From: Candidatus Omnitrophota bacterium | Lineage (GTDB): Bacteria; Omnitrophota; Gorgyraeia; Gygaellales; Profunditerraquicolaceae | NCBI GenBank assembly: GCA_016782485.1 | Contig: JADHYK010000001.1 | Coordinates: forward strand, 30,081-94,080 | Length of the DNA stretch: 64,000 nt | Reading direction: 5' to 3' | The notes under the pieces: generated by a model | What the model was told of the DNA's origin: nothing | The model's database searches: none | The model's input: only the letters and a program-made list of their open reading frames with translations | In this document: positions 1 through 64,000 of the stretch, piece after piece | Layout of the letters: the number at the start of each line of letters is the position of its first letter | Position numbering within the stretch: the stretch's first letter is position 1 | Program-made: the position numbers and the translations under genes

Positions 1-451
1 CCGCCCCCGAAGCCGAAGTGACGATTCCGACGGAAAAAGGCATCAGCGGAAGCTCTCTTTTATGGGCAGGGTCAAATAAGCCTTCTTGGAAAAGTTTTTT
101 CTTCAGCTGTTCAAAGGCCAGTTGCTGGCTGCCTATGCCCTTAGGCTCAATCTTTCCGATATTCAGCTTATATTTTCCATGCGGCGGATAAACATCTATC
201 CTGCCGAAACAGATTGCCTTTAAGCCGTCTTCAATCTTAAACCTGACCTCTTTGTTTGCCTGCCGGAACATCGCCGCGGGCAAAACTGCCCCTTCGTCTT
301 TTAAAGAAAAGTAGAAGTGACCTTTGGCATCAGCTTTAAAATTAGAAACCTCCCCCTCCACCCAGACCTGCTCGAAGGTGTTTTCCAGAATTAATTTTAT
401 ATCCTGGGTGAGTTGGGAGACGGTATAGATATGCCGGGGGTTATCCTTCAT
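1..451 (-). CDS. xseA: Exodeoxyribonuclease VII large subunit, N-terminal part (gene continues beyond window start)
   Basis: Reverse translation from ATG at 451..449 gives MKDNPRHIYTVSQLTQDIKLILENTFEQVWVEGEVSNFKADAKGHFYFSLKDEGAVLPAAMFRQANKEV..., the OB-fold N-terminus of XseA. The ATG overlaps the stop of the upstream gene (ATGA). Confidence 0.8.
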   Translation of the reverse strand, partial: MKDNPRHIYTVSQLTQDIKLILENTFEQVWVEGEVSNFKADAKGHFYFSLKDEGAVLPAAMFRQANKEVRFKIEDGLKAICFGRIDVYPPHGKYKLNIGKIEPKGIGSQQLAFEQLKKKLFQEGLFDPAHKRELPLMPFSVGIVTSASGA

Positions 452-2166
452 AGCTTCTTTTCAAGAATAATCATCTGCACAGAATAGGGAGTTAATTGCA
501 GGGCCTCCTGATAAGATCCGTCTGCATTTATTTCTTTTTCTTCCAGAGGGACGAATTTACAATCCCTGCTGCAGGAAGAATCTACGGCAAACCTCTGGTA
601 CGTATAATCCCCTTTTGTAAGGTTATTGATATTTAAATTTATGCGGCGGGCTGAAAGACTAAGCCTTGCGGCTTTCTCGTATAACTGCTTTGCCCTCTTG
701 AGCAATGCCTTAATCTTTTTGGTTGCGCGCACAGCGGCAATCTCAATCTCGCCGGAGGAAATTTTTTCTATTGTCTCGCGTTTGATAAGGTTGAGCAGGA
801 TTTTTCTTTCTGCCTTTTTTAAAGTGGCGATGTTGCGCGATAAATAGTTATTAACTATCTCCGGGTCGATGTAGTTATAAATAATAACCGCCAATCCCTC
901 TTTTCTCCTGGTGGCGATAACCCCGCAGAAGTCATCTTCGAATTTCGTTAAAAACATATCCGGCCCGAGATTCTCCAGCATCCTGAAGACGTTATAGGTG
1001 GCCTTGGGGCTGCCCCGGTACCCTGAATACTCCGGATCAAAGCTAAATATACCGACGTTACGCACCACGCCCTCTTTGTTATTCTTAAAATCCTCCAGGC
1101 AAAAATAGACCTGATAATCAATACCTGTCTCGTACATATTCTTGATGCGGGCAGGAATATAGCTGGCAGCGATATAAGATTTTTCCTTCCTCTCGGGCAG
1201 GACATTGGCGCTGCGGTCGTAATTCCATTCGTCGACTATTAAAGGTATATTCCTGTCAAATTTAAAATAAGAAAGCCACTCCCGTATCAGTTTGACCGCG
1301 GTCTTTTTATAAGCGGTGTTTTCCTTCTCTACGGCCTGGTCGGTAGAAAATCCGTGCCAGCTGATAAAATCCAGGGGCAGCCGGTAGCGGTAGCAGAATT
1401 TAATCAGTTCGTAGATCAGGCTTTTCTGGGGAGTCACGATAGTATTGCCGTCGAGATTCTGAAACCACCAGCTTACTGCCGGCCCGCCTATCGGGATATG
1501 CATCTTGGTCTCTGCCTTTAGCTCTTTTATGCCCTCTGCGACCGCGCGGTAAAGGTTAAAATACTCCTGTTTTCTGCCTAAAAAGAAATCGTCCAGATCC
1601 GGGGCATTCCATATTTCATACCAGACATTATACTTTTTATCGCAGCTTAACTCCCGGACCGTAGACTTAATTAACTCCTTAAATGCCTTCAGATTCCAGG
1701 GCGGGCTTTTTTTATCCAAGACCTTGCCTAAACCGGCCGGCGTACCAAAGATGTCCAGAATGACTATGCCTCCGGCATCGCTTATGGACTTAATGATGCT
1801 TTCGTAATTGCCAAGAAGCGCTGTCTGCGCCTCTTTATCCTTGGAAAGCTGGTTTATCTCCCAGAGGCTGTATTGCAGCCGATAAACCCCCCTGAAGCCG
1901 ATCTCCTGCCGCCAGATATCCACCGCCTCTTTGGCCGCCATCGCCTGCGGCCAGCCGGGGTCGCGATGAAATCCCCGGCCGCTTAAATCAACGCCGGGCC
2001 TGAATACCTTTGGCAGGGGGACGGTATTAGAGGCAGCATCGAGATTAATTACCAGGCTGTCATCCTGGGCGAATAGTCCACAGCGTCCAGCAGTCCACAG
2101 TCCACAGACAAAGACCATAATAAACAAGAAAAAACATACTAGGGCCTTCTGGCTTAAATTTAACAT
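448..2166 (-). CDS. Exported GH clan A (GH5/GH39-like) TIM-barrel protein with a basic coiled-coil C-terminal tail. The NEP acid/base motif reads NAP
   Basis: N-terminal signal-peptide-like hydrophobic segment ending AFAQ. Motif YEIWNAPD at the clan GH-A (F/Y)E(I/V)WNEP position, and IVDEWN at the nucleophile position. 572 aa. Confidence 0.45.
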   Translation of the reverse strand: MLNLSQKALVCFFLFIMVFVCGLWTAGRCGLFAQDDSLVINLDAASNTVPLPKVFRPGVDLSGRGFHRDPGWPQAMAAKEAVDIWRQEIGFRGVYRLQYSLWEINQLSKDKEAQTALLGNYESIIKSISDAGGIVILDIFGTPAGLGKVLDKKSPPWNLKAFKELIKSTVRELSCDKKYNVWYEIWNAPDLDDFFLGRKQEYFNLYRAVAEGIKELKAETKMHIPIGGPAVSWWFQNLDGNTIVTPQKSLIYELIKFCYRYRLPLDFISWHGFSTDQAVEKENTAYKKTAVKLIREWLSYFKFDRNIPLIVDEWNYDRSANVLPERKEKSYIAASYIPARIKNMYETGIDYQVYFCLEDFKNNKEGVVRNVGIFSFDPEYSGYRGSPKATYNVFRMLENLGPDMFLTKFEDDFCGVIATRRKEGLAVIIYNYIDPEIVNNYLSRNIATLKKAERKILLNLIKRETIEKISSGEIEIAAVRATKKIKALLKRAKQLYEKAARLSLSARRINLNINNLTKGDYTYQRFAVDSSCSRDCKFVPLEEKEINADGSYQEALQLTPYSVQMIILEKKL

Positions 2167-2949
2167 TTAGATTAATTTCTTTTGTATTCTTATAATTGAG
2201 TTGGCTTTGCCGGTCTTTTCGTCTATATCCAGTAATGCCCCCTGCAGCTGGATGTTATCTTGAGCAACTTCAAACCGCTGCGGGATGCAGCTGAGGAACC
2301 TTGCCAGGACATCCTCTATTCTTCTGCCGATTACGGAATCAAAGGGCCCGGCCATACCCGCATCCGTAAGGTAAGCTGTCCCCGCGGGTAAAATCCTTTC
2401 ATCGGCAGTCTGTACATGGGTATGTGTGCCGATTACCGCCGAAACCCTGCCGTCAAGATACCAGCCTAAAGCTATTTTTTCCGAAGTTGCTTCGGCATGC
2501 ATATCTACGATTATTACTTTGACCTGCGAAGATAAAGCCTCCTGGGCCTGGCGCGTGGTCCTGAAGGGGCATTCCAGCGGCTGCATAAAAACCCTGCCGT
2601 TGACATTTATCACCCCGGCCTTTAATCCGTTCTTTAAGGTGAAGACGGCATATCCGTAACCGGGCGCGCCCGGCGGAAAATTTACCGGCCGTAAAATCCT
2701 GCGTTCCTCTTCGATAAAATCAAAGATCTCCCTCTTCTTCCAGATATGGTCCCCCGAGGTAAGCACATCCACTCCGTAGCCAAACAACTCATCCGCGACG
2801 CTGCGGGTGATACCGGAGCCTCCTGCGACATTCTCGGCATTGGCAACCACGAAATCAATGCTATGCTCTTTTTGTAATACGGGCAGGAGTTTTCTTACCG
2901 CCTCCCTGCCCGGACTGCCTACTATGTCACCGATAAATAGTATCTTCAT
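2167..2949 (-). CDS. ymdB: YmdB-like metallophosphoesterase (2',3'-cyclic-nucleotide phosphodiesterase family, TIGR00282)
   Basis: MKILFIGDIVGSPGR...VVANAENVAGGSGIT...GDHIW signature. Lies immediately downstream of rny with a 4-nt overlap, as in Bacillus. Confidence 0.85.
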   Translation of the reverse strand: MKILFIGDIVGSPGREAVRKLLPVLQKEHSIDFVVANAENVAGGSGITRSVADELFGYGVDVLTSGDHIWKKREIFDFIEEERRILRPVNFPPGAPGYGYAVFTLKNGLKAGVINVNGRVFMQPLECPFRTTRQAQEALSSQVKVIIVDMHAEATSEKIALGWYLDGRVSAVIGTHTHVQTADERILPAGTAYLTDAGMAGPFDSVIGRRIEDVLARFLSCIPQRFEVAQDNIQLQGALLDIDEKTGKANSIIRIQKKLI

Positions 2950-4520
2950 TTTGCATACTCGATTGCTCGCGTCTCTCTAATAACTGTCACTTTAATCTGT
3001 CCGGGATACTCCATCCCCTCCTCTATTTTCTTGCGGATCTCCCGCGAAAGATTAATCGCTTCGGCATCAGTAATTTTTTCGGGCTGGACGATGACACGGA
3101 TCTCCCGTCCGGCCTGAATGGCAAAAGATTTTTCCACGCCCTTGAAAACATTGGCGATGGACTCCAGCTTCTCCAGCCGCTTTATGTAGGTCTCAAGTGT
3201 TTCACGCCTTGCCCCGGGCCGGGCAGCGCTTATCGCATCCGCAGCAACAGCCATCACCGCATAGAGGCTCTGGGGCGGAATCTCCTCGTGGTGCGCCTCA
3301 ATTGCCGCAACCACCTCTGCCGACTCATTATATTTTCTCGCCAGCTCCGCTCCGATTTTTGCGTGCGTACCCTCTATCTGATGGTCTACGGCCTTTCCGA
3401 TATCGTGCAACAATCCTATGCGCCGGCCGAGTTTAAAATCCAGCTTAAGCTCAGAGGCCATTCCCCCCAGAAGAAAGGAGACTTCCTTTGAGTGCTGCAG
3501 CGCATTCTGGCCGAAACTGGTGCGGTATCTGAGCCTCCCCAAAAGCTTTATCAGTTCCGGATGCAGTCCGCTGATGCCGATCTCAAACACCACCTTCTCG
3601 CCCTCTTCGCGGATCTTCTCCTCCATCTCTTTCTTGGTCTTTTCAACCACCTCTTCAATCCTTCCCGGGTGGATCCTGCCGTCGGAAATAAGCTTTTCCA
3701 AACTTAGCCGCGCAATCTCCCTGCGTACCGTATCAAAGGCCGAAAGGGTCACTGCCTCGGGGGTATCGTCTATAATCACATCCACCCCCGTAGCCATCTC
3801 AAGGGCGCGGATATTCCTGCCCTCCCTTCCGATCACCCTGCCCTTCATCTCATCGTTGGGCAGCGTAACCACGCTCACCGTTGACTCAACGGTATGTTCT
3901 GCGGCGCATTTCTGGATCGCCAGGCTGATTACCTCTCTTGCCTTCTTATCGACAGTGCTGCGCAAATCCTCTTCCTGCCTTTTAATGAGTATGGACTTTT
4001 CAACGTTTAATTCTTCGTTAATCCGGCTAAGCAGGATCTGTTTTGCCTCTTCCGCAGACAAAGAAGATATTTTTTGCAGCCGCTCCTTTTCTTCGGCAAT
4101 CAAAAGATGCAGCTGGTTATCCTTTGCCTTAAGGGAATCCTCCTGTCTTTTGACATTCTCCAGTTTGGCCTCAATTTCCTTTTCTTTGTTTTCCAGAAGA
4201 TCCAGCCGGCGGTTGATATTTTCTTCCTTGTGGGAGAGTCTTTTCTCCATCCCTGAGAGTTCCAGCCGCCGGTCTTTGGTCTCCCGCTCAAAATCCTGGC
4301 GCATCCTGTAAAGAAGGTCCTTTGCCTCCAGGTCCACTTCCCTGCGCCTGTCCTGGATCTCTTTTTTGGCCTGCTCGATAATCTGCCTGGCCTGGGTTTC
4401 GGCATCCTGAATTTTTCTTTCCGCCATATGTTTCCTCAGGAAATAACCTGAGCAGGCGGCAATCAAAGCAATTGCCCCGAATATAATTATATTTATCATC
4501 GCTGGATTAACCTCCTTCAA
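2946..4520 (-). CDS. rny: Ribonuclease Y
   Basis: N-terminal TM helix, long coiled coil, KH domain (GREGRNIRALEMATGVDVIIDD), HD domain (LLHDIGKAVDHQIEGTHAKIGAELARKY). Confidence 0.9.
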   Translation of the reverse strand: MKEVNPAMINIIIFGAIALIAACSGYFLRKHMAERKIQDAETQARQIIEQAKKEIQDRRREVDLEAKDLLYRMRQDFERETKDRRLELSGMEKRLSHKEENINRRLDLLENKEKEIEAKLENVKRQEDSLKAKDNQLHLLIAEEKERLQKISSLSAEEAKQILLSRINEELNVEKSILIKRQEEDLRSTVDKKAREVISLAIQKCAAEHTVESTVSVVTLPNDEMKGRVIGREGRNIRALEMATGVDVIIDDTPEAVTLSAFDTVRREIARLSLEKLISDGRIHPGRIEEVVEKTKKEMEEKIREEGEKVVFEIGISGLHPELIKLLGRLRYRTSFGQNALQHSKEVSFLLGGMASELKLDFKLGRRIGLLHDIGKAVDHQIEGTHAKIGAELARKYNESAEVVAAIEAHHEEIPPQSLYAVMAVAADAISAARPGARRETLETYIKRLEKLESIANVFKGVEKSFAIQAGREIRVIVQPEKITDAEAINLSREIRKKIEEGMEYPGQIKVTVIRETRAIEYAK

Positions 4521-4608
4521 TGAACAGGCAATTTACGCAATGACTAGAACGGTTAAGCGTAAACGGCAGTCCCTGATGTTTTAATCTTAAGCTCTTTACG
4601 AATCGACT

Positions 4609-5169
4609 CTAGGCAAAGATAACCTTCTTGACTCTTACATCGTGGCTTGAGGCAGGTAAGGAAGGCAGGATTTGGTAACGAAAAGCCAGGCCGATGGTCT
4701 CTGTGCGGCCATTGATTTGCTTTAAGAAACGGTCGTAAAAACCCTTTCCCCGGCCCAGACGGTTTCCTTTTTTGTCAAAAGCGACTCCTGGCACTATCAC
4801 GAGATCTATGTCTTTTAAGGCAACGTGCGCCTTGACCGCCGGCTCAACTACGCCGTAAGGGCCTCTTTTCAACCCAGCTTTATCGTCTAATATACAGGGC
4901 AGCATTGCCGCCCTGTCTTTTTTGCAAACCGGAACCGTAACTACCTTGCCCGCTCTTCTGGCTTCCTTAATCATTGCTTTCGTATCTACCTCGCCTTTTA
5001 ACGCGATGTAACACATTAATATCTTTGCCTTTTTAAAAACCTTTGTCCTGAGAAGTTTCTCTGTTATGACCCTGCTTTTTTGTTTTCTCTCCTCCTCCTT
5101 CTGTGTCTTTAGCTTTAAGGAAATTCTACTACGGATCTCCTGCTTTGTCAACCCGGCATTAATGCTCAT
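4609..5169 (-). CDS. 5-formyltetrahydrofolate cyclo-ligase
   Basis: MTHFS family pattern: N-terminal KQxxR...I...L, C-terminal [24 protein letters not shown]. Confidence 0.75.
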
Positions 5170-5587
5170 CGTGTGCGTGCGGTTTGTCTTTAAACGGCGG
5201 CTCTTTACCCTGCTTTAGATAATAATCCTTCAGGGCAGAGCGCAGGGCATCCTCTGCCAGCACCGAACAGTGCATTTTGATCGGCGGCAGCCCCCCTAAG
5301 GCCTCAGCCACTGCCCGGTTGGAAATCTTCAACGCCTCTCCAACGGTCTTTCCTTTGACCATCTCCGTGACCATGGAACTCGTCGCGATAGCGGCGCCAC
5401 AGCCGAAAGTTTTAAACCTGGCATCCACGATTACATCGTTCTCTACTTTAATGTAGAGCTTAAGCACGTCGCCGCAGACGGGATTCCCGACGGTGCCGAT
5501 GCCGCTGGCGTCGGTAATCTCGCCGACGTTTTTGGGATTCTTGAAGTGCTGCATTACCTTTTCGCTGTAGGGAAGCTGCTCTGCCAT
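5159..5587 (-). CDS. Fe-S cluster assembly scaffold protein (IscU/NifU N-terminal type)
   Basis: [16 protein letters not shown]...[15 protein letters not shown]...[10 protein letters not shown], with the three conserved Cys. Confidence 0.85.
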
Positions 5588-5588
5588 C

Positions 5589-6242
5589 TTATTTATTCAT
5601 TACCAGTTTATGCGGCCGGGTCGTCTTCTTAAAATCCTTTGCCGGCTGAATTTCTTTTATTTTCCCGATTTTATTTTTCTTTTCCAATTCTTTGTAAATT
5701 AAAACCCAGGCACAGTCTTTGTCTTTGTCCACTTCGCACTTGCCTTTATCTACGCCGCCGCAAGGCCCGTTTAATAACCCCTTGGAGCAAAGAGTAATCG
5801 GGCAGATCCCGGCGGTAATGCTCAAGACGCACTCGCCGCAGAGAGAGCACTTTTCATAGAAATCGCCCTGCGCATCCATTACTGCCCCGAAGACGGTATT
5901 TAAGGCGGGCAGGACCGTAAGCGATAATCTGTCGTTATCCTTTACCGACTGTACCCCCAGGCCGCAGGCCAAAACCAAGACCGCTTCGCATTCTCTTAAC
6001 GCTTTCATATTCCTGGCTAACTCGGCCTTTAATTTAGCCGCTACGCAGGGGGCCTCCGGCATACACGTACCGGTCACGACTTTGCCCTGCTTTTCTAACT
6101 CTGCCTTCATTGCGGCCAGCTCCGGCTCTCCGCCGGTCTTGGCAGTCGCCGCGCACTCCCCGCAACCCACCAGGAATATTTTTTTATATTCTTTGAGGCT
6201 CTCTAATATCTCCTTAAGCGCCTTCTTTTCGGTAATAATCAT
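5589..6242 (-). CDS. Cys-rich protein with a methylenetetrahydrofolate reductase C-terminal-like domain (MetV-like)
   Basis: GCGECAAT...[32 protein letters not shown] matches the MTHFR_C zinc-ribbon-like domain. Forms an operon with nifU and the 5-FCL gene. Confidence 0.5.
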
Positions 6243-6258
6243 CTTTCGCCCTGGCCGA

Positions 6259-6276
6259 TTATAACTTAAGTTATAA
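6259..6276. promoter_or_regulatory. Perfect 18-bp palindrome TTATAACTTAAGTTATAA overlapping a TATAAT-like -10, 17-34 nt upstream of the MetV-like/nifU/5-FCL operon start. Candidate operator
   Basis: Read directly from the sequence. It lies in the 107-bp gap between the EF-G-like gene stop and the 5589..6242 gene start. Confidence 0.35.
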
Positions 6277-6349
6277 TAATCAGTTAAACGCCTGTTAGAA
6301 AATTATTCTAACACATTTTACCGCCAACCTCAAGCAAAATATGTCGGTC

Positions 6350-9340
6350 TTATTCCTTCTTTTCGCGTTCCTTCTTCTCCGCAACAATCTTTTCGGCGAT
6401 TTCGGCGGGGACTTGCAGGTACTTGGAGAATTCCATGGAGGCGTTAGCACGGCCGCTGCTTAAAGAGCGGATATTGGTGGCGTATCCGAACATCTCCGCT
6501 AAGGGCACCTCTGCGGAGATGATTTTTTGTTTGCCTTTGGTGTCCATGTTCATTACCTTTCCCCGGCGGGAACAGATGTAGCCGACGATACTGTTCACAT
6601 ATTCCTCGGGGGTATTGACCTTAAGGGACATATAGGGCTCAAGGAGTGCCGGCTCGGCTTTCAGAAAGATCTCCTTGAATCCCAATATCGCAGCCATCTT
6701 GAAAGCAAGCTCAGAAGAGTCTACTTCATGATATGAACCGTCAATCAGGCTTACCTTAAGGTCCACTACGGGATAGCCGGCATAAACGCCCTTTTGCATC
6801 GCCTCTATCACGCCCTTTTCCACCGCCGGGATAAATGATTTCGGAATCGCGCCTCCTTTGATCTTATCTATAAATTCAAATCCCTCTCCTGCGCCGCTAG
6901 GGGCAATCTCCATTACCACATGGCCATATTGGCCCCTGCCGCCGGACTGTTTGATATATTTACCCTCTCCGGATGTCTTAGCCTTTATGGTCTCACGGTA
7001 GGCCACCTTCGGCTGGCTTACGTTTGCCTCGACACCGAACTCCTGCTTAAGCCTGTCCACGATAATTTCCAGATGCAGCTCGCCCATGCCGGTAAGCACG
7101 GTTTCCTTTGTCTCCTCATCGGTCTCCACAATAAATGTGGGGTCCTCCTGCGTCAGTTTGGCTAAACCCTTACCGAGCTTATCCTGGTCTGCACGGCTCT
7201 TCGGGCTGATACTAAGCGAAACCACGGGTACCGGAAATTCTATCGCCTCCAGAATAATCGGGTTGTCCATGCTGGAAAGCGTATCGCCGGTTATGGTATC
7301 GGTAAGCCCGATCACCGCCACAATATCTCCGGCGAATGCGCACTCAATATTTTCCTTCTGGTCGGCATGAACCTGCACCAGCCTGCCCACCCTTTCTTTT
7401 TTATCCCTGCTGGCATTAAGCACATAAGAACCGGTATTCAGGAACCCGGAATAAACCCTTACATAAACCAGCTTACCAATATGCTGGTCAGCCTGTAGTT
7501 TAAAAGCAACCCCGGAAAAGGGTTCGTTTATATCGGGCCTGCGTTGTATCTGTTTATCGGGGCTGCCGGGTTCATTGCCGCAAACCGAGGCTAAATCCGA
7601 CGGCGAGGGCAGGTATAAATTTACCGCGTCAAGCAGTTTCTGTATCCCTTTATTTTTAAAGGCCGCCCCGCACAACACAGGGACTGCCCTGTTGGCGATA
7701 GTGCCGCGGCGCAGCGCTTTTATTAACTCCTCCTGTGTAATCGAACCCTGCGACTCCAGGTATTTTTTAGTCAGGGCTTCGTCAAGGACAACAGCCTTTT
7801 CCAGCAGCAGATGCCGGTACTTATCGGCCTGCTCTTTACAATCTGCGGGGATATCTGCGACGCTAAACTCTTTACCCTGAGAGCCCTCGTCGTATATGTA
7901 GGCCTTCATCTCTATGAGGTCAATCACCCCTTTAAAACCGCCTTCTGCACCGATAGGGATCTGGAGCGCTAGTGTGTTGCCGCCGAGCTCCTGCTCAATG
8001 TCCGCTAAAACCGCGAAAAAATCCGCACCCACCCTGTCCATCTTATTGATAAATGCTATTTTGGGCACGTTGTATTTATTTGACTGGTGCCACACGGTTT
8101 CCGACTGCGGCTCCACCCCTCCGACGGCACAGAAGACCACTATTGCTCCGTCGAGAACTCGTAAGGAACGTTCGACCTCGACCGTAAAATCCACATGCCC
8201 CGGCGTATCGATAATGGAAATCCTGTGCTCCTTCCAGAAACAGGTAGTGGCCGCAGCGGTGATGGTAATGCCCCTTTCCTGCTCCTGCTTCATCCAGTCC
8301 ATCTGCGCCTTGCCATCGTGAACCTCCCCTATCTTGTGGGAACGGCCGGTATAAAATAAAATCCGCTCCGTCAGGGTAGTTTTGCCGGCATCGATATGCG
8401 CAATGATACCTATATTTCTGACCTTCTGCATATCAATGGACGGCGGTATCCGGGGTTTTTCCTCCTGCGCCTTCCCTGCTGTTTCCTCAGCTGGCGCCTG
8501 TTTTGGCTGCGGCTCCGGCTGTTTCTGCTCCGGCGGCTTGGCCTCGGGTGGCTGCGGCGGCGGCTCCGGTTGCGGCTTCTCTTCGACGGCCTTTGCCTCA
8601 ACTTCTTCCGCAGGAGGTTGTGCTGGTTTGGGCGGCTCCTTGGCCTTCTTGCTCAGCTGGCTCTTCAATAACACCAGCTCTTCCGCGTAGAGCTCCAGCT
8701 TCTTCTCCCTTTGCTCCAGCTCCTCTTCTAATTCCGTGTACTCCTGGTTTAACTTATTGAATTCTGCCTTTGGAATCCACTCGCTGTTTTCCTCTTTTTT
8801 TTTGAACTCTCTGATCGTCTCCAGGTGCGCCTTTATCTCCTGGGCATATTTTTCCAGCTGGTGCTTCTGGATCTCAACCTGCTCGGCTATGCTCTTTTTC
8901 TCCTGACTATGATCCTGCAACCCCTCTTTTAACTCGTTTATTTCCCGGGTCAGATTTATATTCTTGGTAAACTCCTCCTGCAGCTTTCTTTCCTGCTCGA
9001 GAAATTTATCGCGCAGCTGGGAGTTCTCCGCCCTGACTTTATCCAGCATCTGGTCGGACTTGGCAACCCAATCCTCTCTTCTGGTCAACTCCTCCTTTAG
9101 TTTTGGTTCTTTCACCTTCGCCGCCTCAAATGCTTTATGAATGTTGACGTAATCGCTCTTTACCCGGCTTAGTTCTAATTCTTTAGAGCGGACCTCTGCC
9201 TCCAGCCGCCGGGTCTTCTGCTCCCGGGGGTCAGGGCCGGATTTCCCGGGCTGTGCGCCGCCGCCGGAGAAGATGCCGTACAGGGCATAGGCCACCATAA
9301 ATATGCCCGAAAAAACCAGTATCTGAAAAATTATATTCAT
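6350..9340 (-). CDS. Elongation factor G homolog carried on a 303-aa N-terminal extension: TM helix, long coiled coil, Pro/Glu/Lys-rich linker
   Basis: Residues 304-996 are canonical EF-G ([24 protein letters not shown]...[40 protein letters not shown]...[10 protein letters not shown], domains II-V). Residues 1-303 are [24 protein letters not shown] (TM), then heptad-rich E/K sequence, then [22 protein letters not shown]. There is no in-frame stop between the two parts. An internal Met sits at 8431. Confidence 0.75.
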
Positions 9341-9348
9341 AGCATTAT

Positions 9349-10674
9349 TCAGGCCTGTTTCTTTTTCTGATGAGAATCCCGCAGCTTCTGCATCCTCTCT
9401 TTAATCTTGGCCTCAAAGCCGATCTCCGTAGGCTCGTAATAACGTACCGCCTTCCCGGTGTATTTCTGTTTCACATAATGGCCCGGGTAATCATGGGCAT
9501 ATTTATACCCCTTGCCGTGGCCCAGCTCTTCTGCCCCTTGATAAGAAGCATCCTTAAGATGGTCCGGCACCTCCTGGACCTTTTTTTGCTCTACATCCTG
9601 ATAGGCCTTCTCAATTGCCAGGTAACTTGCGTTTGATTTGGGGGCGCAGGAAACATAAATTACCGCCTGGGCCAGAGGGATCCTTGCCTCCGGCATGCCC
9701 ACAAATTCGCAAATCTGCACCGCCGCATTTGCTAAGACCAGGGCAAGCGGATCGGCATTACCTACGTCCTCCGCGGCCAGAATACAAACCCGGCGGGCGA
9801 TAAAACGCGGGTCCTCTCCTGCATAAAGCATCTTGGCCATCCAGTATAAAGCGCTGTCCGGGTCAGAGCCGCGCATTGATTTTATAAAAGCCGAGGCAGT
9901 ATCATAGTGGCCGTCCTCATCCCGGTCATAAAGAACCGCCTTTTTTTGTATTGACTCCGCTGCAACCGCTAAATCAAAATTAATCACTCCTTCTGCGCCG
10001 GCAGGCGTGGTCAACACCCCTACCTCAAGGGCATTTAAAGCCCGGCGCGCATCGCCTTCGCAGGTCTTGGCCAGGTGTTCCAGCGCCTTTTTGTCAATTT
10101 TGACCCTGAAGTTTCCCAGCCCCCTGTTTTTGTCGGTGAGGGCGCTGTTTAGTATCTTTAAAATATCCGCCGTATCCAAAGTCTTTAATTCGCAGACCAG
10201 CGACCTCGATAAAAGCGGAGAGGCAATAGAAAAATAGGGGTTGTGGACGGTGGCGCCGATTAACACCGGGTTGCCCGCCTCCACATCAGGCAGGAGCACA
10301 TCCTGCTGGGCCTTGTTAAAACGGTGGATTTCGTCGATAAAGAGGATTGTTCTTTTATTATTGCTTGAGCTCTTCACTTTGGCAGTATTGATAATCCGCC
10401 TCAGCTCCTCTACATTCGAGGTAGTGGCATTTATCGGGACGTAATAAGCTTGGCTTACATTGGCAATACACCAGGCCAGGGAGGTCTTGCCTACTCCAGG
10501 CGGGCCGTATAATATCAGTGAACTTATCCGGTCGGCTTCGATGGCGCGACGCAGCAGTTTACCCGGGCCTAAAAGGTGCTTTTGTCCGGCAAATTCAGCC
10601 AGGGTTACCGGCCGCATACGCAAGGCAAGGGGAAGGTCTTTGGAGTCGGAGGGCTTTTCGTTAAATAAATCCAT
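9349..10674 (-). CDS. rarA: Replication-associated recombination protein A (MgsA/RarA AAA+ ATPase)
   Basis: [15 protein letters not shown] Walker [17 protein letters not shown] Walker B/sensor, C-terminal MgsA helical domain. Confidence 0.9.
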
Positions 10675-10680
10675 TGATAT

Positions 10681-10783
10681 GAGATCCTTCGTCCTTCGTT
10701 TCGCTCAGGACTCAGGATTATTTCGCACATTGACTTACGTCGTCCGCCAAAGTTCTGTGGCGGACTCCATAAGTCAAGTGCTC
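10681..10783. repeat. Degenerate, inverted and rearranged copy of the dual-hairpin intergenic repeat (see 16237..16318)
   Basis: Contains GATCCTTCGTCC, CTCAGGAT, TTCGCACATTGACTTAC and the hairpin GTCCGCCAAAGTTCTGTGGCGGAC, matching segments of the other copies. Confidence 0.5.
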
Positions 10784-11047
10784 AATAAAAAATCCCCGCA
10801 GAGTGCCGTCAGAGCGAAAATCTGAACCGATTTGGCTTCAAGTGGGGCCCTCTCCCGGACGCCGAAACGCCAGGGAATTGTGGGCTCCCTTATTATTGGT
10901 GTTGGTTCAATAATTATCGGGCTTCCAACGCGCACCGCAGGGATATCTAAAAGAACCGTAATTTTTGCTACATAAAAAGTATAGCACAGATTATCATTAA
11001 ATTCAATAGCTGCTAAAAACCTGCCTGTACGCGTATGCCCCTGCCCC

Positions 11048-13117
11048 TTAGCGCAACTTGGCGCTAAAAACTTCTTCCAGCAGCCTGCAGATCAGGCTAT
11101 GGACGGGGTTAACCTCTGCGTCGCTGAGTGTGCGTTCGCCGGAACGATAAAAACAGGAGATGGTCAGGCCGATATTGCCGGGAGGGATCTGGCTGCCCCG
11201 GTAATAATCCGCGACCTTCATACTGCAGAGAAGCGGCCGGCCTCTCTCCAGCGCCGCCTCCAACACCTTCTTTATCGGAACCTCCCTGCTCAATACCACG
11301 CTTATATCCCTGGTGATTCCCGGATATTTGGGGGGCGCGACAAAGGTCTTTGCCGGCCTGGCGTGGGCAAGGAGCCTGTCTAAATAAAGTTCGGCGGCAA
11401 CCACTTCTTTATTCTTGATATCCAACCTCTCTAAAAGCTCCTTGCGTAAAATAAAAATTTCGCCTGTTCTCTCCGTGCCGGCATAGATGCCGATCGAAGC
11501 AGCATTTTCTTTGGCATGAAAAGCGCAGCTACCCACTCCCAGCCTCTCGAATAATACCTCAACTATCCCTTTTAAATGCAGAAGCCCGAATCTTTCCTTA
11601 ACCAGGCCCTGGCCCAAAAGATGCGCCTTTGTCCCGCAGAGGGCTATGCCCAACATTAACTCTTCTTTTGGCCCGGAGGCGGAAGAAGAAAATACCTTTG
11701 CCAGCTCAAAAATATTCACGTACTCCTGCTGGTGATTAAGGTTATAGCCAATGCGCGCGGCAATACTCGGTACAAGATGCGGCCTCAAAACCTCCTGTTC
11801 CCTGCTAAGCGGATTCAAGATTCCGATCGGCTCAGGCTCATCCGGCAGCATAAAACCATTCAATAATTCCTTATCAACTAGTCCGTAGGTAATTGCCTCG
11901 CTCAATCCCAGTCCGGCAAGCATGTTCTTTAGCGCAGAGACCAGCTCCCTTTTTCCCGGGCGGAGTGAATGCGGCACTAAAAGCGGCAGGGTGGTAGGGA
12001 TTTTATCAAAGCCGTGTATCCGGGCTGTCTCCTCAACCAGATCTATCTGTGCCTTGATATCCTGCCTGTGCGAAGGAACTCCGGCTATAAAGCTATCCCT
12101 GCCAGTGGCTGCTACTTTAAACCCCAGGCCGATTAAAATCTTCTTTATCCTGGCGGGGGAGATCTTGGTTCCCAAAATCTTATTCGTATCCGCTACGCTC
12201 AGGCGGATGCTCTTTTGCTTCGCCCTGGCCTGGCCCGAACTCTTTGCCAAAATACATTCTCCCTGCGCCAAGGTGCGGATTAATTCTGCCGCGCAAGCGG
12301 AGGCAGGCCCAACCGCCCCCCAATCAATGCCTCGTTCAAACCTGTACGCCGAATCACTCTCTAGCTTTAGCTTTTGCCTTGCCTGACGCACGGTTATGGG
12401 ATTAAATACCGCTGCCTCTAAAAGGATGTTCCTTGTGCCGTCGGATACTTGCGTGTCGTTACCGCCCATGATGCCTGCGATTGCTACCGGCCCTCCTTTA
12501 TCTGCAATAACCAGGATGCCCTTATCCAGCAGCCGCTCCTCTCCGTCGATGGTAACGATCTTTTCCTGCTCTTTTGCCCGGCGTACATATATCTCTGCCG
12601 CCGCGTTTTGAGCTAATCTGTCTAAATCAAAGGCATGTAAAGGCTGGCCCCTCTCAAACAAAAGGTAATTAGTGATATCCACAACGTTGTTTATGCTGCG
12701 GCAACCGACGAGCTCCAGCCTTTCTTTAAGCCAGGCAGGCGAAGGCCCCACTTTTACATCTTTGATTATCTTTGCGGTGTATAAAGGACAGCCTTTTTTG
12801 TCCTCAATATTTATTTTTAATATGTTAGCGTTTAGCGGATAGCGTTTAGCGTATAGGCGACCTTTACTATGCGCTCTACGCTCTACGCTATACGCTCGAA
12901 TTTTCTTATTAGTAATTGCCGCCACTTCTCTTGCGATGCCGATAATGCTTAAACAATCCGGGCGGTTAGAGGTCACCTCTATCTCAAAGACAAAATCTCC
13001 TGCCTGCTTTTGGAGCGCAACCACCTCCAGCCCTGCCATGGTCAGCCTCTCAGCAAGCGCCTCTGCCGCCAGATCGATCCTTACAAACTCCTTCAACCAA
13101 TTATAGGTTACTTTCAT
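11048..13117 (-). CDS. pheT: Phenylalanine--tRNA ligase beta subunit (short form, 689 aa) carrying an in-frame repeat insertion
   Basis: tRNA-binding, B3/4, B5 and FDX-ACB domain patterns. Residues AYSVERRAHSKGRLYAKRYPLNA are encoded by the 70-bp repeat. Confidence 0.9.
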   Translation of the reverse strand: MKVTYNWLKEFVRIDLAAEALAERLTMAGLEVVALQKQAGDFVFEIEVTSNRPDCLSIIGIAREVAAITNKKIRAYSVERRAHSKGRLYAKRYPLNANILKINIEDKKGCPLYTAKIIKDVKVGPSPAWLKERLELVGCRSINNVVDITNYLLFERGQPLHAFDLDRLAQNAAAEIYVRRAKEQEKIVTIDGEERLLDKGILVIADKGGPVAIAGIMGGNDTQVSDGTRNILLEAAVFNPITVRQARQKLKLESDSAYRFERGIDWGAVGPASACAAELIRTLAQGECILAKSSGQARAKQKSIRLSVADTNKILGTKISPARIKKILIGLGFKVAATGRDSFIAGVPSHRQDIKAQIDLVEETARIHGFDKIPTTLPLLVPHSLRPGKRELVSALKNMLAGLGLSEAITYGLVDKELLNGFMLPDEPEPIGILNPLSREQEVLRPHLVPSIAARIGYNLNHQQEYVNIFELAKVFSSSASGPKEELMLGIALCGTKAHLLGQGLVKERFGLLHLKGIVEVLFERLGVGSCAFHAKENAASIGIYAGTERTGEIFILRKELLERLDIKNKEVVAAELYLDRLLAHARPAKTFVAPPKYPGITRDISVVLSREVPIKKVLEAALERGRPLLCSMKVADYYRGSQIPPGNIGLTISCFYRSGERTLSDAEVNPVHSLICRLLEEVFSAKLR
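12827..12896 (-). mobile_element. 70-bp imperfect-palindromic element inserted in frame in pheT. Identical (70/70) to the copy in pyrK
   Basis: On the coding strand AGCGTATAGCGTAGAGCGTAGAGCGCATAGTAAAGGTCGCCTATACGCTAAACGCTATCCGCTAAACGCT. The 5' 30 nt and 3' 30 nt are about 80% reverse-complementary around a TAAAGGTCGCC core. Confidence 0.8.
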
Positions 13118-13119
13118 GC

Positions 13120-14133
13120 TTAGAACTGCCTCAAAAATCTTAAATCATTCTCAAAAAATAATCTAATATCGTTAATGCCGTATTTGAGCATGGCGATTCT
13201 TTCAATCCCTAAGCCAAAGGCAAAACCCGTATATTTCTTGGGGTCGTAACCGACGTGCTTAAAGACGGCCGGATGTATCATGCCCGCGCCCAATATCTCC
13301 AGCCACCCCTTCCTGCCGCAGACAGAACAGCCTTTGCCGTTGCAGATAATGCAACGGATATCTACTTCTGCCGAGGGCTCGGTAAAAGGAAAGAAATGCG
13401 GCCGGAAACGCATTTTAATCTCCTGCCCAAAAACCGCTTTGGCAAGAATCTCTAAGGCCCCCTTCAAATCGGAAAATTTTATGCTCTTATCCACCATAAA
13501 ACCTTCAATCTGATGGAACATAAAGGAATGACTGGCATCCACGGCATCCGGACGGTATACGCGGCCGGGGACTACTATCGCCAGCGGAGGTTTATGCGCC
13601 TTCATCGCCCTTATCTGCACAGGCGAAGTATGGCTGCGTAGCAATAGCCGATTATTTAAATAAAAGGTATCAAAGGCGTCCCGCGAAGGATGCTCCAGGG
13701 GGATATTTAAAGCGGTAAAGTTGTTATATTCGCTTTCAATCTCCGGCCCTTCCACGACGGAAAAGCCGATCCTCATAAATATGGCGCAAATCTCATCGAT
13801 GACCCTGGTCAAAGGATGCAGATGGCCCAGCTCCTGCGTAATCCCCGGCAGGCCGATATCCGCTGGCCTTGAAACAGCGCCCTCGCCGTTCAAGGAATCG
13901 GCGAACGATTTCTCTTTTTCCTCGATCAGGGAAACTGCCCGCTTCTTTAAGGCGTTGACCGCCTGGCCGAAGGCAGCCCTTTCTTCTTTCTTTAGCCCGG
14001 GGATGGAACCGGTTAATTGCGCAATGATCCCTTTTCTCCCCAGGTATTTCAGCCTGAGCTCCTCCAGGGAAACGGCAGAACCGATATTCTGGAAATCGGA
14101 TTCTATTTGAATTTTAACTGCGCCAATATCCAT
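13120..14133 (-). CDS. pheS: Phenylalanine--tRNA ligase alpha subunit
   Basis: Class II aaRS motifs: FRPHFFPFTEPSAEVD, GAGMIHP, GFAFGLGIERIAM. Confidence 0.9.
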   Translation of the reverse strand: MDIGAVKIQIESDFQNIGSAVSLEELRLKYLGRKGIIAQLTGSIPGLKKEERAAFGQAVNALKKRAVSLIEEKEKSFADSLNGEGAVSRPADIGLPGITQELGHLHPLTRVIDEICAIFMRIGFSVVEGPEIESEYNNFTALNIPLEHPSRDAFDTFYLNNRLLLRSHTSPVQIRAMKAHKPPLAIVVPGRVYRPDAVDASHSFMFHQIEGFMVDKSIKFSDLKGALEILAKAVFGQEIKMRFRPHFFPFTEPSAEVDIRCIICNGKGCSVCGRKGWLEILGAGMIHPAVFKHVGYDPKKYTGFAFGLGIERIAMLKYGINDIRLFFENDLRFLRQF

Positions 14134-14612
14134 ATCAAACCTAGTGCCCCCAATAAAACAACTGCGGCGTTTCTCTTGCCTGTATTAAAACTGGATGCCT
14201 CGGGATTATGCCTGCCCGGGGCTATCTTCTCTATCTCGAAGGCATGTATATCAAGGTCACCGCCGTGTTCGGGGCAGGCACGGTGAAAAACTCCGATAAC
14301 CTCAATCAGATCGCCCGTTGAGCGATAACTGCCCGCCAGCAAATCTGCCTGTTTCAATAAATGCCCCTCCAGCCATACGCCGATTGCCTTTTCGCCGTCG
14401 GTTACATTTATCCAGGCAAAATTGCCGCGCCGCATTATATCACCGATAACTTCGCCGGCATAGGCGATTGTTTTACCGTCGTACGCCTGGGCATTCTCTA
14501 TTAATTCTCGGGCGCTGACCGGCTGGGCAAACGCTGTGTAATGTGTAAAGTGTAATGTGTAAAGCAAAATTACATTAAACATTACACATTTAACATTAAA
14601 CAGGTTTCTCAT
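14103..14612 (-). CDS. Hypothetical exported/membrane-anchored protein. Its signal-peptide-like N-terminus is encoded by a palindromic repeat
   Basis: Start taken as ATG 14612..14610, 1 nt after the trkH stop. The track ORF's extra 9 codons overlap trkH. N-terminus MRNLFNVKCVMFNVILLYTLHFTHYTAFA|QP has an AxA-like cleavage site. C-terminal hydrophobic helix. No recognisable family. Confidence 0.4.
   Translation of the reverse strand: MRNLFNVKCVMFNVILLYTLHFTHYTAFAQPVSARELIENAQAYDGKTIAYAGEVIGDIMRRGNFAWINVTDGEKAIGVWLEGHLLKQADLLAGSYRSTGDLIEVIGVFHRACPEHGGDLDIHAFEIEKIAPGRHNPEASSFNTGKRNAAVVLLGALGLIWILAQLKFK
14536..14601. repeat. Second heptamer-based palindromic element (GTGTAAT/GTGTAAA repeats opposing CATTACAC/CATTAAAC) lying inside a CDS
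   Basis: GTGTAATGTGTAAAGTGTAATGTGTAAAGCAAAATTACATTAAACATTACACATTTAACATTAAAC. Same architecture as the pheT/pyrK element with different sequence. Encodes residues 4-25 of the 14103..14612 product. Confidence 0.6.
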
Positions 14613-14613
14613 C

Positions 14614-16119
14614 TTACTTACCTTTGATGACCGCAACAAAGACCCCGATTAAAGTAAATATAGACATAAACTCAAGACGGCCCGCCCACATCTGAAAGAT
14701 GTAGATGTATTTAAGCGCAGCCGGCATAGCGGCGTTAGTAATCCCGCAGGATAATCCTACGTTGGCTGAGGCAGAGGTAGATTCGAATAAAGAATCTATA
14801 AAAGGATACCCGAAGCAGCTTCCGGCAACCGCGCCAAACCAATAAAGGGCAAAGTATGCCAGGGTGATTAAAAACGCCAGCCGCACCTGTTTATCCTCCA
14901 GAAATATCTCCTTGATATGGTGGTATTTCTGCACCACAATTGCTCTCTCCGGAAGGATAATGCGTTTTATGTCCTCTAACAGCGCCTTAAAAATTATCCC
15001 CAGGCGCAGCATCTTGATTGCGCCGGTGGTGGAACAGGCCGCACCTCCCAGGGACATGGCGCAAATTATGCCCACGCGGGCAAGGTGGTTCCATTCGTTA
15101 ACAAACTGGGCGGCGTAAATAGTCTGGTATCCGGTGCCGGTATGGGCGGAAATCAACTGGTAAAAACCTTTGCGGAATAACACTGCCAGCCCCGGATAGG
15201 TACCCAGCTGGGTTAACCCGAAGCCGGTAATAAAAAAGAGGACCATAATGGAGATAAAAAGCGTAACCATCTCTATATTCCTGACTATCTCTCTGCGGTT
15301 GCCCGTCCAGAGGTGGTAATGCAGTTTGAAGTTAAAGGCCCCCAGAATCATTATAATAATGGTGATTATTTCAAAGGGGAGGCTGTGGTAATAAAGTATA
15401 TTTTGTGACTGCGGGGCAAACCCCCCGGTATCAAAAGCGGCCATGAATATACAGACGCCGTGGAAAAAGGCGCTGGCGGGCCTTATCCCGTTGGCCATCC
15501 CCGCTATCGCCAGGGCAGAGGTCCCCAAAATCAGATAGACGATGCTGACAAACCAGATAAACCTGCTGGTATGTATGATATTAGGCAATATCCTTTCATC
15601 ACGGGCCTCGCCCACATACATTTTAAACGCGCCGGAAAAACCTTTAATAAAAAAGGAAAGCGCGACAATTACTATGCCCTGCCCTCCGATAAAAAGGATC
15701 AGGTGCCTCCAAAGGTTGTGTGTAAAAGAGAGGTGGTCAAGGTCCTGGACTAAAATCAGTCCGGTGGTGGCAAACCCCGACATTGAATCAAAGCAGGCAT
15801 CCAGGAATGACTTCCAGTGCCCGCTTAAATATAACGGGATCGCCCCCAATAACATGGCCACCAGCCATGATAAGGAGACTACCACCATCCCCTGCATCCA
15901 GTTTAATTCTTTTTCGGTAGAGCATGCCCTGGTCAGGAGCAGGCCGGCTATCAGGGCAATCTCTATGGCGATTAAAAAATCCAGGACGGGGCTTGCCTCT
16001 CGGAAGAATACCAGGCCGGCAAAGACGGGGACAAACATCGAAAGGGCAAGGCCGAGGATAATCTTGCCTAAATAATAACCGATCACTACAAAATCCTGCG
16101 GCCGGGGCTTTAATATCAT
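14614..16119 (-). CDS. trkH: Trk/Ktr-type K+ transporter membrane subunit
   Basis: TrkH/KtrB family, 501 aa. Repeated M-P-M segments with selectivity-filter-like GFATTG, GGQG and SANVGLS. Confidence 0.85.
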   Translation of the reverse strand: MILKPRPQDFVVIGYYLGKIILGLALSMFVPVFAGLVFFREASPVLDFLIAIEIALIAGLLLTRACSTEKELNWMQGMVVVSLSWLVAMLLGAIPLYLSGHWKSFLDACFDSMSGFATTGLILVQDLDHLSFTHNLWRHLILFIGGQGIVIVALSFFIKGFSGAFKMYVGEARDERILPNIIHTSRFIWFVSIVYLILGTSALAIAGMANGIRPASAFFHGVCIFMAAFDTGGFAPQSQNILYYHSLPFEIITIIIMILGAFNFKLHYHLWTGNRREIVRNIEMVTLFISIMVLFFITGFGLTQLGTYPGLAVLFRKGFYQLISAHTGTGYQTIYAAQFVNEWNHLARVGIICAMSLGGAACSTTGAIKMLRLGIIFKALLEDIKRIILPERAIVVQKYHHIKEIFLEDKQVRLAFLITLAYFALYWFGAVAGSCFGYPFIDSLFESTSASANVGLSCGITNAAMPAALKYIYIFQMWAGRLEFMSIFTLIGVFVAVIKGK

Positions 16120-16232
16120 ATCTTAAGGGTTAAGAGCAGGCAGATTAATAACGCCGCCAGTATAATACAGAGGCCGTATAATACCTCTGTGCCGATGCCG
16201 AAAACTATATTCAAGGGGATTTTAATTTTCAT
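16116..16232 (-). CDS. Unannotated 38-aa hydrophobic small ORF translationally coupled to trkH (ATGA overlap)
   Basis: MKIKIPLNIVFGIGTEVLYGLCIILAALLICLLLTLKI. Its TGA overlaps the trkH ATG. No strong SD. Below the track's 60-aa cutoff. Confidence 0.3.
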   Translation of the reverse strand: MKIKIPLNIVFGIGTEVLYGLCIILAALLICLLLTLKI

Positions 16233-16236
16233 AAAT

Positions 16237-16318
16237 GAGCGCTTAATTTACGCACACGATAGTGTGAGTAAGTTAATGCGCGAATTTATCCTGAGTCCGC
16301 TACAGGCGGACGAAGGAT
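16237..16318. repeat. Dual-hairpin intergenic repeat, copy 1 (about 85% identical to 18058..18141)
   Basis: GAGCGCTTAATTTACGCACACGATAGTGTGAGTAAGTTAATGCGCGAATTTATCCTGAGTCCGCTACAGGCGGACGAAGGATCT. Hairpin 1 is GCGCTTAATTTAC/GTAAGTTAATGCGC with a nested CACAC/GTGTG. Hairpin 2 is GTCCGC-TACAG-GCGGAC. Confidence 0.75.
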
Positions 16319-16981
16319 CTAGAGTTTTCCCGCCAGTATATTCAATAATTCCGGTTCATTCCCGATGACGGTGAGGGCGATAACATCGTCGCCGGGCCTT
16401 AAGACCGTATCGCCCCTGGGGACGATAACCTCCTCGCCTCTTACGATAGAAACCAGCACCGAGTCCGCAGGCAGGTGTATCTGTTTAATCTCTTTGTTGA
16501 TTACGGGTGAGTCCTCGGGCAGGTCCAGGCGCACAATCGCAAGCTTGCCGCGCTGAAAACTCATCAGGTTGACAAAATCTGCGAATGAAACCTCCCCTTC
16601 CACGATTTTGGCGATAATCGTAGTGGAGTTAATGGGCACATCCACCCCCAGCTCGGAAAATGTGTGCTCGTTATCCGGATTATTCACTCTGCCGACGGTA
16701 CGCTGCAGGTTAAATTTCTCTTTGGCCAGCTGGCAGATAATCAGGTTGTCTTCGTCGTCGCCGGTCACCGCAGCCAGAACGTCGGCGCGTTCGATACCGG
16801 CCTCCTCCAGGATGCGCGGCTCGCAGGCATCTCCGTTAATAACCAGTGCCTCCAGCTCCCTGGCCACCTCTTCACAAAGTGCTTTATCCTTGTCTACGAT
16901 GCAAACGGTATGCCCCACATGAGCAAGCCTTTTTGACAGAAAATAACCCACCTTTCCCGCGCCGATTATTATAATATACAT
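16319..16981 (-). CDS. trkA: K+ uptake regulatory subunit (RCK_N + RCK_C)
   Basis: IIGAGKVGYFLSKRL Rossmann motif. TrkA-N then TrkA-C. 220 aa. Confidence 0.85.
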   Translation of the reverse strand: MYIIIIGAGKVGYFLSKRLAHVGHTVCIVDKDKALCEEVARELEALVINGDACEPRILEEAGIERADVLAAVTGDDEDNLIICQLAKEKFNLQRTVGRVNNPDNEHTFSELGVDVPINSTTIIAKIVEGEVSFADFVNLMSFQRGKLAIVRLDLPEDSPVINKEIKQIHLPADSVLVSIVRGEEVIVPRGDTVLRPGDDVIALTVIGNEPELLNILAGKL

Positions 16982-16999
16982 CGCCCGCCCTCTCTTTTA

Positions 17000-17644
17000 T
17001 TATAAACGCAACTTTTCTTTTACCTTGGCTAAACTGGCCACCTTGAGCACCCCGATTAAAATATCTTTGGGCTTAAGCGTCAGGCCCGCCTCGGGGATTA
17101 TTATTTCGCCGGCCCGCCTTATCGCCACTGCCAGAAATTCCCCGGGAATGTTTATATCATGTACCGGCTTATTGACCATCTGTTCATTGGCGCTGATTTC
17201 GATAACGCTTAAGTCTTTATTTTCGATAAGGACGCTGGAAAAACGGCTTTCCACTATCTTATCCCTGAGCATCGAAGCAAAGAGCACCGTCCCGCTTATA
17301 ATATCCATCCCGAGGCTTGCGTAGATGTGCGCACGCAGCGGGTCATAGACCCGGGCAAGCACCTTGGGGACCTTAAATATCTTCTTAGCCACCTGCGAGG
17401 CGATTAAATTAGTATTGTCGCCGTTAGTGACCGCGCAAAAGGCATCCGCTTTTTCAATCCCGGCCTGTTTTAAAAGCTCCAGGTCAAATCCGTTGCCAAC
17501 CATGGTCAACCCGTTAAAAGTACTGCCCAGCCGTTCGAAAGAGGCGCAGTTCTTATCGATGACAACGACATTATAACCCTCTCCGGAAAGCAATTTGGCT
17601 AATTCAGAACCCACCCTGCCGCAACCTACTATTATGACATACAT
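17000..17644 (-). CDS. trkA: K+ uptake regulatory subunit, second paralog (RCK_N + RCK_C)
   Basis: IVGCGRVGSELAKLL Rossmann motif. 214 aa. Confidence 0.85.
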   Translation of the reverse strand: MYVIIVGCGRVGSELAKLLSGEGYNVVVIDKNCASFERLGSTFNGLTMVGNGFDLELLKQAGIEKADAFCAVTNGDNTNLIASQVAKKIFKVPKVLARVYDPLRAHIYASLGMDIISGTVLFASMLRDKIVESRFSSVLIENKDLSVIEISANEQMVNKPVHDINIPGEFLAVAIRRAGEIIIPEAGLTLKPKDILIGVLKVASLAKVKEKLRL

Positions 17645-17674
17645 ATTCCCTCGCTCCGTTGGGACCTGCTGTAT

Positions 17675-18040
17675 CTACCCCTTATTATTTTTTTGGCCCT
17701 TGCAGATCTCTACTAATTTTTTAAAAGCCTGGGCGTCTTGTGCTGCCAGGTCTGCCAGCATCTTGCGGTCCAAGCCTATTTTGGAATTTTTTAGCCCCTT
17801 AATAAATGCGCTGTAAGTAATGCCGAGGCTTCGACAGGCTGCATTTATGCGCGCAATCCAGAGCCGGCGGAACTCTCTCTTTCTCATCCGCCTGTCGCGG
17901 TAGGCGTAAACAAGTGCATGCATAACTGCACGGCGCGCCTGCCGGTATTGCTTGCTCCTGTCGCCCCAGAAGCCTTTCGCCCTCTTTAGCATCTTCTTTT
18001 TTCTTTTACGGGTAGCAACGCTGTGTTTGATTTTTGCCAT
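17675..18040 (-). CDS. rplT: 50S ribosomal protein L20
   Basis: MAKIKHSVATRKRKKKMLKRAKGFWG...VYAYRDRR. Confidence 0.95.
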   Translation of the reverse strand: MAKIKHSVATRKRKKKMLKRAKGFWGDRSKQYRQARRAVMHALVYAYRDRRMRKREFRRLWIARINAACRSLGITYSAFIKGLKNSKIGLDRKMLADLAAQDAQAFKKLVEICKGQKNNKG

Positions 18041-18057
18041 TTAGTTACTCCTTAAAT

Positions 18058-18141
18058 GAACGCTTGAGTTACGAACACGACAGTGTGAGTAACTCAATGC
18101 GTGAATTTATCCCGAGCCCGCCGCAGGCGGACGAGGGATCT
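18058..18141. repeat. Dual-hairpin intergenic repeat, copy 2 (between rpmI and rplT)
   Basis: GAACGCTTGAGTTACGAACACGACAGTGTGAGTAACTCAATGCGTGAATTTATCCCGAGCCCGCCGCAGGCGGACGAGGGATCT. Same orientation as copy 1. Confidence 0.75.
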
Positions 18142-18153
18142 TATCTTTTTGTC

Positions 18154-18354
18154 CTATCCATATGGTAGTACTCTCTTGATATATTTGACCTGGTTTGCCC
18201 CTGCCAAAAAACCGGGCCTTCTCATCCGGCGCAGCCTGGAGGATTTTTTATTGGACAACAAATGGCCCTTGCCGCAAGTAGGATGTTTTACCTTGCCTGT
18301 CTTGGTCAATTTAAACCTTTTCGCGACCCCCTTCTTTGTTTTTAATTTACCCAT
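18154..18354 (-). CDS. rpmI: 50S ribosomal protein L35
   Basis: MGKLKTKKGVAKRFKLTKTGKVK. Confidence 0.95.
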   Translation of the reverse strand: MGKLKTKKGVAKRFKLTKTGKVKHPTCGKGHLLSNKKSSRLRRMRRPGFLAGANQVKYIKRVLPYG

Positions 18355-18368
18355 CTTGCCCTCGCTGT

Positions 18369-18435
18369 AGATCCTTCGCCTGCCTTCGGCGAGCTCAGGA
18401 TAAGTTCGGTCATAAGTTTATGTTCGCTTCGCTCC
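18369..18435. repeat. Dual-hairpin intergenic repeat, copy 3 (inverted orientation, partly degenerate; between infC and rpmI)
   Basis: AGATCCTTCGCCTGCCTTCGGCGAGCTCAGGATAAGTTCGGTCATAAGTTTATGTTCGC aligns to the reverse complement of copy 1. Confidence 0.6.
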
Positions 18436-18452
18436 ATAAATTTAGACCCCAC

Positions 18453-18968
18453 TTATTTAGGCGCAACCACAAAGGACATAACCCTGCCCTCTAAACGGGG
18501 CTCCTTTTCTATCTGTCCGTCGTTTTGCGTATCGATAATGAATTTATCTAGAATCCTTTTCCCCAGGTCCAAATGCTCCATCTGCCTGCCGCGGAAAAAC
18601 AGGTTGACCTTGACCTTGTCTTTCTTTTTTAAGAAAGTAACCGCCTGCTTTACCTTGGTCTGGAAATCATGTTCGTCAATATTGGGCTTCAGGCGGATCT
18701 CTTTTAACTTGCCCTGCTTCTGGTGTTTCTTGGCTTCGCGCTCCTTTTTTTCCTGGTCATATTTAAATTTGCTGAAATCAATTATCCGGCAGACGGGCGG
18801 GCTGGCAGCGGAAGCCACCTCCACCAGGTCTAAATCATGCTGGCCTGCTAAACGCAGCGCCTCCGGCGTGGGCACAACCCCTAACTGGCCGCCATCCGGG
18901 CCGATCAGCCTTACCTGCGGGACGCGAATCCTTTCGTTAGTGCGGAATAACTTTTTTATAGCAACCAC
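18453..18968 (-). CDS. infC: Translation initiation factor IF-3 (non-ATG start)
   Basis: INERIRVPQVRLIGPDGGQLGV...DLVEV...PPVCRIIDF...LKEIRLKPNIDEHDF. The start codon at 18968..18966 is GTG. Confidence 0.9.
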   Translation of the reverse strand: MVAIKKLFRTNERIRVPQVRLIGPDGGQLGVVPTPEALRLAGQHDLDLVEVASAASPPVCRIIDFSKFKYDQEKKEREAKKHQKQGKLKEIRLKPNIDEHDFQTKVKQAVTFLKKKDKVKVNLFFRGRQMEHLDLGKRILDKFIIDTQNDGQIEKEPRLEGRVMSFVVAPK

Positions 18969-18977
18969 CTCCTTTTT

Positions 18978-20699
18978 CTATATAACCTTTTTTTTAATCT
19001 CCTCTTTAACCATTCTTATAAATTCATCAATCGCCATAGCGCCTAGATCGCCTTTACTTTTTTTACGCACAGAAATATTCCTAGACTCTGCCTCGCGCTC
19101 GCCCACAACTAATACATAAGGTATCTTGTTTAATTCGGCGTTACGGATTCTCTTGTTCAAAGTTTCGCTGCCGCAGTCAATATCAACGCGCATTGAATGC
19201 TCCTGCAGCATTCTTTTTACCTCCTGTGCATAGCCTTCAACAGAATCTTTTACAGGGATAACAACAACCTGCCTCGGCGCCAGCCAGAGAGGCAGCTCTG
19301 CATTATAATGTTCCAGGAGCGCGCCGATAAAACGCTCAAGGCTCCCCAGGATTACCCGGTGCAGCATTATCGGCTGCCTTTGTTTGCCTGCGGAGTCAAT
19401 GTAGGAAAGCTTGAATCTCTTGGGCAGGGCAAAGTCGCACTGGATGGTTGCGCACTGCCAGGGCCTGTTCAGGGCATCCTTTAATTTAATATCTATCTTG
19501 GGGCCGTAGAACGCCCCTTCCCCCTCGTTAATATCGTAAGTCAGTCCTTTTTCCTTTAACGACTCCTCCAGTGCCTGGGTCGCCATCTGCCAGTCCTGGT
19601 CAGAGCCGATATATTTTTCCGGGCGCGTGCTCAATTCGATCTTCAGGTCCTGGAACCCGAATACCTTCATCATGTCAAAGACAAAATCAATGACTGACTT
19701 TATCTCCTGGCGCAGTTGCTGCGGCAGGCAGAAGATGTGCGCATCGTCCTGGGTAAAGCCGCGCACGCGCAGGAGCCCGTGCAGCACGCCCGCCTTTTCC
19801 CGGCGATAGACCGTGCCCAATTCAAAAAAGCGCAGAGGGAGGTCACGATAACTGCGGCTTTTTGATTTATAAATCAGCATATGCCCCGGGCAATTCATCG
19901 GCCTTAAGACAAACTCCTGGTCTTGCGCCTTAAAGGCATACATATTTTCCTTGTAATATTCGTAGTGCCCGGACTGTTTCCAGAGTTCTGCCAGCATAAT
20001 ATGCGGGGTAATCACCAGCTGGTAGCCGCGCCTTAAGTGCTCGGTCTTCTCATAATCCTCAATCAGGTTGCGTAAAAGCGCTCCGTGGGGATGATAAAAT
20101 ACCAGGCCTGCCCCTGCCTCTTCATGATAGATATCGAAAAACCCCAATGTGGTCCCAAGTTTTCTGTGGTCGCGTTTTTTTGCCTCCTCTAGATTTTTTA
20201 GGTACCTTGCCAGCTCCTTTTCCGTTTCAAAACAGGTGCCGTAAATCCTCTGCAGCATGGGGTTAGTTTCCAAGCCGTGCCAATAGGCCCCGGCCAGCGA
20301 CAATAATTTAAATGCCTGGATTTGGCCGGTTGAATTGACGTGGGGGCCGCGGCAGAGGTCGGTAAAACTTTTGCCGGTTCTGTATACGGTTACTGTTTCT
20401 TCGCCAAGACCATCGATCAGTTCGACTTTATAATCCTCTTTTAATTTCTTAAATAATTCCAGCGCCTCTTCTCTGGAAAGCTCCTCTTTTATAAAGGGCA
20501 GGTCACTTTTAATGATCTGACGCATCTTCTTCTCTATTTTTTCCAAATCCTCGTCGGTAAAAGGCTCTTTCTTGTCGAAGTCATAATAAAAACCCTCCTC
20601 TATGGCAGGGCCTATGCCAAGCTTAACGGCGGGCCAGAGCTCCTTTACCGCCGCAGCCATCACATGTGAACAGGAATGTCGTAAAATATTTAAATCCAT
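18978..20699 (-). CDS. thrS: Threonine--tRNA ligase lacking the N-terminal TGS domain
   Basis: Start taken at MDLNIL (ATG 20699..20697). The track's upstream TTG extension overlaps tRNA-Val. HSCSHVMAAAVKELWP (N2 domain), RDHRKLG, class II motifs, C-terminal anticodon-binding domain. Confidence 0.88.
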   Translation of the reverse strand: MDLNILRHSCSHVMAAAVKELWPAVKLGIGPAIEEGFYYDFDKKEPFTDEDLEKIEKKMRQIIKSDLPFIKEELSREEALELFKKLKEDYKVELIDGLGEETVTVYRTGKSFTDLCRGPHVNSTGQIQAFKLLSLAGAYWHGLETNPMLQRIYGTCFETEKELARYLKNLEEAKKRDHRKLGTTLGFFDIYHEEAGAGLVFYHPHGALLRNLIEDYEKTEHLRRGYQLVITPHIMLAELWKQSGHYEYYKENMYAFKAQDQEFVLRPMNCPGHMLIYKSKSRSYRDLPLRFFELGTVYRREKAGVLHGLLRVRGFTQDDAHIFCLPQQLRQEIKSVIDFVFDMMKVFGFQDLKIELSTRPEKYIGSDQDWQMATQALEESLKEKGLTYDINEGEGAFYGPKIDIKLKDALNRPWQCATIQCDFALPKRFKLSYIDSAGKQRQPIMLHRVILGSLERFIGALLEHYNAELPLWLAPRQVVVIPVKDSVEGYAQEVKRMLQEHSMRVDIDCGSETLNKRIRNAELNKIPYVLVVGEREAESRNISVRKKSKGDLGAMAIDEFIRMVKEEIKKKVI

Positions 20700-20705
20700 A
20701 ATTAA

Positions 20706-20782
20706 TGGTGGGCTCAAGTGGACTCGAACCACCGACCTTCTCCATGTCAAGGAGACACTCTAACCAACTGAGCTATGAGCCC
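20706..20782 (-). tRNA. tRNA-Val (anticodon GAC), CCA encoded
   Basis: GGGCTCATAGCTCAGTTGGTTAGAGTGTCTCCTTGACATGGAGAAGGTCGGTGGTTCGAGTCCACTTGAGCCCACCA. 7-bp acceptor, anticodon loop TTGACAT, T-loop TTCGAGT. Confidence 0.85.
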
Positions 20783-20793
20783 GTAATCTACAT

Positions 20794-20875
20794 GGGCAAG
20801 GAGGGAGTCGAACCCTCATGGCCTTGCGGCCAATGGATTTTAAATCCATCGTGTAAGCCATTCCACCACTTGCCC
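20794..20875 (-). tRNA. tRNA-Leu (anticodon TAA), type II long variable arm, CCA not encoded
   Basis: GGGCAAGTGGTGGAATGGCTTACACGATGGATTTAAAATCCATTGGCCGCAAGGCCATGAGGGTTCGACTCCCTCCTTGCCCA. Anticodon loop TTTAAAA. Variable-arm hairpin GGCC-GCAA-GGCC. Confidence 0.8.
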
Positions 20876-20975
20876 GGCTGCGCATATTACGCAGATACTT
20901 CACTCACTGCGGCGCTTGTCGCGCCGCTACGTTCGTTCAGTATCCATGAAATTTTTTCTCGTCGGAAAAATTTCA

Positions 20976-21050
20976 TGGAGGCGACGAGCGGATTCGAACC
21001 GCTGAATAGCTCTTTTGCAGAGAGCTGCCTTGCCGCTTGGCTACGTCGCC
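20976..21050 (-). tRNA. tRNA-Cys (anticodon GCA), discriminator U, CCA encoded
   Basis: GGCGACGTAGCCAAGCGGCAAGGCAGCTCTCTGCAAAAGAGCTATTCAGCGGTTCGAATCCGCTCGTCGCCTCCA. Anticodon loop CTGCAAA. U73 as expected for Cys. Confidence 0.85.
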
Positions 21051-21055
21051 ACTTA

Positions 21056-21640
21056 TCAAAGCAGCCTTCTTGCCGCCCTGACTATCTCCTCAACCTCTGC
21101 CAGGCAGCCGATGCCCTTTTTACCGCAGGCAAGCTGCCCCTGCCTGGGGCCGATGAAGCTGTAACCTAAAGACTTTAGCTTTTTGATATTGCCTTGCGTA
21201 ATTTTATTCTTGTACATAGCTTCATTCATCGCCGGAGCAATCAAGACCGGTGCCTGCGTTGCGCAAATTGCGCAGGTCAACAGGTCGTCGCAGATGCCGC
21301 CTGCGATTTTGGCGATAATGTTGGCGGTTGCCGGTGCGACGACCACCAAATCCGCCCTCTCGGCAAGCGAGAGGTGTTCTATTTCCTGGCTTTGCCTATT
21401 GGAAGGCAAACCATTGTTCTCTAACTTACAGGCCCCCGGGTCGGCAAATAATTGCCCGCCGTAAACTTTGTTTCCCGCCAGGCTCTGAAAAACAACCGGC
21501 CGGATAAGCTCCTGGGCCTCCTCTGTCATAACCACGCTAACGCAAACCCCCAGCTCTTTCAGCCTGCGCAGGAGATCGCAGGCCTTATATATCGCAATGC
21601 TGGCTGTCACCCCTAAAATAATCTCTTTGCTTTTGACCAC
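21056..21640 (-). CDS. coaC: Phosphopantothenoylcysteine decarboxylase (CoaC flavoprotein domain only; no fused CoaB)
   Basis: ILGVTASIAIYKACDLLRRL...VVAPATANIIAKIAGGICDDLLT flavoprotein motifs. 194 aa. The gene ends 5 nt before tRNA-Cys. Confidence 0.8.
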   Translation of the reverse strand: MVKSKEIILGVTASIAIYKACDLLRRLKELGVCVSVVMTEEAQELIRPVVFQSLAGNKVYGGQLFADPGACKLENNGLPSNRQSQEIEHLSLAERADLVVVAPATANIIAKIAGGICDDLLTCAICATQAPVLIAPAMNEAMYKNKITQGNIKKLKSLGYSFIGPRQGQLACGKKGIGCLAEVEEIVRAARRLL

Positions 21641-21722
21641 GTAATTAGTCTTTCGGTTTTACTTTTGCGCCACGTAAAATTCGCTTCGCTCATCACGTGG
21701 CAGCCCCGTGGCCCGAAGGGCT

Positions 21723-21917
21723 TTACGGGGCGCAATACACTTTGTTTTCGGCGATCTCGTGCAAGGCAATGGTAGAGGGCTTGGTGGATGAATTCGCATC
21801 TATTAGCTTAGGTTGGCCTTCGGCGATCTCCAAAGCCCTTTTGGACGCCAGAATTACCAGCTTGTAAATAGACCCTTCGCTCTTATCCAGAAGTTTTTCA
21901 ATGGGGACATACGGCAT
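21723..21917 (-). CDS. rpoZ: DNA-directed RNA polymerase subunit omega
   Basis: SIYKLVILASKRALEI. Lies in a yicC-gmk-rpoZ-coaC arrangement. Confidence 0.85.
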   Translation of the reverse strand: MPYVPIEKLLDKSEGSIYKLVILASKRALEIAEGQPKLIDANSSTKPSTIALHEIAENKVYCAP

Positions 21918-22515
21918 AATTGATTTCTCCTAATATTTTACTCTTCAATTCCTTTAAGGCCTGCGAAAAATTGCTGTTTACCACAGTATAATCATATTCC
22001 CGGGAGCCTGCCAGTTCATCCTGCGCAAGCCGCAGGCGCTGCCTCAATTCTCTCGTTGCGGTCCTGCAGCGCTTCTCTATCCTGACCTCAAGCTCTGCCA
22101 GCGACGGAGGAATAATAAAAATGGTTACCGCCTCTTTGGGATAAACCCGCCTGATCCTGCGCGCCCCCTTCAGATCCAGGCAGAGAATAACGCTTCGCCC
22201 CTGCCTTAACCAGCGTTCAACCGGCTCTTTAGGCGTTGCGTAATAATAACCCAAATACCTTGTCCATTCAAGGATTTTTTGCTCTTTGCGCCTGTGTTTG
22301 AATTCTTTTTCGCTGATAAAAAGGTAGCCCCTGCCGCGCTTTTCTCCGGGCCTGCTGCGCCGCGTAGTAAAGGAAACCGACTTGATCAGCCGGTTCTTGA
22401 ATCCCTTATCTCTGACCAGTCGGGCGACAAGCGTAGTTTTGCCCGAGCCGGAAGGGCCGGAAACTACAAAGATTTTTCCTCTGCCTTTATGCCGGGTTCT
22501 GCCTGTCTCACTCAA
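21898..22515 (-). CDS. gmk: Guanylate kinase (proposed TTG start just after the yicC stop)
   Basis: KIFVVSGPSGSGKTTL P-loop, RPGE...Y.F motif. The track ORF extends back into yicC. TTG at 22515..22513 gives about 205 aa. Confidence 0.8.
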   Translation of the reverse strand: MSETGRTRHKGRGKIFVVSGPSGSGKTTLVARLVRDKGFKNRLIKSVSFTTRRSRPGEKRGRGYLFISEKEFKHRRKEQKILEWTRYLGYYYATPKEPVERWLRQGRSVILCLDLKGARRIRRVYPKEAVTIFIIPPSLAELEVRIEKRCRTATRELRQRLRLAQDELAGSREYDYTVVNSNFSQALKELKSKILGEINYAVCPH

Positions 22516-23335
22516 TGTTCTGCACTTGTTCGCGTATCTTTTCAATCTGGCTCTTGGTCTGAACGATACGCCCGGAAATGACCAGATCAAAGGTCTTGGC
22601 TGCCAGGGTATTGGCCTCGCGCTGCATCTCCTGGGCGATAAAATCCAGCTCCTTGCCGACAAGCCCGGATTTAGAAAGCCTGCTTTTAAAATTTCTGGTG
22701 TGGTAACCCAGCCTCTCTATCTCTTCGGTAACATCCGAATCCTTCAGAAAAGCAGCACGCTCTTCGGCTTTGTCTATTGCTTTAAGCTTCTCCCTGACCG
22801 CTTTTTTAAAACGTTCTTTTATTGCCGCCAGGTTTAACTTCAGGGACTCCGCCCTGTTCTTCAAAAACACCTGCGTTGCCCTGCCCTCCTTGCGCCGGGC
22901 CTTGAGCAGTTCATCCAGGGCGCCGGCCAGCAATACTTTAAGCCGCGGCCAGATACTCATCGCAGAGATGCTGTCCTCTTCCAGTGACAAAATACCCGGC
23001 AGATGCACCAGGGTATCAATGCCGACCTCTCCGTCAATCCCAAATTCCTCCCTGATCCTGTTGAGCTGCGCAAGGTAGTCGCGCAACAACGCCTTGTTTA
23101 TAAAAACTTTTGTCGGACGGGTGCCGATAATGTTTATGGCGCAGGTAACGCGGCCTCTTTTAATCTTACGCTCAACCTCTTTTTTTATCCTGCCCTCCAA
23201 AGACAGATAACCCGGCGGGATATGAAAAACTGACTCCAAAAATTTGTGGTTGGAGCTTCGTAATTCAATCCGGATCTTGCCGAAAGGAGCGACTCCTGCC
23301 TCCCTGGTACCGAAACCCGTCATGCTTTTAATCAT
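22508..23335 (-). CDS. yicC: YicC/YloC family stress-induced protein
   Basis: MIKSMTGFG N-terminus, conserved C-terminal DUF1732 region (EEIERL...ELDFIAQEMQREANTL). Confidence 0.85.
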   Translation of the reverse strand: MIKSMTGFGTREAGVAPFGKIRIELRSSNHKFLESVFHIPPGYLSLEGRIKKEVERKIKRGRVTCAINIIGTRPTKVFINKALLRDYLAQLNRIREEFGIDGEVGIDTLVHLPGILSLEEDSISAMSIWPRLKVLLAGALDELLKARRKEGRATQVFLKNRAESLKLNLAAIKERFKKAVREKLKAIDKAEERAAFLKDSDVTEEIERLGYHTRNFKSRLSKSGLVGKELDFIAQEMQREANTLAAKTFDLVISGRIVQTKSQIEKIREQVQNIE

Positions 23336-23350
23336 ATTAAATCCTGTTCT

Positions 23351-23854
23351 TTAGGCCCAGGCTTTTTTCTTGCGCTCTTTTTCCAAGACCTGGGTTGTGA
23401 CATATAAATCCACGATGATCTCCTCCGGCATAAACCAGAGCTTTATCTCTCTTTCTGCCTCGGCTTCATTGGAGGAGGCATGAATTACATTTTCGTAAAC
23501 GCCGATGGTGGTAATCCTGCCGTAAGAACCCCGGATGGTGGTAGACTCGGCCTCTTCGGGGTTGGTGCTGCCTGCGAGTTCCCTGCATTTTTCGATGGCA
23601 TCTTCGCCCCAATAGACCAGCGCCATAACCTTGCGCCGGTCATGCAGCTCCCCGCGCAGGTATTTTATCAATTCGTTAAAAAAGGGCTTGCCTTTCAGGT
23701 GCTGGTAGTGCTCTTCGGCCAGCTCCTTAGAGACGCGTACCATTTTGGCCGCGACGATCTCCAGCTTTGACTCGGAGAGCCGGGTCAAAATATTGCCGGT
23801 GAGGGACTTTTTTAGCCCGTCGGGTTTTATAAGAATTAGTACCGCCTGGTTCAT
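23351..23854 (-). CDS. ndk: Nucleoside diphosphate kinase
   Basis: LILIKPDG ... NVIHASSN. Active-site His context. 167 aa. Confidence 0.75.
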   Translation of the reverse strand: MNQAVLILIKPDGLKKSLTGNILTRLSESKLEIVAAKMVRVSKELAEEHYQHLKGKPFFNELIKYLRGELHDRRKVMALVYWGEDAIEKCRELAGSTNPEEAESTTIRGSYGRITTIGVYENVIHASSNEAEAEREIKLWFMPEEIIVDLYVTTQVLEKERKKKAWA

Positions 23855-24711
23855 AGATTTTTCTCTCCTCTAATAATATGCATAATCCTATCCAGGTCTT
23901 CCTGCGAATAGAATTCGATTAATATGTGGCCGCGCTTTTTTCTCTTGCTGATGCGTACTTTGGTCGCTAACAGATGCTGCAACTGGTCTTCTAAAACCGC
24001 TACATACGGCTCTCTTTGCGACTGGCCGACCCTGCGCTTAGCCCCCCTTGGCCGGTGCATTTTAATTAAATTTTCCAGTTCGCTTACCGTCAGCCCTCTG
24101 GAGATAATCTCCTGCGCCAACCTCCTCTGCTGGTTCTCATCATCAAGTTCAAGCAGGGCCCTGCCGTGCGCAAAAGAAATTCTTCCTCTTTTTAGCTCCT
24201 GCTGCACCTCTTGCGGTAACTTCAATAACCGCAATATGTTAGTAATAGAAACCCTGGCTTTACCCAAGACCTGGCCAATTCTCTCCTGGGTCAGGTTGAA
24301 TTTTTCAATAAGATACTGGTAGGCGTGCGCCTCTTCAATGGGATTTAAATCCTGTCTCTGAATATTTTCAATCAGGGCCAGCTCCAGGGACTCGCGGTCC
24401 TCAACATCCTTTACCAAAATAGGAACCTCTTTCATATTTAATAAATTCGCGGCGCGCCACCGTCTTTCTCCGGCAATCAACTCATAGTCATCGCCCTTGC
24501 GCCTTACCAATAAGGGCTGGATTACGCCTTTTTCCTTTATAGACTGGGCCAGCTCTTCAAGGCCCTGGCTCTCAAAATCCTCCCGCGGCTGAAAAGGATT
24601 AGGCTTAATTCTTTCAGTTTGGACATTTATAATCTTTATTTCCTGGCCAGCCACTTGTGCCTTTTCAGGAATTAAAGCGCTTAAGCCCTTTCCTAAAGCT
24701 TTTCTTTCCAT
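23851..24711 (-). CDS. parB: Chromosome partitioning protein ParB/Spo0J
   Basis: ParB box QPLLVRR...YELIAGERRWRAA, HTH, C-terminal dimerisation region. Confidence 0.9.
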   Translation of the reverse strand: MERKALGKGLSALIPEKAQVAGQEIKIINVQTERIKPNPFQPREDFESQGLEELAQSIKEKGVIQPLLVRRKGDDYELIAGERRWRAANLLNMKEVPILVKDVEDRESLELALIENIQRQDLNPIEEAHAYQYLIEKFNLTQERIGQVLGKARVSITNILRLLKLPQEVQQELKRGRISFAHGRALLELDDENQQRRLAQEIISRGLTVSELENLIKMHRPRGAKRRVGQSQREPYVAVLEDQLQHLLATKVRISKRKKRGHILIEFYSQEDLDRIMHIIRGEKNL

Positions 24712-25505
24712 TCCGCCTCTCCTTCCAGTATAGAGCCTTGAGGTTCATAGGTCCCTAAAATCTCCCTGCTTAACTCTTCGTATTTTCTTGCTCCGATCGA
24801 ATCTTTATCATATAGTGATACCGGCTTACCAAAACTCGGCGCTTCAGTCAAACGAATACTTCTGGGTATTATGGTTTTAAAAACTTTTTCTTTAAAATAT
24901 TTTCTTACCTCCTGCACCACCTCTTTTGTGAGATTGGTACGAAAATCCGCCATAGTCATCAGCACGCCTTCAATGGTTAGGTCAGGATTGAGGTTTTCTT
25001 GCACAAGTCTAATGGTGCTAGTGAGTTGCGTCAATCCCTCTAAGGCATAATACTCGCATTGGACCGGGATAAGCACTGAATCTGCTACGCATAATGCATT
25101 GATTGTCAACAAGCCTAATGATGGCGGCGAATCAATAATAATATAATCAAAGTCCTCTTTTATGTTAGCAATAGCCCTCTTCAGTCTATACTCCCTGCCC
25201 AAAACGCTTACTAATTCCACCTCTGCGCCGGTAAGATCCAGGCTGGAGGGCGCCAACAATAAATTGCTGATGGCGGTGTTTTGAAAAATCTCGGCTATCT
25301 CCAACTCCTCCAAAAGCACATGATAAGTGCTTTGCTTAATATTATGCTTATTTACCCCTATACCGCTGGTGGCATTTGCCTGGGGGTCTAAATCTACTAA
25401 AAGAACCTTTGCCCCAGCTAAAGCCAGATAACTGGCTAAATTAATGGCAGAGGTTGTCTTGCCGGTTCCGCCCTTTTGATTACAAATGGTTATAATCTTA
25501 CCCAT
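24693..25505 (-). CDS. parA: Chromosome partitioning ATPase ParA/Soj
   Basis: Deviant Walker A NQKGGTGKTTSAINLA, VLLVDLDPQANAT. Confidence 0.9.
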   Translation of the reverse strand: MGKIITICNQKGGTGKTTSAINLASYLALAGAKVLLVDLDPQANATSGIGVNKHNIKQSTYHVLLEELEIAEIFQNTAISNLLLAPSSLDLTGAEVELVSVLGREYRLKRAIANIKEDFDYIIIDSPPSLGLLTINALCVADSVLIPVQCEYYALEGLTQLTSTIRLVQENLNPDLTIEGVLMTMADFRTNLTKEVVQEVRKYFKEKVFKTIIPRSIRLTEAPSFGKPVSLYDKDSIGARKYEELSREILGTYEPQGSILEGEAEWKEKL

Positions 25506-25540
25506 TGCCTAATACCATGTTCCTTATGGAACTCCTGCAA

Positions 25541-25747
25541 CTACCTACGCGAACCTCCTTTGTCTTCAATCACGCTTACCCTTACTTTCGCAGGCTTTGC
25601 ACCCTCCATCCCAAAAAGGCCCTTTTCCTCTTCAGAGAGTATCTCAATTTTGGCTTGATTGCGCGTCAGCCTTAATTCTCTAAGTGCTTTATTTATCGCC
25701 TCTTCAACGGTCTTGCCTTCAATTTCGATACTTTTTTTTGGGCTCAT
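25541..25747 (-). CDS. Stand-alone Jag/KhpB N-terminal-domain protein (no KH/R3H part)
   Basis: 68 aa. IEIEGKTVEEAINKALRELRLTRNQAKIEILSEE..GLFG resembles Jag_N. Sits in the canonical jag slot downstream of yidC. Confidence 0.45.
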   Translation of the reverse strand: MSPKKSIEIEGKTVEEAINKALRELRLTRNQAKIEILSEEEKGLFGMEGAKPAKVRVSVIEDKGGSRR

Positions 25748-27267
25748 TTTGAATGCCGGATACGAAACTGATACGCTGTCATCAACGTGCTATTGATTAA
25801 CCAATATAACACCAGGCCTGAAGGCATGTGATAAAAAATAAAACCGAACATAACCGGGAAGATGATCACCATCATCTTCTGTTGACCTGCCGTACTACTG
25901 CCTGCAGACACCATAGACATCTTCTGTTGAAAAAACATACCTATCGCCATAATAATAGGTAAGATATTGATTTCATTGCCCAGAATTGGCAAGGCATTTG
26001 GTAAGATAAATAAGCGATCAGGCTCTGATAAGTCCTTGATCCATAAAAAGTTAGCACCTTTCAGGGCAACCGAACGCATCAACGCTTGATAAAGGCCGAA
26101 AAAAATCGGCATCTGTAAGAGCAAGGGCAAACAGCCGCCAAAGGGATTTACTTTATGCTGTTTATATAATCCCATGATTTCTTTATTTAATTTTTGCGGA
26201 TTATCCTTGTAGGTTTTGCGTAATTCTTCAATGTGGGGTTGCAACGCCTGCATCTCTTTCATGGAGCGCATCTGTTTTAACGTGAGCGGGAACAATATAA
26301 GATAAACCGCAATGCTCAAGATAATAATCGCCCAGCCCCAATTATGCACTAAACCATAAAAGAGCCTCAACAACTGTAAAAGAATCTGCGAGATAAAATC
26401 AAAGAAGCCATAATTAATCACCGATGACCAGGCTGGATTAAGGCTGTTCATAATTCCTATGTCTTGTGGTCCCAAATAGATATGATATTTTTGCCCAAGC
26501 TGTTGCCCGGGGGCCAGCACCATTTTACCAACAGACAATACGATTTCGCTCTCCTTAGAATTTAATCTACGAATTAATACCGAACAATTTTTTGACTCCG
26601 GCTCAACTAGCAGGCAAAAGTACCTGTCGCGTAAAGCCACAAATTGGGCGTTCTCATAACCTACATCTTTGCGGCCGGTGCTATGCAGGCTTTTTTCTGT
26701 CGTTTTAATTGTTAAGCCGAGGTATCTGGTATTAAGGCTGTTGGTGGAAAAGTCTAAAACCCCCAGGATAATCGGAAGATCGACTGTGATGGTATCTGTA
26801 GAGGCATTCTGTACCTTCAATTCCATCCAAAAATCGTATTTTGAACCAGTTAAGCCAATAAAATCTTTTACAATCTTTTTATTATTGCCAGATTGGACAA
26901 ATCGAATCTCCCCAGCAGGGCTACTGGTTCTTTTAAATACCAGTGACGCATCATCAATTAACAATCCGGATTGTAACGGGAAGATATATTTTTGGTGGCC
27001 GTTAAAGCAGACTTCTTTGATCGCCCCTTTTTCTTCTATAAAAATTAACTCCTCTTGACCCCTGGTGTATTTAAATAACGACTGTTCAGCCGGAGCGGTT
27101 GTAGGTAAAGTCTGTGCAGGGGCATCCTTTGTCCCCGCTATAACCGGAGTGAATTGTCCCATTGTAACTACTTTGTTTACAACAGGATCTGGTTTTTGAA
27201 CCAATGCTGACCAGGCCAATAAAACCAATAACGATAAACTTAAGGCTAAAATAAATCGCTTACCCAT
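25744..27267 (-). CDS. yidC: Membrane protein insertase YidC
   Basis: N-terminal TM, large periplasmic domain, conserved C-terminal core GGCLPLLLQMPIFFGLYQAL. Confidence 0.9.
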   Translation of the reverse strand: MGKRFILALSLSLLVLLAWSALVQKPDPVVNKVVTMGQFTPVIAGTKDAPAQTLPTTAPAEQSLFKYTRGQEELIFIEEKGAIKEVCFNGHQKYIFPLQSGLLIDDASLVFKRTSSPAGEIRFVQSGNNKKIVKDFIGLTGSKYDFWMELKVQNASTDTITVDLPIILGVLDFSTNSLNTRYLGLTIKTTEKSLHSTGRKDVGYENAQFVALRDRYFCLLVEPESKNCSVLIRRLNSKESEIVLSVGKMVLAPGQQLGQKYHIYLGPQDIGIMNSLNPAWSSVINYGFFDFISQILLQLLRLFYGLVHNWGWAIIILSIAVYLILFPLTLKQMRSMKEMQALQPHIEELRKTYKDNPQKLNKEIMGLYKQHKVNPFGGCLPLLLQMPIFFGLYQALMRSVALKGANFLWIKDLSEPDRLFILPNALPILGNEINILPIIMAIGMFFQQKMSMVSAGSSTAGQQKMMVIIFPVMFGFIFYHMPSGLVLYWLINSTLMTAYQFRIRHSK

Positions 27268-27284
27268 TTATATTATAACCATTT

Positions 27285-27500
27285 CTATTCCAGCGGGTCA
27301 TAACCGCTTTTAGTTGAAAAGGGATGGCAGCGTAAAAGCCGTATCAGGGCCTTGCCGCCTCCTTTAAAAAAACCGTATCTTAAAACCGCTGCCTTTGCAT
27401 ACTCGGAGCAGCTGGGCGAAAAACGGCATGCCTGGGGCAATAATGCCCTGATATATCTTTGGTAAAAAGTAATAAAATAAAGCGCAACTCTCCCCGGCAT
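27285..27500 (-). CDS. yidD: Membrane protein insertion efficiency factor YidD
   Basis: CRFSPSCSEYA...HPFSTKSGYDP. 71 aa. Confidence 0.85.
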   Translation of the reverse strand: MPGRVALYFITFYQRYIRALLPQACRFSPSCSEYAKAAVLRYGFFKGGGKALIRLLRCHPFSTKSGYDPLE

Positions 27501-27637
27501 TAGCGGCTGATTCTTTTTCTTCCCTTTTTACGCCTGCGCGCCAATATTGCTTTACCGCAACGGCTCTGCATCCGGTTGCGGAAACCATGCCGTCTTTTGC
27601 CAACGATATTGGTAGGGGTCTTGAGGTTCTTTTTCAT
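27500..27637 (-). CDS. rpmH: 50S ribosomal protein L34 (below the 60-aa cutoff; its TAA shares one base with the yidD ATG)
   Basis: [52 protein letters not shown] 8 nt upstream. No rnpA between rpmH and yidD. Confidence 0.8.
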
Positions 27638-28049
27638 AAAAGATCTGCTCCTGCAAAGTGGTTAATCAACCCTGGATTAATGTTTAAAAATTGTAGCACA
27701 GAAAAATGCGGCGGTCAAGAAAACAAATGGGATAGGTAGTTGCAAAACCGGCCCGCGGTTTAAATCCCGGGTTTTTTCGACGACAACCGCATAGATCGGC
27801 CCCCCGGCATTGCTTAAATTTTTTTGCACAACCGCGCCCGGGATATCCCCAAGACCGCTTTTTCTGTTGACGCTTATGGAAATTGTTGTATAATAGCTGA
27901 CGCTTTCAAGGAGCCTTCATCAGGGCTTATCTTTTTTGCTTGCAACCTCTTTGGTCTCTGTTATAATTATCGTACGCAGCCTGCGGGTATACCATTGGGG
28001 TTTTCCACAGATTTATACAAGGTGTGAATAAACTGTTAATTCTTTAGAT
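27638..28049. promoter_or_regulatory. oriC: Origin-proximal rpmH-dnaA intergenic region: divergent promoters and DnaA boxes
   Basis: TTTTCCACA at 28001..28009 and TGTGAATAA at 28023..28031 (8/9 to TTATCCACA and its complement). TTGACG-16-TATAAT at about 27867..27894. Strand-bias switch at this point. Canonical rpmH|dnaA arrangement. Confidence 0.6.
27690..27718 (-). promoter_or_regulatory. Sigma70-like promoter for rpmH (TTGACC-17-TACAAT)
   Basis: Minus-strand sequence CTTGACCGCCGCATTTTTCTGTGCTACAATTTTT about 55 nt upstream of the rpmH ATG. Confidence 0.5.
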
Positions 28050-29375
28050 ATGTCTGAAATACTGAAGGCTTGGGAGTTGGCGCAGAGCCAGTTGAGAAAC
28101 AGGCTGGGTGAGACGGTTTTTGAAACCTGGATTTTACCTTTAAAGCCGCGATTTAAAGACGGCTCCTGTGTAATACTGGAGGCGCCGGATAAATTCTTTA
28201 AGGAATGGGTAGAAAGCCACTACAGCCAGTCGATCCAGGAGGCGCTAAATTCGCTAAGCCCGGTAAGTATTACGGTTGACCTGCGCGCCTGCCCACCCAA
28301 AGAGGGCGGGGCCCCGGCAAGGACACAGACCCAGCAGATAAAACCGCCGGAGTCACTCCACCTAAACTCCCGCTACACCTTTGAAAATTTTATTACCGGC
28401 CCTTCAAACCGCCACTCACATGCCTACGCTTTAGCAGTTGCAAATTCTCCTGCCAAGGCGTATAACCCGCTGTTTATTTACGGCGGGGTGGGGCTGGGCA
28501 AAACCCACCTGATACAGGCTATTTGCCATCACGTTATTAACAACGCCCCGGGTAAATTAAAGATCTGTTACCTACCCTCTGAGCGGTTCACGAATGAGCT
28601 TATCGACGCCATTCAACATCACTCTACTGCCGCCTTCCGGCAAAAGTATAGGAACGTGGATGTTTTAGTGCTTGACGACATCCATTTTATCGCCGGTAAA
28701 GAATCAACGCAGGAGGAGTTCTTCCATACTTTCAATACCCTTTACGATGCCCACAAACAAATTATTTTTTCTTCTGACCGGCCGCCGAAGGAGATAGCTA
28801 ATTTACAAGACAGGCTAGTGTCGCGCTTTGGCTGGGGGCTCACTACAGACGTTCAGCCACCGGATCTGGAGACGCGCGTAGCCATTCTGAAGAAAAAAAT
28901 AGAGCGCGAGCCGGTGACGGTCCCGGATGAGGTTATCTTCTTTATAGCGCAGTTGATCAAAACCAACATCCGGGAGCTGGAGGGGGCGCTGATACGTACA
29001 ATAGCGTACTCGCTGCTGGAGGAAAAGGTAATTAACCTGGAGTTGGCCAAGGAGGCGCTGAAAGACCTTTTAAGGGAGCCGCAAAAACTGATTACCGTAG
29101 ATTTTATTCAGCGCTGTGTTGCCGAGGAGTTCGGGCTTTCTTTGCAGGAATTAAAAACAAAACGCCGCAATAAAACAATCGTGCTGCCACGTCAGATAGC
29201 AATGTATTTAAGTAGGTCTTTGACAGACCTGTCTTTTCCGGAAATTGGGGAGCTTTTCGGGGGGAAGGACCATACAACCGTCTTACATTCATACAATAAG
29301 ATTAAAGGTGAATTAAATAAGAACGAACCGCTGAAAGAAAGGGTGGAAAGGGTTATACAGGTTGTTAAACAATAA
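28050..29375 (+). CDS. dnaA: Chromosomal replication initiator protein DnaA
   Basis: LFIYGGVGLGKTHL Walker A, VLVLDDIHF, domain IV KTKRRNKTIVLPRQIAMYL. Confidence 0.95.
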   Translation: MSEILKAWELAQSQLRNRLGETVFETWILPLKPRFKDGSCVILEAPDKFFKEWVESHYSQSIQEALNSLSPVSITVDLRACPPKEGGAPARTQTQQIKPPESLHLNSRYTFENFITGPSNRHSHAYALAVANSPAKAYNPLFIYGGVGLGKTHLIQAICHHVINNAPGKLKICYLPSERFTNELIDAIQHHSTAAFRQKYRNVDVLVLDDIHFIAGKESTQEEFFHTFNTLYDAHKQIIFSSDRPPKEIANLQDRLVSRFGWGLTTDVQPPDLETRVAILKKKIEREPVTVPDEVIFFIAQLIKTNIRELEGALIRTIAYSLLEEKVINLELAKEALKDLLREPQKLITVDFIQRCVAEEFGLSLQELKTKRRNKTIVLPRQIAMYLSRSLTDLSFPEIGELFGGKDHTTVLHSYNKIKGELNKNEPLKERVERVIQVVKQ

Positions 29376-29515
29376 GTATGGGGTTATCCAAAGGCCAAAT
29401 TTGTTTTAATGCCATATATAGTATAGTGTTAAAGCTTTTTCCACAAAAACAAAACTCATTACTACTATTACGATTTTAATATATTGTTTTATTAAATAAT
29501 AATAAGGAGAGGAAA
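29376..29515. promoter_or_regulatory. dnaA-dnaN intergenic region with DnaA-box-like sites and an AT-rich unwinding-element candidate
   Basis: TTATCCAAA (29384..29392) and TTTTCCACA (29447..29455). At least 85% AT from about 29456 to 29505. AGGAGAGG SD for dnaN. Confidence 0.5.
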
Positions 29516-30607
29516 ATGAAAATAGTTGTCGAAAAAGAAATTTTATTAAACGGGATTCAAACCGTGCAAAATATCATTACCGCAAAATCAGCCTTACCCA
29601 TACTTTTGAATATTTTAATAGAAACACAACAGGGTAAGTTAAGGTTAACGGCTACCGATCTGGATGTGGGAATAAATTGTGTAATACCTGTGGATGTCCA
29701 GGAGGCCGGTGCTATTACGGTACCCGCCAAAAGATTCAGCGACATTATTAAAGAGCTGCCTTCCGAAAACATTAATTTAACCACCAAAAAAAACAATTCC
29801 GTGATTATTGAAGCGGAATCCTGCCAGTTTAAGATAATGGGGTTGGCCCGGGATGAGTTTCCTAAATTACCCGAGTTTAAGGATAAGGAGGTTGTCCGCC
29901 TGGAGCAGGGGGTATTGAAAGAAATACTAAGGCTGGTCTCTTTTGCCGCCTCAATGGATGAGACTAGGTATATTTTAAACGGCATTCTTTTTAAAGTCTC
30001 TAAAAACAACCTTACCCTTGTTGCTACAGACGGCAAGCGCCTGGCAATTATAGAGAAAAGAATTCACCAGGAGGCAAATAAAGAGGTCTCTATTATCGTA
30101 CCGATTAAAACAATCCACGAGCTAAACCGCAATCTTAAAGACGAAGGGGATTTATCTTTAATGTTGGGCAGCAACCAGGTGCTATTTGACATGGGGGACG
30201 TTATTATTATTTCCCGTTTAATCGAGGGGGAATTTCCCGACTACCAACAGGTTATCCCTCCACCATCTAACAATAAAATCATGATTAACCGCAGCCAGTT
30301 TATGTTAGCGGTTAAGAGAGCGGCCCTGTTGTCAACACCGGATTATCAGGCCGTCAAACTAGAGGTTTTTAAGAACAAGCTGGTTGTTTCGAAGTCTACG
30401 CCGGATATCGGCGAATCGCGCGAAGAGGTCCCCGTAGATTATCAAGGGAAAGAGATGGTGGTTGGCTTTAACCCCAACTACCTGGTGGACGTTTTAAAGA
30501 ATATAAACCAGGAAGAGGTGGGGTTTGAGTTAACCGACAGTGAAAAACCCGGCGTAATCCGCGTTGATGGTTATGTTTATATAGTATTGCCGATGCGCCT
30601 GAGCTAA
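29516..30607 (+). CDS. dnaN: DNA polymerase III beta sliding clamp
   Basis: 363 aa, three-domain clamp. LLNILIETQQGKLRLTATDLDVG. Confidence 0.95.
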   Translation: MKIVVEKEILLNGIQTVQNIITAKSALPILLNILIETQQGKLRLTATDLDVGINCVIPVDVQEAGAITVPAKRFSDIIKELPSENINLTTKKNNSVIIEAESCQFKIMGLARDEFPKLPEFKDKEVVRLEQGVLKEILRLVSFAASMDETRYILNGILFKVSKNNLTLVATDGKRLAIIEKRIHQEANKEVSIIVPIKTIHELNRNLKDEGDLSLMLGSNQVLFDMGDVIIISRLIEGEFPDYQQVIPPPSNNKIMINRSQFMLAVKRAALLSTPDYQAVKLEVFKNKLVVSKSTPDIGESREEVPVDYQGKEMVVGFNPNYLVDVLKNINQEEVGFELTDSEKPGVIRVDGYVYIVLPMRLS

Positions 30608-30610
30608 ATT

Positions 30611-33375
<2,765 letters not shown>

Positions 33376-36300
33376 ATGTATACGCAAAACGAAAAAATCA
33401 TCCCGGTTTGTATCGAAGAAGAGGTAAAGGACTCGTATTTAAATTACGCCATGAGCGTTATCGTCGGCCGCGCCCTGCCCGATGTACGCGACGGCTTAAA
33501 GCCGGTGCATCGCAGGATCCTTTATGCGATGCGGGAGCTGGGCCTTGAACACAGTAAGCCCTATAAGAAATGCGCGCGTATCGTGGGCGATACAATGGGC
33601 CGTTTCCACCCGCATGGAGACGTTGCGATATATGATACGATAGTAAGAATGGCGCAGGATTTTTCCCTGCGCTATCCGTTGGTTGATGGCCAGGGAAACT
33701 TTGGCTCAATCGACGGCGACGCCGCTGCGGCCATGCGCTATTGCATAACGGGAGACGCCTTTATTATTACGAATCAAGGCTTACGCAGAATAGACGAGGT
33801 TCCCCATCATTCAAAAACCAGTTTCTTCACGCTCTCAGCGGGTAATAAAATAAATCATGTTTCACAATGGTTTGATTCTGGGGAGCATCCGACAAAGAGA
33901 ATTTCTACATTCAGAGGTTTTAGTCTATGCGGCAGCTTGAACCACCCTATTCTTATATGGCAGAAAAATGGCCTAAAGCCAAAATTCGTATGGAAATTAT
34001 TAAACCAGGTAAAGGTCAATGACTATGCTGTGATAAGCAGGAGTGATGCATTATTCCCTATAAAAGAGCCTTCGCTTAAAGAGTATTATCCAGAAGATAA
34101 AAATCGAAGACAAAAACACGTGCTCCCTAGCGTTATGAACGAAGATCTCGCCTTCATTTTAGGGGCCATAGTTGCGGAGGGCTCTATAAGCAAGGAGCAA
34201 ATTGGTTTCTGTAACGGGGATGAAGAGTTTATTAAAAAATATAAATTGAGCTTCAAAAGGACATTTCCCGATTGTCGTCTCCATGAGTTCGTAAGAAAGC
34301 CGTTAGGGTTTGGTAAGAGGAATTGCACTTACTTAGAGATTCATTCAAGGCAGGTTATTGGATTTTTAAAAAATTTGGGGCTGCGTCAAGCCCGGGCCCA
34401 AGTAAAAACTACGCCTTCTATAGTTTTTTCTTCTTCAAAACAATCAGTTGGCGCTTTTATTAGCGGTTATGCCGAAGGAGATGGAAGCATTTGTATTGGC
34501 AAAAGAAATCCAGACATAAGTTTTATATCAACGAGCGAAAAATTAATCCAAGAACTACAGATTCTGCTATTAAGGTTTGGCATAGATTCTTCCTACAGGT
34601 TTCATAAACAAAAAAAATACTTTAGGTTGTTTATAAGAGGCCATGAGAACCTAAACTTATTTAAAAATCAAATAGGTTTTGTTACAGAAAGCAGTTGTAG
34701 AAGATTAGCAGATATTTGCAGTCGGAATAGCGATGGTTGGGTGATGTCAAAGTTAGACTTTGTACCTTATTTAGCGGACTACATTCGAAGGAAGGCCGCA
34801 AGGCAAAGAAGGAAATATTGGGGGCACATAGAGTGGCTTAAGAAACACAACATTGACAGATACCCAAAAATAGAAAAAATTTGGCCTAGACTAAAACGTA
34901 TTCTCGACAGAGAAGATCGCGATCTGCTTGATGCAGTAATAAAAAATAGATATATCTTTGACAAAATTACTTCTGTAGAAGATTCTGAAAAAAAGAGAGT
35001 TTATTCTATTAAAGTCGATAGTCCTTGTCACTCCTTTGTATCAAACGGTTTTATAAGTCATAACACTGAGGCTCGGCTTGCCGCAATCTCCGACGAGATG
35101 TTAGCGGATATTGACAAGGATACGGTGAATTTCGGGCCGAATTTTGACGCGTCTTTATCCGAGCCGCTTTTATTGCCGGCGGCTTTGCCCAATCTCTTGG
35201 TCAACGGCTCCAGCGGTATAGCAGTGGGCATGGCTACGAATATCCCTCCGCATAATTTAACGGAAGTAGTCGAGGCGATTATTTGTCTGCTGGATAATCC
35301 GGCGGCAGAGGTTAAAGAGCTGATGCATTATATAAAGGGGCCGGATTTTCCGACGGGAGGGATAATCTGCGGCCGGGGCGGCATTAAAGATGCCTATACT
35401 ACGGGCAAGGGTAAGCTTTTGGTGCGGGCGCGCGCTACCGTCGAGCATCAGAAGGGCGGCAAGGATTTGATTGTGATCACCGAAATTCCCTATCAGGTGC
35501 AGAAGGCCGGCGTCATTGAGGCGGTAGCGGAACTTGTAGAGGAGAAAAAGATAGAGGGGATTTCCGATATACGCGACGAATCCGATAAGGAAGGAATGCG
35601 CATCGTGGTTGAGCTTAAGCGCGATGCGGATTCGCAGATTGTCTTAAACCAGCTTTACAAGCATACGCAGCTTGAGGCTACTTTCGGCGTTATTATGCTG
35701 GCGCTGGTTGAGAACAGGCCCCGGATTTTGAACCTGCGCCAGACGCTCGAGCTATATATCGGGCACCGCAAGGTTATTATCCGCCGGCGCACGAGTTTCG
35801 AGCTGGATAAGGCGTTAAAGAGGGCGCATATACTTGAGGGGTTAAAGATCGCCCTTAAGTATATCGACCGCATCATCAAGGCAATCAAGACTTCCGCGAA
35901 TACCCAGATTGCCAAAGAGCGCCTGATGAAAGAGTTCGGGCTTTCCCAGATTCAGGCCCAGGCGATATTGGAGATGCAGCTGCAGCGCCTGACCGCGCTT
36001 GAACGCGACAAGATAGACGCCGAATACGCGGAGCTGCTTAAAAAAATCGAATTATGCAAGGCGATACTTGCCTCTGAAAAGAAGATAGAGGGCATTATTA
36101 AGGAAGAGCTGGGAGAGCTGAAGAAGAAATACGGCGATGAACGCAGGACGGAGATAATCGGCGAAGTGCAGGAGCTGGAGATAGAGGATTTAATCGCGGA
36201 AGAGGATGTGGTGGTGATCATCAGCCACGGCGGTTATATTAAACGCCTGCCGGTCAGCTCTTACCGCAAGCAGAAGAGGGGGGGCCGCGGCGCAACCGGC

Positions 36301-37128
36301 GCCGAAGTTAAAGAGGAGGATTTTATCGAGCATATTTTTGTCGCCTCCACCAAAGACCACGTTTTAATTTTTAGCGAAAAGGGCCAGGTACACTGGCTGA
36401 AGGTTTACGAGATCCCCCAGGCCAGCCGCATCTCCAAGGGCAAGGCGATAATCAACCTTATAGATATAACCCCGGGCTCCAAGATTAGCTCAACCATCCC
36501 GATCAGGGAGTTTTCCGGAGACAACTATCTGGTGATGTTGACCAAAAAGGGCCAGATTAAAAAGACCAGATTGGATGCCTACAGTAATCCGCGCAAAGGC
36601 GGGATTATCGGAATTACGCTGGAGAAGGACGATGCGCTGATCGCCGTGGAACTTACCGACGGTAAACAGGAGTTGCTGATCGGCACGCGCCAGGGCAAGG
36701 CCCTGAGGTTCCCCGAAAGCAAAGTCAGGGATATGGGCAGGGCGGCGCGGGGGGTGCGCGCGATTTCCCTGGCCAAACAAGACGAGGTCATCGCGATGGT
36801 ATTGGCGCGTAAGGATGCGACCATACTTACGGTTACGGAATTAGGGTATGCCAAACGCACTTCGGCGGATGAATACCGGCTTACCAGCCGCGGAGGTAAG
36901 GGCATTATTAACATAAAGGTTACCGCTAAAAACGGCGAGGCGGTCAGCCTGAAGTCGGTCAGCGACAAGGATGAGTTGATGGTGATTACCCAAAACGGGG
37001 TATTTTTGCGCTGTGCGGTCAAAGACATCCGCTCAAGCGGCAGGTCTTCACAGGGGGTGCGCCTGATTAAGCTGCAGGGCAAGGACCATGTCTCATGCGT
37101 TGCCCGGGTAATTGCCGAAGAAGGATAA
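33376..37128 (+). CDS. gyrA: DNA gyrase subunit A interrupted by a 441-aa intein immediately after the catalytic Tyr
   Basis: Exteins: ...GDAAAAMRY(122) | intein | [13 protein letters not shown]... 809 aa without the intein. C-terminal beta-pinwheel repeats present. Confidence 0.95.
33742..35064 (+). mobile_element. GyrA intein with a LAGLIDADG homing-endonuclease domain
   Basis: Begins Cys ([12 protein letters not shown]), block B GSLNHPIL, two LAGLIDADG motifs ([14 protein letters not shown]; [15 protein letters not shown]), ends ...VSNGFISHN followed by +1 Thr. 1323 nt in frame. Confidence 0.85.
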
Positions 37129-37132
37129 ATTC

Positions 37133-37207
37133 GACCCCGTCGTCTAGCCTGGTCCAGGACAAGAGCTTTTCAAGCTCTCGGCACGGGTTCAAATCCCGTC
37201 GGGGTCA
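37133..37207 (+). tRNA. tRNA-Glu (anticodon TTC)
   Basis: GACCCCGTCGTCTAGCCTGGTCCAGGACAAGAGCTTTTCAAGCTCTCGGCACGGGTTCAAATCCCGTCGGGGTCA. Anticodon loop TTTTCAA. 5 nt after the gyrA stop. Confidence 0.8.
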
Positions 37208-37234
37208 GTTATATTTTAGAAACCTTCCTTAAAA

Positions 37235-38719
37235 ATGCGTTATAAAATAATTGTTGCCCTGATGCTTGTTTTGGGCATCGGGGTTATTTTTGCCGCCCAA
37301 TTCTCTATCCCCACACTTTTCAGTGCCGACGGCTACCTGCATATCCGCATGGCCCAGTTCTTAAGAGAGGGAGGCCTGCATTATAATTTCCATTGGGCAA
37401 GGTTTTCTACTTTCGCGAATAATTTTGCGGATAAGGATTTTCTTTACCATGTTTTGCTGATACCCTTTACATTTTTCCCGGATATATTCTGGGGGGCGAA
37501 ACTCTCTGCCGCAATCTTTGCCGCCCTCTTGTATTTGGCCTTTTGGCGGGCACTTACACGCTATTGCAAGGTCAGGCTGCTGGTCCCGGTTTTTTTGCTC
37601 GCCTTCTTTTGCTCGGCGGCCTTCCTGCAGGCGGTCAGCCAGGCCAGGAATATGATTTTGACGCTGATCCTGATTTTGTTTTTCGTGCACGCTTTAGTCC
37701 GTGCAAAGACCTGGCTTCTTTTTGTGATTACGCTGGCTTATTCCCTGGCCCATGTTTCAGGGCCGTATTTATTGCTTTTTGCGCTTATGGGCGAAGGGGT
37801 ACGTTTTGCCAATGAAAGAGTTTTTTCCTGGCGTACGCTGGGCGCGGTGGCCCTGGGGCTGGCGGCAGGTCTATTAATCCACCCGAATTTTCCGAACAAT
37901 CTTCTGGCCTTTTATTTAAACGGCATATTGGTGCCTATTTTTTCCCTCAAGTGGGGGCTGGAGCTGGGTGCCGAATTTTTCCCCATGAGCACCAGGGAGT
38001 TTGTGCTGTTTTATCCTCTGATTTTAATCGGTATATTTTTGTTTATCGCCATGGGCATCAGCCGGCAAAAGAAAATCGCCTTTGCTACGCAGGTCTGGAT
38101 GTGTGTGAGCGGATTTTTCCTGGTATTTGCTTTTTTTTCCAGGCGCTATTTTTGGTATGCGTACCCTTTGATGCTGGTTGCGCTTGCCAGCTATATTTCC
38201 GACTGGAGTAATAGCGGCGAAAGGCTCGTATTTTTAAGGGGGCATAAAGCCGCCCGCTTTGGCGCCATTGCCCTGGCGGCCATATTGTTTGGAGCTATTT
38301 TAAGCAGCGCGTATAAATATTTTCAATATTACCGCGCCGACGAGGCCAATTACAACAGGCACTATGAATTGGTAGGCGAGTGGATGCGGCAGTCTCTGCC
38401 GCCGGGAGAAGTGGTCTTCCACAGCAACTGGTCGGATTCGCAGTATTTTATCGGGCTTAACCCGAAGAACGACTATTTTGTCACCCTTGACCCCATATAT
38501 ATGCGCTACTGGAATCCGCAGCTGTATCGGCTCTACCGCGATATTTCATTCGGCAGCACCCAGGATCCTTATACGCTGCTGAAGGAAAAATTCGGCGTGC
38601 GTTACGGATATGTGGGCAAGGCATATTTTTCCGGGCTGATCAAACAGGTCAGGAGCGACTCGCGCTTTGAGGTCCTGGCCGAAGATTCTTTCGGCCTGGT
38701 TTTCAGGCTAAAACCGTAA
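37235..38719 (+). CDS. Polytopic membrane protein, possibly a GT-C-type glycosyltransferase (dolichyl/undecaprenyl-phosphate sugar transferase-like)
   Basis: At least 10 predicted TM helices then a soluble C-terminal domain. No confident family. Adjacent to glmS. Confidence 0.35.
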   Translation: MRYKIIVALMLVLGIGVIFAAQFSIPTLFSADGYLHIRMAQFLREGGLHYNFHWARFSTFANNFADKDFLYHVLLIPFTFFPDIFWGAKLSAAIFAALLYLAFWRALTRYCKVRLLVPVFLLAFFCSAAFLQAVSQARNMILTLILILFFVHALVRAKTWLLFVITLAYSLAHVSGPYLLLFALMGEGVRFANERVFSWRTLGAVALGLAAGLLIHPNFPNNLLAFYLNGILVPIFSLKWGLELGAEFFPMSTREFVLFYPLILIGIFLFIAMGISRQKKIAFATQVWMCVSGFFLVFAFFSRRYFWYAYPLMLVALASYISDWSNSGERLVFLRGHKAARFGAIALAAILFGAILSSAYKYFQYYRADEANYNRHYELVGEWMRQSLPPGEVVFHSNWSDSQYFIGLNPKNDYFVTLDPIYMRYWNPQLYRLYRDISFGSTQDPYTLLKEKFGVRYGYVGKAYFSGLIKQVRSDSRFEVLAEDSFGLVFRLKP

Positions 38720-38728
38720 GATAAAACT

Positions 38729-40570
38729 ATGTGCGGCATAATCGGATATATAGGAGAGAAAGAGGCGCAGCCCATACTGTTAAACGGGCTGAAGCGGCTG
38801 GAATACCGCGGGTATGATTCCTGCGGTATGGCTACCTACTTGCCTGGCAAAAAAGCCCTCTCAGTCAGAAAGCTCCCCGGAAAAATCAAGGCATTGGAAG
38901 AGCTGCTGGCAAGAAAGGCCCTGGCAGGCAGCATGGGCATAGGCCACTGCCGCTGGGCAACCCACGGCGCCCCCAATCAGGCCAATGCCCATCCGCACAC
39001 CGACTGCAAGGGAGAGATTGTCCTGGTGCATAACGGCATCATAGAGAATTACCTGCAGCTTAAGCATGTCCTCATCCGGAGAGGGCATAAATTCAGAAGC
39101 CAGACCGATACCGAGGTTATCGTCCACCTGATCGAGGATTTTTACCATAAATTACCCTTTGAACAGGCGGTGCTCAAGGCACTTTCTAAATTAGAGGGTT
39201 CTTTTGCGATTGCGGCTATCTCCAAAAGAGAGCCCGACAAAATTATCGGCGCGCGGCTGGGAAGCCCCCTGGTGGTGGGGGCGGGCAGGGGGGAAAATTT
39301 TCTGGCCTCGGATATACCCGCGCTTTTAGATTTTGCAAAAGAAGTAGTCTTTCTTGAGGATGGCGAGTATGCTGTTTTGACTAAAGAGAGGGCGGAGATA
39401 TTTGATTTAGCCGGCAAGCCGGTTAAGAGGGCGGCGGTGCACATCAACTGGGATATTTCACAGGCACAGAAACAGGGCTGGCCGCATTTTATGCTTAAGG
39501 AGATTAATGAACAGCCGCGCGTTTTAAATGACATACTTGGACAGAGGATCCCCGACGCAAAAGAGGGGGTATATTTTGAGGAATTAAGAATAACCGATGA
39601 GCAGCTTAAGGCGGTCAACAGCATTAATATCATTGCCTGCGGCACTGCCTATCATGCCGGCCTGTGCGGAAAATATATCCTGGAAAAGCTCTGTAAAAGA
39701 CCGGTGGGGGTTGACCTGGCAAGCGAATTCAGATATCGCGACCCGCTGGTTGGCGCCGATACCCTGGTTATCGCCATCAGCCAGTCCGGGGAAACCGCAG
39801 ACACCCTGGCAGCGGCAAGAGAGGCCAGGAAAAAAGGGGCGCTGGTGTTGACTATTTGTAATGTCCTGGGCTCAACCCTGGTGCGCGAGGCCGACGGGGT
39901 AATCTATACCCATGCCGGCCCGGAGATAGGGGTGGCCTCTACCAAGGCCTATACCGCGCAGCTGGCGATCCTGTATTTATTCGCCATATATTTAGCCAGG
40001 ATACTGCAGGTTGCAGGCGGGGGGGAGAGTTTTGTTAAGCTTCTTAGTTCTCTCAGGTCATGCCCGCGGCTGCAGGAGAAGGTTTTGGAGAACCAGAATA
40101 CCATAAAAAAGGTGGCGCGCAGGCATTCTCACTTTGGCTCGTTTTTGTTTTTGGGTAGAAATGTTAATTACCCCTCTGCCTTGGAGGGGGCGTTGAAGCT
40201 TAAAGAGGTCTCTTACATCCCTGCCGAGGGTTATGCCGCAGGGGAGATGAAGCACGGGCCAATTGCCCTGATCGACGAATACCGCGCAGTAGTCTGTATT
40301 GCGCCCTCATCCAGGATTTATGAGAAGATGGCCTCCAATATCCAGGAGATCCGCAGCCGCCGCGGCAAGATTATCGTCATTGCCACGGAAGGGGACGAAA
40401 AGATGAAGGGCTTAACGGCTGAAGTCATTTATACCCCGAAGGTCGATGAGTTTTTCTCGCCGTTAATCATGGCGCTTCCTTTGCAATTGTTGGCCTACCA
40501 TATTGCGGTCAAGCGCGGCTGCGATGTTGACCAGCCCCGTAATTTAGCCAAGTCAGTAACCGTAGAGTAA
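38729..40570 (+). CDS. glmS: Glutamine--fructose-6-phosphate aminotransferase
   Basis: MCGIIGYIG Ntn start, two SIS domains, C-terminal ...KSVTVE. Confidence 0.95.
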   Translation: MCGIIGYIGEKEAQPILLNGLKRLEYRGYDSCGMATYLPGKKALSVRKLPGKIKALEELLARKALAGSMGIGHCRWATHGAPNQANAHPHTDCKGEIVLVHNGIIENYLQLKHVLIRRGHKFRSQTDTEVIVHLIEDFYHKLPFEQAVLKALSKLEGSFAIAAISKREPDKIIGARLGSPLVVGAGRGENFLASDIPALLDFAKEVVFLEDGEYAVLTKERAEIFDLAGKPVKRAAVHINWDISQAQKQGWPHFMLKEINEQPRVLNDILGQRIPDAKEGVYFEELRITDEQLKAVNSINIIACGTAYHAGLCGKYILEKLCKRPVGVDLASEFRYRDPLVGADTLVIAISQSGETADTLAAAREARKKGALVLTICNVLGSTLVREADGVIYTHAGPEIGVASTKAYTAQLAILYLFAIYLARILQVAGGGESFVKLLSSLRSCPRLQEKVLENQNTIKKVARRHSHFGSFLFLGRNVNYPSALEGALKLKEVSYIPAEGYAAGEMKHGPIALIDEYRAVVCIAPSSRIYEKMASNIQEIRSRRGKIIVIATEGDEKMKGLTAEVIYTPKVDEFFSPLIMALPLQLLAYHIAVKRGCDVDQPRNLAKSVTVE

Positions 40571-41223
40571 TGTTATATATAGTCGCCACGCCAATCGGCA
40601 ACTTAAAAGATATAACCCTGCGCGCCTTAGAAGTTTTAAAGGGCGTAGATTTGATTGCCTGCGAAGATACCCGGCACAGCAAAATTTTACTGAACCACTT
40701 TGGTATTAGAACGCCTACTACTAGTTATTTTCAGCATAACCGGTTTAGCAAAGGCCAATATATTCTTGCCTTGCTGAAGCAAGGCAAGAATATCGCCCTT
40801 ATATCCGATGCCGGCACCCCTGGCATCCTTGACCCCGGTTACCATCTAATTCATTTAGCCATCAAGAATAATATTGAAATGACCGTAATTCCAGGCCCAA
40901 CTGCTTTTATCAGCGCCCTTGTGCTTTCAGGTAGGCCGACCCACGAATTCATCTTTGCGGGCTTTCTGCCGAATCGCCAACAGGCCCGTAGAAACCGCCT
41001 GAAAGAACTGGCCAAGCTAAAACAGACCATTGTTTTTTATGAGTCCTGCCACCGCATTTTAGCCGCGCTTGCAGATATTCAGCAAGTCTTTGGCAATAAA
41101 GAGGTTGTAATAGCCAGAGAGCTCACCAAGAAATTTGAAGAGGTCAAACGCGGCCCAGCCGCCGAAATTATAGCCCATTTTCAGAAAGGCGCCGTCCGCG
41201 GAGAGTTTGTAGTGGTAATTTAA
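40570..41223 (+). CDS. rsmI: 16S rRNA (cytidine1402-2'-O)-methyltransferase
   Basis: LYIVATPIGNLKDITLRALEVL...ACEDTRHS, tetrapyrrole-methylase fold. Confidence 0.85.
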   Translation: MLYIVATPIGNLKDITLRALEVLKGVDLIACEDTRHSKILLNHFGIRTPTTSYFQHNRFSKGQYILALLKQGKNIALISDAGTPGILDPGYHLIHLAIKNNIEMTVIPGPTAFISALVLSGRPTHEFIFAGFLPNRQQARRNRLKELAKLKQTIVFYESCHRILAALADIQQVFGNKEVVIARELTKKFEEVKRGPAAEIIAHFQKGAVRGEFVVVI

Positions 41224-41317
41224 GGCCTGTCTTTTGGTTTATCAGCCAAAAAGGTTACCCATCAGGCGCCCCTTTTTATTTATTAACCTTAACCCTGGTT
41301 TAAGGGCAAAATAAAAC

Positions 41318-42979
<1,662 letters not shown>

Positions 42980-44233
42980 GAACGGCCGCGTAGTTGACCC
43001 GGCAAATCAGGTTGATGCGGTAATGGATATTTTGCTAGAGGGCTCCCGGATCTCCAGGGTTGCTAACGGGATAAACGACCGCGCAGATACGGTAATTGAT
43101 GCTGCCGGCAGGTTGGTGATGCCCGGGATAGTGGATATGCACGTGCACCTGAGAGAGCCGGGCAGGGAGGACAAGGAGACGATTGCAAGCGGGACAAGGG
43201 CAGCGGCTAAAGGCGGGGTGACCAGCGTTTTAGCCATGCCTAATACCTCCCCGGCCATTGATTGCGCAGGCAGCGTTGCTTTATTAAAAGGCATTATTCA
43301 TAAGACGGCAGCAGTAAATGTGTTTATCGCCGGAGCAATCACTTCAGGGCGCCAGGGTAAGGCGTTGACTGACATCGTAAAATTAAAAAAAGAAGGCATA
43401 GTCGCAATTTCTGATGATGGCGCCTCTGTAGATTCCGATGAGCTGATGTTGAGGGCGCTAAAGGAGGCAAAGAAAGCAGGGGTCTTGGTAATCTGCCATT
43501 GCGAGGATAAAAAGCTCTCTGCGCATGGCGCGGTTAATTTAGGCATAGTTTCTACGCGCATGGGGTTAAGGGGCATCTCCAAAGAGTCGGAATATAAACG
43601 GGTGCAGAGGGATGTTGATTTAGCAAAAAAGAGCGGTTCTTGCGTGCACATCGCGCATATAAGCTGCAGCGAGTCAGTTGAGATTATCGCTTCCGCTAAG
43701 AAAAAAAGGATAAAAGTTACCGCCGAGACAGCGCCGCATTATTTTTCCTTGGCTGAAGAGGCGGTGTCAGGATTTGATACCAACCTGAAGATGAACCCTC
43801 CGTTAAGAGGGGACGCTGATGTAGCTGCCGTCCGGCAGGGATTAGCCGACGGCACTATAGACGTTATCGCCTCAGACCATGCCCCGCATACCGAAAATGA
43901 GAAAGAGATTGAATTCGAGCGGGCAGAGTTCGGCGTAACCGGGCTGGAGACAGAACTGGCTGTGTGCATAACAGAGCTAATCCGCTCCGGCGTATTGGAT
44001 TGGAGCGGGCTGGTTAAGAAACTTGCGCTTAATCCCGCCGGGATTTTAGGGATAGATAAAGGCACTTTAAGGGCAGGGGCGGATGCAGACCTGATTGTGG
44101 TTAACCCTGATCAAGAGTGGGTTGTGCAGAAAGAACGCTTGGTTTCTAAATCTAAAAATTCGGCATTCCTGGGGAAAAGATTAAACGGGGTGGTTGAGTA
44201 TACCATTTGCGGCGGTAAAATAGTTTATCAATT

Positions 44234-45472
44234 ATGAAGTTTATTGCTGATTTTCATATCCATTCTAAATACAGCCGGGCTACATCCCGGGATATGGATG
44301 TGAAGCACCTTGCCGAATGGGCAAAGCTTAAGGGCATCACCCTTATGGGCACGGGCGATTTTACCCACCACCTCTGGCTTGAGGAGCTAAAACACAACTT
44401 AGAAGATTTAGGCAACGGCCTGTATAAATACCAGGACGTATATTTTATGCTCACCGCCGAGATCAGCAGCATTTACTCCAAAAAGGGGAGGGGTTACAGG
44501 ATACACAATATAATCTTCAGCCCTTCCTTTAAGACCACGGATAAGATCAACGAGGCGCTCGCACGCAGGGGCAACCTGGCCAGCGACGGCAGGCCGATTT
44601 TAGGGGTTGATGCTGCGGAGATTGCGCGTATTGTCTTTGACATTGACGAAAACTGTATGGTTGTCCCAGGTCATATCTGGACTCCGTGGTTCAGCCTCTT
44701 CGGCTCGATGTCCGGCTTTGATAAAATCCAGGATTGCTTTGAAGAGCAGACGCCGAAAATATTTGCTTTGGAAACAGGCTTAAGCAGCGATCCCTCTATG
44801 AATTGGAGGCTTTCGGCGCTGGATAAATTTACCTTAATATCAAACAGCGATTCCCATTCTCCTTCAAAAATCGGCCGGGAGGCAAATGTTTTTGATTGCG
44901 AGCTGGATTACCGGACTATCCGCGAGGTTTTAAAGACCAAGGATAAAAGTAAGTTTTTATACACTATTGAATTTTTCCCTGAAGAGGGCAAATACCATTA
45001 TGATGGGCACCGTTTATGCGGGGTAAGGCTTTCACCCGAAGAGACTAAAAAAAATAACGGCCGCTGCCCTAAATGCGGCAAGCCCGTAACTGTAGGGGTA
45101 ATGAATCGGGTAGAAAAGTTGGCTGACCGGCCGGAGGGATTTAAGCCGGATAACGCCATCCCTTTTAAAAACCTTATATCTCTGGATGAGATTATTGCCG
45201 AAGTAAAGGGCGTGGGCAAGGGGTCTGTGGCGGTAGAGAGGGATTATCACAGCTGCCTGGCTAAATTCGGCACTGAGTTTGATATTCTCTTAAAGGCCAC
45301 CAAAGAAGAGCTTATGAGCGGCCTGCCTAAGCGCATAGCAGAGGGGGTATTACGCGTCCGCGAAGGCAGGGTGAATATTAAGGCCGGCTTTGATGGGGAA
45401 TATGGGATTATTTCCATCTTTGGCGATGAGGATAAAGAGAAGAAACAGGAACAGCAATTAAGCTTGTTTTAA
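44234..45472 (+). CDS. Endonuclease Q-like protein (TIGR00375 family; PHP-like domain plus zinc ribbon)
   Basis: N-terminal FIADFHIHSKYSRATS (PHP-type HxH), CPKCGKP zinc ribbon, about 412 aa as for EndoQ. Embedded between pyrC and carA. Confidence 0.55.
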   Translation: MKFIADFHIHSKYSRATSRDMDVKHLAEWAKLKGITLMGTGDFTHHLWLEELKHNLEDLGNGLYKYQDVYFMLTAEISSIYSKKGRGYRIHNIIFSPSFKTTDKINEALARRGNLASDGRPILGVDAAEIARIVFDIDENCMVVPGHIWTPWFSLFGSMSGFDKIQDCFEEQTPKIFALETGLSSDPSMNWRLSALDKFTLISNSDSHSPSKIGREANVFDCELDYRTIREVLKTKDKSKFLYTIEFFPEEGKYHYDGHRLCGVRLSPEETKKNNGRCPKCGKPVTVGVMNRVEKLADRPEGFKPDNAIPFKNLISLDEIIAEVKGVGKGSVAVERDYHSCLAKFGTEFDILLKATKEELMSGLPKRIAEGVLRVREGRVNIKAGFDGEYGIISIFGDEDKEKKQEQQLSLF

Positions 45473-45473
45473 T

Positions 45474-45545
45474 GCGCCTGTGGCCCAACGGATAGGGCAC
45501 CAGCCTCCGGAGCTGGGTGTGACAGTTCGATTCTGTCCAGGCGCA
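45474..45545 (+). tRNA. tRNA-Arg (anticodon CCG)
   Basis: GCGCCTGTGGCCCAACGGATAGGGCACCAGCCTCCGGAGCTGGGTGTGACAGTTCGATTCTGTCCAGGCGCA. Anticodon loop CTCCGGA. 1 nt after the EndoQ-like stop. Confidence 0.8.
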
Positions 45546-45690
45546 TACTGTTAAGACAGAAGCGAACTGAAGGGGGTGTGGGGGAAAATTTCCCCCACGT
45601 CCGGGGGAGAACAGCGATTCCTTAAGTTTTTATTCAGTGAGAGCGTTAAGAGGGGGCTTGCCCCCTCTTAAGGAGCGAACGCAGTGAGCG

Positions 45691-45718
45691 ACAGGTTCGA
45701 TTCTGTCCAGGCGCACCA
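45691..45718 (+). repeat. Direct duplicate of the tRNA-Arg 3' end (T-arm plus acceptor, with CCA), 145 nt downstream of the tRNA. att-like scar
   Basis: ACAGGTTCGATTCTGTCCAGGCGCACCA against tRNA ACAGTTCGATTCTGTCCAGGCGCA, 25/26 match. The intervening 145 bp holds two G/C-run hairpins (GTGGGGGAAAATTTCCCCCAC; TTAAGAGGGGGCTTGCCCCCTCTTAA). Confidence 0.7.
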
Positions 45719-45725
45719 CAAATAT

Positions 45726-46181
45726 ATGCGTAAAAAAGTCGTAAGTGTAATAGGCGGACATAGTTGTAATAAAGAAGTGGAGCAAGTTGCCCACGATTTA
45801 GGCAAAAAATTGGCAAAAGTGGTTGGGATACTCGTTTCTGGCGGTTTAAGTGGTACAATGGAGGCGGTATGTAAAGGATTTAAGGCCAACGGCGGCCTAA
45901 CTATAGGCATTATCCCGGGATACATCAAAGGCGATGCTAATCCCCATGTGGATATTGTCATTCCTACCGGCTTAGGATTAGCGAGAAATGTTTTAGTGGT
46001 AAAAAGCGCGGATGCGGTGGTTGCCCTTCCGGGAGAGGCAGGTACCCTTTCGGAGATCGCCTATTGTTTGCAGTTTGGTATACCGGTGATCAGCCTGGGC
46101 TCTTGGGATATCCGCGGGGTAATTAAGGTAAAGACAGTTGAGGATGCAGTGGATAAAGTCAAATCTTTACTTGGACGATAA
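45726..46181 (+). CDS. LOG-family / TIGR00725 Rossmann-fold protein (SLOG-type)
   Basis: VSVIGG...GILVSGGLSGTMEAV...VALPGEAGTLSEI (PGGxGTxxE-like motif). Start taken at ATG 45726. The track's upstream extension is the tRNA duplicate. Confidence 0.55.
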   Translation: MRKKVVSVIGGHSCNKEVEQVAHDLGKKLAKVVGILVSGGLSGTMEAVCKGFKANGGLTIGIIPGYIKGDANPHVDIVIPTGLGLARNVLVVKSADAVVALPGEAGTLSEIAYCLQFGIPVISLGSWDIRGVIKVKTVEDAVDKVKSLLGR

Positions 46182-46256
46182 CAAGCGTTGCCAGTAGGGT
46201 CTGTCCCCGAAGGGGACTGACCCACGACAAGATAAGTACAGAATGGGAGATAAGCG

Positions 46257-47324
46257 ATGAAGGCAATTCTAATGCTGGAAGACGGCAAGAGTTTTACGGC
46301 AGAGGCCTTAGGCCCCTGCCCGGAAAGAGCAGGAGAGGTGATTTTTAACACCGCAGTTGTCGGCTATCAAGAGATGATTACTGACCCGGCAAACGCCGGA
46401 AAGATCCTGGTGCTTACTTACCCGTTAATCGGTAATTATGGCTGTGCCCCGAAATTCAACGAATCAGGCAGGGCCTGGGTTAGCGCAGTAGTGATTAAAG
46501 AGAGTTCGCGTATTTACTCTAATTGGCAGGCAAAATACGGCTTTGAAGAGTTTGTTAAAAAACAGAATGTAGTAATGCTCAGCGGCGTTGATACGCGCAG
46601 CTTAACCCTGCATTTAAGGCAGAAGGGCTGGATGCAGGGAATTATATCAACTACTAATTTTGATAAGAACCGCCTGCTTGCCGGCATCAAAAATTACAAA
46701 AAGGAAAAACTCCTGCCGGAAATTTCAGTCAAGACAATAATAGAAACGGGCAGGAAAAAGGCAAAACATAGAATAGCTGTTCTGGACTTAGGTATCACCA
46801 AGAGCCTGATAAGACAACTGCAGGCTTTGGGCCTCTCAGTAATGCTCTGCCCCTATGATACGCCGGCAGAGGAGGTATTGCGTCTTAAGCCGCAGGCCCT
46901 GATTATTTCCGGGGGGCCGGAGGCAGCCCCGGAAATAAAGAACATTGAAGAGAACGTTAAGCAGCTAATCGGAAAATTGCCCATACTGGGTATCTCTACC
47001 GGGTGCCTGTTACTGGCAGCCAGCTTAGGGGCAAAGATTATCAGGATGAAGCTGGGCCATCACGGCGTCAATTACCCTATCTGCAGCCCTACCTCTTACA
47101 AGGGGGAGATTACCGTACAGAACCATGCTTATGCCGTGGATAGTGCTTCGGTTTCCAGAATAAAAAACGTAAAGATTACCGCTATTAATTTAAACGACCG
47201 CACTGTGGAGTCTATCGAGAGTAAGAAGTTAAGGCTTACCGGCATCCAGTATTATCCGGTCAGCCCGGGCTTTGACGAAGTAAATCCCATATTAATGAGA
47301 TTTATAAAGATGATTAAAAAATAA
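46257..47324 (+). CDS. carA: Carbamoyl-phosphate synthase small (glutaminase) subunit
   Basis: N-terminal CPSase small-chain domain plus class I GATase (GISTGCLLLA, HHG). Confidence 0.9.
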   Translation: MKAILMLEDGKSFTAEALGPCPERAGEVIFNTAVVGYQEMITDPANAGKILVLTYPLIGNYGCAPKFNESGRAWVSAVVIKESSRIYSNWQAKYGFEEFVKKQNVVMLSGVDTRSLTLHLRQKGWMQGIISTTNFDKNRLLAGIKNYKKEKLLPEISVKTIIETGRKKAKHRIAVLDLGITKSLIRQLQALGLSVMLCPYDTPAEEVLRLKPQALIISGGPEAAPEIKNIEENVKQLIGKLPILGISTGCLLLAASLGAKIIRMKLGHHGVNYPICSPTSYKGEITVQNHAYAVDSASVSRIKNVKITAINLNDRTVESIESKKLRLTGIQYYPVSPGFDEVNPILMRFIKMIKK

Positions 47325-47352
47325 GATATCTATTTAGCGGAAGGAGAAGGCA

Positions 47353-50300
47353 ATGCCCAGAAGAAAAGACATAAAGAAGGTCCTGATGATCGGTTCAGGG
47401 CCGATAATCATAGGGCAGGCATGTGAATTTGACTATTCGGGCTCTCAGGCCTGCAAGGCGTTAAGAGAAGAGGGGTATTTTACGATACTGGTTAATTCCA
47501 ACCCGGCTACGATTATGACTGATCCGGGTTTAGCGGACGTTACCTATATAGAGCCCTTGACAATCGAAACGGTAACAAAGATTATCGCGAAAGAACGGCC
47601 GGATGCCATCCTGCCTACTCTCGGCGGACAGACCGGGTTGAACCTGGCTTTCTTTCTGATGAGGGCGGGGGTTCTGAAAAAATTCGGGGTGGAATCCATA
47701 GGCGCGGCAGTAGATGCTATCTCCTGCGCAGAAGACCGGCAGCTTTTTAAGAAGGCGATGCAGGAGATCGGGGTGGATGTCCCGAAAAGCGGGATCGTTA
47801 CCTCTGTCGAAGAGGGGATGCGTATCGGCACCAACATCGGCTTTCCGTTAATCCTGCGGCCGGCCTACTGTTTAGGCGGCAGCGGAGGCGCTACGGTTTA
47901 TAATAAGCAGGAGCTTGAAAAATTTCTGCTCAAAGGCCTGGAGGCAAGCCCGGTGCATCAGGTGCTGGTAGAGCAGTCGGTACTGGGATGGAAGGAGATA
48001 GAATTCGAGGTAATGCGCGACTCGGCCGATAACGTGATTATGATCACCTCGATGGAGAACGTCGACCCCATGGGGGTACATACCGGTGACAGCATAGTGG
48101 TTGCCCCTGCGCAGACCTTAACCGCCGAGGAATATGCGAATTTTGTGCACCTCTCCAAAAAAATAATCCGCCGCATCGGAATCTCCGGAGGCGGAGCCAA
48201 TATTCAGTTTGCGCAAGACCCGGCAAACGGCCATATCGTGATTATCGAGGTAAATCCCCGGCTTTCGCGCTCCTCCGCGCTTGCCTCAAAGGCAACCGGT
48301 TTTCCGATTGCGCGGGTAGCGACCAAGCTTGCAATCGGCCTGACCCTGCCGGAGGTGATGAACCAGATCACCGCAAGGACCACCTCGTTTTTTGAACCGA
48401 CGGTAGATTACTGCGTCTTTAAAATCTGCAGGTTTACCTTTGAGAAGTTCCCCGGCAGCGAGCGCATCCTGAACACCTCGATGAAGGCGGTAGGCGAGGC
48501 GATGTCCATCGGCAGGAATTTCAAAGAGGCGCTGCAGAAAGGCATCCGTTCAATGGAGATATCGCGTTTCGGTTTTGGCTGCGATGGCAAGGATAAGATT
48601 ACCGACTCCATGCTCCTGAAAGCCGATAACGGGCTGATGAAATTAATCAAAGATAAAATCCGCATCCCCAATGACGAGCGGCTCTTCTATATCCGCTACG
48701 GGCTTAAGGCCGGCCTTTCGGTAGAGCAGATTCACAAGCTCTCCCGGATTGACCCCTGGTTTATAGACAACATGAAAGAGCTGGTTGAATTGGAAGAGAA
48801 GGTCAAGGGCTTCAGGAACAAAGAGGGCGATAAGGCAATAGAGCTTCCTGACCAGCTCTTGGGAGAGGCCAAACGAAACGGATTTTCCGACAGGCAACTG
48901 GCTTTTCTGTTGAACAGCACGGAGGAAGAGATACGCAAATTCCGCAAGAAACAGAATAAAAAAGCGGTGTATAAACTGGTGGATACCTGTGCCGGAGAAT
49001 TCGGGGCAAAGCAGCCTTATTTTTATTCCAGCTATGACTCCAGCGACGAATCAAGGCCAAGCAAGAATAAAAAGGTGGTTATCTTAGGCGGCGGCCCGAA
49101 CCGGATCGGCCAGGGGATTGAATTTGATTATTGCTGCTGTCACGCTGCTTATGCCCTGAAAGAGGAGGGGATCGACAGTATTATGATAAATTGTAACCCC
49201 GAGACGGTTTCTACCGATTACGATACTTCGGACCGGCTGTATTTTGAACCGCTGACGCTGGAAGACATCCTGAACATTATCGAGCTGGAAAAGCCCATCG
49301 GGGCAATCGTGCAGTTCGGCGGGCAGACACCGCTTAATCTGGCCGTGCCGTTACTTAAGGCCGGGGTGCATATACTGGGGACTACTGCCGAGAGCATCGA
49401 TATTGCCGAGGATAGAAAACACTTTAAGCAGATGCTGCATAAGCTCCAGCTGACCCAGCCGGATAACGGCACTGCCTTTAACTTTAAAGAGGCGCAGGCT
49501 GTGGCAAGGACAATAGGCTATCCGGTTTTAATCAGGCCTTCGTATGTGTTAGGGGGCCGGGCAATGGAGATCGCCTATGATGAAAAGGCGCTGGAGAGAT
49601 TCATTAAAGAGGCGGCAGAGGTTTCCGGCGAGCATCCGGTGCTGATTGATAAATTCCTGGAGGACGCCATTGAGGTGGATGTGGATTTAATCGGCGACGG
49701 AGAGACTTTTGTCATCGGAGGGATCCTGGAGCATATTGAGGCCGCCGGCATCCACTCCGGGGATTCGGCGATGTCTTTACCATCTTATAGCCTCTCGCAG
49801 GAGGTGCTGGATAAAATCAGGGAGGCCAGCCGCAAGATGGCCAGGGAGCTTGGTACCAGGGGCCTGATGAACGTGCAGTATGCGGTTAAGGACGGGCAGG
49901 TATATGTGCTGGAGGTTAATCCCCGGGCATCAAGGACTGTGCCATTTGTGTCAAAGGCAATCGGGGTGCCGCTGGCAAAGCTGGCGACTAAAATCATGCT
50001 GGGCAGGAAATTAAAGGACCTGGGCTTTACGCAGGAGATTATCCCGAAGCATTTCTGCGTCAAGGAATCGGTTTTTCCTTTTAACCGCTTCGCGGGCGTG
50101 GATATAATTTTAGGCCCGGAGATGAAATCTACCGGCGAGGTAATGGGGATCGATGAAGATTTCAGCCTCGCCTATATCAAGAGCCAGATTGCCGCCGGAC
50201 AGAATATTCCGCGCAAGGGCAGTGTGTTTATTTCGGTCCGAGATAAGGACAAGCGTCCGGTGGTATTTATCGCCAAGAAGCTCCAGGAGCTGGGTTTTCG

Positions 50301-50634
50301 CATTTATGCCACCTCAGGGACTGCGGCGGCTTTAGAGAAGAATAATATTGCGGTTGAGGCGGTGTGCAAAATTGCCGAGGGCAGGCCCAATATCCTGGAT
50401 TTAATGAAGGACGGCAAGATACAGCTGGTGATAAATACGCCTTCCGGCAGGATCCCCCGGCAGGATGAAGTCAAAATCCGCTCGCAGGTGATTCTCTACA
50501 ATATCCCTTACACCACTACTATTTACGGCGCACAGGCTACGGTCAACGGCCTGGAGGCGCTGATTAAAAAGGGTCTGAAAGTAAAATCACTGCAGGAATA
50601 CCACAAGACCAAAAAAACAAGAAGCAAAAAATAA
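47353..50634 (+). CDS. carB: Carbamoyl-phosphate synthase large subunit
   Basis: Duplicated ATP-grasp halves, oligomerisation domain, MGS-like C-terminal domain. 1093 aa. Confidence 0.95.
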
Positions 50635-50636
50635 AA

Positions 50637-51440
50637 ATGCCTGAACTCCCGGAAGTCGAGACAATAAAGCGAGAACTACAGAAGGTGGTGGTGGGTAAAA
50701 AAATTAGCGGGGTATGCGTGCATCATCCCAGGGTAATCCGCCAGCCTTCGCCTGCGCAATTCCGCAAGGGCTTAACCGGCGCCAGGATCAGGAGGGTGTT
50801 GCGCAAAGCAAAGCTATTGATTCTGGAATTGTCCAACGGGAAATCCCTGGCTATCCACCTGAAGATGACCGGGCAATTGATTTATCCGGGCACTGACTCC
50901 AAGGGCGCTCGGGTCAGCTTTGTTTTTGGCGACGGCACAAAGATGGATTTTAACGACCAGAGGCTCTTTGCTGAACTGAGGCTGCTTGATGACTGGCGTA
51001 CCTTGAAGTTTGTCAGGCAGCTTGGCCCCGAGCCGTTTGATTTGGATGTTAAACAGTTTAAGCGGATGCTCGCTAAAAAAAAGACTAAAATAAAACCGCT
51101 TTTGATGAACCAGGCTTTTATTGCCGGTATCGGTAACCTTTATGCCGCCGAGAGTTTATTCAGGGCGCGGATTCACCCCGGCCGCAGCGCCTCAAGCCTT
51201 GCTGATAAGGAAAAAGAGGCCTTATTCAAACAGATAAATAAGACGCTTAAGGGAGCGATTGAACACCGGGGTTCTTCCGTGGACCAATACCTGCAGCTAA
51301 ACGGCAGGCCGGGAAGTTATATAAAGTACCATAAAGTTTATGACCGCAGAGGAAAGGCATGCTTTAGATGCCAAACTCTTATAAAAAGGATTGTCTTGGG
51401 CGGCAGGGGGACATATTTTTGCCCGCAGTGCCAGAAATAA
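50637..51440 (+). CDS. mutM: Formamidopyrimidine-DNA glycosylase
   Basis: MPELPEVETIKREL N-terminus (Pro2/Glu3), H2TH, C-terminal zinc finger CFRCQT...CPQCQ. Confidence 0.9.
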   Translation: MPELPEVETIKRELQKVVVGKKISGVCVHHPRVIRQPSPAQFRKGLTGARIRRVLRKAKLLILELSNGKSLAIHLKMTGQLIYPGTDSKGARVSFVFGDGTKMDFNDQRLFAELRLLDDWRTLKFVRQLGPEPFDLDVKQFKRMLAKKKTKIKPLLMNQAFIAGIGNLYAAESLFRARIHPGRSASSLADKEKEALFKQINKTLKGAIEHRGSSVDQYLQLNGRPGSYIKYHKVYDRRGKACFRCQTLIKRIVLGGRGTYFCPQCQK

Positions 51441-51446
51441 ACGCTG

Positions 51447-52145
51447 ATGAAGAAACGCATTAAAATCAACGGTATTATTATAGTTGCGGCTGTTGCCCTG
51501 GCAGTATTATTTCCCGATGAGTTTCTGCGCAGCGGGCGGATGAGATTCTGCGATGAATTTCTTAGGATAACCGGCTTAGGGCTGGTACTGTTAGGGCAGT
51601 TATTGCGGGTTTCGGCGCGCGGGCATAAGGCCGAACTTTCAGAGAATAGCCGTTCCCTGGTATGTACAGGGCCCTATATGGCAGTGCGCAACCCCATGTA
51701 TCTGGGGATACTTTTAACCGGCTCAGGCGTGGTGCTGGTATTGTTTCAGTGGTGGGTGGCGGTAATATTTTTATCGGTTTTTGTCATCCGCTACATCTTG
51801 CTGATACTAGAGGAGGAAAAGAAGCTCCTGGCGTTTTTTCCCAGGGAGTATGAGGAGTATATGTCCAGGGTGCCGCGCCTATTTCCAAGCTTTAGCATAT
51901 TGCGCGGGGAGGTAAGTGATTACCTGCCCTTCAAATTCTTCTGGTTAAAGAAAGAAATGGCTTCGATTGCAGCGGTGGTATTAATTACCTTAGGCATAGA
52001 GTTCTGGCAGAAGGCGAAAATCGGGAGTTTGGCGGCCTATCCCGAAGAATTAGCCGCGGCATTAATCGTAATCCTGCTTTTTTCTTGCTTCGGTGTTTAT
52101 TTAAATAAGAGGACCTATGGTTTCAAAGAAGAAGTTACAATTTAA
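51447..52145 (+). CDS. ICMT/PEMT-family membrane methyltransferase
   Basis: VRNPMYLGILL ... EEEKKLLAFFPREYEEYMSRVPRLFP matches isoprenylcysteine carboxyl / phospholipid methyltransferase motifs. Confidence 0.55.
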   Translation: MKKRIKINGIIIVAAVALAVLFPDEFLRSGRMRFCDEFLRITGLGLVLLGQLLRVSARGHKAELSENSRSLVCTGPYMAVRNPMYLGILLTGSGVVLVLFQWWVAVIFLSVFVIRYILLILEEEKKLLAFFPREYEEYMSRVPRLFPSFSILRGEVSDYLPFKFFWLKKEMASIAAVVLITLGIEFWQKAKIGSLAAYPEELAAALIVILLFSCFGVYLNKRTYGFKEEVTI

Positions 52146-52968
52146 AGCAAAGCTGTTATATAATAAGAGAGAAAAGGGGAGTTTTTTTCGTCTGAAGATC
52201 CTTGCCCCGGCTATAGCCGCAAGTTGCCTGCCCGGGCAATTTGTCACCCTGAGATTAACCGACGGCTGCCAGCCGTTGTTAAGAAGGCCTTTTAGCATAC
52301 ACAGGATAAGCGGGTCCGGGGTTGAAATACTTTATGAGCTGGTCGGCCGGGGGACGCAAATCCTATCGCAGAAGAGGCCGGGGGAGTACCTGGATATAAT
52401 CGGGCCGCTGGGTAACGGCTTTAACTATCCGCTATCCGCTATCCGCTATCCGCTATCAATTTTGGTTGCCGGCGGAATGGGAGTCGCGCCGCTATTGTTT
52501 CTGGCAGAAAGGTTAGCGTATAGCGTAGAGCGTAGAGCGCATAGTAAAGGTCGCCTATACGCTAAACGCTATCCGCTAAACGCTTTTGTATTGATCGGCG
52601 CTAAGAATAAAAATCAAATCTTGTGCGAAAAGGAATTTAGAAAATTTGGTTGCACGGTAAAGATCGCCACCGATGACGGCTCTAAGGGCTATAAAGGCAA
52701 AGTCACGCAATTATTGCAGCACTTACTATCGACTATCGACCATCGACTATCGACCATCTACGGCTGCGGCCCGCGCCCTATGCTCAAAGAGATCAGCCGC
52801 ATCTGTCAAAGGCGTAATCTAGCGGCGCAACTTTCACTGGAAGAGCATATGGCCTGCGGCATCGGCGCCTGCCTGGGCTGCGCAGTAGATACAAAAGAGG
52901 GTTATAAGACGGTCTGTAAAGACGGGCCGGTATTTGATGCGGACCGGATAATCTGGGAGGCAGAATGA
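52117..52968 (+). CDS. pyrK: Dihydroorotate dehydrogenase (class 1B) electron-transfer subunit, carrying three in-frame repeat insertions
   Basis: FAD/NAD-binding (RPFSI, GPLGNGF, VAGGMGVAPL) and a C-terminal 2Fe-2S Cys cluster (CGIGACLGCAV). Inserted peptides: NYPLSAIRYPLS, AYSVERRAHSKGRLYAKRYPLNA, STIDHRLSTI. Confidence 0.85.
   Translation: MVSKKKLQFKAKLLYNKREKGSFFRLKILAPAIAASCLPGQFVTLRLTDGCQPLLRRPFSIHRISGSGVEILYELVGRGTQILSQKRPGEYLDIIGPLGNGFNYPLSAIRYPLSILVAGGMGVAPLLFLAERLAYSVERRAHSKGRLYAKRYPLNAFVLIGAKNKNQILCEKEFRKFGCTVKIATDDGSKGYKGKVTQLLQHLLSTIDHRLSTIYGCGPRPMLKEISRICQRRNLAAQLSLEEHMACGIGACLGCAVDTKEGYKTVCKDGPVFDADRIIWEAE
52425..52457 (+). repeat. Tandem heptamer array (CTATCCG x4.7) inside pyrK, in frame
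   Basis: CTATCCGCTATCCGCTATCCGCTATCCGCTATC. The motif also occurs at the 3' end of the 70-bp element (CGCTATCCGCT). Confidence 0.7.
52515..52584 (+). mobile_element. 70-bp imperfect-palindromic element inserted in frame in pyrK, identical to the pheT copy
   Basis: 70/70 nt identical to the reverse complement of 12827..12896. Both copies are in the same reading frame relative to the element and encode the same peptide. Confidence 0.8.
52725..52758 (+). repeat. Tandem 8/7-mer array (CTATCGAC/CATCGAC) inside pyrK, in frame
   Basis: ACTATCGACTATCGACCATCGACTATCGACCATC, encoding STIDHRLSTI. Confidence 0.6.
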
Positions 52969-53324
52969 ATCGGGTACTCTATATTGCTTTGGGCTTAATC
53001 GCCGGCATAGCCAGCGGCATCCTTGGCATCGGAGGCGGGATGATTTTAATCCCGGCCATGGTATTTGTCTTCGGGCTGACGCAGCATCAGGCACAGGGCA
53101 CTACCCTTGCCCTGATGGTCCCGCCCATCGGATTATTAGCGGCATTACGCTATTATCAGAGCGGGAACGTGAAATTAGGCATGGCGGCATTTATCTGTCT
53201 GGGGTTTTTCGTGGGGGGCCTCATTGGAGCCAACATGGTGCAAAATGTGCCGGAACTTTTTTTAAAAAGGCTGTTCGGGGCAGTTTTGTTAATAGTGGCG
53301 GTCAGGATGATCCTTACTAAATGA
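52965..53324 (+). CDS. Half-size TauE/SafE (DUF81) family membrane protein
   Basis: 119 aa, 4 TM helices, GIGGGMILIPAMV motif. Lies between pyrK and pyrD. Confidence 0.5.
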   Translation: MNRVLYIALGLIAGIASGILGIGGGMILIPAMVFVFGLTQHQAQGTTLALMVPPIGLLAALRYYQSGNVKLGMAAFICLGFFVGGLIGANMVQNVPELFLKRLFGAVLLIVAVRMILTK

Positions 53325-54244
53325 AGCTGTCGGTTAATATAGGTAAGCTTAAACTTAAGAACCCGGTAATGGTTGCCTCGGGCACATTCGGCTATGCCGG
53401 GGAGTTTGCCGGTTTTATCGACATCAATAAATTAGGGGCGATTGTCACCAAGACGATTACCCTTAAACCCCGCCCGGGAAATCCTGCGCCGCGCACCTGT
53501 GAGACGCCGGCAGGCATGCTTAATGCCATCGGCCTGGAGAATCCGGGGGCAGATGCCTTTCTTAAAGAGAAATTGCCGGCCTTGAATAAAATCGGCATTC
53601 CGGTTATTGCAAGTATCGCGGCAGAGACGCCAGGTGAACTTAAAGAAATAATTAATTTACTAAATGATGCGCAAGTCAATGCAATTGAGCTCAATTTATC
53701 CTGTCCCAATGTAAAAAGCCTACAGTCCACAATATCCGGCAGTCCACTGATTGCGCAAGATGCGCAAGCTACCCATAATTGGGTGAGAGCGGTACGCAAG
53801 GCTACCAGGAAAACAATAATCGCAAAACTATCCCCCAATGTTGCCGATATCGCTGAAATCGCCCTCGCCGCACAGCGCGCAGGCGCCGACGCAGTCTCTT
53901 TAATAAACACCATCACCGCAATGAGCATAGATACGAAGACCAGGAGGCCGGTGCTTGCTAATATTACCGGCGGATTAAGCGGCCCGGCGGTAAGGCCGGT
54001 TGCCGTAAGGATGGTCTGGGAGGCTTATCAGAAAATTAAGGTTCCCATTATCGGGATGGGTGGTATAATGGATGTTCAAAGCGCCCTGGAGTTTTTTATT
54101 GCCGGCGCAAGCGCAATCAATATCGGCACGGCAAATTTCATTAATCCCAGGGCAAGTATTGAGATTATCTCCGGGCTGAAGCAGTACCTTAAGGAAAATA
54201 AAATTAAGGACATCAATAACCTGATCGGGTCACTAAGGACATGA
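53321..54244 (+). CDS. pyrD: Dihydroorotate dehydrogenase (class 1B) catalytic subunit
   Basis: NPVMVASGTFGYAGEF, IELNLSCPNV, GGIMD. 307 aa. Confidence 0.9.
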   Translation: MKLSVNIGKLKLKNPVMVASGTFGYAGEFAGFIDINKLGAIVTKTITLKPRPGNPAPRTCETPAGMLNAIGLENPGADAFLKEKLPALNKIGIPVIASIAAETPGELKEIINLLNDAQVNAIELNLSCPNVKSLQSTISGSPLIAQDAQATHNWVRAVRKATRKTIIAKLSPNVADIAEIALAAQRAGADAVSLINTITAMSIDTKTRRPVLANITGGLSGPAVRPVAVRMVWEAYQKIKVPIIGMGGIMDVQSALEFFIAGASAINIGTANFINPRASIEIISGLKQYLKENKIKDINNLIGSLRT

Positions 54245-54933
54245 GGCCGGCGGCAAAAGTAATCCTCGCCTTGGATGTCGATAATTTCCAGAGGGCAAAA
54301 TATTTCCTGGACCGGCTTTATCCCAGGATAAAGATTTTTAAGGTAGGCATCCATCTATTCAGTGCCTGCGGACCCCGCATTGTTAAGGCCATCCACAAAA
54401 AGGGCGGGGAGGTTTTTCTGGATTTAAAGTTTTTTGATATCCCTAACAGCGTTGCCAATGCCGTGCGCCAGGCAGTGCGGCTTAGGGTAAAGATGTTGAC
54501 TTTGCATATCTTAGGCGGCGCACAGATGCTCGCTGTTGCAGTAAAGGCAGCAAAAGAGGAGGCAGGCAGGCTTGGGCTAAAACGCCCTTTATTAATCGGC
54601 ATTACGGTCTTGACCAGCAGGGAGAGCAAGCCCGGCAATGTCTTAATGCTGGCCAGGGCCGGCTTAAAATGTTCGCTGGACGGGGTTGTCTGCTCAGCCA
54701 GAGAAGCACAATCTTTAAGAAAAAGGCTAAAGAAGCGGTTTCTGATTATCACCCCCGGCATAAGGCCGGGTGGCTGCGGAGATGACCAGAAACGGACGGC
54801 AACGGTTAAAGAGGCATTAAGGGCAGGCAGTGATTTTCTGGTTATCGGCAGGCCCATATTACAGGCAAAAGATCCTCTGGCGCAAGCAGAGGGGATTTTG
54901 AAGGAGATAGGAGCTTATGAGCGAAGAGATTAA
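54241..54933 (+). CDS. pyrF: Orotidine 5'-phosphate decarboxylase
   Basis: VILALDV...FKVG, DLKFFDIPNS, PGIRP. Confidence 0.9.
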   Translation: MRPAAKVILALDVDNFQRAKYFLDRLYPRIKIFKVGIHLFSACGPRIVKAIHKKGGEVFLDLKFFDIPNSVANAVRQAVRLRVKMLTLHILGGAQMLAVAVKAAKEEAGRLGLKRPLLIGITVLTSRESKPGNVLMLARAGLKCSLDGVVCSAREAQSLRKRLKKRFLIITPGIRPGGCGDDQKRTATVKEALRAGSDFLVIGRPILQAKDPLAQAEGILKEIGAYERRD

Positions 54934-55519
54934 AGGCCTAATTGAAAAGATACGGGAAGAAGGGGTAATGGCCGCCGAAGACAAGGCCAGGCAGATTGAA
55001 GAAGAGGCCCGGCGCAGTGCCCATAACATCGTCGAGAAAGCCAGGAATGAGGCGCAGAAGATCATCGCAGATGCAAACCGGCAGGCAGCGGCAAAAGAGG
55101 CAAGTACAAAGGCCCTGCTGCAGCAGGCAGGCCGCGACCTGATGCTCAGCCTTAAAGAAGAAATTGACTCCATGCTGCATAAGCTCATCGTATCAGAGGT
55201 CCGCGAGGCCTTGAGCCCAGATGAGTTAATTAGAATTATCACTATGCTGGTCAAGGATTACAGCAGCAGCAAAGCTGGCGCCGATATTATAATTGCCCTC
55301 AACAAAACAGACTGCGAAAAATTAACTAAAGGGTTTTTGGGAAAACTAAAAGAAGAGGCCAGGAAAGGCATAGTGTTGAAACCTGCCGAAGAGATTAGCG
55401 GCGGATTTATCATCAGCTTTGACGCGGGAAAGTCGCACTATGATTTTACAGATAAGGCATTGGCTGAGTATATAAGTTTATACCTCAAGCCTCAGTTGGC
55501 AAAGATACTGGAGGCCTGA
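54917..55519 (+). CDS. atpE: V-type ATP synthase subunit E
   Basis: 200 aa. N-terminal coiled coil (EARRSAHNIVEKARNEAQKIIADA) and a globular C-terminus. Overlaps the pyrF end by 17 nt. Confidence 0.7.
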   Translation: MSEEIKGLIEKIREEGVMAAEDKARQIEEEARRSAHNIVEKARNEAQKIIADANRQAAAKEASTKALLQQAGRDLMLSLKEEIDSMLHKLIVSEVREALSPDELIRIITMLVKDYSSSKAGADIIIALNKTDCEKLTKGFLGKLKEEARKGIVLKPAEEISGGFIISFDAGKSHYDFTDKALAEYISLYLKPQLAKILEA

Positions 55520-56050
55520 TTGCCCGCTTATTACACTTATTTAGTCGCCAGTTTACCCTCTCTTGTTTTCGGGTCAGAGCCGCCTTTTTCCTTTCAGGGT
55601 TTTCTTAATCTCTGCCGGCCGCTTATACCCGAAGCAGGTTTTAATCTCCTGCAGCACTCAGATAACGGCAACCAGCCTACCTTGCAAAAGTGGCTTGAGT
55701 TTGACACCGCCTTAAGGAACGAACTGGTCAAGATCAGGGCTGCCCGTAAGAAAATTGACCCGGAAAAATACCTGCGCCGCGACGGTTTTGTGGACCCGCA
55801 GATCAGCCACAGCGCTATAAACGCTTACAGAAACCCCTCGCCCCTTGAGGGAGAAATGATGCTGGATCAGGCGCGCTGGCGCCTGTTAGATGAACTTTGT
55901 GCGGGGCATTATTTTGACCTGGACCTCCTGATAATCTATGCGCATAAATTATTGATACTGGAACGCTGGCAAAGGATTAAATCCGCGGATAGCCCTGCCT
56001 TATTAGAGGGGCTGTTAGAAAAAGGATCGCAATGGCAGAGAAGAGGATAG
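55520..56050 (+). CDS. Conserved hypothetical protein in the V-ATPase operon (DUF2764-like, as in Chlamydia/spirochaete operons)
   Basis: 176 aa, in the same operon position as the hypothetical gene between atpE and atpA in Chlamydia-type V-ATPase loci. Confidence 0.35.
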   Translation: MPAYYTYLVASLPSLVFGSEPPFSFQGFLNLCRPLIPEAGFNLLQHSDNGNQPTLQKWLEFDTALRNELVKIRAARKKIDPEKYLRRDGFVDPQISHSAINAYRNPSPLEGEMMLDQARWRLLDELCAGHYFDLDLLIIYAHKLLILERWQRIKSADSPALLEGLLEKGSQWQRRG

Positions 56051-57786
56051 GCCGTATAGTCAAGATTAACGGCAATATGGTTACGGTTGAGCTGGACAAC
56101 TTTGTCGTCCAGAACGAGGTTGCCTATATCGTCCACGGGAAAGAGCGCCTGAAGTCCGAAGTTATACGCATCAAAGGCAGGCTTGCCGAAATGCAGGTAT
56201 ATGAGAATACGGGGGGATTAAAGATCGGCGAGAAGGTCGAATTCACCAGCGAACTTCTTTCCGTGGAGCTGGGGCCGGGGTTATTGGGCCAGATATTCGA
56301 CGGGCTGCAGAACCCCCTGCCGCAGCTGGCAGAGAAGTGCGGCTTCTTCCTGCAGAGAGGTGTTTATGTGCATGCCCTTGAAGAGCGTTCAGAATGGCAG
56401 TTTACACCGCTGGCAAAAGCCGGCGATAGGTTGCGGGCAGGGGACAGATTGGGTTTTGTCCCGGAAAAAATATTCAAGCATTTTATTATGGTGCCCTTTA
56501 ATCTTTCCGGCAACCTGGAGGTAACTAGTATCGCCGAGCCGGGAAAATATAATTTAAAAGACACAGTGGCAAAACTGAAAGACGGCTCCGGCAGGCATTA
56601 TGAATGTTTCTTAAGGCAGTCCTGGCCGGTAAAAATCCCCATCGAGGCATATTCCGAAAAATTAATGCCCGTTCAGCCCCTGGTTACTAAAATGCGGCTG
56701 ATCGATTCGCTCTTTCCGATTGCCCGCGGCGGGACCTATTGCATACCCGGACCTTTCGGCGCAGGAAAGACCGTTCTGCAGCAGCTGACCAGCCGCCACG
56801 CCGAGGCGGACATAGTAGTTATCGCTGCCTGCGGGGAGCGCGCAGGCGAGGTAGTAGAGACCTTAAAGACCTTTCCGAAGATAACCGATCTTATGACAGG
56901 CAGGCCCTTAAGCGACCGTACGGTGATTATCTGCAATACAAGCTCTATGCCGGTTGCGGCGCGCGAATCAAGCGTGTACACCGCAGTCACCATCGCCGAA
57001 TATTACCGTCAGATGGGGTTGAATGTTTTACTTTTGGCGGATTCCACTTCGCGGTGGGCGCAGGCGATGCGGGAGATGTCCGGCCGCCTTGAGGAGATTC
57101 CCGGGGAAGAGGCCTTCCCCGCATATCTTGAATCGCGCATCGCCTCTTTTTATGAAAGGGCAGGGGTAGTCAGGCTGCGCGACGGGACAACGGGTTCGGT
57201 TACTATCGGCGGGACGGTAAGCCCTGCCGGAGGAAATTTTGAAGAGCCGGTTACGCAGGCGACGCTAAAGGTGGTGGGTGCCTTTCACGGGCTTTCGCGC
57301 GAACGCTCCAATGCCCGGCGTTACCCGGCGATAGACCCGCTGATCAGCTGGAGCAAATACAGGAGTTTTATCGATGAAAAGGTCAGCCGTAAAGGCCATC
57401 AGATTCTGCGCAAGAGCCACGACGTAGCCCAGATGATGAAGGTAGTCGGAGAAGAGGGCACTGCCCTTTATGACTACCTGGATTATCTTAAGGGTGAATT
57501 TTTCGATTTTGTTTACCTGCAGCAGAACGCTTTTGATAAAGTTGATGAGGCAACGCCGCAACAGAGGCAGGTTTACGTATTTAATTTTATCTACCGGATT
57601 CTGGAGGCGGAGTTTGCCCTGGAGGATAAAGAAAAGGCGCTGCATTTCTTCCAGCGCTTGAGGCAACTCTTTCGCGGATGGAATTCCGCGCAATGGAATT
57701 CCGCGGAGTTTAAGAATATAGAAGAGGAGATTTCTTTGTTCATAGAGGCAAAGCTCAAAAAACAGGACCAACCGATCAATGCATAA
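56032..57786 (+). CDS. atpA: V-type ATP synthase catalytic subunit A
   Basis: [13 protein letters not shown]-loop, non-homologous region, 584 aa. Contains a tandem 14-mer (57677..57705) encoding [11 protein letters not shown]. Confidence 0.95.
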
Positions 57787-59086
57787 AGTTTATACCAACA
57801 TTATTCAGATCGCCGGGGATGTTATTACGGTGGAGGCCGAAGGCGTAGGTTATATGGAGATTGCCCGGGTTTCTACGCGGCGCGGCACCTCCCTCGCGCA
57901 GGTCATCCGCCTCGACGGTAAAAAGGTCTCCCTGCAGGTTTTTGCCGGCAGCAGGGGCGTTTCGACGGGGGACGAGGTGCGTTTCCTGGGGCATCCGATG
58001 CGCATTGCCAGCGGCAGCGACCTCCTGGGCCGCATCTTTAACGGCAGCGGAGCGGCGATGGATAAGGGGCCTGCCTTGAGCCAAAATTTGGTTGATATAG
58101 GGGGGCCGTCGGTCAATCCGGTGAAAAGAATTATCCCCAATAAAATGGTGCGCACCGGGATTCCGATGATAGACCTCTTTAACTCGCTGGTGGAATCGCA
58201 GAAACTACCGGTATTTTCGGTAGCCGGAGAGCCCTACAACGGATTATTGGCCAGGATTGCCATACAGGCGGAAGTAGATATTATAATTTTGGGGGGCATG
58301 GGCTTAAAGTATGACGACTACCTGTTCTTCAGAGATACCCTGCAAAAACAGGGGGCGCTGTCGCGTTCGATATTCTTTATACATACTGCCGCAGACCCGA
58401 CGGTAGAGTGCCTCCTGGTGCCAGACATCAGCTTAGCGGTAGCAGAGCAGTTTGCCTTAAACGGAAAACGCGTCCTGGTTTTGCTTACGGATATGACAAA
58501 TTTTTGCGATGCGCTGAAAGAAATCTCCATTACTATGGAGCAGGTCCCCTCAAACCGCGGATACCCCGGAGACTTATACAGCCAGCTGGCTGCGCGTTAT
58601 GAGAAGGCAGTTGATTTCGAGGGGGCAGGTTCAATTACCATATTGGCCGCCACCACCATGCCCGGCGATGATGTCACCCATCCGGTGCCGGATAATACCG
58701 GTTATATTACCGAAGGGCAATTCTATCTTAAGGGCGGGGTAATAGAGCCCTTTGGCTCGTTAAGCCGTTTAAAGCAACAGGTTAACGGCAAGACGCGCGC
58801 TGACCATCGTACGATAATGGATACAATGATTCAGTTGTTTGCCAGTTATCGCGAAGCCCTGGAAAAACAATCTATGGGGTTTCAGATGAGTTCGTGGGAT
58901 AACAAGCTGCTGAAATACGGCAGGCTTTTTGAAAGCGAAATGATGTCGCTTGAGGTTAATATCTCCCTTGAGAACGCGCTTGACCGCGGGTGGCAGCTTT
59001 TAGCGGAGTGTTTCACTCCTGAAGAGACCGGTATAAAGAAGTCGATGATAGAGCAGTATTGGCCAAAAACAGTAGTTAGTAGATAG
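57779..59086 (+). CDS. atpB: V-type ATP synthase subunit B
   Basis: 435 aa, regulatory B subunit. [18 protein letters not shown]. Confidence 0.95.
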
Positions 59087-59100
59087 TAGTTGGTAGATAG
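59071..59100 (+). repeat. Heptamer tandem repeat (AGTAGTT AGTAGAT AGTAGTT GGTAGAT) spanning the atpB stop and the atpB-atpD spacer
   Basis: Read from sequence. Gives TAG stops in several frames. Confidence 0.6.
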
Positions 59101-59115
59101 GGTGGCAGAGGAAAG

Positions 59116-59730
59116 ATGAAGGTTAAATTTACAAAAGGGGAATTAAAAAGGCAGAGGGATGCCCTGAGGCAGTATGAACGCTATCTGCCCACCTTGCAGC
59201 TTAAGAAACAACAGTTACAGGCGGAAATTCTGCGCCAGTTGATTGCCCTGGAAGAAAAAAGAAGGGATGAAGTAAAGAGAAGGCATAGTATAGAAAATTG
59301 GGCAGGGCTTTTCAGCGACCCAGGAATAGACATAAGCCGCTGGATCAGGCCTAAAGAAATCGTCTGCAACAGAAGAAATATTGCCGGTGTTGACCTTCCT
59401 GTTTTTGGCCAGGTTAAATTTGATCTTGCGGAGTATGACCTGTTCAGTGCGCCCCTGTGGGTTGACAATGCCATCGAGGCAGTCAGGTCGCTGGCTTGCC
59501 TCCGTGAAGAGATAAAGGTACTGGAAAAAGCAATGGCGGTCTTAAGGCGCGAACTTAGAATTACGACGCAACGGGTCAATCTTTTTGAAAAGGTAAAAAT
59601 CCCCGAGGCAGAGGAGGCGATACGGCTGATTAAGATTTATATCGGCGACCAGATGGCCAATGCCGTCGGCCGCAGCAAAATCGCCAAAAGGAAAATAGAA
59701 GGGGTTGTTCTCGAAGAGGTGGCGGCATGA
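59116..59730 (+). CDS. atpD: V-type ATP synthase subunit D
   Basis: 204 aa coiled-coil central-stalk protein. MKVKFTKGELKRQRDALRQYERYLPTLQLKKQQLQ. Confidence 0.8.
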   Translation: MKVKFTKGELKRQRDALRQYERYLPTLQLKKQQLQAEILRQLIALEEKRRDEVKRRHSIENWAGLFSDPGIDISRWIRPKEIVCNRRNIAGVDLPVFGQVKFDLAEYDLFSAPLWVDNAIEAVRSLACLREEIKVLEKAMAVLRRELRITTQRVNLFEKVKIPEAEEAIRLIKIYIGDQMANAVGRSKIAKRKIEGVVLEEVAA

Positions 59731-61532
59731 TCGTCCCGATGAAGAAGATTGCGGTAATCGTGCAGGCAAAGGACTCCGGGGCCACAATAGAGGCACTGCG
59801 TTCATTGGGAGTATTGCATGTGGAACACCAGGAGGTGCCTCAGGGGAAGGACATTACGGCCCTCAGGGAAGATATAGCTACTATAGAGCGCGCGCTGGCT
59901 GTTTTATCCGAGGCAGAAACCCGGCAAAGGCCGCTTTCGCTACCTGCCAGGGAAATAGAAGATTGGCGTTTTACTGCCAGGCATATTATCGAATTGCACA
60001 AGAGGCTTGACCAGCTGCAGGAGTATTCAAAAGCCATTATTAATAATATTGTACAATGGCAGGACTGGGGGGATTTTGAACCGCAGAAGATTACAGCACT
60101 TGAAGAGAAAAATATTTTTATCAAATTTTATCAGATTCCGGCAAAAGAAATAGCTGCCCTGCCGCTGCCGCAGGGGGCAACCCTTAAAAAAATCTCTGTT
60201 AAGGCCGGCGTGGTTAATTGCATTATTATAGCGCGTAAAAAATTATCGCTTCCTTACCGGGAAATCGGGCTGCCGAAGATGGGGCTTACTCAGATGCGCG
60301 CCAAACTGGCTGAGGATAGCAAGGTGATGGAATGGCTCAGAGAAGATATATGCAGGCACATTGCCTATCGTGAAAGTCTTATGCAGGTAAAAAGTTCCCT
60401 GGTAAAAGAGTTGGAGTATGCGCGGGTCTTAAACGGCATGGGCAGGCTGGAAACCATCGCTTATCTGGCAGGTTATGTCCCTTACGACAGGGTAGAGTTG
60501 ATTACCGCAACAGCTAATAAAGAGAGGTGGGGGATAACGGTAACCGACCCCTCGGAGGAAGATAGTGTCCCCACTTTAATCCGTAACCCCCGCTGGATTT
60601 CGATCATCAGCCCTGTCTTTGAGGTGATCGAGGTTGTACCGGGATACCGCGAGCTCGATATCAGCCTGTGGTTTCTGGTTTTCTTCTCGGTTTTTTTCGG
60701 CATCCTTATCGGCGATGCCGGATACGGGGCAATATTTTTTATGCTCACCCTGGCGGCACAGTTACGGCTGGGTAAAAGAATCAAACAAAAATCCGTTTTT
60801 GCCCTCTTTTATATTTTAAGCGCCTGCGCTGTTATTTGGGGGGTCTTAAGCGGGACATTCTTCGGCCAGGAATGGCTGCCCCAGTGGGTGCGGCCGGTTA
60901 TCCCGGCGCTACGCAACGACAGGAGCGTACAAGGATTTTGTTTTCTCCTGGGTGCAGTGCATCTGAGCATAGCGCACTTTTGGCGGGGGATGATAAAATT
61001 CCCCTCGCTGAAAACCCTGGCTGATTTAGGGTGGGCCTTTATACTTTGGGGGGCGTATTTTCTTGCCCGGTTATTGATTTTAGCGGATGCATATCCTGCA
61101 TTCGCCAACTGGCTTTTTATCGCCGGCGGGACTTTAGTAATATTCTTTACCAACCCCAGCAGAAACTTACTGAAAGGGATCAGTTCAGGAATAGGCAATC
61201 TTCTCCTGAACCTCGTCGGTAATTTTACCGATATAGTTTCCTATATCCGCCTTTTCGCAGTGGGCCTGGCAACGGTTGCGGTGGCCGATACCTTTAATAA
61301 AATGGCGCTTGATATAGGATACAGCAGTTTCTTGACCGGATTATTTTCCTCTTTAATTCTTCTGTTGGGGCACGGCTTGAATATCCTGCTCGGGCCGATG
61401 GCGATTCTGGTGCACGGGGTAAGGCTTAATGTACTGGAGTTCTGCAATCACCTGGATATAAAATGGAGCGGTTTTTCATATAATCCGTTACGCGAACATA
61501 CGGGGGCTGTCCCTGACATTGAAAGGAGTTAG
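59727..61532 (+). CDS. atpI: V-type ATP synthase subunit I (membrane a subunit)
   Basis: 601 aa. Cytoplasmic N-terminal half and a 7-8 TM C-terminal half with conserved Arg (ILLGPMAILVHGVRLNVLEF). Confidence 0.85.
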   Translation: MIVPMKKIAVIVQAKDSGATIEALRSLGVLHVEHQEVPQGKDITALREDIATIERALAVLSEAETRQRPLSLPAREIEDWRFTARHIIELHKRLDQLQEYSKAIINNIVQWQDWGDFEPQKITALEEKNIFIKFYQIPAKEIAALPLPQGATLKKISVKAGVVNCIIIARKKLSLPYREIGLPKMGLTQMRAKLAEDSKVMEWLREDICRHIAYRESLMQVKSSLVKELEYARVLNGMGRLETIAYLAGYVPYDRVELITATANKERWGITVTDPSEEDSVPTLIRNPRWISIISPVFEVIEVVPGYRELDISLWFLVFFSVFFGILIGDAGYGAIFFMLTLAAQLRLGKRIKQKSVFALFYILSACAVIWGVLSGTFFGQEWLPQWVRPVIPALRNDRSVQGFCFLLGAVHLSIAHFWRGMIKFPSLKTLADLGWAFILWGAYFLARLLILADAYPAFANWLFIAGGTLVIFFTNPSRNLLKGISSGIGNLLLNLVGNFTDIVSYIRLFAVGLATVAVADTFNKMALDIGYSSFLTGLFSSLILLLGHGLNILLGPMAILVHGVRLNVLEFCNHLDIKWSGFSYNPLREHTGAVPDIERS

Positions 61533-61537
61533 CCACT

Positions 61538-61996
61538 ATGGAGACAACAGGCATACTGGTACAATTTAAGGATCTGGGTTTAGCAGCGGCATTGGCATTA
61601 TCCGCAGTAGGCTCGGCAATAGGCACCGGCATTGCCGGGATGAGCGCGGTAGGCGCCTGGAAAAAGGCGTTTATCCAGAATAAGACGGCATCGTTTATGC
61701 TGGTAGTCTTTGTAGGCGCGCCGCTTACGCAGACTATCTACGGGATGATCGTGATGAACCGGATGGTTGAGCTGGCGCTCAAAGGCAGTTATCTGTGGGG
61801 CGTAGGGGTATTCTGCGGGTTGGCTATCGGTTTCTCGGCGGTGATGCAGGGTAAGGCCGGGGCAGTGGCTGCGGATGCAATGGGTGAGACCGGTAAGGGA
61901 TTCGGGAATTATATCGTGGTTTTGGGCGTTATTGAAACGGTTGCCCTCTTTGTGATGGCCTTTGCAATGGGGCTGCTTGGTAAGTTGGCGGGTTAA
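61538..61996 (+). CDS. atpK: V-type ATP synthase proteolipid subunit K (4-TM c subunit)
   Basis: 152 aa, two hairpins, conserved Glu in GVIETVALFVMAFAM. Confidence 0.85.
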   Translation: METTGILVQFKDLGLAAALALSAVGSAIGTGIAGMSAVGAWKKAFIQNKTASFMLVVFVGAPLTQTIYGMIVMNRMVELALKGSYLWGVGVFCGLAIGFSAVMQGKAGAVAADAMGETGKGFGNYIVVLGVIETVALFVMAFAMGLLGKLAG

Positions 61997-62002
61997 ATCT
62001 GT

Positions 62003-62079
62003 GGGCGCTTGGCTCAGTTGGTTAGAGCGGTAGATTTACATTCTACAGGTCAGAGGTTCAAGTCCTCTAGCGCCCACCA
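62003..62079 (+). tRNA. tRNA-Val (anticodon TAC), CCA encoded
   Basis: GGGCGCTTGGCTCAGTTGGTTAGAGCGGTAGATTTACATTCTACAGGTCAGAGGTTCAAGTCCTCTAGCGCCCACCA. Anticodon loop TTTACAT. Confidence 0.85.
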
Positions 62080-62087
62080 ATTATAAT

Positions 62088-63068
62088 ATGTATATCCTTG
62101 AAAGCACAAACAGGTTTAGAAGAATAGAGAGAAGGTTTAATGTCCCTATGCAAGATTTAATTTATCAGATGCATTGGTTGGAAGATATGAAGCATCGGGA
62201 TATCGCTCTAAATTTACATGTTCCCAGAGCCACGATAACAAGGTGGTTCAGGCATTTTAAACTTCCGACGCAGAGTTGCAGAAGGTTTACCGATAAGAAT
62301 CTTACCAGTTGGCTGTATAAGACCGGGCAATTAAAGAAAAAAGTAAGATATGCCGGTCCGGATAGAAGAATTCAAGTAGCCAAATCTAGGGTTAACGTCG
62401 ATTTCTTCAAGAAATGGTCTGCGGGAATGGCGTATGTTCTGGGATACTTTGCGGCGGATGGTTCTATGTATATTAATCCTAATGGCTCAAAATATATTGC
62501 TTTTTATTCTAATGATTTAGAAATACTGAAGAAAATCAAATTCTCTTTAAACTCTGGCCATAAAATTGCTTTAAGAAAAAGATACAATAAAAACTGGAAG
62601 GATTCTTTTATATTGCAAATTGGCTCTGCTGAGATGTATAAAGATTTAATTAAATTAGGGTTCAGCCCCAAAAAGGAATTGAGGCTCAAACTCCCAAAGG
62701 TTCCCAGAAGATATTTAAGACACTTTATAAGGGGGTATTTTGATGGAGACGGCAATATCAGCTACAACTATTACCGTAAATCAACAAATCCCAATGCTAA
62801 ATTTATGCATCAACAGATTATTTTTGCAGCAGCCAATAAGAATTTTGTAAAAGCATTAGAAAATAGATTATCAGAAGTTGCAAAAATTTCTTATTCTTGT
62901 TTTAAGAGTGCCAAAGACAGCAACAGCCACTATTTAATATATTACAGACAAAAAGAAATTCTTAAGTTAATTAAATTTATGTACAGTAATGTCAATTCTT
63001 TGTTGTATTTAAATAGAAAATATGATAAGTTTATGAGTTGGAAACGTCTCATCGGGGACGTAGCGTAG
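62088..63068 (+). CDS. Free-standing LAGLIDADG homing endonuclease with an N-terminal HTH-like region, in an AT-rich segment between two tRNA genes
   Basis: Two LAGLIDADG motifs (MAYVLGYFAADGSMYI; LRHFIRGYFDGDGNISY). N-terminal HRDIALNLHVPRATITRWF. Local AT content is much higher than the surrounding DNA. The last 15 nt overlap the tRNA-Asp 5' end. Confidence 0.75.
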   Translation: MYILESTNRFRRIERRFNVPMQDLIYQMHWLEDMKHRDIALNLHVPRATITRWFRHFKLPTQSCRRFTDKNLTSWLYKTGQLKKKVRYAGPDRRIQVAKSRVNVDFFKKWSAGMAYVLGYFAADGSMYINPNGSKYIAFYSNDLEILKKIKFSLNSGHKIALRKRYNKNWKDSFILQIGSAEMYKDLIKLGFSPKKELRLKLPKVPRRYLRHFIRGYFDGDGNISYNYYRKSTNPNAKFMHQQIIFAAANKNFVKALENRLSEVAKISYSCFKSAKDSNSHYLIYYRQKEILKLIKFMYSNVNSLLYLNRKYDKFMSWKRLIGDVA

Positions 63069-64000
63069 CCTGGTTTAACGCGATAGATTGTCGATCTATA
63101 GACCGCGGGTTCAAATCCCGTCGTCCCCGCCAGTCAACATTTGTGGGGGAAACCCCCACAAATGAAAACGGCGAACGCCAAGAAAGATAAAGGGTTCGGT
63201 TTTTTAGAATAAAGTTCGAACCTGTTTTTAGTAAGAATTCTCTCTTGGGCAGGAAATTTCTTTTCAAAGCGACATAGCTTGCGGAATTGCAAGTAGTTAT
63301 AAAATCCCTCACCCGTTCGAACCGAGATAGACCTTTCCGCCCAAAATCCTCTAATTTTTCCCTTAACTCAACCTTTTCTGTGAGCAGTTTCTGTTTCTTA
63401 ACAACATATTCTTCCTGTAAAATTTTTTCGCCCAGATAGAAATCTAACAGTCGCTCAAGCTGTGCGTCTATCGCCTCAATTTTATCTTTCATCTGCTGCT
63501 TGACGGAAAAATTAGAGGTCTCACTCTCTACGCTCACCTTTTGCAATTCCGCAAGCATAAGCTCACCAATATCGTCACTAATAGACAATTGCTGGATATG
63601 ATTGTTGATTTGCGCGGCCAGCGCCTCTTCGCGGATGTAGCGCTGTGAACATTTAATCTTGCGCTTAGTGCAGTGATAATAGTAATGGCCTTTTTTCGTT
63701 TCAGCAGTCACCAGGCAACCACACTCCCCACACCTTACGAACCCTCTAAAGACAAATAAATCTTTTTTAGGGTTGTGCGGCTTATTGCGGCTTGCGAGTA
63801 CCGCATGCACTTTATCAAACAATGTCTTTGAGATTAGCGGTGGATGAGAACCATCGTAAAATTCACCTTTATACTTAAACACTCCATAATAAAAAGTGTT
63901 TTTAAGGATTAGTTCGATTGCGCGATTATCTGGCAAGCCGCCGCGAGTGCCGATAAGTCCGGCATCGCGCAATTTAGCGCCCACAGATTCAAAAGTGTGG
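63049..64000 (-). CDS. Large serine recombinase, C-terminal portion (recombinase domain, zinc ribbon, coiled coil). N-terminus lies beyond the window end
   Basis: CGECGCLVTAETKKGHYYYHC zinc ribbon, long coiled coil (QLERLLDFYLGEKILQEEYVVKKQKLLTEKVELREKLEDF), recombinase-domain motif LIGTRGGLPDNRAIELILKNTFYYGV. The reading frame runs antisense through tRNA-Asp before its first stop, so the true C-terminus is uncertain. Confidence 0.6.
   Translation of the reverse strand, partial: HTFESVGAKLRDAGLIGTRGGLPDNRAIELILKNTFYYGVFKYKGEFYDGSHPPLISKTLFDKVHAVLASRNKPHNPKKDLFVFRGFVRCGECGCLVTAETKKGHYYYHCTKRKIKCSQRYIREEALAAQINNHIQQLSISDDIGELMLAELQKVSVESETSNFSVKQQMKDKIEAIDAQLERLLDFYLGEKILQEEYVVKKQKLLTEKVELREKLEDFGRKGLSRFERVRDFITTCNSASYVALKRNFLPKREFLLKTGSNFILKNRTLYLSWRSPFSFVGVSPTNVDWRGRRDLNPRSIDRQSIALNQATLRPR
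63054..63132 (+). tRNA. tRNA-Asp (anticodon GTC), CCA encoded
   Basis: GGGGACGTAGCGTAGCCTGGTTTAACGCGATAGATTGTCGATCTATAGACCGCGGGTTCAAATCCCGTCGTCCCCGCCA. Anticodon loop TTGTCGA. Followed by the hairpin TTGTGGGGGAAACCCCCACAA (63141..63161). Confidence 0.8.

What the first reader, a model, noticed from the sequence alone, without database searches (positions are those of the whole stretch)
6350..9340. EF-G homolog fused to an N-terminal membrane anchor, long coiled coil and proline-rich linker
The 996-aa ORF has a complete, well-conserved EF-G (G domain through domain V) in residues 304-996. It is preceded, with no in-frame stop, by a predicted TM helix (res 5-24), about 200 aa of heptad-rich E/K coiled coil, and a [22 protein letters not shown] linker. 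It is not in an str-operon context; its neighbours are a folate/Fe-S cluster and rarA. A membrane-tethered translational GTPase is unusual. It could be a specialised EF-G2-type paralog, for example for membrane-localised ribosome rescue or recycling. Alternatively two genes are read together because the stop was lost; an internal Met (ATG 8431..8429) sits exactly at the EF-G start, with a weak SD.
Basis: partly seen in the sequence, partly recalled or inferred. Interest (0 to 1): 0.65.

Follow-up and report, generated by a model that had tools for sequence, protein, structure and literature searches.

The report
Membrane-anchored elongation factor G fusion
This Omnitrophota bacterium, like more than a hundred relatives, makes a complete canonical-type translation elongation factor G as one protein fused to a membrane anchor, a long coiled-coil stalk and a flexible tether; I found no published precedent, and standard NCBI annotation hides it.

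Summary
Window 6350..9340 (-) is one 996-aa ORF made of an N-terminal TM helix, a ~190-aa heptad coiled coil, a 66-aa Pro/Glu/Lys-rich disordered linker, and a complete EF-G that passes the canonical EF-G equivalog model.

It is not a lost stop codon. The same in-frame fusion occurs in 57 of 80 species-representative Omnitrophota genomes and 57 of 80 metagenome contigs examined, in at least three genomic contexts. The linkers are hypervariable (44-131 aa) yet never interrupted: 0 stops in 30,151 codons.

The Met304 internal-start idea fails. That position is a non-start Leu codon in most relatives, and no junction has a start codon with a properly spaced SD-like motif.

The N-terminal module is an Omnitrophota-specific family of its own, with distant ~225-aa standalone relatives. 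One nested subclade has secondarily lost the EF-G part.

Indirect evidence suggests the fused gene is a second EF-G alongside a canonical str-operon fusA, but I could not test this directly.

NCBI annotation trims these genes to ~700-aa "elongation factor G", which hides the extension, and I found no literature precedent.

Best reading: a membrane-tethered, cytoplasm-facing EF-G. Verdict: a new variant of a known kind, of fairly high interest.

The parts
6350..9340 (-). Whole 996-aa fusion ORF (stop TAA at 6350-6352)
9269..9337 (-). N-terminal transmembrane helix, residues 2-24 ([23 protein letters not shown]). There is no basic residue before it and a K/R-rich flank after it, so the predicted topology is N-out/C-in.
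   Evidence: invariant Tyr18
9230..9268 (-). Short disordered juxtamembrane segment, residues 25-37
   Evidence: pLDDT <50
8786..9229 (-). Coiled-coil helix 1, residues 38-185 (148 residues, one continuous predicted helix)
   Evidence: heptad period 3.50, z = 13.2
9053..9079 (-). First conserved Trp motif, REDWVAKSD (residues 88-96; V92 invariant among 15 module sequences and W91 among 84 full-length fusions, each >=90% in the other alignment)
8738..8794 (-). Family signature motif [19 protein letters not shown] (residues 183-201). In the 15-sequence module alignment E183, E187, W188, P190, K191, F194, N195, L197, N198 and E200 are invariant and Y201 nearly so. It coincides with the predicted helix break at 186-190.
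8648..8770 (-). Coiled-coil helix 2, residues 191-231
   Evidence: heptad z = 5.2
8450..8647 (-). Disordered Pro/Glu/Lys/Ala-rich linker, residues 232-297. In relatives it is 44-131 aa, hypervariable in sequence, and always in frame.
8429..8431 (-). Met304 codon. NCBI's annotation starts 'elongation factor G' (693 aa) here. It is not conserved as a start codon in relatives.
6350..8449 (-). Complete EF-G moiety, residues 298-996 plus the stop. G domain 7604-8425, domain II 7271-7522, III 7016-7237, IV 6653-7012, V 6389-6646.
9349..10674 (-). rarA (MgsA-type AAA+ ATPase), immediately upstream with an 8-nt gap. It is probably co-transcribed, and the adjacency is conserved in most relatives.
5589..6242 (-). 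DUF5981 gene, the conserved downstream neighbour, followed by nifU, 5-FTHF cyclo-ligase and RNase Y

Best explanation
The ORF is translated from Met1 as one ~110-kDa protein, a membrane-tethered EF-G.

Architecture (shown from sequence and comparison):
- The N-terminal helix inserts into the cytoplasmic membrane with the rest of the protein in the cytoplasm.
- A ~190-residue heptad coiled coil forms a stalk, probably oligomeric.
- A 44-131-residue acidic, Pro-rich disordered segment acts as a flexible leash.
- At its end sits a fully canonical, presumably catalytically competent EF-G.
- The fusion is real, old and kept by selection, and there is no conserved internal start site.
- The N-module is a separate Omnitrophota family that also exists on its own.

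Function (inferred):
- The tether concentrates EF-G activity (translocation and/or ribosome recycling) in a shell a few tens of nm under the membrane, where ribosomes making membrane and secreted proteins sit.
- The gene is most likely a second EF-G that works beside a canonical str-operon fusA.
- An N-terminal attachment should not block ribosome binding, because engineered L9-EF-G N-terminal chimeras have been solved, by my recollection on the ribosome.
For: Fusion conserved:
- 57 of 80 GTDB species-representative loci and 57 of 80 metagenome contigs are fused; full ORFs are ~990-1,080 aa.
- The fusion occurs in three genomic contexts: the rarA locus, dnaG-rpoD (L168) and polyprenyl synthase/UbiA (L205).
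- It also occurs with very divergent modules (P0174, P0205, P0210/P0281).

Coding constraint: 0 stops in 30,151 N-extension codons against 2,066 and 2,414 in the other frames.

No internal start:
- The Met304-equivalent codon is TTA 38, CTG 27, TTG 10, CTT 6, CTA 4, ATG 3.
- 0 of 106 junctions have a start codon with an SD-like motif.
- The junction consensus P-x-P-[KR]-[YIF]-x-L-[ED]-K-x-RNIGIM continues into EF-G's own N-terminus.

Anatomy: AlphaFold gives a TM helix, long helices, a disordered linker and the EF-G fold. Heptad z = 13-15. There is one hydrophobic segment with K/R after it.

Canonical EF-G:
- TIGR00484 scores 1025.8 against a 659.4 cutoff.
- It aligns end to end with 1dar at 851 bits, with the P-loop, [21 protein letters not shown] and HEVDSS conserved.
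- PDB holds L9-EF-G chimeras such as 4wpo.

Paralog inference:
- The standalone subclade is nested within the fused diversity, retains a linker-like tail, and lacks EF-G at the locus.
- None of ~175 closest EF-G relatives appears to be genuinely unfused: the four short entries whose loci I read were trimmed calls, and the others start at the junction motif or at the internal [10 protein letters not shown].
- Canonical S12-S7-EF-G-EF-Tu operons are reported in complete Omnitrophota genomes.
- The EF-G part is less conserved than RarA in 42 of 47 loci.
Against: - There is no protein-level evidence that the full-length product accumulates or sits in the membrane.
- Whether this genome has a second fusA was not tested. 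The collection scans were exhausted, and neither the window nor any fetched locus holds a str operon.
- The window itself does have an ATG at residue 304, so free EF-G from internal initiation cannot be excluded for this particular genome.
- Position ~20 kb from oriC on the leading strand, among translation genes (thrS-infC-rpmI-rplT-pheST), would also suit a primary housekeeping EF-G.
- One species splits the gene with a 1-nt poly-A indel. One subclade does without the EF-G part. The tether is therefore not indispensable.
- The function of the N-module is unknown.
Confidence: 0.5

Rival explanations
1. The fused gene is the cell's only EF-G. All translocation and recycling would then be carried out by a membrane-tethered factor, and translation in these ~0.2-um cells would be organised within leash distance of the membrane.
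For: - It is the canonical EF-G type by every sequence test.
- It lies ~20 kb from oriC on the leading strand, in a cluster of translation genes.
- It is conserved across >100 lineages.
[quoted passage not shown] By my own arithmetic a ~28-nm stalk (about 0.15 nm per residue) plus a flexible leash could then reach a large share of the cytoplasm.
Against: - A nested subclade deleted the EF-G part, and no relocated ortholog shows up among the ~175 closest EF-G relatives.
- Canonical S12-S7-EF-G-EF-Tu operons exist in the phylum.
- The EF-G part evolves slightly faster than RarA, NifU and RNase Y.
Confidence: 0.25
2. The fusion is a precursor. A protease cuts the disordered linker and releases free EF-G, so the fusion only couples synthesis or regulated release of EF-G to the membrane module.
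For: - The long, exposed, disordered linker would be accessible to proteases.
- Pro300 is conserved in at least 90% of 84 full-length fusions, just before EF-G's own N-terminus, and could mark a boundary.
- The standalone-clade proteins end in linker-like tails.
Against: - No conserved cleavage motif occurs inside the hypervariable linker.
- Pro/Glu-rich linkers are typically protease-resistant spacers (my general knowledge, not tested here).
- No dedicated protease is conserved in the neighbourhood.
Confidence: 0.12
3. Two products come from one ORF. Besides the full-length protein, free EF-G is made from an internal start at Met304, which is the start NCBI annotates.
For: - The window has ATG at 8431..8429.
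- NCBI calls a 693-aa EF-G from it.
- In the one split species, the module ORF stops at TGA 8 nt before an in-frame TTG of EF-G, which would allow reinitiation.
Against: - The homologous codon is a non-start Leu codon in most relatives and Thr in the closest one.
- Only 6 of 106 junctions have any ATG within 15 codons, and 0 have a start codon with an SD-like motif.
- In the window the nearest GGAGG is ~27 nt upstream.
- No convincing internal promoter was found.
- NCBI's starts in relatives fall on CTG/TTA-type Leu positions, so they come from model-guided trimming.
Confidence: 0.06
4. The EF-G moiety no longer acts mainly as a translocase. Instead it serves as a GTP- or ribosome-sensing head that regulates the unknown membrane function of the coiled-coil module.
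For: - The module is an older, independent family with its own invariant motifs.
- The EF-G part evolves somewhat faster than its neighbours.
Against: All catalytic and domain-IV tip motifs needed for translocation are retained, and many of their residues are invariant across 84 fused proteins.
Confidence: 0.05
5. It is an artefact: a sequencing or assembly error, or a recently lost stop, merged two genes.
For: Single contigs do show defects: a +1 indel in L001, an in-frame TAG in L004, a stop in L088 and a chimeric P0006.
Against: More than 100 independent assemblies from different projects and assemblers show the same in-frame fusion with different linker sequences.
Confidence: 0.01

Closest known systems
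Canonical bacterial EF-G (FusA; TIGR00484; e.g. T. thermophilus EF-G, PDB 1dar/4v5f)
   Same: Residues 298-996 have the full five-domain architecture. They pass the equivalog cutoff, align end to end, and keep the G motifs and domain-IV tip loops.
   Different: It carries a 297-residue N-terminal extension (TM anchor, coiled coil, linker) that replaces EF-G's own start codon. It is not in an rpsL-rpsG-fusA-tuf operon. It evolves slightly faster than neighbouring housekeeping genes.
Specialised EF-G paralogs (T. thermophilus EF-G-2, Bacteroidota EF-G2, spirochaete and mitochondrial EF-G1/EF-G2 split between translocation and recycling)
   Same: It is probably an additional EF-G copy outside the str operon, so a division of labour is conceivable (inference).
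   Different: By sequence it is not one of these families. NF009377 scores 528 against a cutoff of 890, NF058620 scores 483 against 1000, and 1wdt scores 417 bits against 851 for canonical EF-G. As far as I know none of them is membrane-anchored.
RNase Y (N-terminal TM helix + coiled coil + catalytic domains), encoded ~2 kb downstream at 2946..4520
   Same: It follows the same design logic: a single N-terminal membrane anchor followed by a coiled coil that holds an RNA-machinery enzyme at the membrane. It lies in the same conserved gene cluster.
   Different: There is no detectable sequence relationship between the two N-terminal modules; TIGR03319 reaches only E = 0.22 on a module relative. 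RNase Y has no long disordered linker.
Membrane-associated translation GTPases: FtsY (acidic A domain / N-terminal membrane-binding region) and LepA/EF4 (reported membrane storage). From my own knowledge.
   Same: These are translation-related GTPases whose activity is localised to or stored at the membrane. FtsY also has a long acidic, low-complexity N-terminal region.
   Different: They are different GTPase families with different functions. EF-G itself has not been described with a transmembrane anchor in the literature I could search.
Engineered L9-EF-G N-terminal chimeras (PDB 4wpo, 4wqf, 4wqu, 4wqy, 5hau, 6ucq)
   Same: EF-G carries a foreign protein on its N-terminus; the entries are listed. 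By my recollection they are ribosome-bound complexes, which would mean an N-terminal tether is sterically tolerated.
   Different: They are artificial constructs tethered to a ribosomal protein rather than to the membrane.
TonB/TolA-type N-terminal anchor with Pro/Glu/Lys-rich spacer (from my own knowledge)
   Same: It has a single N-terminal TM helix followed by an extended PE/PK-rich spacer that positions a C-terminal functional domain at a distance.
   Different: The predicted topology is opposite, with the body in the cytoplasm rather than the periplasm. There is no sequence homology.

Membership tests
EF-G (FusA, TIGR00484 equivalog) | Score above the curated equivalog cutoff over the full model length | tested here: met
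   1025.8 bits against a 659.4 cutoff; model positions 5-690 of 691 matched to residues 302-990
EF-G (FusA, TIGR00484 equivalog) | Five-domain architecture: G (with G'), II, III, IV, V | tested here: met
   Pfam GTP_EFTU, EF-G_D2/GTP_EFTU_D2, EFG_III, EFG_IV and EFG_C all pass their cutoffs. The AlphaFold model shows the EF-G fold after residue 300.
EF-G (FusA, TIGR00484 equivalog) | GTPase motifs (P-loop [21 protein letters not shown]) and domain-IV tip loops ([15 protein letters not shown]) | tested here: met
   Visible in the alignment to 1dar. Most of these residues are invariant, and the rest are conserved in at least 90%, across 84 fused proteins.
EF-G (FusA, TIGR00484 equivalog) | Ribosome-dependent GTPase that catalyses translocation and recycling | not testable with these tools
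   Needs biochemistry or complementation
EF-G (FusA, TIGR00484 equivalog) | Typical (not defining) rpsL-rpsG-fusA-tuf context | tested here: not met
   Neighbours are rarA and DUF5981/nifU. No S12, S7 or EF-Tu motif occurs in the window or in the 164 loci held at the time of the scan.
EF-G2-type paralogs (NF009377; Bacteroidota NF058620; T. thermophilus EF-G-2) | Score above the family cutoffs, or closer to EF-G-2 than to EF-G | tested here: not met
   528.3 against 890 and 482.7 against 1000. 1wdt scores 417 bits against 851 for 1dar.
Tetracycline ribosomal protection proteins (NF012153) | Score above the family cutoff | tested here: not met
   393.9 against 775
Omnitrophota membrane-anchored coiled-coil module (unnamed family defined here, alignment A1) | N-terminal TM helix with invariant Tyr; heptad coiled coil; motifs (R/K)xEWVAKSE and SEW(V/I)PKxEFNxLNxEY | tested here: met
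   The window sequence is 36-54% identical to 14 homologues, with 20 invariant columns. The profile finds 326 proteins, and the ten looked up were all from Omnitrophota-labelled or unnamed metagenomic sources. No Pfam or NCBIfam family passes its cutoff.
RNase Y N-terminal domain (PF12072) / other named TM + coiled-coil families (ZapG/YhcB, EzrA) | Significant profile match | tested here: not met
   Only sub-threshold coiled-coil noise: ZapG-like E = 0.65 and 0.015, and RNase_Y E = 0.22 on a relative

The most novel reading that the evidence does not exclude
The tethered EF-G is the main or only translocase of these ~0.2-um bacteria. Protein synthesis would then be physically organised on the inner face of the membrane. 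A related version keeps it as a paralog dedicated to keeping translocon-docked ribosomes supplied during the very long synthesis of the giant membrane-anchored and secreted proteins typical of this phylum. Either way, this would be a bacterial example of spatial control of elongation by anchoring a core elongation factor.
Probability: 0.25. Interest if true: 0.9.

Novelty: new variant of a known kind. Interest (0 to 1): 0.7.

Why it matters
EF-G is treated as a freely diffusing cytoplasmic factor. A conserved, selected, membrane-anchored version means that a whole bacterial clade localises part or all of its translocation and recycling capacity to the membrane. This makes several questions directly testable:
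- Is elongation spatially organised in ultra-small cells?
- Do membrane-bound ribosomes need their own supply of factors?
- How are the giant secreted proteins of Omnitrophota synthesised?

It also exposes a systematic annotation blind spot. Homology-guided start selection in NCBI records trims the ORF to a normal-length EF-G and leaves ~1 kb "intergenic". The architecture is therefore invisible in NCBI's named records and in the analyses built on them.

Finally, it defines a new Omnitrophota-specific membrane coiled-coil family of unknown function.

Tried and rejected
- Exact look-ups of the window ORF and of NCBI's 693-aa version in the contig index found nothing.
- Motif scans for EF-Tu, S12 and S7 in the window and the 164 loci held at that point found no str operon.
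- I tried to reach a canonical Omnitrophota EF-G through the viral-contig collection. It returned only EF-Gs of 54% identity or less from unknown hosts, which was not usable.
- The KO tables in the supplement of Seymour et al. 2023 record presence or absence only, not copy number.
- A second EF-G search seeded from L038, which branches next to the standalone clade, found no unfused ortholog. Three ~700-aa candidates turned out to be trimmed annotations of fused genes.
- Pfam and NCBIfam searches on the N-module gave only non-specific coiled-coil hits.
- Four literature searches for precedents found none.
- The promoter and terminator scan showed nothing convincing inside the ORF.
- Rejected ideas: lost stop or misassembly; conserved internal initiation; EF-G2 or Tet(M)-type identity; a charged single alpha-helix instead of a coiled coil (period 3.50, z = 13-15); a cleaved signal peptide (no basic n-region, basic residues after the helix, and the body must be cytoplasmic to reach ribosomes and GTP).
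Full report
**1. The observation**

Window 6350..9340 (minus strand) is a single 996-aa ORF. It starts at ATG 9340, 8 nt after the TGA of rarA, and has no obvious Shine-Dalgarno sequence.

Pfam finds all EF-G domains between residues 306 and 984 and nothing in residues 1-303. NCBIfam places residues 302-990 on the canonical EF-G equivalog TIGR00484 at 1025.8 bits (cutoff 659.4). The EF-G2 models and the Tet protection model fail their cutoffs. The region aligns end to end with T. thermophilus EF-G (1dar, 851 bits) and keeps the P-loop, switch II, NKMD and the two domain-IV tip loops. The EF-G-2 homologue 1wdt scores 417 bits.

**2. Anatomy of the extension**

An AlphaFold2 model was built on 84 full-length homologues (mean pLDDT 72). 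It gives:

| Residues | Prediction |
|---|---|
| 2-24 | helix (the TM segment) |
| 25-37 | disordered |
| 38-185 | one continuous helix |
| 186-190 | break |
| 191-231 | helix |
| 231-300 | disordered (pLDDT 31-42) |
| from ~301 | EF-G fold |

- Hydrophobic periodicity in 38-231 peaks at exactly 3.50 residues, with z = 15 against shuffles. It is therefore an amphipathic heptad coiled coil and not a charged single helix.
- Across 91-92 unique fused proteins the N-terminal 19-mer has a median Kyte-Doolittle mean of 2.49. No other segment before the G domain exceeds 1.05.
- The flank before the helix is uncharged, and the 20 residues after it hold a median of 5 Lys/Arg. By the positive-inside rule the body faces the cytoplasm, as an EF-G must.

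**3. Not an artefact, and not two genes**

A search with residues 1-303 found homologues only in Omnitrophota. Several of them run into RNIGI(I/M)AHIDAGKTT.

Using an alignment of the module (A1, 20 invariant columns), scans returned 132 species-representative genomes and more than 143 metagenome contigs. Eighty of each were kept.

| Set (80 loci each) | Fused | Standalone | Split | Undetermined |
|---|---|---|---|---|
| Species representatives | 57 | 22 | 0 | 1 |
| Metagenome contigs | 57 | 18 | 1 | 4 |

- Full ORFs are about 990-1,080 aa.
- Linkers are 44-131 aa (median 77), with E 25%, P 16%, K 12% and A 11%. They cannot be aligned between lineages yet are always in frame.
- The N-extension frame has 0 stops in 30,151 codons, against 2,066 and 2,414 in the other frames.
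- The fusion also occurs in two other genomic neighbourhoods, L168 and L205. It also occurs with much more divergent modules (P0174, P0205, P0210/P0281).

**4. Internal start**

At the position of the window's Met304, 95 unique fused junctions have TTA 38, CTG 27, TTG 10, CTT 6, CTA 4, ATG 3, ATT 3 and CTC 2. The closest relative (L005) has ACG.

Only 32 of 106 junctions have any ATG, GTG or TTG within 15 codons upstream of RNIGI, and 6 have ATG. None has an SD-like motif 4-11 nt upstream. By comparison, 35 of 89 true module starts have one.

The junction consensus P-x-P-[KR]-[YIF]-x-L-[ED]-K-x-RNIGIM is EF-G's own N-terminus without its Met. It resembles B. subtilis MAREFSLEKTRNIGIM, which I quote from memory. 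No convincing internal promoter or terminator was found. The best promoter-like site lies upstream of rarA.

**5. Annotation blind spot**

The NCBI protein for this genome (P0017 = MBL7151005.1, "elongation factor G", 693 aa, contig 95,256 bp) is 100% identical to residues 304-996.

The ~690-720-aa NCBI entries among the closest relatives begin at the Leu position or inside the linker. For the four whose loci I read, the DNA upstream is an uninterrupted in-frame module, left as a 0.9-1.2-kb unannotated gap. Prodigal-type callers (JGI, ENA, Logan) report about 1,000 aa.

**6. The module is a family of its own**

A profile search of 1.84 billion representatives found 326 proteins (179 at E <= 1e-10). 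The ten I looked up came from Omnitrophota-labelled or unnamed metagenomic sources.

Distant members are ~225-aa standalone proteins. They have a TM helix, a coiled coil and a C-terminal EW(V/I)(S/A)K.E(Y/F) motif, and they have no tail. The one I looked up, P0250, lies in an unrelated neighbourhood without EF-G.

Within the close clade, synteny is pheS-pheT-rarA-[module(-EF-G)]-(PPIase-UvrD)-DUF5981-nifU-5-FTHF ligase-RNase Y. The 22 standalone species have the module with its own stop and an E/K/P-rich tail of 0-150 aa, followed by PPIase-UvrD or directly by DUF5981. The 11 of them that could be placed on a rarA + module NJ tree form a single clade nested inside the fused diversity.

The simplest history has three steps. 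An old standalone module was fused to an EF-G gene, the fusion spread, and one subclade later lost the EF-G part.

**7. Is it the only EF-G?**

I could not scan whole genomes, so this remains open. The indirect evidence favours a paralog:

- (a) The standalone clade must use another EF-G. Among the ~175 distinct closest relatives of the fused EF-G, found with two queries, I saw no genuinely unfused one. One query (L038) branches next to that clade. There the sister clade scores 81-84% and everything else 74-78%.
- (b) Complete Omnitrophota (Gorgyraeia) chromosomes are reported to carry the canonical S12-S7-EF-G-EF-Tu-S10 operon (Nielsen & Lui 2026, bioRxiv 10.64898/2026.06.07.730766).
- (c) The EF-G part (median 73.9% identity to the window) is less conserved than RarA (77.1%), NifU (78.2%) and RNase Y (83.4%). 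It is lower than RarA in 42 of 47 paired loci. In my experience that is unusual for a sole housekeeping EF-G.

Two points argue the other way. The protein is canonical in sequence. The gene also sits ~20 kb from oriC on the leading strand, among translation genes; the GC skew flips at ~28 kb between yidC and dnaA.

I put about 0.65-0.7 on a second, canonical fusA being present.

**8. How it most likely works**

*Shown:*
- There is one ORF with no conserved internal start.
- It has a single N-terminal anchor with predicted cytoplasmic orientation.
- It has a heptad coiled-coil stalk of about 190 residues, roughly 28 nm if fully extended at ~0.15 nm per residue (my own arithmetic).
- It has a disordered acidic, Pro-rich leash and a complete EF-G.

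*Inferred:*
- The protein is a membrane-tethered EF-G that raises EF-G activity near the membrane, for translocation and/or recycling on ribosomes engaged in co-translational insertion or secretion.
- PDB entries of L9-EF-G N-terminal chimeras (4wpo and others) suggest that cargo on EF-G's N-terminus is tolerated; by my recollection these are ribosome-bound complexes.
- Most Omnitrophota cells are ~0.2 um (Seymour et al. 2023, PMC10066038), so such a tether would reach a substantial part of the cytoplasm.
- The phylum is rich in giant proteins, 94% of which have TM helices or signal peptides. A dedicated membrane-proximal elongation factor for hours-long synthesis at the translocon is an attractive idea, but it is untested.

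Rivals are a sole tethered EF-G, proteolytic release, dual initiation, and a regulatory head. They are weighed in the structured fields.

**9. Exceptions seen**

- One species (L001, L002 = L153, L003) has A8 where its sibling L160 has A7 in the linker. This shifts EF-G to the +1 frame. The module then stops at TGA, 8 nt before an in-frame TTG in the EF-G frame.
- One contig, fetched twice as L004 and L128, has an in-frame TAG replacing the Tyr of ILFYTG.
- L088 has a stop at module codon 59.
- P0006 ends in a reverse-strand translation of the G domain, which indicates a chimeric contig.

These are isolated cases and do not change the picture.

**10. Comparison and novelty**

By sequence the C-terminal part is a member of the canonical EF-G family. 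It is not a member of the EF-G2 or Tet protection families. The N-terminal module belongs to no named family.

In architecture it works like RNase Y, which has a TM helix, a coiled coil and an enzyme, and which is encoded in the same cluster. More loosely it resembles FtsY, LepA and TonB-type anchored proteins, without homology to any of them.

Four full-text searches found no report of a transmembrane-anchored EF-G. The two Omnitrophota genome papers I checked do not mention it.

I classify it as a new variant of a known kind, with interest 0.7.

Noticed in passing
window 33376-37128 (+): The gyrA gene (1,250 aa) carries a LAGLIDADG / intein-splicing insertion at roughly residues 156-563.
   Followed up: no
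window ~27300-28050: Probable oriC. yidC (25744-27267, -) and dnaA (28050-29375, +) diverge here, and the GC skew changes sign at ~28 kb. dnaN, gyrB and gyrA follow.
   Followed up: partly
L165-L167 (5026-6001), L168 (4895-6001), L205 (4937-6133), L206 (6064-7001): NCBI gene calls leave 0.9-1.2 kb unannotated upstream of a ~695-aa 'elongation factor G'. In the loci whose DNA I read (L165, L168, L205, L206), the gap is the in-frame membrane/coiled-coil module. This looks like a systematic start-site trimming artefact; some chosen 'starts' fall on CTG or TTA Leu codons.
   Followed up: yes
L001 10900-10960 (also L002/L153, L003) versus L160: One species has A8 instead of A7 in the linker, which puts EF-G in the +1 frame. 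The module ORF stops at TGA 8 nt before an in-frame TTG of EF-G. This could be a real split, a slippage-prone site or a homopolymer error. The three assemblies may derive from related samples.
   Followed up: partly
L004 11176-11178 (same contig as L128): An in-frame TAG replaces the conserved Tyr of ILFYTG in the G domain of an otherwise intact fused gene. It could be a sequencing error, a pseudogene or recoding.
   Followed up: no
L088, module codon 59: An in-frame stop (RLEE*VKALE) lies inside the coiled coil of an otherwise full-length fused ORF, on a single metagenome contig.
   Followed up: no
protein P0006 (JGI, 345 aa): After the linker the ORF continues as the reverse-strand translation of the EF-G G domain. 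This indicates an inverted-join chimeric contig end. Its contig is not among the fetched loci.
   Followed up: partly
L011/L096, L067, L104, L147, L158 and partial proteins P0004, P0005, P0012: Contigs that break inside the fused gene do so disproportionately within the first ~65 codons of the G domain: 5-6 of 16 cases. This fits an assembly-graph tangle with another near-identical EF-G sequence, either a paralog or a related strain.
   Followed up: partly
L005 and L019 (MAG JAZDPH01, contigs 10 and 52): One MAG holds two different fused genes, with modules 72% and 44% identical to the window. It is either a mixed bin or two copies.
   Followed up: no
L001 14194-15024, L002 11397-12227: A 276-aa LAGLIDADG-like ORF sits between nifU and the 5-FTHF cyclo-ligase gene in this species only.
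   Followed up: no
window 2946-4520 (-): RNase Y, in the same conserved cluster, has the same 'N-terminal TM helix + coiled coil + enzyme' layout as the EF-G fusion.
   Followed up: partly
window ~56032-57786 (+): An A/V-type ATP synthase catalytic subunit lies at 56032-57786. The neighbouring ORFs at about 53-62 kb, which I did not annotate, may complete the operon.
   Followed up: no

What the first reader, a model, noticed from the sequence alone, without database searches (positions are those of the whole stretch)
12827..12896. Identical 70-bp palindromic element inserted in frame in two essential genes (pheT and pyrK)
A 70-nt sequence (AGCGTATAGCGTAGAGCGTAGAGCGCATAGTAAAGGTCGCCTATACGCTAAACGCTATCCGCTAAACGCT) occurs 70/70 identical in pheT (minus strand, 12827..12896) and pyrK (52515..52584). 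Both copies sit in the same reading frame relative to the element, so both proteins gain the same 23-aa peptide (A)YSVERRAHSKGRLYAKRYPLNA with no frameshift or stop. The element is an imperfect palindrome whose arms are built from GCGTAKA-type heptamer repeats. Perfect identity between unrelated genes 40 kb apart indicates recent, active spread. This behaviour is known for Rickettsia palindromic elements (RPEs), which also insert in frame into protein-coding genes, but this sequence family looks different. It would be a new in-frame coding-sequence MITE-like family.
Basis: seen in the sequence. Interest (0 to 1): 0.85.

Follow-up and report, generated by a model that had tools for sequence, protein, structure and literature searches.

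The report
Heptamer-armed hairpin cassettes inside essential genes
A 70-base hairpin-forming repeat built from 7-base units sits in the reading frame of two essential genes of an uncultured Omnitrophota bacterium, and it belongs to a phylum-wide set of such cassettes that are swapped rapidly at the same protein-loop positions, a behaviour best known from Rickettsia.

Summary
In detail: the 70-mer is 70/70 identical in pheT (12827-12896, minus strand) and pyrK (52515-52584), and in frame in both. Only one of its six frames is open, so the shared frame is what selection would leave. The organism is a Candidatus Omnitrophota MAG.

The element is not a private two-copy oddity. Its arms, (AGCGTAK)x4 and (WWMCGCT)x4, recur at the same two sites in Omnitrophota only 56-65% identical in these proteins, and also in pyrD, at a gene end and between genes. 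The arms are conserved as nucleotides: third-codon identity is 88-100%, against 41-61% in the rest of pyrK.

Period-7 arrays are a habit of the phylum sample: 27 in 189 kb, and none of periods 5, 6 or 9. The same loop positions carry different heptamer cassettes in sister genomes. Phylogeny indicates the window's pheT copy recently replaced an older cassette, and that its pyrK copy was copied from it.

The best reading is a dispersed, non-autonomous palindromic repeat family that behaves like Rickettsia palindromic elements and intragenic REPs, spreading by cassette replacement or ectopic gene conversion at permissive hot spots. No enzyme was found, and copy number per genome is unknown. I rate it a new variant of a known kind.

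The parts
12827..12896 (-). AGCG-family heptamer-armed palindromic cassette, copy in pheT (left arm 12869-12896, loop 12856-12868, right arm 12827-12855); encodes PheT residues 75-97
   Evidence: Hairpin fold. The site is a variable linker.
52515..52584 (+). Identical cassette copy in pyrK (left arm 52515-52542, loop 52543-52555, right arm 52556-52584); encodes PyrK residues 134-156
   Evidence: It lies between the helix after the GGxG motif and the next strand of solved PyrK, in a low-confidence loop of the model.
52425..52457 (+). Single-arm tandem array (CGCTATC)x4.7, the same heptamer as the cassette's right arm; encodes YPLSAIRYPLS (pyrK hot spot 1)
   Evidence: The same array sits at the same site in L021 and L023. 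It is absent from the sister genome.
52725..52758 (+). Tandem array (CGACTAT)x4.9, a different heptamer family; encodes LSTIDHRLST (pyrK hot spot 3)
   Evidence: Orthologues carry GAACTAC, NAACTAT, GCCATTA or a period-8 unit at the same place.
14534..14603 (.). Second 70-nt hairpin with the same architecture but unrelated heptamers, (TGTGTAA)x4 - loop - (TTACAYW)x4; lies in the N-terminal region or 5' leader of ORF 14103-14612
   Evidence: z -3.7 and -3.9. The sister genome has (TATCAAA)x4 and (TTTGCAT)x3.6 at the orthologous place.
53720..53747 (+). pyrD hot spot after the NLSCPN motif, with two AGTCCAC units (remnant cassette)
   Evidence: L023 has an AGCG-family cassette here, the sister has an AAAGTCC/ACAGTCG array, the 99.3% strain L048 has another sequence, and L018 and L021 have nothing.
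2075..2107 (.). Array of AGTCCAC-type heptamers near the N-terminus of the GH39-like ORF 448-2166 (minus strand)
59071..59100 (+). Array (AGTAGWT)x4.3 spanning the 3' end of the V-ATPase B gene and the spacer; the array supplies TAG stop codons
11048..13117 (-). Host gene pheT (phenylalanine-tRNA ligase beta subunit, 689 aa; no match to positions 1-157 of the bacterial pheT model, which include the B2 domain)
52117..52968 (+). Host gene pyrK (283 aa), carrying three heptamer-derived segments

Best explanation
The 70-mer is one copy-pair of a dispersed, non-autonomous palindromic repeat family of Omnitrophota. Each arm is about four tandem heptamers (AGCGTAK on one side, its imperfect complement WWMCGCT on the other) around a variable loop, 66-79 nt in all.

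Shown:
- The family occurs at several places in several species: the pheT linker, pyrK loop 2, a pyrD loop, a gene 3' end, an intergenic spacer, and as single-arm arrays.
- Its arms are conserved at the nucleotide level, not the peptide level.
- Coding copies use the only open frame. That frame is open because AGCGTAG units turn an in-frame TAG into GAG.
- The positions it occupies are permissive loops which, in other species including the sister genome, hold unrelated heptamer cassettes.

Inferred:
- In the window's lineage the pheT cassette recently replaced an older AGTCCAC-type cassette.
- The pyrK copy was then made from the pheT-type copy within the genome. The most likely route is ectopic gene conversion or cassette replacement that used the near-identical outer arm units (21-24 nt) of a resident family member as homology. 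This keeps the junctions and the reading frame automatically.
- The heptamer arms themselves probably grow and homogenise by replication slippage and hairpin-templated correction.
- The peptide is a tolerated passenger, not the reason the element exists.
For: Family and distribution: the same arms occur at pyrK site 2 in L018, L021 and L023 and at the pheT linker in L045 and L046. There is an intergenic copy and a single-arm array ending yjbQ in L021, a (CTATCCG)x4 array in pyrD of L023, and family peptides in 13 of 104 PyrK and 9 of 119 PheT orthologue clusters.

Nucleotide-level conservation: third-codon identity is 88-100% in the arms against 41-61% in the rest of pyrK, while arm amino-acid identity is only 71-94%.

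Frame: one of six frames is open. A pure (AGCGTAT)n array has a stop in every frame, and the intergenic copy is closed in the coding frame.

Hot spots and turnover: sister and near relatives carry other cassettes at the same codons inside genes that are otherwise 92-97% identical. P0124, L025 and P0126 share an HSPQS-type cassette, so the window's AGCG cassette is derived.

Direction of copying: the window's pyrK copy clusters with pheT-type copies (82-86%) and not with pyrK-type copies (68-78%). It shares AGCGCAT, the AGTAAA loop start and TATACGCT with them, but keeps the pyrK-type TT junction.

Length: the cassettes are 70, 79 and 67 nt, all 1 modulo 3, so swapping one for another keeps the frame.

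Hairpins: z is about -4 for most copies.

General heptamer habit: 27 period-7 arrays in 189 kb against 0 for periods 5, 6 and 9, and 0.05 per block shuffle. A 7-residue periodicity appears in 43 of 120 PyrK and 19 of 120 PheT orthologues, against 0-5 for other offsets.
Against: No empty-versus-filled polymorphism was seen: seven assemblies at 99.3-100% identity all carry both copies unchanged. Copy number per genome is unknown, because the searches for further copies were uninformative. No mobilising enzyme is present in the window or in about 190 kb of related DNA. Gene conversion requires that pyrK already held a family member, but the two nearest PyrK relatives have either a different cassette (P0003) or none (P0004). 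Short-loop versions at pyrK in P0009 and P0017 suggest that short-loop and long-loop copies may be mobile subfamilies and not site lineages. The flanking-codon test was ambiguous. The stem mismatches are conserved and not compensated, so what maintains the arm sequence remains unexplained.
Confidence: 0.5

Rival explanations
1. One reading: true transposition. The cassette is a miniature mobile element (MITE, REPIN or RPE-like) moved in trans by an enzyme that recognises the hairpin or heptamer arms, for example an IS200/IS605-type or RAYT-type single-strand transposase. It prefers existing heptamer cassettes or hairpins as targets, so the same loops are hit repeatedly.
For: Two identical copies lie 40 kb apart. 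The family is dispersed across coding and intergenic sites in several species. Contigs break at the element. A 20-21-nt palindrome is inserted at exactly the same ATCC^GCT position of a heptamer in two species, which shows that precise small-element insertion into these arrays does occur. Lack of a target duplication is compatible with peel-and-paste transposases. The AGCGTAG units contain the GTAG tetranucleotide that RAYTs cleave in REPs (sequence read against PMC3733652); this is a lead only. The sister genome shows many gains and losses of other small palindromes.
Against: No transposase or RAYT gene appears in any held locus (Pfam lists). A 70-nt insert would shift the frame. No remnant of the previous cassette is left at pheT, so this was replacement and not addition. 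The junctions are identical to those in distant species.
Confidence: 0.3
2. Ancient, vertically inherited cassettes kept for a nucleic-acid-level function, such as an mRNA or DNA hairpin or an array of heptamer binding sites that affects translation pausing, mRNA stability or replication. Relatives have lost or remodelled them, and the 70/70 identity is a one-off gene conversion.
For: The architecture (two arrays of about 4 heptamers plus a loop, about 70 nt) is kept at the same positions even where the heptamer differs. The arms are conserved at third codon positions. Pyrk-site copies in three species share homologous but diverged loops, as expected from descent. Hairpin z-scores are about -4.
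Against: Many orthologues have no cassette at all: 20 of 104 PyrK orthologues have the minimal 8-aa linker, and L018 and L021 have none in pyrD. The sister's pheT pair cannot pair arm to arm, and another pair is weak. Stem mismatches are conserved and not compensated. The phylogeny indicates replacement, not retention, at pheT. Intergenic and gene-end copies have no common context.
Confidence: 0.15
3. The peptide is a functional protein module selected at the amino-acid level.
For: Near-identical peptides occur at the same loop in many orthologues.
Against: Third-position identity exceeds amino-acid identity in the arms. Among the arm differences seen by eye, non-synonymous changes outnumber synonymous ones. 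The same DNA occurs intergenically with stop codons in that frame. Unrelated cassettes or none at all occupy the same loop. There is no Pfam match.
Confidence: 0.03
4. Ordinary simple-sequence (heptanucleotide) repeats generated independently in place by polymerase slippage, with no copying between loci.
For: Heptanucleotide repeats are a known abundant class of long simple-sequence repeats, with slippage proposed as the cause (PMC4679880). pyrK site 3 shows in-place concerted evolution. Linker lengths at pyrK site 2 step by 7 aa, which is 21 nt.
Against: Slippage cannot produce the same 13-nt non-repetitive loop and the same order of variant units in two genes, nor the same arms in different genes and species. 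There is no copy-number variation among strains.
Confidence: 0.02

Closest known systems
Rickettsia palindromic elements (RPEs)
   Same: Both are palindromic repeats found in frame inside unrelated housekeeping genes. Each family encodes a conserved peptide, and the insert is tolerated in the protein (PMC10969869; PMC3733652).
   Different: RPEs are about 100-150 bp and occur in an alphaproteobacterial intracellular parasite; they are not described as built from heptamer tandem units. Here the cassettes are 66-79 nt, have heptamer-array arms, occupy recurrent hot spots with turnover of families, and come from a different phylum. Sequence relatedness to RPEs was not tested.
Intragenic REPs and REP dimers (GTAG- or CGTC-tagged), and REPINs
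   Same: These are short palindromes, often as inverted doublets that form a larger hairpin. In some species they lie inside genes, where dimers encode 20-30 aa. Different REPs sit at about the same site in recB of two Xanthomonas species. They are thought to be mobilised in trans by RAYT transposases (PMC3733652; PMC3116915).
   Different: REPs are 20-40 bp GC-rich stems that are mostly extragenic and have no heptamer periodicity. No RAYT gene was seen here. The GTAG inside AGCGTAG units is only a lead.
Cyanobacterial heptamer tandem repeats (STRR) with nested small dispersed repeats (SDR; Elhai et al. 2008, Genome Res 18:1484)
   Same: Both show abundant heptanucleotide tandem arrays with very small (about 21-27 nt) hairpin-forming elements nested inside them. 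Here a 20-21-nt palindrome, CTGCCTNNCCGGCAGGCAGG, is inserted at the same position of a CGCTATC heptamer in two species.
   Different: As I recall it, the cyanobacterial arrays are mainly intergenic. Here they are mostly in frame in genes, paired as inverted arrays, and one complex cassette is copied between genes.
Heptanucleotide long simple-sequence repeats and TAACTGA repeats of Beggiatoaceae
   Same: Both show a genome-wide preference for period 7 and a patchy phylogenetic distribution, with slippage proposed as the cause (PMC4679880).
   Different: Those arrays are direct repeats, mostly intergenic and upstream of start codons, and they close reading frames. The Omnitrophota arrays are mostly inside ORFs, often occur as inverted pairs, and sit at orthologous hot spots.
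MITEs
   Same: Both are small, non-coding in themselves, have inverted-repeat ends, are dispersed, and can make in-frame fusions.
   Different: There is no target-site duplication and no related insertion sequence, and the whole element is arms plus loop. The size is at or below the lower MITE limit.

Membership tests
Rickettsia palindromic elements (RPE) | Palindromic repeat able to fold as a long hairpin | tested here: met
   end-to-end hairpins with z of -3.1 to -4.6 in most copies.
Rickettsia palindromic elements (RPE) | Inserted in frame in unrelated protein-coding genes, each family encoding a conserved peptide | tested here: met
   pheT, pyrK and pyrD, with the peptide AYSVER..KRYPLNA.
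Rickettsia palindromic elements (RPE) | Size of about 100-150 bp | tested here: not met
   66-79 nt.
Rickettsia palindromic elements (RPE) | Sequence relatedness to one of the described RPE families | not tested
   No RPE sequences were available in the tools. Rfam gave only tRNAs. The host phylum is different.
MITE | Target-site duplication flanking the element | tested here: not met
   The flanks of seven copies show no direct repeat.
MITE | Terminal inverted repeats of about 15-30 bp | tested here: inconclusive
   The 28-29-nt arms are imperfect inverted repeats but make up the whole element.
MITE | A cognate autonomous element or transposase in the genome | not testable with these tools
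   None appears in the window or in about 190 kb of related loci. No whole genome was available.
REP / REPIN (RAYT-mobilised) | 20-40-bp palindrome tagged by GTAG or CGTC, often as an inverted doublet | tested here: inconclusive
   GTAG occurs inside the AGCGTAG units and the arms are inverted. However, the unit is a heptamer array and not a GC-rich stem (criteria from PMC3733652).
REP / REPIN (RAYT-mobilised) | RAYT gene present and associated with the repeat | not testable with these tools
   There is no Y1 transposase in the held loci, and no whole genome was available.
REP / REPIN (RAYT-mobilised) | Predominantly extragenic location | tested here: not met
   24 of 29 period-7 arrays lie inside ORFs of at least 100 aa.
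Heptanucleotide simple-sequence repeat | Head-to-tail tandem copies of a 7-nt unit | tested here: met
   True of each arm and of the single-arm arrays.
Heptanucleotide simple-sequence repeat | Arises in place, with copy number varying between strains | tested here: not met
   The identical complex cassette occurs in two genes. There is no length variation among seven assemblies at 99.3-100% identity.
Cyanobacterial STRR/SDR system | Very small hairpin elements nested within heptamer arrays | tested here: met
   A 20-21-nt palindrome lies at ATCC^GCT in L021 and L046. It is absent from the window. The family definition is from memory.
Cyanobacterial STRR/SDR system | Sequence relatedness to STRR or SDR families | not tested
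   No reference sequences were available.

The most novel reading that the evidence does not exclude
Omnitrophota may possess a dedicated, enzyme-driven process that writes and exchanges cassettes of about 70 nt (two arrays of about four heptamers around a loop) at fixed, nucleotide-precise positions in surface loops of essential genes. On this reading the cassettes are not passive parasites. They would be the substrate or footprint of an undescribed site-directed DNA-rewriting system, possibly with a nucleic-acid-level function. This would explain three things together: the constant architecture despite unrelated heptamers, identical junctions in distant species, and complete cassette replacement inside genes that are otherwise 92-97% identical.
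Probability: 0.15. Interest if true: 0.9.

Novelty: new variant of a known kind. Interest (0 to 1): 0.7.

Why it matters
In-frame palindromic repeats in housekeeping genes have been a curiosity largely confined to Rickettsia and a few REP-rich bacteria. This finding shows the behaviour in a large, uncultured, free-living or epibiotic phylum, and with a distinct architecture of heptamer-array arms.

It also offers an unusually clean natural experiment. The same loop positions of pheT, pyrK and pyrD are re-occupied by different cassettes even between sister genomes. This makes three things directly measurable from metagenomes: rates of cassette gain, loss and replacement; tolerance of essential enzymes to 10-30-residue inserts; and the link between heptamer slippage and mobile hairpins.

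There are practical consequences too. The cassettes break short-read assemblies, inflate apparent protein divergence and can mislead orthologue alignments in Omnitrophota. If a mobilising enzyme is found, it would be a new hairpin- or heptamer-recognising DNA enzyme.

Tried and rejected
The peptide given twice in tandem collected only 2 candidates and missed known positives, so it was uninformative.
2. The exhaustive representative-protein search with the 31-aa segment gave one unrelated repetitive protein and missed known positives. It is underpowered at that database size.
3. The 26-nt core had 0 hits in the species-representative genomes. This is explained by the species not being in that collection; the nearest PheT there is 70% identical.
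4. The 20-nt core in metagenome contigs found only the same pyrK locus (L016) plus one 22-nt match without arms (L017), which I treat as chance.
5. The arm pattern in viral contigs gave 18 loci, all plain (AGCGTAN)n direct arrays in unrelated genomes. The arm motif alone is therefore not diagnostic.
6. Rfam found only tRNAs.
7. Elhai et al. 2008 could not be opened, so that comparison rests on memory.
8. DNA for P0009, a short-loop copy at pyrK, was unavailable. The question of subfamily versus site lineage rests on peptides only.
9. The AlphaFold2 model of PyrK had mean pLDDT 61. I used it only as weak support and did no fold search.
10. I tested the flanking codons for a foreign recombination tract. 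No long tract exists. The few abutting codons resemble distant species, but this fits retained ancestry equally well, so the test is ambiguous.
11. The pheT linker lengths show no 7-aa quantisation. The pyrK site 2 quantisation is strong, but its p-value ignores shared ancestry.
12. An assembly artefact was rejected, because independent assemblies agree.
Full report
**Observation.** The 70-mer occurs exactly twice in the window, at 12827-12896 on the minus strand and 52515-52584 on the plus strand. There are no mismatches, and none are expected by chance. The hosts are pheT (11048-13117, minus strand) and pyrK (52117-52968, plus strand). Both copies lie in codon phase 2 and add AYSVERRAHSKGRLYAKRYPLNA. 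Identity ends sharply at the 70-nt boundaries, and the flanks share no direct repeat. The element is a 28-nt left arm (AGCGTAT AGCGTAG AGCGTAG AGCGCAT), a 13-nt loop and a 29-nt right arm (TATACGCT AAACGCT ATCCGCT AAACGCT). It folds end to end as an imperfect hairpin (z -3.1 and -4.2). Five of its six frames contain stops, so the shared frame is what selection in essential genes would leave. The sequence is present with the same flanks in independent ENA, NCBI, Logan and JGI assemblies, and one contig breaks inside it.

**Organism and surroundings.** Identical or near-identical contigs and the nearest homologues are labelled Candidatus Omnitrophota/Omnitrophica. The window is the origin region: parA, yidC, dnaA, dnaN, gyrB, an intein-bearing gyrA, the pyrimidine operon and the V-ATPase genes. 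No transposase is present. Rfam finds only tRNAs.

**A genome habit, not a single element.** Period 7 is the only period from 4 to 12 with long tandem runs in the window. Across 189 kb from eleven Omnitrophota loci there are 27 period-7 arrays, one of period 8, and none of periods 5, 6 or 9. Block shuffles give 0.05 arrays on average. In 77 kb of PheT loci from other phyla there are none of any period. Of 29 arrays found at a looser threshold, 24 lie inside ORFs of at least 100 aa. A heptamer array read in any frame gives the same 7-residue periodic peptide. This allowed a test on proteins alone: 7-residue periodicity is present in 43 of 120 PyrK and 19 of 120 PheT orthologue clusters, against 0-5 for every other offset from 3 to 12. 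The window has further heptamer loci: a second 70-nt hairpin of unrelated heptamers at 14534-14603, arrays at 52425-52457 and 52725-52758 in pyrK, and arrays at 2075-2107, 53720-47 and 59071-59100.

**The AGCG family is widespread and old as a family.** At pyrK site 2, three species that are 62-69% identical to the window in the rest of PyrK carry almost the same arms at exactly the same junctions. Their loop differs, being 22 nt and A-rich, and their cassette is 79 nt. At the pheT linker, species about 56-58% identical carry cassettes with the window's own peculiarities: the CG|AGCG junction, an AGCGCAT unit, a loop starting AGTAAA, and an identical right arm. Other copies include an intergenic hairpin and a single-arm array that supplies the yjbQ stop codon in L021, a (CTATCCG)x4 array in L023 pyrD that is part of an AGCG-type insert, and the (CGCTATC)n array at pyrK site 1 in the window, L021 and L023. 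Family peptides occur in 13 of 104 PyrK and 9 of 119 PheT orthologue clusters.

**Conservation is in the DNA.** In pairwise comparisons of the four pyrK genes, third-codon-position identity is 88-100% in the arms but 41-61% in the rest of the gene. Arm amino-acid identity (71-94%) is no higher than arm nucleotide identity. A pure (AGCGTAT)n array has a stop in every frame. Coding copies carry AGCGTAG units that convert the in-frame TAG to GAG, and the intergenic copy is closed in that frame. The peptide has no Pfam match. These results argue against a protein-level module.

**Hot spots with rapid turnover.** The positions are variable loops.
- The pheT site is the linker after AREVAA. The 51% orthologue has 17 unrelated residues there.
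- pyrK site 2 lies between the helix after the GGxG motif and the next strand of solved PyrK 5ksw_B.
- Sites 1 and 2 are the least confident internal stretches of a poor AlphaFold2 model.
- At these same codons other species carry other cassettes. At pheT, the sister genome has (CATGGGY)4 and (AAGACYC)4, and L025 has (AGTCCAY)5 and (CTGTCGA)4. pyrK sites 1 and 3, pyrD and the 14534 locus also differ between species.
- The sister's pheT is 92-97% identical to the window up to about six codons either side of the cassette and unrelated within it.
- An alignment of about 37 kb between the two genomes (93% identity) shows 23 divergent blocks. Five loci are heptamer cassettes. Most of the rest are other small palindromes, including a 42-nt CCGCCAC double hairpin that is in frame in the sister's pheS and thrS.
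- Linker lengths at pyrK site 2 step by 7 aa: 8, 15, 22, 29 and 36. Fifty-six of 84 fit, against 12 expected. The orthologues are not independent, so the p-value is overstated. The pheT linker shows no such quantisation.
- Within the population the cassettes are stable. Seven assemblies at 99.3-100% identity show no change at pheT or pyrK, although the 99.3% strain differs at the pyrD hot spot and at an intergenic hairpin cluster.

**History of the two window copies.** With the linker masked, window-sister PheT identity is 92.7%. The successive outgroups are P0124 (89-91%), L025 (about 75%) and P0126 (64%). All three share an HSPQS/AGTCCAC-type cassette, so the window's AGCG cassette at pheT is a recent replacement. 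The window's pyrK copy clusters with pheT-type copies (82-86% identity) and not with pyrK-type copies (68-78%), yet it keeps the pyrK-type TT junction. I therefore infer intragenomic copying from pheT to pyrK. Because the outer arm units are identical between the two types, an ectopic conversion tract confined to the centre of a resident cassette would give exactly this result and would keep the frame; cassette lengths of 70, 79 and 67 nt are all 1 modulo 3. The weak points are these: the two nearest PyrK relatives have another cassette or none, and short-loop peptides at pyrK in P0009 and P0017 hint at mobile subfamilies (no DNA available). Enzyme-mediated insertion with a preference for hot spots therefore remains a serious rival. 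The flanking-codon evidence is ambiguous.

**Hairpins.** AGCG-family copies and the L025 pair fold arm to arm (z -4.0 to -4.6; L023 -2.2). The sister's pheT pair does not, and another sister pair is weak. The stem mismatches of the AGCG family are the same in all copies and are not compensated. Sequence, not just pairing, is therefore what is conserved, and this remains unexplained.

**Comparison with known systems.** The closest behaviours are Rickettsia palindromic elements (about 150 bp, ten families, many in frame; PMC10969869) and intragenic REP dimers encoding 20-30 aa, with different REPs at about the same site in recB of two Xanthomonas species (PMC3733652). Heptanucleotide repeats as a favoured class of simple-sequence repeat are also known (PMC4679880). 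The nested 20-21-nt palindrome at ATCC^GCT in two species recalls the small dispersed repeats nested in cyanobacterial heptamer arrays; that comparison is from memory, as the paper was unavailable. Neither the Omnitrophota survey of 2023 nor the complete-genome preprint of 2026 mentions such repeats. None of the five literature searches that bore on this topic turned up a description of them. Membership of the RPE, MITE or REPIN classes is not established: the size differs, there is no target duplication, and no enzyme is known.

**Verdict.** The element is best described as a member of a new, heptamer-armed family of in-frame palindromic cassettes in Omnitrophota, which recently replaced or converted cassettes at two permissive hot spots. 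I rate it a new variant of a known kind, with interest 0.7. The main open questions are the mechanism of copying, the number of copies per genome, and what conserves the arm sequence.

Noticed in passing
window 33376-37128 (+): gyrA is 1250 aa and carries an intein with a LAGLIDADG homing-endonuclease domain (Pfam LAGLIDADG_3 at residues 359-434, plus a below-threshold Intein_splicing match).
   Followed up: partly
window ~62148-63070 (+), next to the tRNA at 62003-62076; also L024 1218-1877: A free-standing ORF with a weak LAGLIDADG_3 match lies beside tRNA genes, both in the window's strain (306 aa in L047) and in the sister genome (219 aa). It may be a homing endonuclease that has become detached from an intein or intron.
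   Followed up: no
sister genome L024, at positions orthologous to window 13420-13443 (pheS) and 19908-19933 (thrS); also L026 pyrK site 2: A different palindromic family, a 42-nt double hairpin (CCGCCAC-AAAA-CGTGGCGG followed by TCCGCCA..TGGCGGA), is inserted in frame in the sister's pheS (351 versus 337 aa) and thrS, and fills its pyrK site 2. The window has one perfect CCGCCA..TGGCGG hairpin at 10744-10763.
   Followed up: partly
window 10665-10792, 10998-11052, 16224-16328, 18355-18463, 21377-21440, 21662-21743, 45546-45688: These intergenic stretches are present in the window but absent or different in the sister genome or in the 99.3% strain. Most contain GC-rich hairpins and motifs such as GAGCGAAGCGAA, which points to further families of small insertion elements.
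   Followed up: partly
L021 pyrK site 1 and L046 pheT right arm: A 20-21-nt palindrome, CTGCCT(NN)CCGGCAGGCAGG, is inserted at exactly the same position (ATCC^GCT) of a CGCTATC heptamer in two species. Matching peptides (CLAGRQA, LPVRQAG) occur in several other orthologues. It is not present in the window.
   Followed up: partly
L046 6240-6400: This is a composite cassette at pheT. The left arm is duplicated in tandem (two sets of four AGCG units separated by AGTCAAAAGAT), and the 20-21-nt palindrome is nested in the right arm. Additive events therefore occur as well as replacements.
   Followed up: partly
window 11048-13117 (-): PheT is short (689 aa). The main match to the bacterial pheT model starts at model position 158, so the tRNA-binding B2 domain appears to be absent, as in its Omnitrophota relatives (670-742 aa).
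   Followed up: no
L004 position 1 and L016 position 1: Two independent contigs start at or just beside the cassette site. L016 begins inside the 70-mer, and L004 begins about 10 codons after the pheT hot spot. These cassettes seem to fragment short-read assemblies.
   Followed up: no
window 53634-53790 (pyrD) against L048: A strain 99.3% identical overall has a dense cluster of differences over about 150 nt of pyrD around the hot spot. This suggests a short recombination or replacement tract within the population.
   Followed up: partly
window 14103-14612 (-) and 37235-38719 (+): Two conserved ORFs (169 aa and 494 aa) have no Pfam or NCBIfam match. The first has the TGTGTAA hairpin in its annotated N-terminus, which reads like a signal peptide ending in AFA.
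   Followed up: no
L017 2729-2750: A 22-nt exact match to the cassette loop region (GCATAGTAAAGGTCGCCTATAC) occurs in an unrelated metagenome contig with no heptamer arms. I treat it as chance, given the size of the collection.
   Followed up: partly

What the first reader, a model, noticed from the sequence alone, without database searches (positions are those of the whole stretch)
14536..14601. A second heptamer-built palindromic element supplies the signal-peptide-like N-terminus of a small exported ORF
GTGTAATGTGTAAAGTGTAATGTGTAAAG...CATTACACATTTAACATTAAAC has the same architecture as the pheT/pyrK element (tandem 7-mers forming an imperfect palindrome) but a different sequence. It lies inside the 5' end of the 14103..14612 ORF. 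It encodes the hydrophobic stretch NLFNVKCVMFNVILLYTLHFTHYTAFA, ending in an AxA-type signal-peptidase site before QP. A repeat element may therefore have been exapted as, or inserted into, a secretion signal. Note the shared junction motif AAACGCT immediately 5' of this element and at the 3' end of the 70-bp element.
Basis: partly seen in the sequence, partly recalled or inferred. Interest (0 to 1): 0.55.

Follow-up and report, generated by a model that had tools for sequence, protein, structure and literature searches.

The report
Heptamer-repeat hairpin encoding a signal peptide
A 79-bp hairpin-forming DNA repeat made of 7-base units sits inside a gene of an uncultured Omnitrophota bacterium and is translated as the protein's export signal; related bacteria carry differently sequenced 7-base hairpins at the same spot, and at fixed spots in essential genes.

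Summary
Window 14529-14607 is an imperfect palindrome: four GTGTAAW heptamers, a short spacer, and a degenerate inverted arm. It forms codons 3-28 of a conserved 169-aa gene (14103-14612, minus strand) in a Candidatus Omnitrophica genome. The product has an N-terminal hydrophobic helix ending AFA|Q, an OB-fold barrel and a C-terminal membrane helix.

Eleven orthologues (about 50-78% amino-acid identity to the window protein) carry the same element. It is conserved at the nucleotide level: 87% identity against 64% for the rest of the gene, and 86% against 50% identical codons at conserved residues. Of 68 orthologues, 32 have a near-perfect period-7 array in this 5' region. The units differ among them (22 canonical unit sequences at that threshold). 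No other period is enriched, and more distant orthologues have ordinary signal peptides.

Only one of six reading frames through the element is open, because the stop-containing arm has degenerated. TTACACW palindromes also occur between genes in other Omnitrophota genomes. Fixed sites in pheT, pheS and pyrK host heptamer arrays, several with inverted arms. The pheT and pyrK copies in this window are 70/70 identical.

I read it as one of a class of heptamer-hairpin repeats co-opted as a signal peptide. The AAACGCT "junction motif" is not supported. How the repeats spread, and whether the hairpin has a function, remain open.

The parts
14529..14607 (.). Whole imperfect palindrome, including the outer stem AAACGCTG / CAGGTTT. 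It forms a long hairpin in the mRNA starting 6 nt after the A of the start codon.
14536..14563 (+). Well-preserved arm: GTGTAAT GTGTAAA GTGTAAT GTGTAAA. On the mRNA (minus) strand this is the 3' arm, (TTTACAC/ATTACAC)x2, free of stop codons in every frame. It encodes LYTLHFTHYT.
14564..14571 (.). Spacer / loop (GCAAAATT on the + strand; AATTTTGC on the mRNA). It encodes part of I-L-L.
14572..14602 (+). Degenerate inverted arm. On the mRNA it is the 5' arm: GTTTAAT GTTAAAT GTGTAAT GTTTAAT GTAA. Its departures from GTGTAAW keep every TAA out of the reading frame. It encodes FNVKCVMFNV.
14526..14612 (-). Codons 1-29: predicted Sec-type signal peptide MRNLFNVKCVMFNVILLYTLHFTHYTAFA, with the presumed cleavage site before Q30.
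   Evidence: inference; no SignalP run
14103..14612 (-). Host gene, 169 aa: N-terminal helix, OB-fold barrel (residues ~48-131), C-terminal membrane helix (144-168). The ATG lies 1 nt after the trkH stop. The 3' end overlaps the pheS start by 31 nt.
14614..16119 (-). trkH, immediately upstream in the same operon. Its last codons carry the AAGG Shine-Dalgarno-like motif for the host gene.
13120..14133 (-). pheS, immediately downstream. In other genomes it hosts heptamer arrays between FDTFYL and LLRSHT; that site is unoccupied here.
12827..12896 (-). Sister element of the same class (TAGCGTW heptamers, palindromic), in frame within pheT. It encodes YSVERRAHSKGRLYAKRYPLNA.
52515..52584 (+). Second copy of that sister element, 70/70 nt identical, in frame within pyrK. 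Some pyrK orthologues have an empty site here.

Best explanation
The feature is one member of a class of roughly 70-80-bp hairpin repeats. Each is built from about four tandem 7-nt units plus an inverted copy, and such heptamer repeats recurred in every Omnitrophota locus set examined here.

This member (unit GTGTAAW, which reads TTACACW on the mRNA) occupies a fixed slot at the 5' end of a small OB-fold gene. Most orthologues hold a heptamer array of some family in that slot. The element is translated: codons 5-26 supply the hydrophobic core and c-region of a Sec-type signal peptide that ends AFA|Q.

Shown:
1. The architecture.
2. The period-7 specificity.
3. The conserved slot with different unit families in different lineages.
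4. Nucleotide-level conservation, including synonymous sites, within the GTGTAAW lineage.
5. Exactly one open reading frame through the element, because the arm that would contain TAA has degenerated.

Inferred:
1. Elements enter or replace one another in such slots by copying between sites (transposition or ectopic gene conversion), rather than arising afresh each time.
2. They survive only where the encoded peptide is tolerated. A signal peptide qualifies because the stop-free arm reads as Leu/Phe/Tyr/Thr-rich sequence.
3. The excess nucleotide conservation reflects maintenance of the stem-loop itself. This could be selection on an mRNA hairpin that starts 6 nt after the AUG and would make translation depend on ribosomes arriving from trkH. 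It could instead be homogenisation against other genomic copies of the family.
For: Architecture and chance.

Period-7 specificity:
- The window has 4 arrays of period 7 and none of periods 4-12.
- 387 kb of orthologous loci have 55 arrays of period 7 against at most 8 for any other period.
- In the 5' region of the gene, 32 of 68 orthologues have at least 18/21 period-7 self-match. At most 1 does so for any other period, and none in a control region of the same gene.

Slot with changing occupants:
- Units include ACTTTAC, TACTCTC, AGATTAC, AAACCCA, ACTATCG, AAGCTCA, AGCTATC, AAGGTCA, GTGCAGT and more.
- The closest relative, L205 (78% aa identity), has an ACTATCG array between the same conserved flanks.
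- More distant orthologues have ordinary signal peptides.

Nucleotide-level conservation in the 11 bearers:
- Nucleotide identity is 0.87 in the element against 0.64 in the rest of the gene.
- The identical-codon fraction at conserved degenerate residues is 0.86 against 0.50.
- Third codon positions are 0.93 conserved in the element against 0.72 in the flanks.
- 95.5% of cells in the main helix are paired, and 3 of its pairs show changes on both sides.

Reading frame: 1 of 6 frames is open. An idealised perfect palindrome gives MRNLCVMCKV*.

Dispersal of the same unit family:
- More than 120 TTACACW arrays turned up in genome contigs. The 80 listed include 13 loci from 10 Omnitrophota MAGs, with several copies in two of those MAGs.
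- The Omnitrophota copies are mostly intergenic palindromes.

Copying between non-homologous sites, shown for the sister families:
- The pheT and pyrK copies in this window are 70/70 identical.
- pyrK orthologues have the insert, an empty site, or a different insert.
- ACTATCG and GTCCACA families recur in the OB signal peptide, the pheT linker, pheS and pyrK of different genomes.

Signal-peptide reading:
- Basic residues R2 and K8.
- Maximum Kyte-Doolittle hydropathy over 11 residues is 2.23, against 2.35-2.84 in orthologues with ordinary signals.
- AxA|Q is conserved. AlphaFold predicts a helix at residues 2-27.
Against: - There is only one GTGTAAW palindrome in this 64-kb window.
- I recognised no target-site duplication, terminal inverted repeat distinct from the arms, or transposase, and I did not search for them systematically.
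- All bearers have identical element boundaries. Vertical inheritance explains that more simply than repeated insertion.
- Covariation support for the hairpin is weak. Most pairs never vary, and 15 of 500 shuffles reach the observed score.
- By pheS identity the bearers are not a distinct clade: 0.69-0.79 among themselves against 0.73-0.80 to non-bearers. The radiation is star-like, so this does not separate ancestral retention from re-acquisition.
- TTACACW arrays occur in many phyla and could be convergent rather than related.
- A Lys-rich then hydrophobic signal peptide is A-rich then T-rich for compositional reasons alone, which inflates hairpin scores in some orthologues.
- Export was not tested.
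Confidence: 0.7

Rival explanations
1. Origin in place. The arrays arise and turn over where they sit, through polymerase slippage with a 7-nt register and template switching that creates the inverted arm. Concerted evolution then changes the unit over time. Nothing moves between sites. The slot is simply a permissive, slippage-prone segment inherited from an Omnitrophota ancestor.
For: - The slots are fixed and old: the same positions in the OB gene, pheT, pheS and pyrK across orthologues with about 50-80% identity.
- Element boundaries are constant.
- WIN and L205 share the loop TAATTTTG although their arms differ.
- Heptameric repeats are known to be over-represented in many bacteria, with a polymerase-footprint slippage hypothesis. 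Xanthomonas arrays also peak at four units (PMC4692102).
Against: - The pheT and pyrK copies are 70/70 identical, in unrelated genes of one genome.
- The same unit families recur at non-homologous slots and in unrelated genomes.
- The unit changes between close relatives at 4 of 7 positions with no intermediates.
- The number of units is constant in all 11 bearers, so there is no sign of active slippage.
Confidence: 0.3
2. The hairpin is primarily a cis-regulatory mRNA (or DNA) structure for the trkH-OB-pheST operon. It could enforce translational coupling, act as an RNase processing or stabilising site, or bind a protein. On this view its heptamer make-up and its translation into a signal peptide are secondary.
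For: - Synonymous sites are conserved only inside the element.
- Paired columns are more conserved than unpaired ones, 0.937 against 0.871.
- The stem starts at +6, with the AUG and the AAGG motif left unpaired.
- The ATG lies 1 nt after the trkH stop in all orthologues examined.
- 27 of 68 orthologues have a 5' region folding with z < -2.
Against: - Close relatives have a quite different element, and many orthologues have no structure (z about 0) and an ordinary signal peptide.
- The same kind of hairpin sits in the middle of pheT and pyrK, where no initiation control is plausible.
- There is no Rfam match and no terminator-like signature.
- Covariation is weak.
Confidence: 0.25
3. It is just a native, low-complexity signal peptide that happens to look repetitive. 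There is no repeat element.
For: Orthologues share the same N-terminal peptide. The window holds only one copy.
Against: - Exact 7-nt periodicity, with no enrichment at any other period.
- Arm complementarity with z = -4.5.
- Synonymous-site conservation far above the rest of the gene.
- Other heptamer arrays at the same spot in other orthologues.
- The same unit arrays and palindromes elsewhere in Omnitrophota genomes.
Confidence: 0.04
4. It is a phase-variation (contingency) locus. Gain or loss of one 7-nt unit would shift the reading frame and switch the exported protein on or off.
For: The unit length is not a multiple of three, and the array lies in the 5' coding region of a surface or exported protein. 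This is the classical layout of contingency loci (general knowledge; heptamer repeats in phase variation are mentioned in PMC12721329, listed).
Against: - There are only four units, alternating A/T variants, so the effective period is 14 x 2.
- All 11 bearers have the same unit number and an intact frame.
- The same class sits in the essential genes pheT, pheS and pyrK, where switching off would be lethal.
Confidence: 0.03

Closest known systems
Rickettsia palindromic elements (RPEs) and other intragenic MITEs
   Same: Short palindromic, dispersed repeats inserted in frame into unrelated, often housekeeping, genes. They add a peptide at a tolerated site (review PMC10969869). Here the same 23-aa peptide appears in pheT and pyrK, and a palindrome is translated within the OB gene.
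   Different: RPEs are about 150 bp and are defined by sequence families, not by tandem 7-nt units. No case is reported of fixed slots whose occupant changes family. There is no sequence relationship, and the phylum is different. No TIR or TSD was recognised here.
Heptameric simple-sequence repeats: cyanobacterial STRR, Xanthomonas GGGAATC, Beggiatoaceae/cyanobacterial TAACTGA
   Same: Tandem 7-nt units, many loci per genome, typically about 2-6 (often four) units, occasionally as inverted pairs able to form stem-loops. Heptamers are specifically over-represented among bacterial SSRs (PMC4692102; PMC4679880).
   Different: Those are essentially one unit sequence per genome and overwhelmingly intergenic, often just upstream of start codons. 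Here many unit families coexist, paired inverted arms are frequent, and the arrays detected in the window lie inside coding sequence and are translated.
REP / REPIN elements mobilised by RAYT transposases
   Same: Short imperfect palindromes, many copies, and family sequences that differ between lineages while the architecture stays constant.
   Different: REPs are extragenic, 20-40 bp, and carry a GTAG or CGTC tag (PMC3733652, listed). The element here has no such tag by inspection of the sequence, is intragenic, and is built of heptamers. No RAYT gene was looked for.
[quoted passage not shown]
   Same: The coding DNA has dyad symmetry, is spread between genomes and within genomes, and is often found in membrane-targeted proteins (PMC2996958).
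   Different: PARCELs are a 25-residue protein motif in long tandem tracts within accessory ORFs. They are not single heptamer-built hairpins in housekeeping genes or signal peptides.
Sec-type (signal peptidase I) signal peptides
   Same: Basic n-region, hydrophobic core, AxA at -3/-1, and a conserved mature N-terminus (QP[IV]SS).
   Different: The core and c-region are encoded by a repeat hairpin. The core is less hydrophobic and richer in Asn/Thr/His/Tyr than in orthologues with ordinary signals.

Membership tests
Heptameric tandem repeats (STRR-type SSR) | Head-to-tail copies of a 7-nt unit | tested here: met
   TRF reports period 7 with 4.0 and 4.4 copies. Only period 7 is enriched.
Heptameric tandem repeats (STRR-type SSR) | Many loci per genome | tested here: inconclusive
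   The window holds at least 6 period-7 arrays of several unit types in 64 kb. The whole genome was not available.
Heptameric tandem repeats (STRR-type SSR) | Intergenic location, one dominant unit sequence | tested here: not met
   All five arrays detected by the stricter scan of the window lie in coding sequence. Many different units occur.
RPE-like in-frame palindromic repeat / MITE | Palindromic, hairpin-forming short element | tested here: met
   34-nt arms, 79% complementary, fold z = -4.5.
RPE-like in-frame palindromic repeat / MITE | In-frame presence in a host ORF, with orthologues lacking it | tested here: met
   Codons 3-28 of the OB gene. Distant orthologues have ordinary signal peptides. 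For the sister element, pyrK orthologues have empty sites.
RPE-like in-frame palindromic repeat / MITE | Dispersed multi-copy family of the same sequence | tested here: inconclusive
   One copy in the window. TTACACW palindromes occur at unrelated, mostly intergenic sites in 10 other Omnitrophota MAGs, several per genome in two of them. The sister element is present twice, 70/70 identical.
RPE-like in-frame palindromic repeat / MITE | Terminal inverted repeats plus target-site duplication; partner transposase | tested here: inconclusive
   No duplication is evident at the flanks of the pheT and pyrK copies or of this element. No systematic search was made, and a transposase cannot be assessed from one window.
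REP/REPIN (RAYT-associated) | GTAG or CGTC tag at one end; extragenic | tested here: not met
   The sequence shows no such tag, and the element is intragenic.
REP/REPIN (RAYT-associated) | Cognate RAYT gene in the genome | not tested
   Only 64 kb is available, and the ORFs were not screened.
Sec signal peptide (SPase I type) | Basic n-region, hydrophobic core, small residues at -3/-1 | tested here: met
   R2 and K8. Maximum Kyte-Doolittle hydropathy over 11 residues is 2.23, against 2.35-2.84 in ordinary orthologues. A27-F28-A29|Q30 is conserved across orthologues.
Sec signal peptide (SPase I type) | Predicted or shown to direct export and be cleaved | not testable with these tools
   No SignalP or experiment. 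AlphaFold gives a helix at 2-27 preceding the OB domain.
Phase-variable contingency locus | Unit-number polymorphism that shifts the frame | tested here: not met
   All 11 bearers have the same number of units and an intact frame.
Known structured RNA family (Rfam) | Match to a covariance model | tested here: not met
   No match at E <= 1 in 12600-14900.

The most novel reading that the evidence does not exclude
Omnitrophota carry a system of interchangeable heptamer-hairpin cassettes that occupy a set of fixed slots, including slots inside essential genes (pheS, pheT, pyrK) and in signal peptides. The cassettes are swapped between slots by a dedicated, still unknown machinery that measures 7-nt units.

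One consequence would be that palindromes create or renew signal peptides. An A-rich arm reads as a Lys-rich n-region and its T-rich complement as the hydrophobic core. The resulting mRNA hairpin at the start of the gene would then tie translation or export to the upstream gene.
Probability: 0.2. Interest if true: 0.8.

Novelty: new variant of a known kind. Interest (0 to 1): 0.6.

Why it matters
In-frame palindromic repeats have mainly been described in Rickettsia, and bacterial heptamer repeats as intergenic curiosities. Here the two come together in a poorly known, uncultured phylum.

- Hairpins built of 7-nt units are translated as parts of proteins.
- They sit at fixed positions in essential genes.
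- They change sequence family between close relatives.
- Within a family they are better conserved at the DNA level than the genes that host them.

This gives a concrete case of a repeat supplying a working protein-targeting signal. It also raises a testable question about what keeps these hairpins in place and what sets the 7-nt ruler.

There is a practical point for annotation and alignment of Omnitrophota genomes. Such segments look like insertions or low-complexity regions, and they could mislead homology searches and phylogenies.

Tried and rejected
Searches that gave nothing useful:
- Peptide searches for other proteins carrying the element-encoded peptide. A 50-aa concatenation of the two element peptides found no candidate, although the source protein is in the database, so this says nothing. 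A full HMMER search of 1.84 billion representatives with the 31-aa N-terminus gave no hit at E <= 0.001, because the query is too short. Dispersal was therefore judged from DNA only.
- Pfam and NCBIfam gave no significant family for the host protein, and a PDB sequence search gave none. The fold was named from an AlphaFold model with Foldseek.
- Rfam found no match. The terminator and promoter scan found nothing at the element.
- Literature searches found no description of heptamer palindromes in Omnitrophota.

Analyses that did not resolve the question:
- A neighbour-joining tree of the 135-aa mature domain was too poorly resolved to map gains and losses. pheS identities showed only a star-like radiation.
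- Covariation counting supports pairing only weakly, because most pairs are invariant.

Considered and rejected:
- The AAACGCT junction motif as a shared insertion signal.
- An alternative start at TTG 14639 or at the internal ATG (Met11). The first overlaps trkH; the second would remove the conserved basic n-region.
- An assembly artefact. The element recurs in independent assemblies.
Full report
**1.

Tandem Repeats Finder reports two period-7 arrays:
- 14535-14562: 4.0 copies, 90% matches. It is also a perfect 14-nt doublet at 14536-14564.
- 14572-14602: 4.4 copies, 83% matches.

The two arrays are inverted with respect to each other. The arms are 34 nt long, 79% complementary and 2 nt apart. 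Counting an outer stem (AAACGCTG/CAGGTTT), the palindrome spans 14529-14607.

This is well beyond chance. A 21-nt probe with up to three mismatches finds only itself, with none expected from shuffles. The mRNA strand folds to -26.8 kcal/mol against -14.3 +/- 2.8 for shuffles, z = -4.5. As DNA, z = -4.7.

**2. The host gene**

The element lies in codons 3-28 of a minus-strand ORF, 14103..14612. Its ATG is 1 nt after the trkH stop, and its 3' end overlaps the pheS start by 31 nt.

The gene is real:
- It has 723 homologues. The identical protein is annotated in a Candidatus Omnitrophica MAG.
- The order rplT-trkA-trkA-trkH-ORF-pheS-pheT is conserved.
- An AlphaFold model (mean pLDDT 86.6) shows an N-terminal helix (2-27), a beta-barrel (about 48-131) and a C-terminal hydrophobic helix (144-168).
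- Foldseek matches the barrel to the anticodon-binding OB domain of Lys/Asp/Asn-tRNA synthetases, E about 1e-6.
- Pfam, NCBIfam and PDB sequence searches give nothing significant.

**3. What the orthologues show**

The N-terminus FNVKCVMFNV-ILL-YTLHFTHYT recurs in many orthologues, while more distant ones have ordinary signal peptides. All end in AxA|Q(P/S)(I/V)SS.

At the DNA level, eleven distinct orthologues carry the same element codon for codon. They share about 50-78% amino-acid identity with the window protein.

| Measure | Element (codons 5-26) | Comparison |
|---|---|---|
| Nucleotide identity | 0.87 | 0.64 (rest of gene) |
| Identical codons at conserved degenerate residues | 0.86 | 0.50 (rest of gene) |
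| Conservation of third codon positions | 0.93 | 0.72 (adjoining flanks) |

The part of a secreted protein that usually evolves fastest is here the best conserved at the nucleotide level. Something beyond the peptide is being maintained. The hairpin is kept: 95.5% of cells in the main helix are paired, and three of its pairs show double changes. Because most pairs never vary, however, covariation is only weak evidence, with 15 of 500 shuffles reaching the score.

**4. The site is a slot**

The 5' end of this gene holds heptamer arrays of many kinds:
- In 68 orthologues, 32 have at least 18/21 period-7 self-match there.
- At most one does so for any other period from 4 to 12.
- None does so in a control region of the same gene.
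- The units differ widely: ACTTTAC, TACTCTC, AGATTAC, AAACCCA, ACTATCG, AAGCTCA, AGCTATC, AAGGTCA, GTGCAGT and more.

The closest relative of the window protein (L205, 78% identical) has an ACTATCG array between the same conserved flanks. It shares the loop TAATTTTG.

Many occupants are strong hairpins: z < -3 in 13 of 68 and z < -2 in 27 of 68. In many, an A-rich first arm reads as a Lys-rich n-region and a T-rich second arm as the hydrophobic core. Part of that signal is compositional, because any Lys-rich-then-hydrophobic peptide is A-rich then T-rich.

**5. How coding and palindrome coexist**

GTGTAAW contains TAA, so a perfect array has a stop in every frame. Its complement, WTTACAC, has none.

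In the gene, the stop-free arm is the well-preserved one. The other arm has drifted to GTTTAAT GTTAAAT GTGTAAT GTTTAAT, which keeps every TAA out of frame. Only one of the six frames through the element is open, and it is the gene's frame. Restoring a perfect palindrome gives MRNLCVMCKV*.

The resulting peptide has basic residues at positions 2 and 8. Its hydrophobic core (maximum Kyte-Doolittle hydropathy over 11 residues, 2.23) is slightly weaker than in orthologues with ordinary signals (2.35-2.84). It ends in AFA|Q. I could not run a signal-peptide predictor, so export is inferred.

**6. The element belongs to a class**

*Period 7 dominates.* It is the only enriched repeat period in the window (4 arrays against 0 for periods 4-12) and in 387 kb of orthologous loci (55 against at most 8). 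The five arrays found by the stricter scan of the window all lie in coding sequence: one in pheT, one in the OB gene, three in pyrK.

*Other fixed slots.* Outside the OB gene, arrays in the orthologous loci concentrate at two further sites:
- the pheT linker after AREVAAITGKKLK, which varies from 32 to 48 aa;
- pheS, between FDTFYL and LLRSHT.

Each holds many unit types.

*Copies at unrelated sites.* The pheT and pyrK copies of the TAGCGTW palindrome in this window are 70/70 nt identical. Among pyrK orthologues the same insert is present in some and absent in others, including one at 76% identity. The closest orthologue (77%) has a different insert there.

*Families recur.* ACTATCG (LSTIDYRLST) and GTCCACA (VCGLWT / STVHSPQ) appear in different slots in different genomes.

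The 80 listed include 13 loci from 10 Omnitrophota MAGs. These are mostly intergenic palindromes, with several copies in two of the MAGs. One Planctomycetia signal peptide is also encoded by the array.

**7. Interpretation**

I commit to the following. This is a heptamer-hairpin repeat of a dispersed class, resident in a permissive slot and translated as the core of a signal peptide.

I infer that occupants are exchanged by copying between sites, for three reasons:
- identical copies in unrelated genes;
- recurrence of families across slots;
- abrupt replacement between close relatives.

I also infer that the element-limited excess of nucleotide conservation reflects maintenance of the stem-loop itself. 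One possibility is selection. The stem starts 6 nt after the AUG and leaves the AUG and the AAGG motif free, so initiation may depend on ribosomes terminating at trkH. The other possibility is homogenisation against other copies of the family.

The main rival is origin and turnover in place by 7-nt slippage. The fixed slots, constant boundaries and shared loop favour it, and it fits the known over-representation of heptameric repeats in bacteria (PMC4692102). The data here cannot exclude it. By pheS identity the bearers are no closer to each other than to non-bearers, but the radiation is star-like.

A purely regulatory hairpin, a plain low-complexity signal peptide, and a phase-variation switch are each less well supported. 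Close relatives differ, and many orthologues have no structure at the site. The same hairpins lie in mid-gene positions of essential genes. The unit number is constant. Nothing matches Rfam or looks like a terminator.

**8. Comparison with what is known**

- In behaviour, the nearest thing is the Rickettsia palindromic element, which inserts in frame into housekeeping genes (PMC10969869).
- In construction, the nearest are bacterial heptamer repeats: STRR in cyanobacteria, GGGAATC in Xanthomonas and TAACTGA in Beggiatoaceae. These are intergenic and have essentially one unit per genome (PMC4692102, PMC4679880).
- REP/REPIN elements and PARCELs share single traits only.

I found no description of heptamer-built, translated hairpins in fixed slots in Omnitrophota. 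The library is not exhaustive.

I therefore class this as a new variant of known kinds.

**9.

The core idea, a repeat element serving as a secretion signal, stands. Two points do not:
- The AAACGCT junction is not conserved. It is the Ala-Phe codons of the cleavage site, found only in the window and its closest bearer.
- The implied recency does not hold. The element has held this slot across a broad set of lineages.

Noticed in passing
window 12827-12896 (pheT, minus strand) and 52515-52584 (pyrK, plus strand): Two copies of a 70-nt TAGCGTW heptamer palindrome are 70/70 identical. Both are in frame and encode YSVERRAHSKGRLYAKRYPLNA in two unrelated essential genes. Among pyrK orthologues the site carries the same insert, a different one, or none.
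   Followed up: yes
window 2075-2107, in ORF 448..2166 (minus strand): A second signal peptide in this window is partly encoded by a heptamer array: TGTGGAC units giving ...FVCGLWTAGRCGLFAQ|DDS. This array has no inverted partner (fold z = 0). The same unit family appears in the OB signal peptide and pheS of L071 and in pheT of L022.
   Followed up: partly
window 52425-52457 and 52725-52758 (pyrK): pyrK holds two more heptamer arrays. CTATCCG encodes NYPLSAIRYPLS. ACTATCG encodes LLSTIDHRLSTIY; the matching consensus stretch LSTIDYRLSTIYACGP recurs in many of the aligned Omnitrophota pyrK orthologues, so an array-encoded stretch can be a stable part of an enzyme.
   Followed up: partly
orthologous loci, e.g. 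L014 3873-3907, L019 3951-3983, L023 3871-3896, L068 3933-3963, L071 3866-3897: pheS has its own heptamer-array slot between the conserved FDTFYL and LLRSHT motifs. Units differ between genomes. The window's pheS has nothing inserted there.
   Followed up: partly
L100, L112, L117, L123, L154, L157 (Omnitrophota MAGs): A longer composite element built from GTGTAAT/TTACAC units (GTGTAATG..CAAAAG..TTACACCCGCATTACAC..TTACACWTTACAC) recurs in several genomes and on three contigs of one MAG (VGKK01). It may be a structured RNA or a larger repeat.
   Followed up: no
L129 ~6150-6250 and L133 ~6070-6140: Near-identical GTGTAAT palindromes lie next to tRNA genes. In L129 the palindrome is about 70 nt from tRNA-Ile. 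In L133 it lies between tRNA-Gly and tRNA-Lys.
   Followed up: partly
window 59071-59100: A period-7 array (AGTAGTT AGTAGAT AGTAGTT GGTAGAT) spans the last codons and stop of ORF 57779..59086 and the spacer before ORF 59116..59730. No inverted partner was looked for.
   Followed up: no
L084-L163 (genome-contig scan): TTACACW arrays, often with an inverted GTGTAAW arm nearby, occur in many phyla: Paludibacteraceae/Bacteroidales, Planctomycetia, Verrucomicrobia/Kiritimatiellae, candidate-phyla-radiation (CPR) bacteria, Synechococcus. In Planctomycetia L144 the array encodes a signal peptide (MVKKIIILFTIFFTLYTLHFTLIYAA), while the other arm lies upstream of the start codon.
   Followed up: partly
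window 14103-14133: The OB-fold gene overlaps the pheS start by 31 nt, and its own start is 1 nt after the trkH stop. A small exported OB-fold protein with a C-terminal membrane helix is thus tightly embedded between K+ transport and Phe-tRNA synthetase genes across Omnitrophota. Its function is unknown.
   Followed up: partly

What the first reader, a model, noticed from the sequence alone, without database searches (positions are those of the whole stretch)
16237..16318. Family of about 84-bp dual-hairpin intergenic repeats within minus-strand operons (4 copies, both orientations)
Copies at 16237..16318 (between trkA and the small ORF/trkH) and 18058..18141 (between rpmI and rplT) are about 85% identical over the full length. 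Each has a long interrupted stem (GCGCTTAATTTAC...GTAAGTTAATGCGC with nested CACAC/GTGTG) followed by a GTCCGC-N5-GCGGAC hairpin and a GGATCT terminus. Inverted, partly degenerate copies lie at 18369..18435 (infC-rpmI) and 10681..10783 (pheT-rarA). All sit between co-transcribed genes. They look like REP/BIME-like structured elements or mini-MITEs. Two sit in the infC-rpmI-rplT operon, where L20-mediated autoregulation normally relies on RNA structure, so possible interference is worth checking.
Basis: seen in the sequence. Interest (0 to 1): 0.55.

Follow-up and report, generated by a model that had tools for sequence, protein, structure and literature searches.

The report
Stop-codon-hugging dual-hairpin mobile repeat
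The four repeats are real members of a large, apparently undescribed family of about 90-bp two-hairpin elements that sit exactly between the stop codon of one gene and the ribosome-binding site of the next in Omnitrophota and relatives; they behave like small mobile DNA that operons tolerate, not like an L20 control structure.

Summary
The window, an Omnitrophota MAG, holds exactly four copies, and a covariance model with filters off finds none elsewhere in the 64 kb. The unit is T|AAATGAG-hairpin 1-CGAAyTTA|TCCyGAG-hairpin 2-CGArGGATC|T. Both hairpins carry an invariant tandem GA/GA internal loop. About 100 further copies came from genome and metagenome scans. Covariation is strong: 96% of cells are paired and 24 of 30 pairs show compensatory changes. 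The hairpin-2 module alone recurs in Gammaproteobacteria, Acidobacteriota, CPR, Planctomycetota and other phyla.

In sense copies the upstream gene's stop codon is the element's own TAA, or the TGA of AAATGA (56 of 61 copies). Antisense copies overlap the stop with AGATCC. The downstream SD or start codon follows within a few bases.

Related Omnitrophota show empty sites (14-16 nt spacers), shared old copies, replacements and nested copies. A few copies have 14-42 nt flanking duplications.

Rfam, the plasmid and phage collections and the literature searches returned nothing matching. No transposase was found nearby.

My best reading is a non-autonomous, REP/IS200-605-like structured mobile element, enzyme unknown, tolerated because it restores the stop codon and folds away. 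A cis-acting RNA role is not excluded. I found no evidence that it is an L20 operator.

The parts
16232..16320 (+). Copy A, the reported one. GA strand on +, so it is antisense in the minus-strand operon. Hairpin 1 spans 16232-16288 and hairpin 2 spans 16288-16318. It lies between the trkA2 stop and the start of a small ORF upstream of trkH.
   Evidence: R1 92.9 bits. Tandem-GA hairpins detected. The trkA2 stop TAG (16321-16319) overlaps AGATCC, and the small-ORF ATG abuts CTCATTT.
18053..18141 (+). Copy B, antisense in the operon, between rpmI and rplT. Its end CTCATTTA abuts the rplT SD AGGAG. In hairpin 1 the G-C pair next to the GA loop is changed to A-U on both sides.
   Evidence: R1 91.5 bits. 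85% identical to copy A. The site is empty in L159 and L162.
18369..18455 (-). Copy C, sense in the operon, between infC and rpmI. Its first three bases TAA (18455-18453) are the infC stop codon. It belongs to the TAAGTG...CGAACTTA subfamily.
   Evidence: R1 82.8 bits. Junction read. The site is empty (16-nt spacer) in L159 and L161.
10681..10788 (-). Copy D, sense, starting at the base after the 6S RNA 3' end and ending 10 nt before the rarA ATG. The outer stem is TTATT/AATAA instead of TAAAT/ATTTA. Hairpin 1 carries an extra apical GA-loop hairpin (10735-10772).
   Evidence: R1 76.1 bits.. A copy with the same TTATT/AATAA variant occupies the same place in L161, and L159 and L160 carry sequences that look like remnants.
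10789..10946 (-). 6S RNA gene, a neighbour of copy D and not part of the repeat. It corrects the 'pheT-rarA' description.
   Evidence: Rfam RF00013, 58.3 bits against gathering score 46.4. Promoter-like TTGAAT-17-TATACT at 11006-10978.

Best explanation
The repeats belong to a family of small, non-coding, non-autonomous mobile DNA elements. The element proper is AAATGAG...GGATC, about 85-100 bp, bounded by a host T on each side. One strand (the 'GA strand') folds into two adjacent imperfect hairpins whose conserved GA/GA mismatches and flanking bases (TTA|TCC, GGATC|T) mark it. I infer that these features are read as folded single-stranded DNA by an unidentified strand-specific enzyme, in the manner of REP/TnpA-REP or IS200/IS605 ends. 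New copies land at gene ends, in or beside the stop codon, at T|T on the GA strand, in either orientation. They survive there for three inferred reasons. The 5' AA or AAATGA rebuilds a stop codon in two of three frames. The other end gives TAG, TGA or TAA on the opposite strand. The two hairpins fold the roughly 90-nt insert so that the stop codon and the next gene's SD or start codon stay close together. Shown: the family, its structure and covariation, its position at stop codons, filled versus empty sites, replacement and nesting of copies, and inheritance of some copies. Inferred: recognition as single-stranded DNA, the T|T target, and the reasons copies are tolerated.
For: The family is dispersed. 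There are four copies in the window. The metagenome scan gave 109 stretches and the model found 95 copies in them. Further copies lie in Omnitrophota and Planctomycetota MAGs. Flanks are unrelated housekeeping operons: rplJL-rpoBC, fusA, rpsF-ssb-rpsR-rplI, ilvC, purA.

Structure is conserved while stem sequence varies. On alignment A3, which was fitted to the model, 96.3% of cells are paired, against 25-46% when partners are slid by 1-3 columns; 24 of 30 pairs show changes on both sides; 0 of 500 shuffles reach the observed values.

Gain and loss are visible. L159, L160 and L162 have empty infC-rpmI and/or rpmI-rplT sites with 14-16 nt spacers. The window, L158, L163 and L164 are filled.

Copies are replaced and inherited. 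At the trkA2 stop, the window and L164 share an antisense copy, while L158 has a sense copy plus the relic AAGCGCTCATTTA. Subfamily sequences recur at non-orthologous sites: the copy-B type lies between pth and rpsF in L105.

Two insertion sites can be reconstructed without any duplication: the native TA|ATG at trkA2 and the A-run of TAAAAAGGAG at rpmI-rplT.

Four or five of 96 copies are flanked by abutting host duplications of 14-42 nt, where about 0.2 per 96 would be expected by chance.

Both orientations are common, 52 sense and 33 antisense, which argues against an RNA function tied to one strand. In antisense copies, wobble pairs lie on the GA strand (17 G-U against 4 A-C).

For comparison, conserved stem mismatches and cleavage at C|T beside the hairpin are what TnpA-REP requires of REPs (PMC8266576).
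Against: No candidate enzyme was found. No protein family recurs next to the copies, and there is no IS200-like TnpA among 4949 ORFs, although that query was a sequence recalled from memory.

IS200/IS605-type transposition leaves no target duplication, yet a few copies have long duplications of variable length, all of them antisense copies. That is unexplained.

The orientation mix in the window (2 and 2) does not fit a strict lagging-strand rule.

The share of sense copies whose TAA is the in-frame stop (44 of 61) seems higher than a T|T target plus purifying selection obviously predicts.

The G-U against A-C test is weak in sense copies (13 against 10).

Copies cluster in highly expressed operons and after stable RNA genes, which would also suit an RNA function.
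Confidence: 0.6

Rival explanations
1. It is a cis-acting RNA module selected for function in transcripts. Two hairpins starting at the stop codon would act as a 3'-exonuclease barrier or RNase site that sets the stability of operon segments. Alternatively they would modulate termination and re-initiation, with the stop codon buried in hairpin 1 and an SD-like GAAGGA paired to UCCUG in hairpin 2. The DNA would spread secondarily.
For: The GA strand is transcribed more often than not: 52 against 33 in the dual-hairpin set and 18 against 5, by my count, among the cross-phylum hits. The stop codon is embedded in the hairpin-1 stem in 56 of 61 sense copies, and in distant phyla as well (L004, L010, L020, L023, L030). 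Tandem GA/GA is a common RNA motif and is invariant here. Hosts are highly expressed operons and the 3' flanks of 6S and 5S RNA genes. The copy after 6S RNA is kept in two species. REPs within 15 nt of a stop codon are reported to stall ribosomes and lower expression (PMC12306157).
Against: About 39% of copies are antisense, which would present UC/UC rather than GA/GA loops in the mRNA, yet these copies are just as flush with stop and start codons. Close relatives do without the element at the same junctions. In antisense copies the wobble pairs favour the non-transcribed GA strand. There is no terminator or promoter signal and no Rfam family.
Confidence: 0.25
2. It is a retro-element-like or break-repair-mediated insertion. 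Copies would be made through an RNA or single-strand intermediate and pasted at staggered breaks, giving target duplications of variable length.
For: Flanking duplications of 14, about 21, 22, 26 and about 42 nt abut the element ends. Variable length is not typical of transposases. There are no terminal inverted repeats and no transposase nearby.
Against: Only 4-5 of 96 copies show duplications. L130 and L157 lie at the same gene end and may be one event. L071 may be a tandem duplication of element plus spacer. Two reconstructed sites show no duplication. No reverse transcriptase was seen near any copy.
Confidence: 0.08
3. It is an L20 (or other ribosomal-protein) autoregulatory structure of the infC-rpmI-rplT operon, or a local duplication confined to this locus.
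For: Two copies lie in infC-rpmI-rplT. All four window copies lie within 8 kb.
Against: The same element occurs in dozens of unrelated operons and in several phyla. Relatives have 14-16 nt spacers at these junctions. Rfam finds no L20 leader.
Confidence: 0.02

Closest known systems
REP / BIME / REPIN elements with their RAYT (TnpA-REP) transposase
   Same: Short extragenic imperfect palindromes at gene ends inside operons, in both orientations, in many copies. Conserved mismatches sit in the stem, and conserved bases and a C|T lie beside the hairpin. One strand carries the recognition features. Closeness to stop codons has known translational effects (PMC8266576, PMC12306157).
   Different: There is no GTAG-type tetranucleotide. 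The unit is two different hairpins in direct order, not REP plus inverted REP. The loops are tandem GA/GA. The stop codon is part of the stem. The hairpin-2 sequence is conserved across phyla, whereas the REP families I know of (my knowledge, not tested here) are species-specific. No RAYT gene was found.
IS200/IS605-family ends and their miniature derivatives (PATE-like)
   Same: Asymmetric left and right subterminal hairpins without terminal inverted repeats. Irregular bases in the stems. A fixed base at the left flank. No duplication at the two reconstructable sites. Possible guide-like pairing, since TAA pairs with the TTA just 5' of hairpin 2.
   Different: No TnpA or TnpB was found. The orientation mix does not follow one strand. 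Some copies carry long duplications. The complementary 'guide' lies 3' of hairpin 1 rather than 5' of it.
MIRU (mycobacterial interspersed repetitive units) and the Chunjie MITE of Geobacter
   Same: Small repeats inserted between genes of an operon without breaking it. MIRU ends overlap the stop and start codons of the neighbouring genes. Filled and empty sites are known for both (PMC3184786).
   Different: MIRUs carry small ORFs and short direct repeats. Chunjie has 21-bp terminal inverted repeats and 9-bp duplications. Neither has the dual GA-loop hairpins, and there is no sequence similarity.
Integron attC sites
   Same: A folded single-strand site placed directly after, and often overlapping, the stop codon of the upstream ORF, with a paired outer box, an unpaired central spacer, an inner box and a variable tip (my knowledge).
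   Different: There are no RYYYAAC/GTTRRRY boxes. The copies are not in cassette arrays but in core housekeeping operons and in both orientations.

Membership tests
MITE (miniature inverted-repeat transposable element) | Terminal inverted repeats at the two ends | tested here: not met
   The ends are TAAATGAG... and ...CGAAGGATCT, which are not complementary to each other. Each pairs internally instead.
MITE (miniature inverted-repeat transposable element) | Short target-site duplication of fixed length | tested here: not met
   Most copies have none, and the four window copies have none abutting. The few duplications seen are 14-42 nt and vary in length.
MITE (miniature inverted-repeat transposable element) | Non-coding, small, multi-copy, with filled and empty sites | tested here: met
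REP/BIME (RAYT-associated) | Imperfect palindrome of 20-50 nt preceded by a conserved tetranucleotide, usually GTAG (PMC8266576) | tested here: not met
   There is no GTAG or CTAC next to either hairpin. The conserved flanks are TTA|TCC and GGATC|T.
REP/BIME (RAYT-associated) | Conserved stem mismatches that give strand-specific recognition | tested here: inconclusive
   Invariant GA/GA loops are present. Whether any protein recognises them is untested.
REP/BIME (RAYT-associated) | A cognate RAYT/TnpA-REP gene flanked by REPs (a REPtron) in the same genome | not testable with these tools
   Only fragments of the genomes were available. None was seen among 4949 ORFs of the fetched loci.
IS200/IS605-derived miniature element | Distinct left- and right-end subterminal hairpins, no terminal inverted repeats, no target duplication, conserved left-flank target | tested here: inconclusive
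   Two different hairpins, no terminal inverted repeats, a left-flank T in all copies, and no duplication at two reconstructed sites. However, 4-5 copies carry long duplications.
IS200/IS605-derived miniature element | Sequence match of the ends to a full-length IS encoding TnpA | tested here: not met
   No TnpA-like ORF in any locus. No hit in the plasmid or phage collections.
Any Rfam RNA family (including L20 leader, REP-like and ribozyme families) | Score at or near the family's gathering threshold | tested here: not met
   No match to the repeats at the gathering threshold or at E up to 10 in the window, nor at the gathering threshold in 18 other loci.
Integron attC | R''/R' boxes RYYYAAC...GTTRRRY and cassette-array context | tested here: not met
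   The boxes are absent from the consensus. The context is core operons.

The most novel reading that the evidence does not exclude
The element may represent a previously unrecognised kind of bacterial mobile or regulatory module whose placement is tied to stop codons. Its first three bases serve as the stop codon of the upstream gene in Omnitrophota, CPR, Gammaproteobacteria and Acidobacteriota. A hairpin-2 sequence conserved across phyla (UUAUCCYGAG...CGARGGAUCU) would then be the handle for a widespread, still unknown partner. That partner could be a new single-strand DNA enzyme with a T|T target, or a factor acting at translation termination or re-initiation.
Probability: 0.2. Interest if true: 0.85.

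Novelty: new variant of a known kind. Interest (0 to 1): 0.62.

Why it matters
If the reading is right, small-genome, mostly uncultivated bacteria (Omnitrophota, Planctomycetota, CPR and others) carry a shared family of structured elements that colonise the few bases between a stop codon and the next ribosome-binding site. These elements sit even inside ribosomal-protein, RNA-polymerase and tRNA-synthetase operons. The family gives a clean set of filled and empty sites for studying how operons tolerate insertions and how translational coupling survives a 90-nt spacer. The conserved hairpin-2 signature could be used to look for the responsible enzyme or RNA-binding partner.

There are practical consequences too. 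These elements create spurious small ORFs and C-terminal extensions: the pth ORF in L105 reads 17 codons into a copy. They probably also break metagenome assemblies.

Tried and rejected
Known RNA families. Rfam at the gathering threshold on the whole window, at E up to 10 on 10500-18600, and at the gathering threshold on 18 other loci found nothing at the repeats.

Hammerhead ribozyme. UGAG...CGAA resembles the stem II flanks, but the CUGA-N-GA core is absent, so I rejected it on reading the sequence.

K-turn. The internal loops are symmetric 2x2 and have no 3-nt bulge.

Intrinsic terminator or promoter. There is no U tract and no promoter signal above the shuffled expectation.

L20 operator. 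Rejected.

attC site. The defining boxes are absent.

Literature. Searches by sequence strings, by repeat, hairpin and stop-codon terms, and by Omnitrophota found no description of the family.

Plasmid and phage collections gave no match.

Autonomous partner. Clustering of 2682 flanking ORFs showed only housekeeping families. A phmmer search with an IS200 TnpA sequence recalled from memory found nothing, and this was a low-sensitivity test.

Strand test by G-U against A-C gave mixed results: antisense copies 17 against 4, sense copies 13 against 10.

Mini-ORF idea. ATG-NNN-NNN-TAA follows the stop codon only in some subfamilies, so I dropped it.

Exact insertion boundaries at the infC site could not be reconstructed from the diverged relatives.

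Full report
1. THE OBSERVATION

Copies at 16232-16320(+) and 18053-18141(+) are 85% identical over 89 nt. The other two, 18369-18455(-) and 10681-10788(-), align over their full length.

A covariance model (R1) was built from these four copies plus eight from other genomes and run with filters off. It scores the four copies at 76-93 bits. The next best hit in the 64-kb window scores 15.7 bits. The core pattern does not occur in shuffled sequence. Three of the four copies fold far better than shuffles on both strands (z -6.1 to -9.8); the 18369 copy does not (z -1.6).

The identical locus lies on public contigs of a 'Candidatus Omnitrophica' MAG. Their Pfam annotation confirms the gene order thrS-infC-rpmI-rplT-trkA-trkA-trkH-x-pheS-pheT-rarA. 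One correction is needed: the 10681 copy begins at the base after a 6S RNA gene, 10789-10946(-), at 58.3 bits.

2. ANATOMY

Written on what I call the GA strand, the unit is:

T | AAATGAG - hairpin 1 - CGAAyTTA | TCCyGAG - hairpin 2 - CGArGGATC | T

- Both hairpins consist of a 5-bp outer stem, an invariant 2x2 GA/GA loop (UGAG...CGAA) and a variable inner stem.
- Hairpin 1 often carries a further GA-rich loop or an extra apical hairpin.
- The outer stem of hairpin 1 is TAAAT/ATTTA. It covaries as TAAGT/ACTTA, TTAAT/ATTAA, TCAAT/ATTGA and TTATT/AATAA.
- A generic scan of the window for tandem-GA hairpins finds only the element copies, against 0.3 expected.

3. THE FAMILY

A scan of one genome per species with TTATCCYGAG-N15-CGARGGATCT gave 41 loci. 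I estimate about 4 would be expected by chance.
- The full dual hairpin appears in Omnitrophota and Planctomycetota MAGs.
- Hairpin 2 alone appears in Gammaproteobacteria, Acidobacteriota, CPR, Verrucomicrobiota and others.
- 19 of the 41 have an inner stem of at least 4 bp, where 5% would be expected. Seven more have a second GA/GA step (GGAGCG...CGCGAC). A handful look like chance hits.

A metagenome scan with a dual-hairpin pattern gave 109 stretches, and R1 finds 95 copies in them.
- On that alignment 96.3% of cells pair, against 25-46% when partners are slid by 1-3 columns.
- 24 of 30 pairs show changes on both sides, and no shuffle reaches the observed values.
- The alignment was fitted to the model. 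The independent 12-sequence MAFFT alignment already showed 18 of 30 pairs with compensatory changes.

Rfam has no matching family. The plasmid and phage collections have no match. Literature searches found no description.

4. POSITION

The most striking result is where the copies sit.
- Among copies with a long ORF running into the GA-strand 5' end, 44 of 61 stop at the element's own TAA. Twelve more stop four bases later, 11 of them at the TGA of AAATGA.
- That TAA is base-paired with the TTA just before hairpin 2.
- The same arrangement, with the stop codon as the first three bases of a hairpin closed by TTA|TCC, is seen in CPR (L004, L023), Gammaproteobacteria (L010, L020) and Acidobacteriota (L030).
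- In antisense copies the upstream stop overlaps the other end as TAG|ATCC, TGA|GATCC or TAA|GATCC. The next gene's SD abuts CTCATTTA.
- 93 of 98 copies have CA, A or TA after GGATCT, which gives a stop codon on the opposite strand.
- Orientation is only mildly biased: 52 sense against 33 antisense, p = 0.05.
- Hosts are core operons: rplJL-rpoBC, fusA, rpsF-ssb-rpsR-rplI, uppS-cdsA-dxr, ilvC and purA.
- Copies also lie directly after 6S RNA in Omnitrophota, after 5S rRNA in a Doudnabacteria MAG, and in a 23S-5S spacer.

5. MOBILITY

I fetched the syntenic locus from seven other Omnitrophota whose L20 is 83-89% identical.

| Locus | State |
|---|---|
| L159, L160 | No R1 hit in 20 kb. In L159 the infC-rpmI and rpmI-rplT spacers are 16 and 14 nt. 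|
| L162 (closest by L20 identity) | Empty rpmI-rplT site: GGATAAAAAGGAGTAAATAAATG. |
| L161 | Only the copy after 6S RNA, with the same TTATT/AATAA variant as the window. L159 and L160 carry sequences there that look like remnants. |
| L158, L163, L164 | Filled, but differently. L163 has a sense copy at the infC stop (CCT AAA TGA GG). L164 has a sense copy at the rpmI stop plus the shared antisense end CTCATTTA\|AGGAG. At the trkA2 stop, L164 shares the window's antisense copy, whereas L158 has a sense copy followed by the relic AAGCGCTCATTTA. |

Subfamily sequences also recur at unrelated junctions. The copy-B type lies between pth and rpsF in L105, where the pth ORF reads 17 codons into it.

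Together these show gain, loss, replacement and inheritance. That is the behaviour of mobile DNA, not of a fixed regulatory site.

6. TARGET AND DUPLICATIONS

Two sites can be reconstructed exactly.
- At trkA2, the native overlapping TAATG, as in L159, was split as TA|ATG. The element's G restores TAG and the ATG is kept.
- At rpmI-rplT, the insert sits in the A-run of TAAAAAGGAG.

On the GA strand both are T|T, with no duplication.

Four or five of 96 copies are nevertheless flanked by abutting host duplications: 26 nt (L124), 22 nt (L130), about 21 nt (L157), about 42 nt (L071) and 14 nt (L094). About 0.2 per 96 would be expected by chance.
- These duplications fix the element ends at AAATGAG...GGATC.
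- All are antisense copies, and each duplicates the gene's 3' end including the stop codon.
- L130 and L157 lie at the same gene end and may be one event. L071 may be a tandem duplication of element plus spacer.
- I cannot explain these duplications.

7. HOW IT MOST LIKELY WORKS

Best supported (confidence 0.6): a non-autonomous structured mobile element.

Several features are the kind that strand-specific single-strand DNA enzymes read on REPs and IS200/IS605 ends (PMC8266576): conserved mismatches in otherwise freely covarying stems, fixed bases beside the hairpins, a C|T at the right boundary, and asymmetric ends. In antisense copies the wobble pairs lie on the GA strand, not the transcribed strand (17 against 4). 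This fits a DNA-level constraint, although sense copies show no bias (13 against 10).

Tolerance is inferred as follows.
- Spacers in these genomes are often under 25 nt, so only the few bases at the stop codon are permissible.
- The element rebuilds a stop codon at either end.
- The two hairpins bring the stop codon and the downstream start together.

No enzyme was found.

The main rival (0.25) is a selected RNA role at the stop codon or as a 3'-end barrier. It is supported by the sense bias, the embedded stop codon, the highly expressed hosts and the reported effect of REPs within 15 nt of a stop codon (PMC12306157). It is weakened by the 39% of copies that are antisense and by relatives that lack the element.

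I found no evidence that it is an L20 operator.

8. COMPARISON AND NOVELTY

The element works like a REP or an IS200/605-derived miniature element. It resembles MIRU and Chunjie in living inside operons (PMC3184786). It fails the defining tests for MITE (no terminal inverted repeats, no fixed duplication) and for REP (no GTAG, no REP/iREP pairing). It matches no Rfam family.

I rate it a new variant of a known kind. The distinctive parts are the dual GA-loop hairpins, the stop codon built into the stem, and a hairpin-2 sequence shared across phyla.

Interest is 0.62. The family appears undescribed and its positional rule is unusual, but the mechanism is inferred and everything rests on uncultivated genomes.

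Noticed in passing
window 10789-10946 (-), promoter-like site 11006-10978 (-): A 6S RNA gene lies between pheT and rarA (Rfam 58.3 bits), with a sigma-70-like promoter carrying an extended -10 TG. The gene is conserved at this position in four other Omnitrophota loci.
   Followed up: partly
window about 16116-16229 (-): A conserved hydrophobic small ORF of about 37 aa (MKIKIPLNIVFGIGTEVLYG...) lies between the second trkA and trkH. In relatives its start overlaps the trkA stop (TAATG or GTGA). In the window, copy A separates the two.
   Followed up: partly
window 12827-12896 and 52515-52584; also 52425-52454: A 70-nt perfect inverted repeat made of YAGCGTW heptamers. One arm lies inside the pheT ORF and the other 40 kb away. 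A CTATCCG x4 tandem lies nearby. It may be an intragenic repeat element.
   Followed up: no
window about 24000-28000: GC skew changes sign and GC content drops to 43.5%. Genes point away on both sides. The syntenic loci carry dnaA, yidC-jag and parAB, so this is probably the replication origin region.
   Followed up: no
L158 7395-7531 and 8180-8286; L161 10349-10759; L163 rpmI-rplT spacer: Other, unrelated repeat families fill intercistronic spacers in related Omnitrophota. Examples are GGGTTACGGTAACGAAGCCCGTATCGGTTAGG... (twice in L158), an AT-rich palindromic insert in L161, and a GACGAAAGAGACGAACAA tandem in L163.
   Followed up: no
right flanks of 17 of 98 elements, e.g. L022, L077, L083, L092, L117: A related hairpin in the opposite orientation, (A)GAGATTGCTTCG..., often follows the element directly. 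It has the same YGAG...CGAAR logic with a different outer stem (AUUGC/GCAAU), which suggests a wider superfamily of GA-loop hairpins.
   Followed up: no
L028 2062-2170 and L033 4745-4854: MAGs assigned to different phyla (Aminivibrio and Geobacteraceae) share about 110 nearly identical bases around a hairpin-2 motif. This points to horizontal transfer or bin contamination.
   Followed up: no
L048 4367-4401 (-), IMG/VR UViG_3300005532_000243: One hairpin-2 copy lies in a 330-nt gap between phage tail genes (DUF2460 and Gp84-like/BR0599). It was the only hit in 2.9 million viral contigs.
   Followed up: partly
L105 2323-2380: The peptidyl-tRNA hydrolase ORF reads 17 codons into an antisense copy (...RSLVRQESRRTRDKFTH*) because the junction lacks the usual stop codon. 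This is an example of a C-terminal extension created by the element.
   Followed up: partly
L160 2098-2619: A LAGLIDADG homing-endonuclease ORF sits between jag and parB, where the relatives have parA.
   Followed up: no
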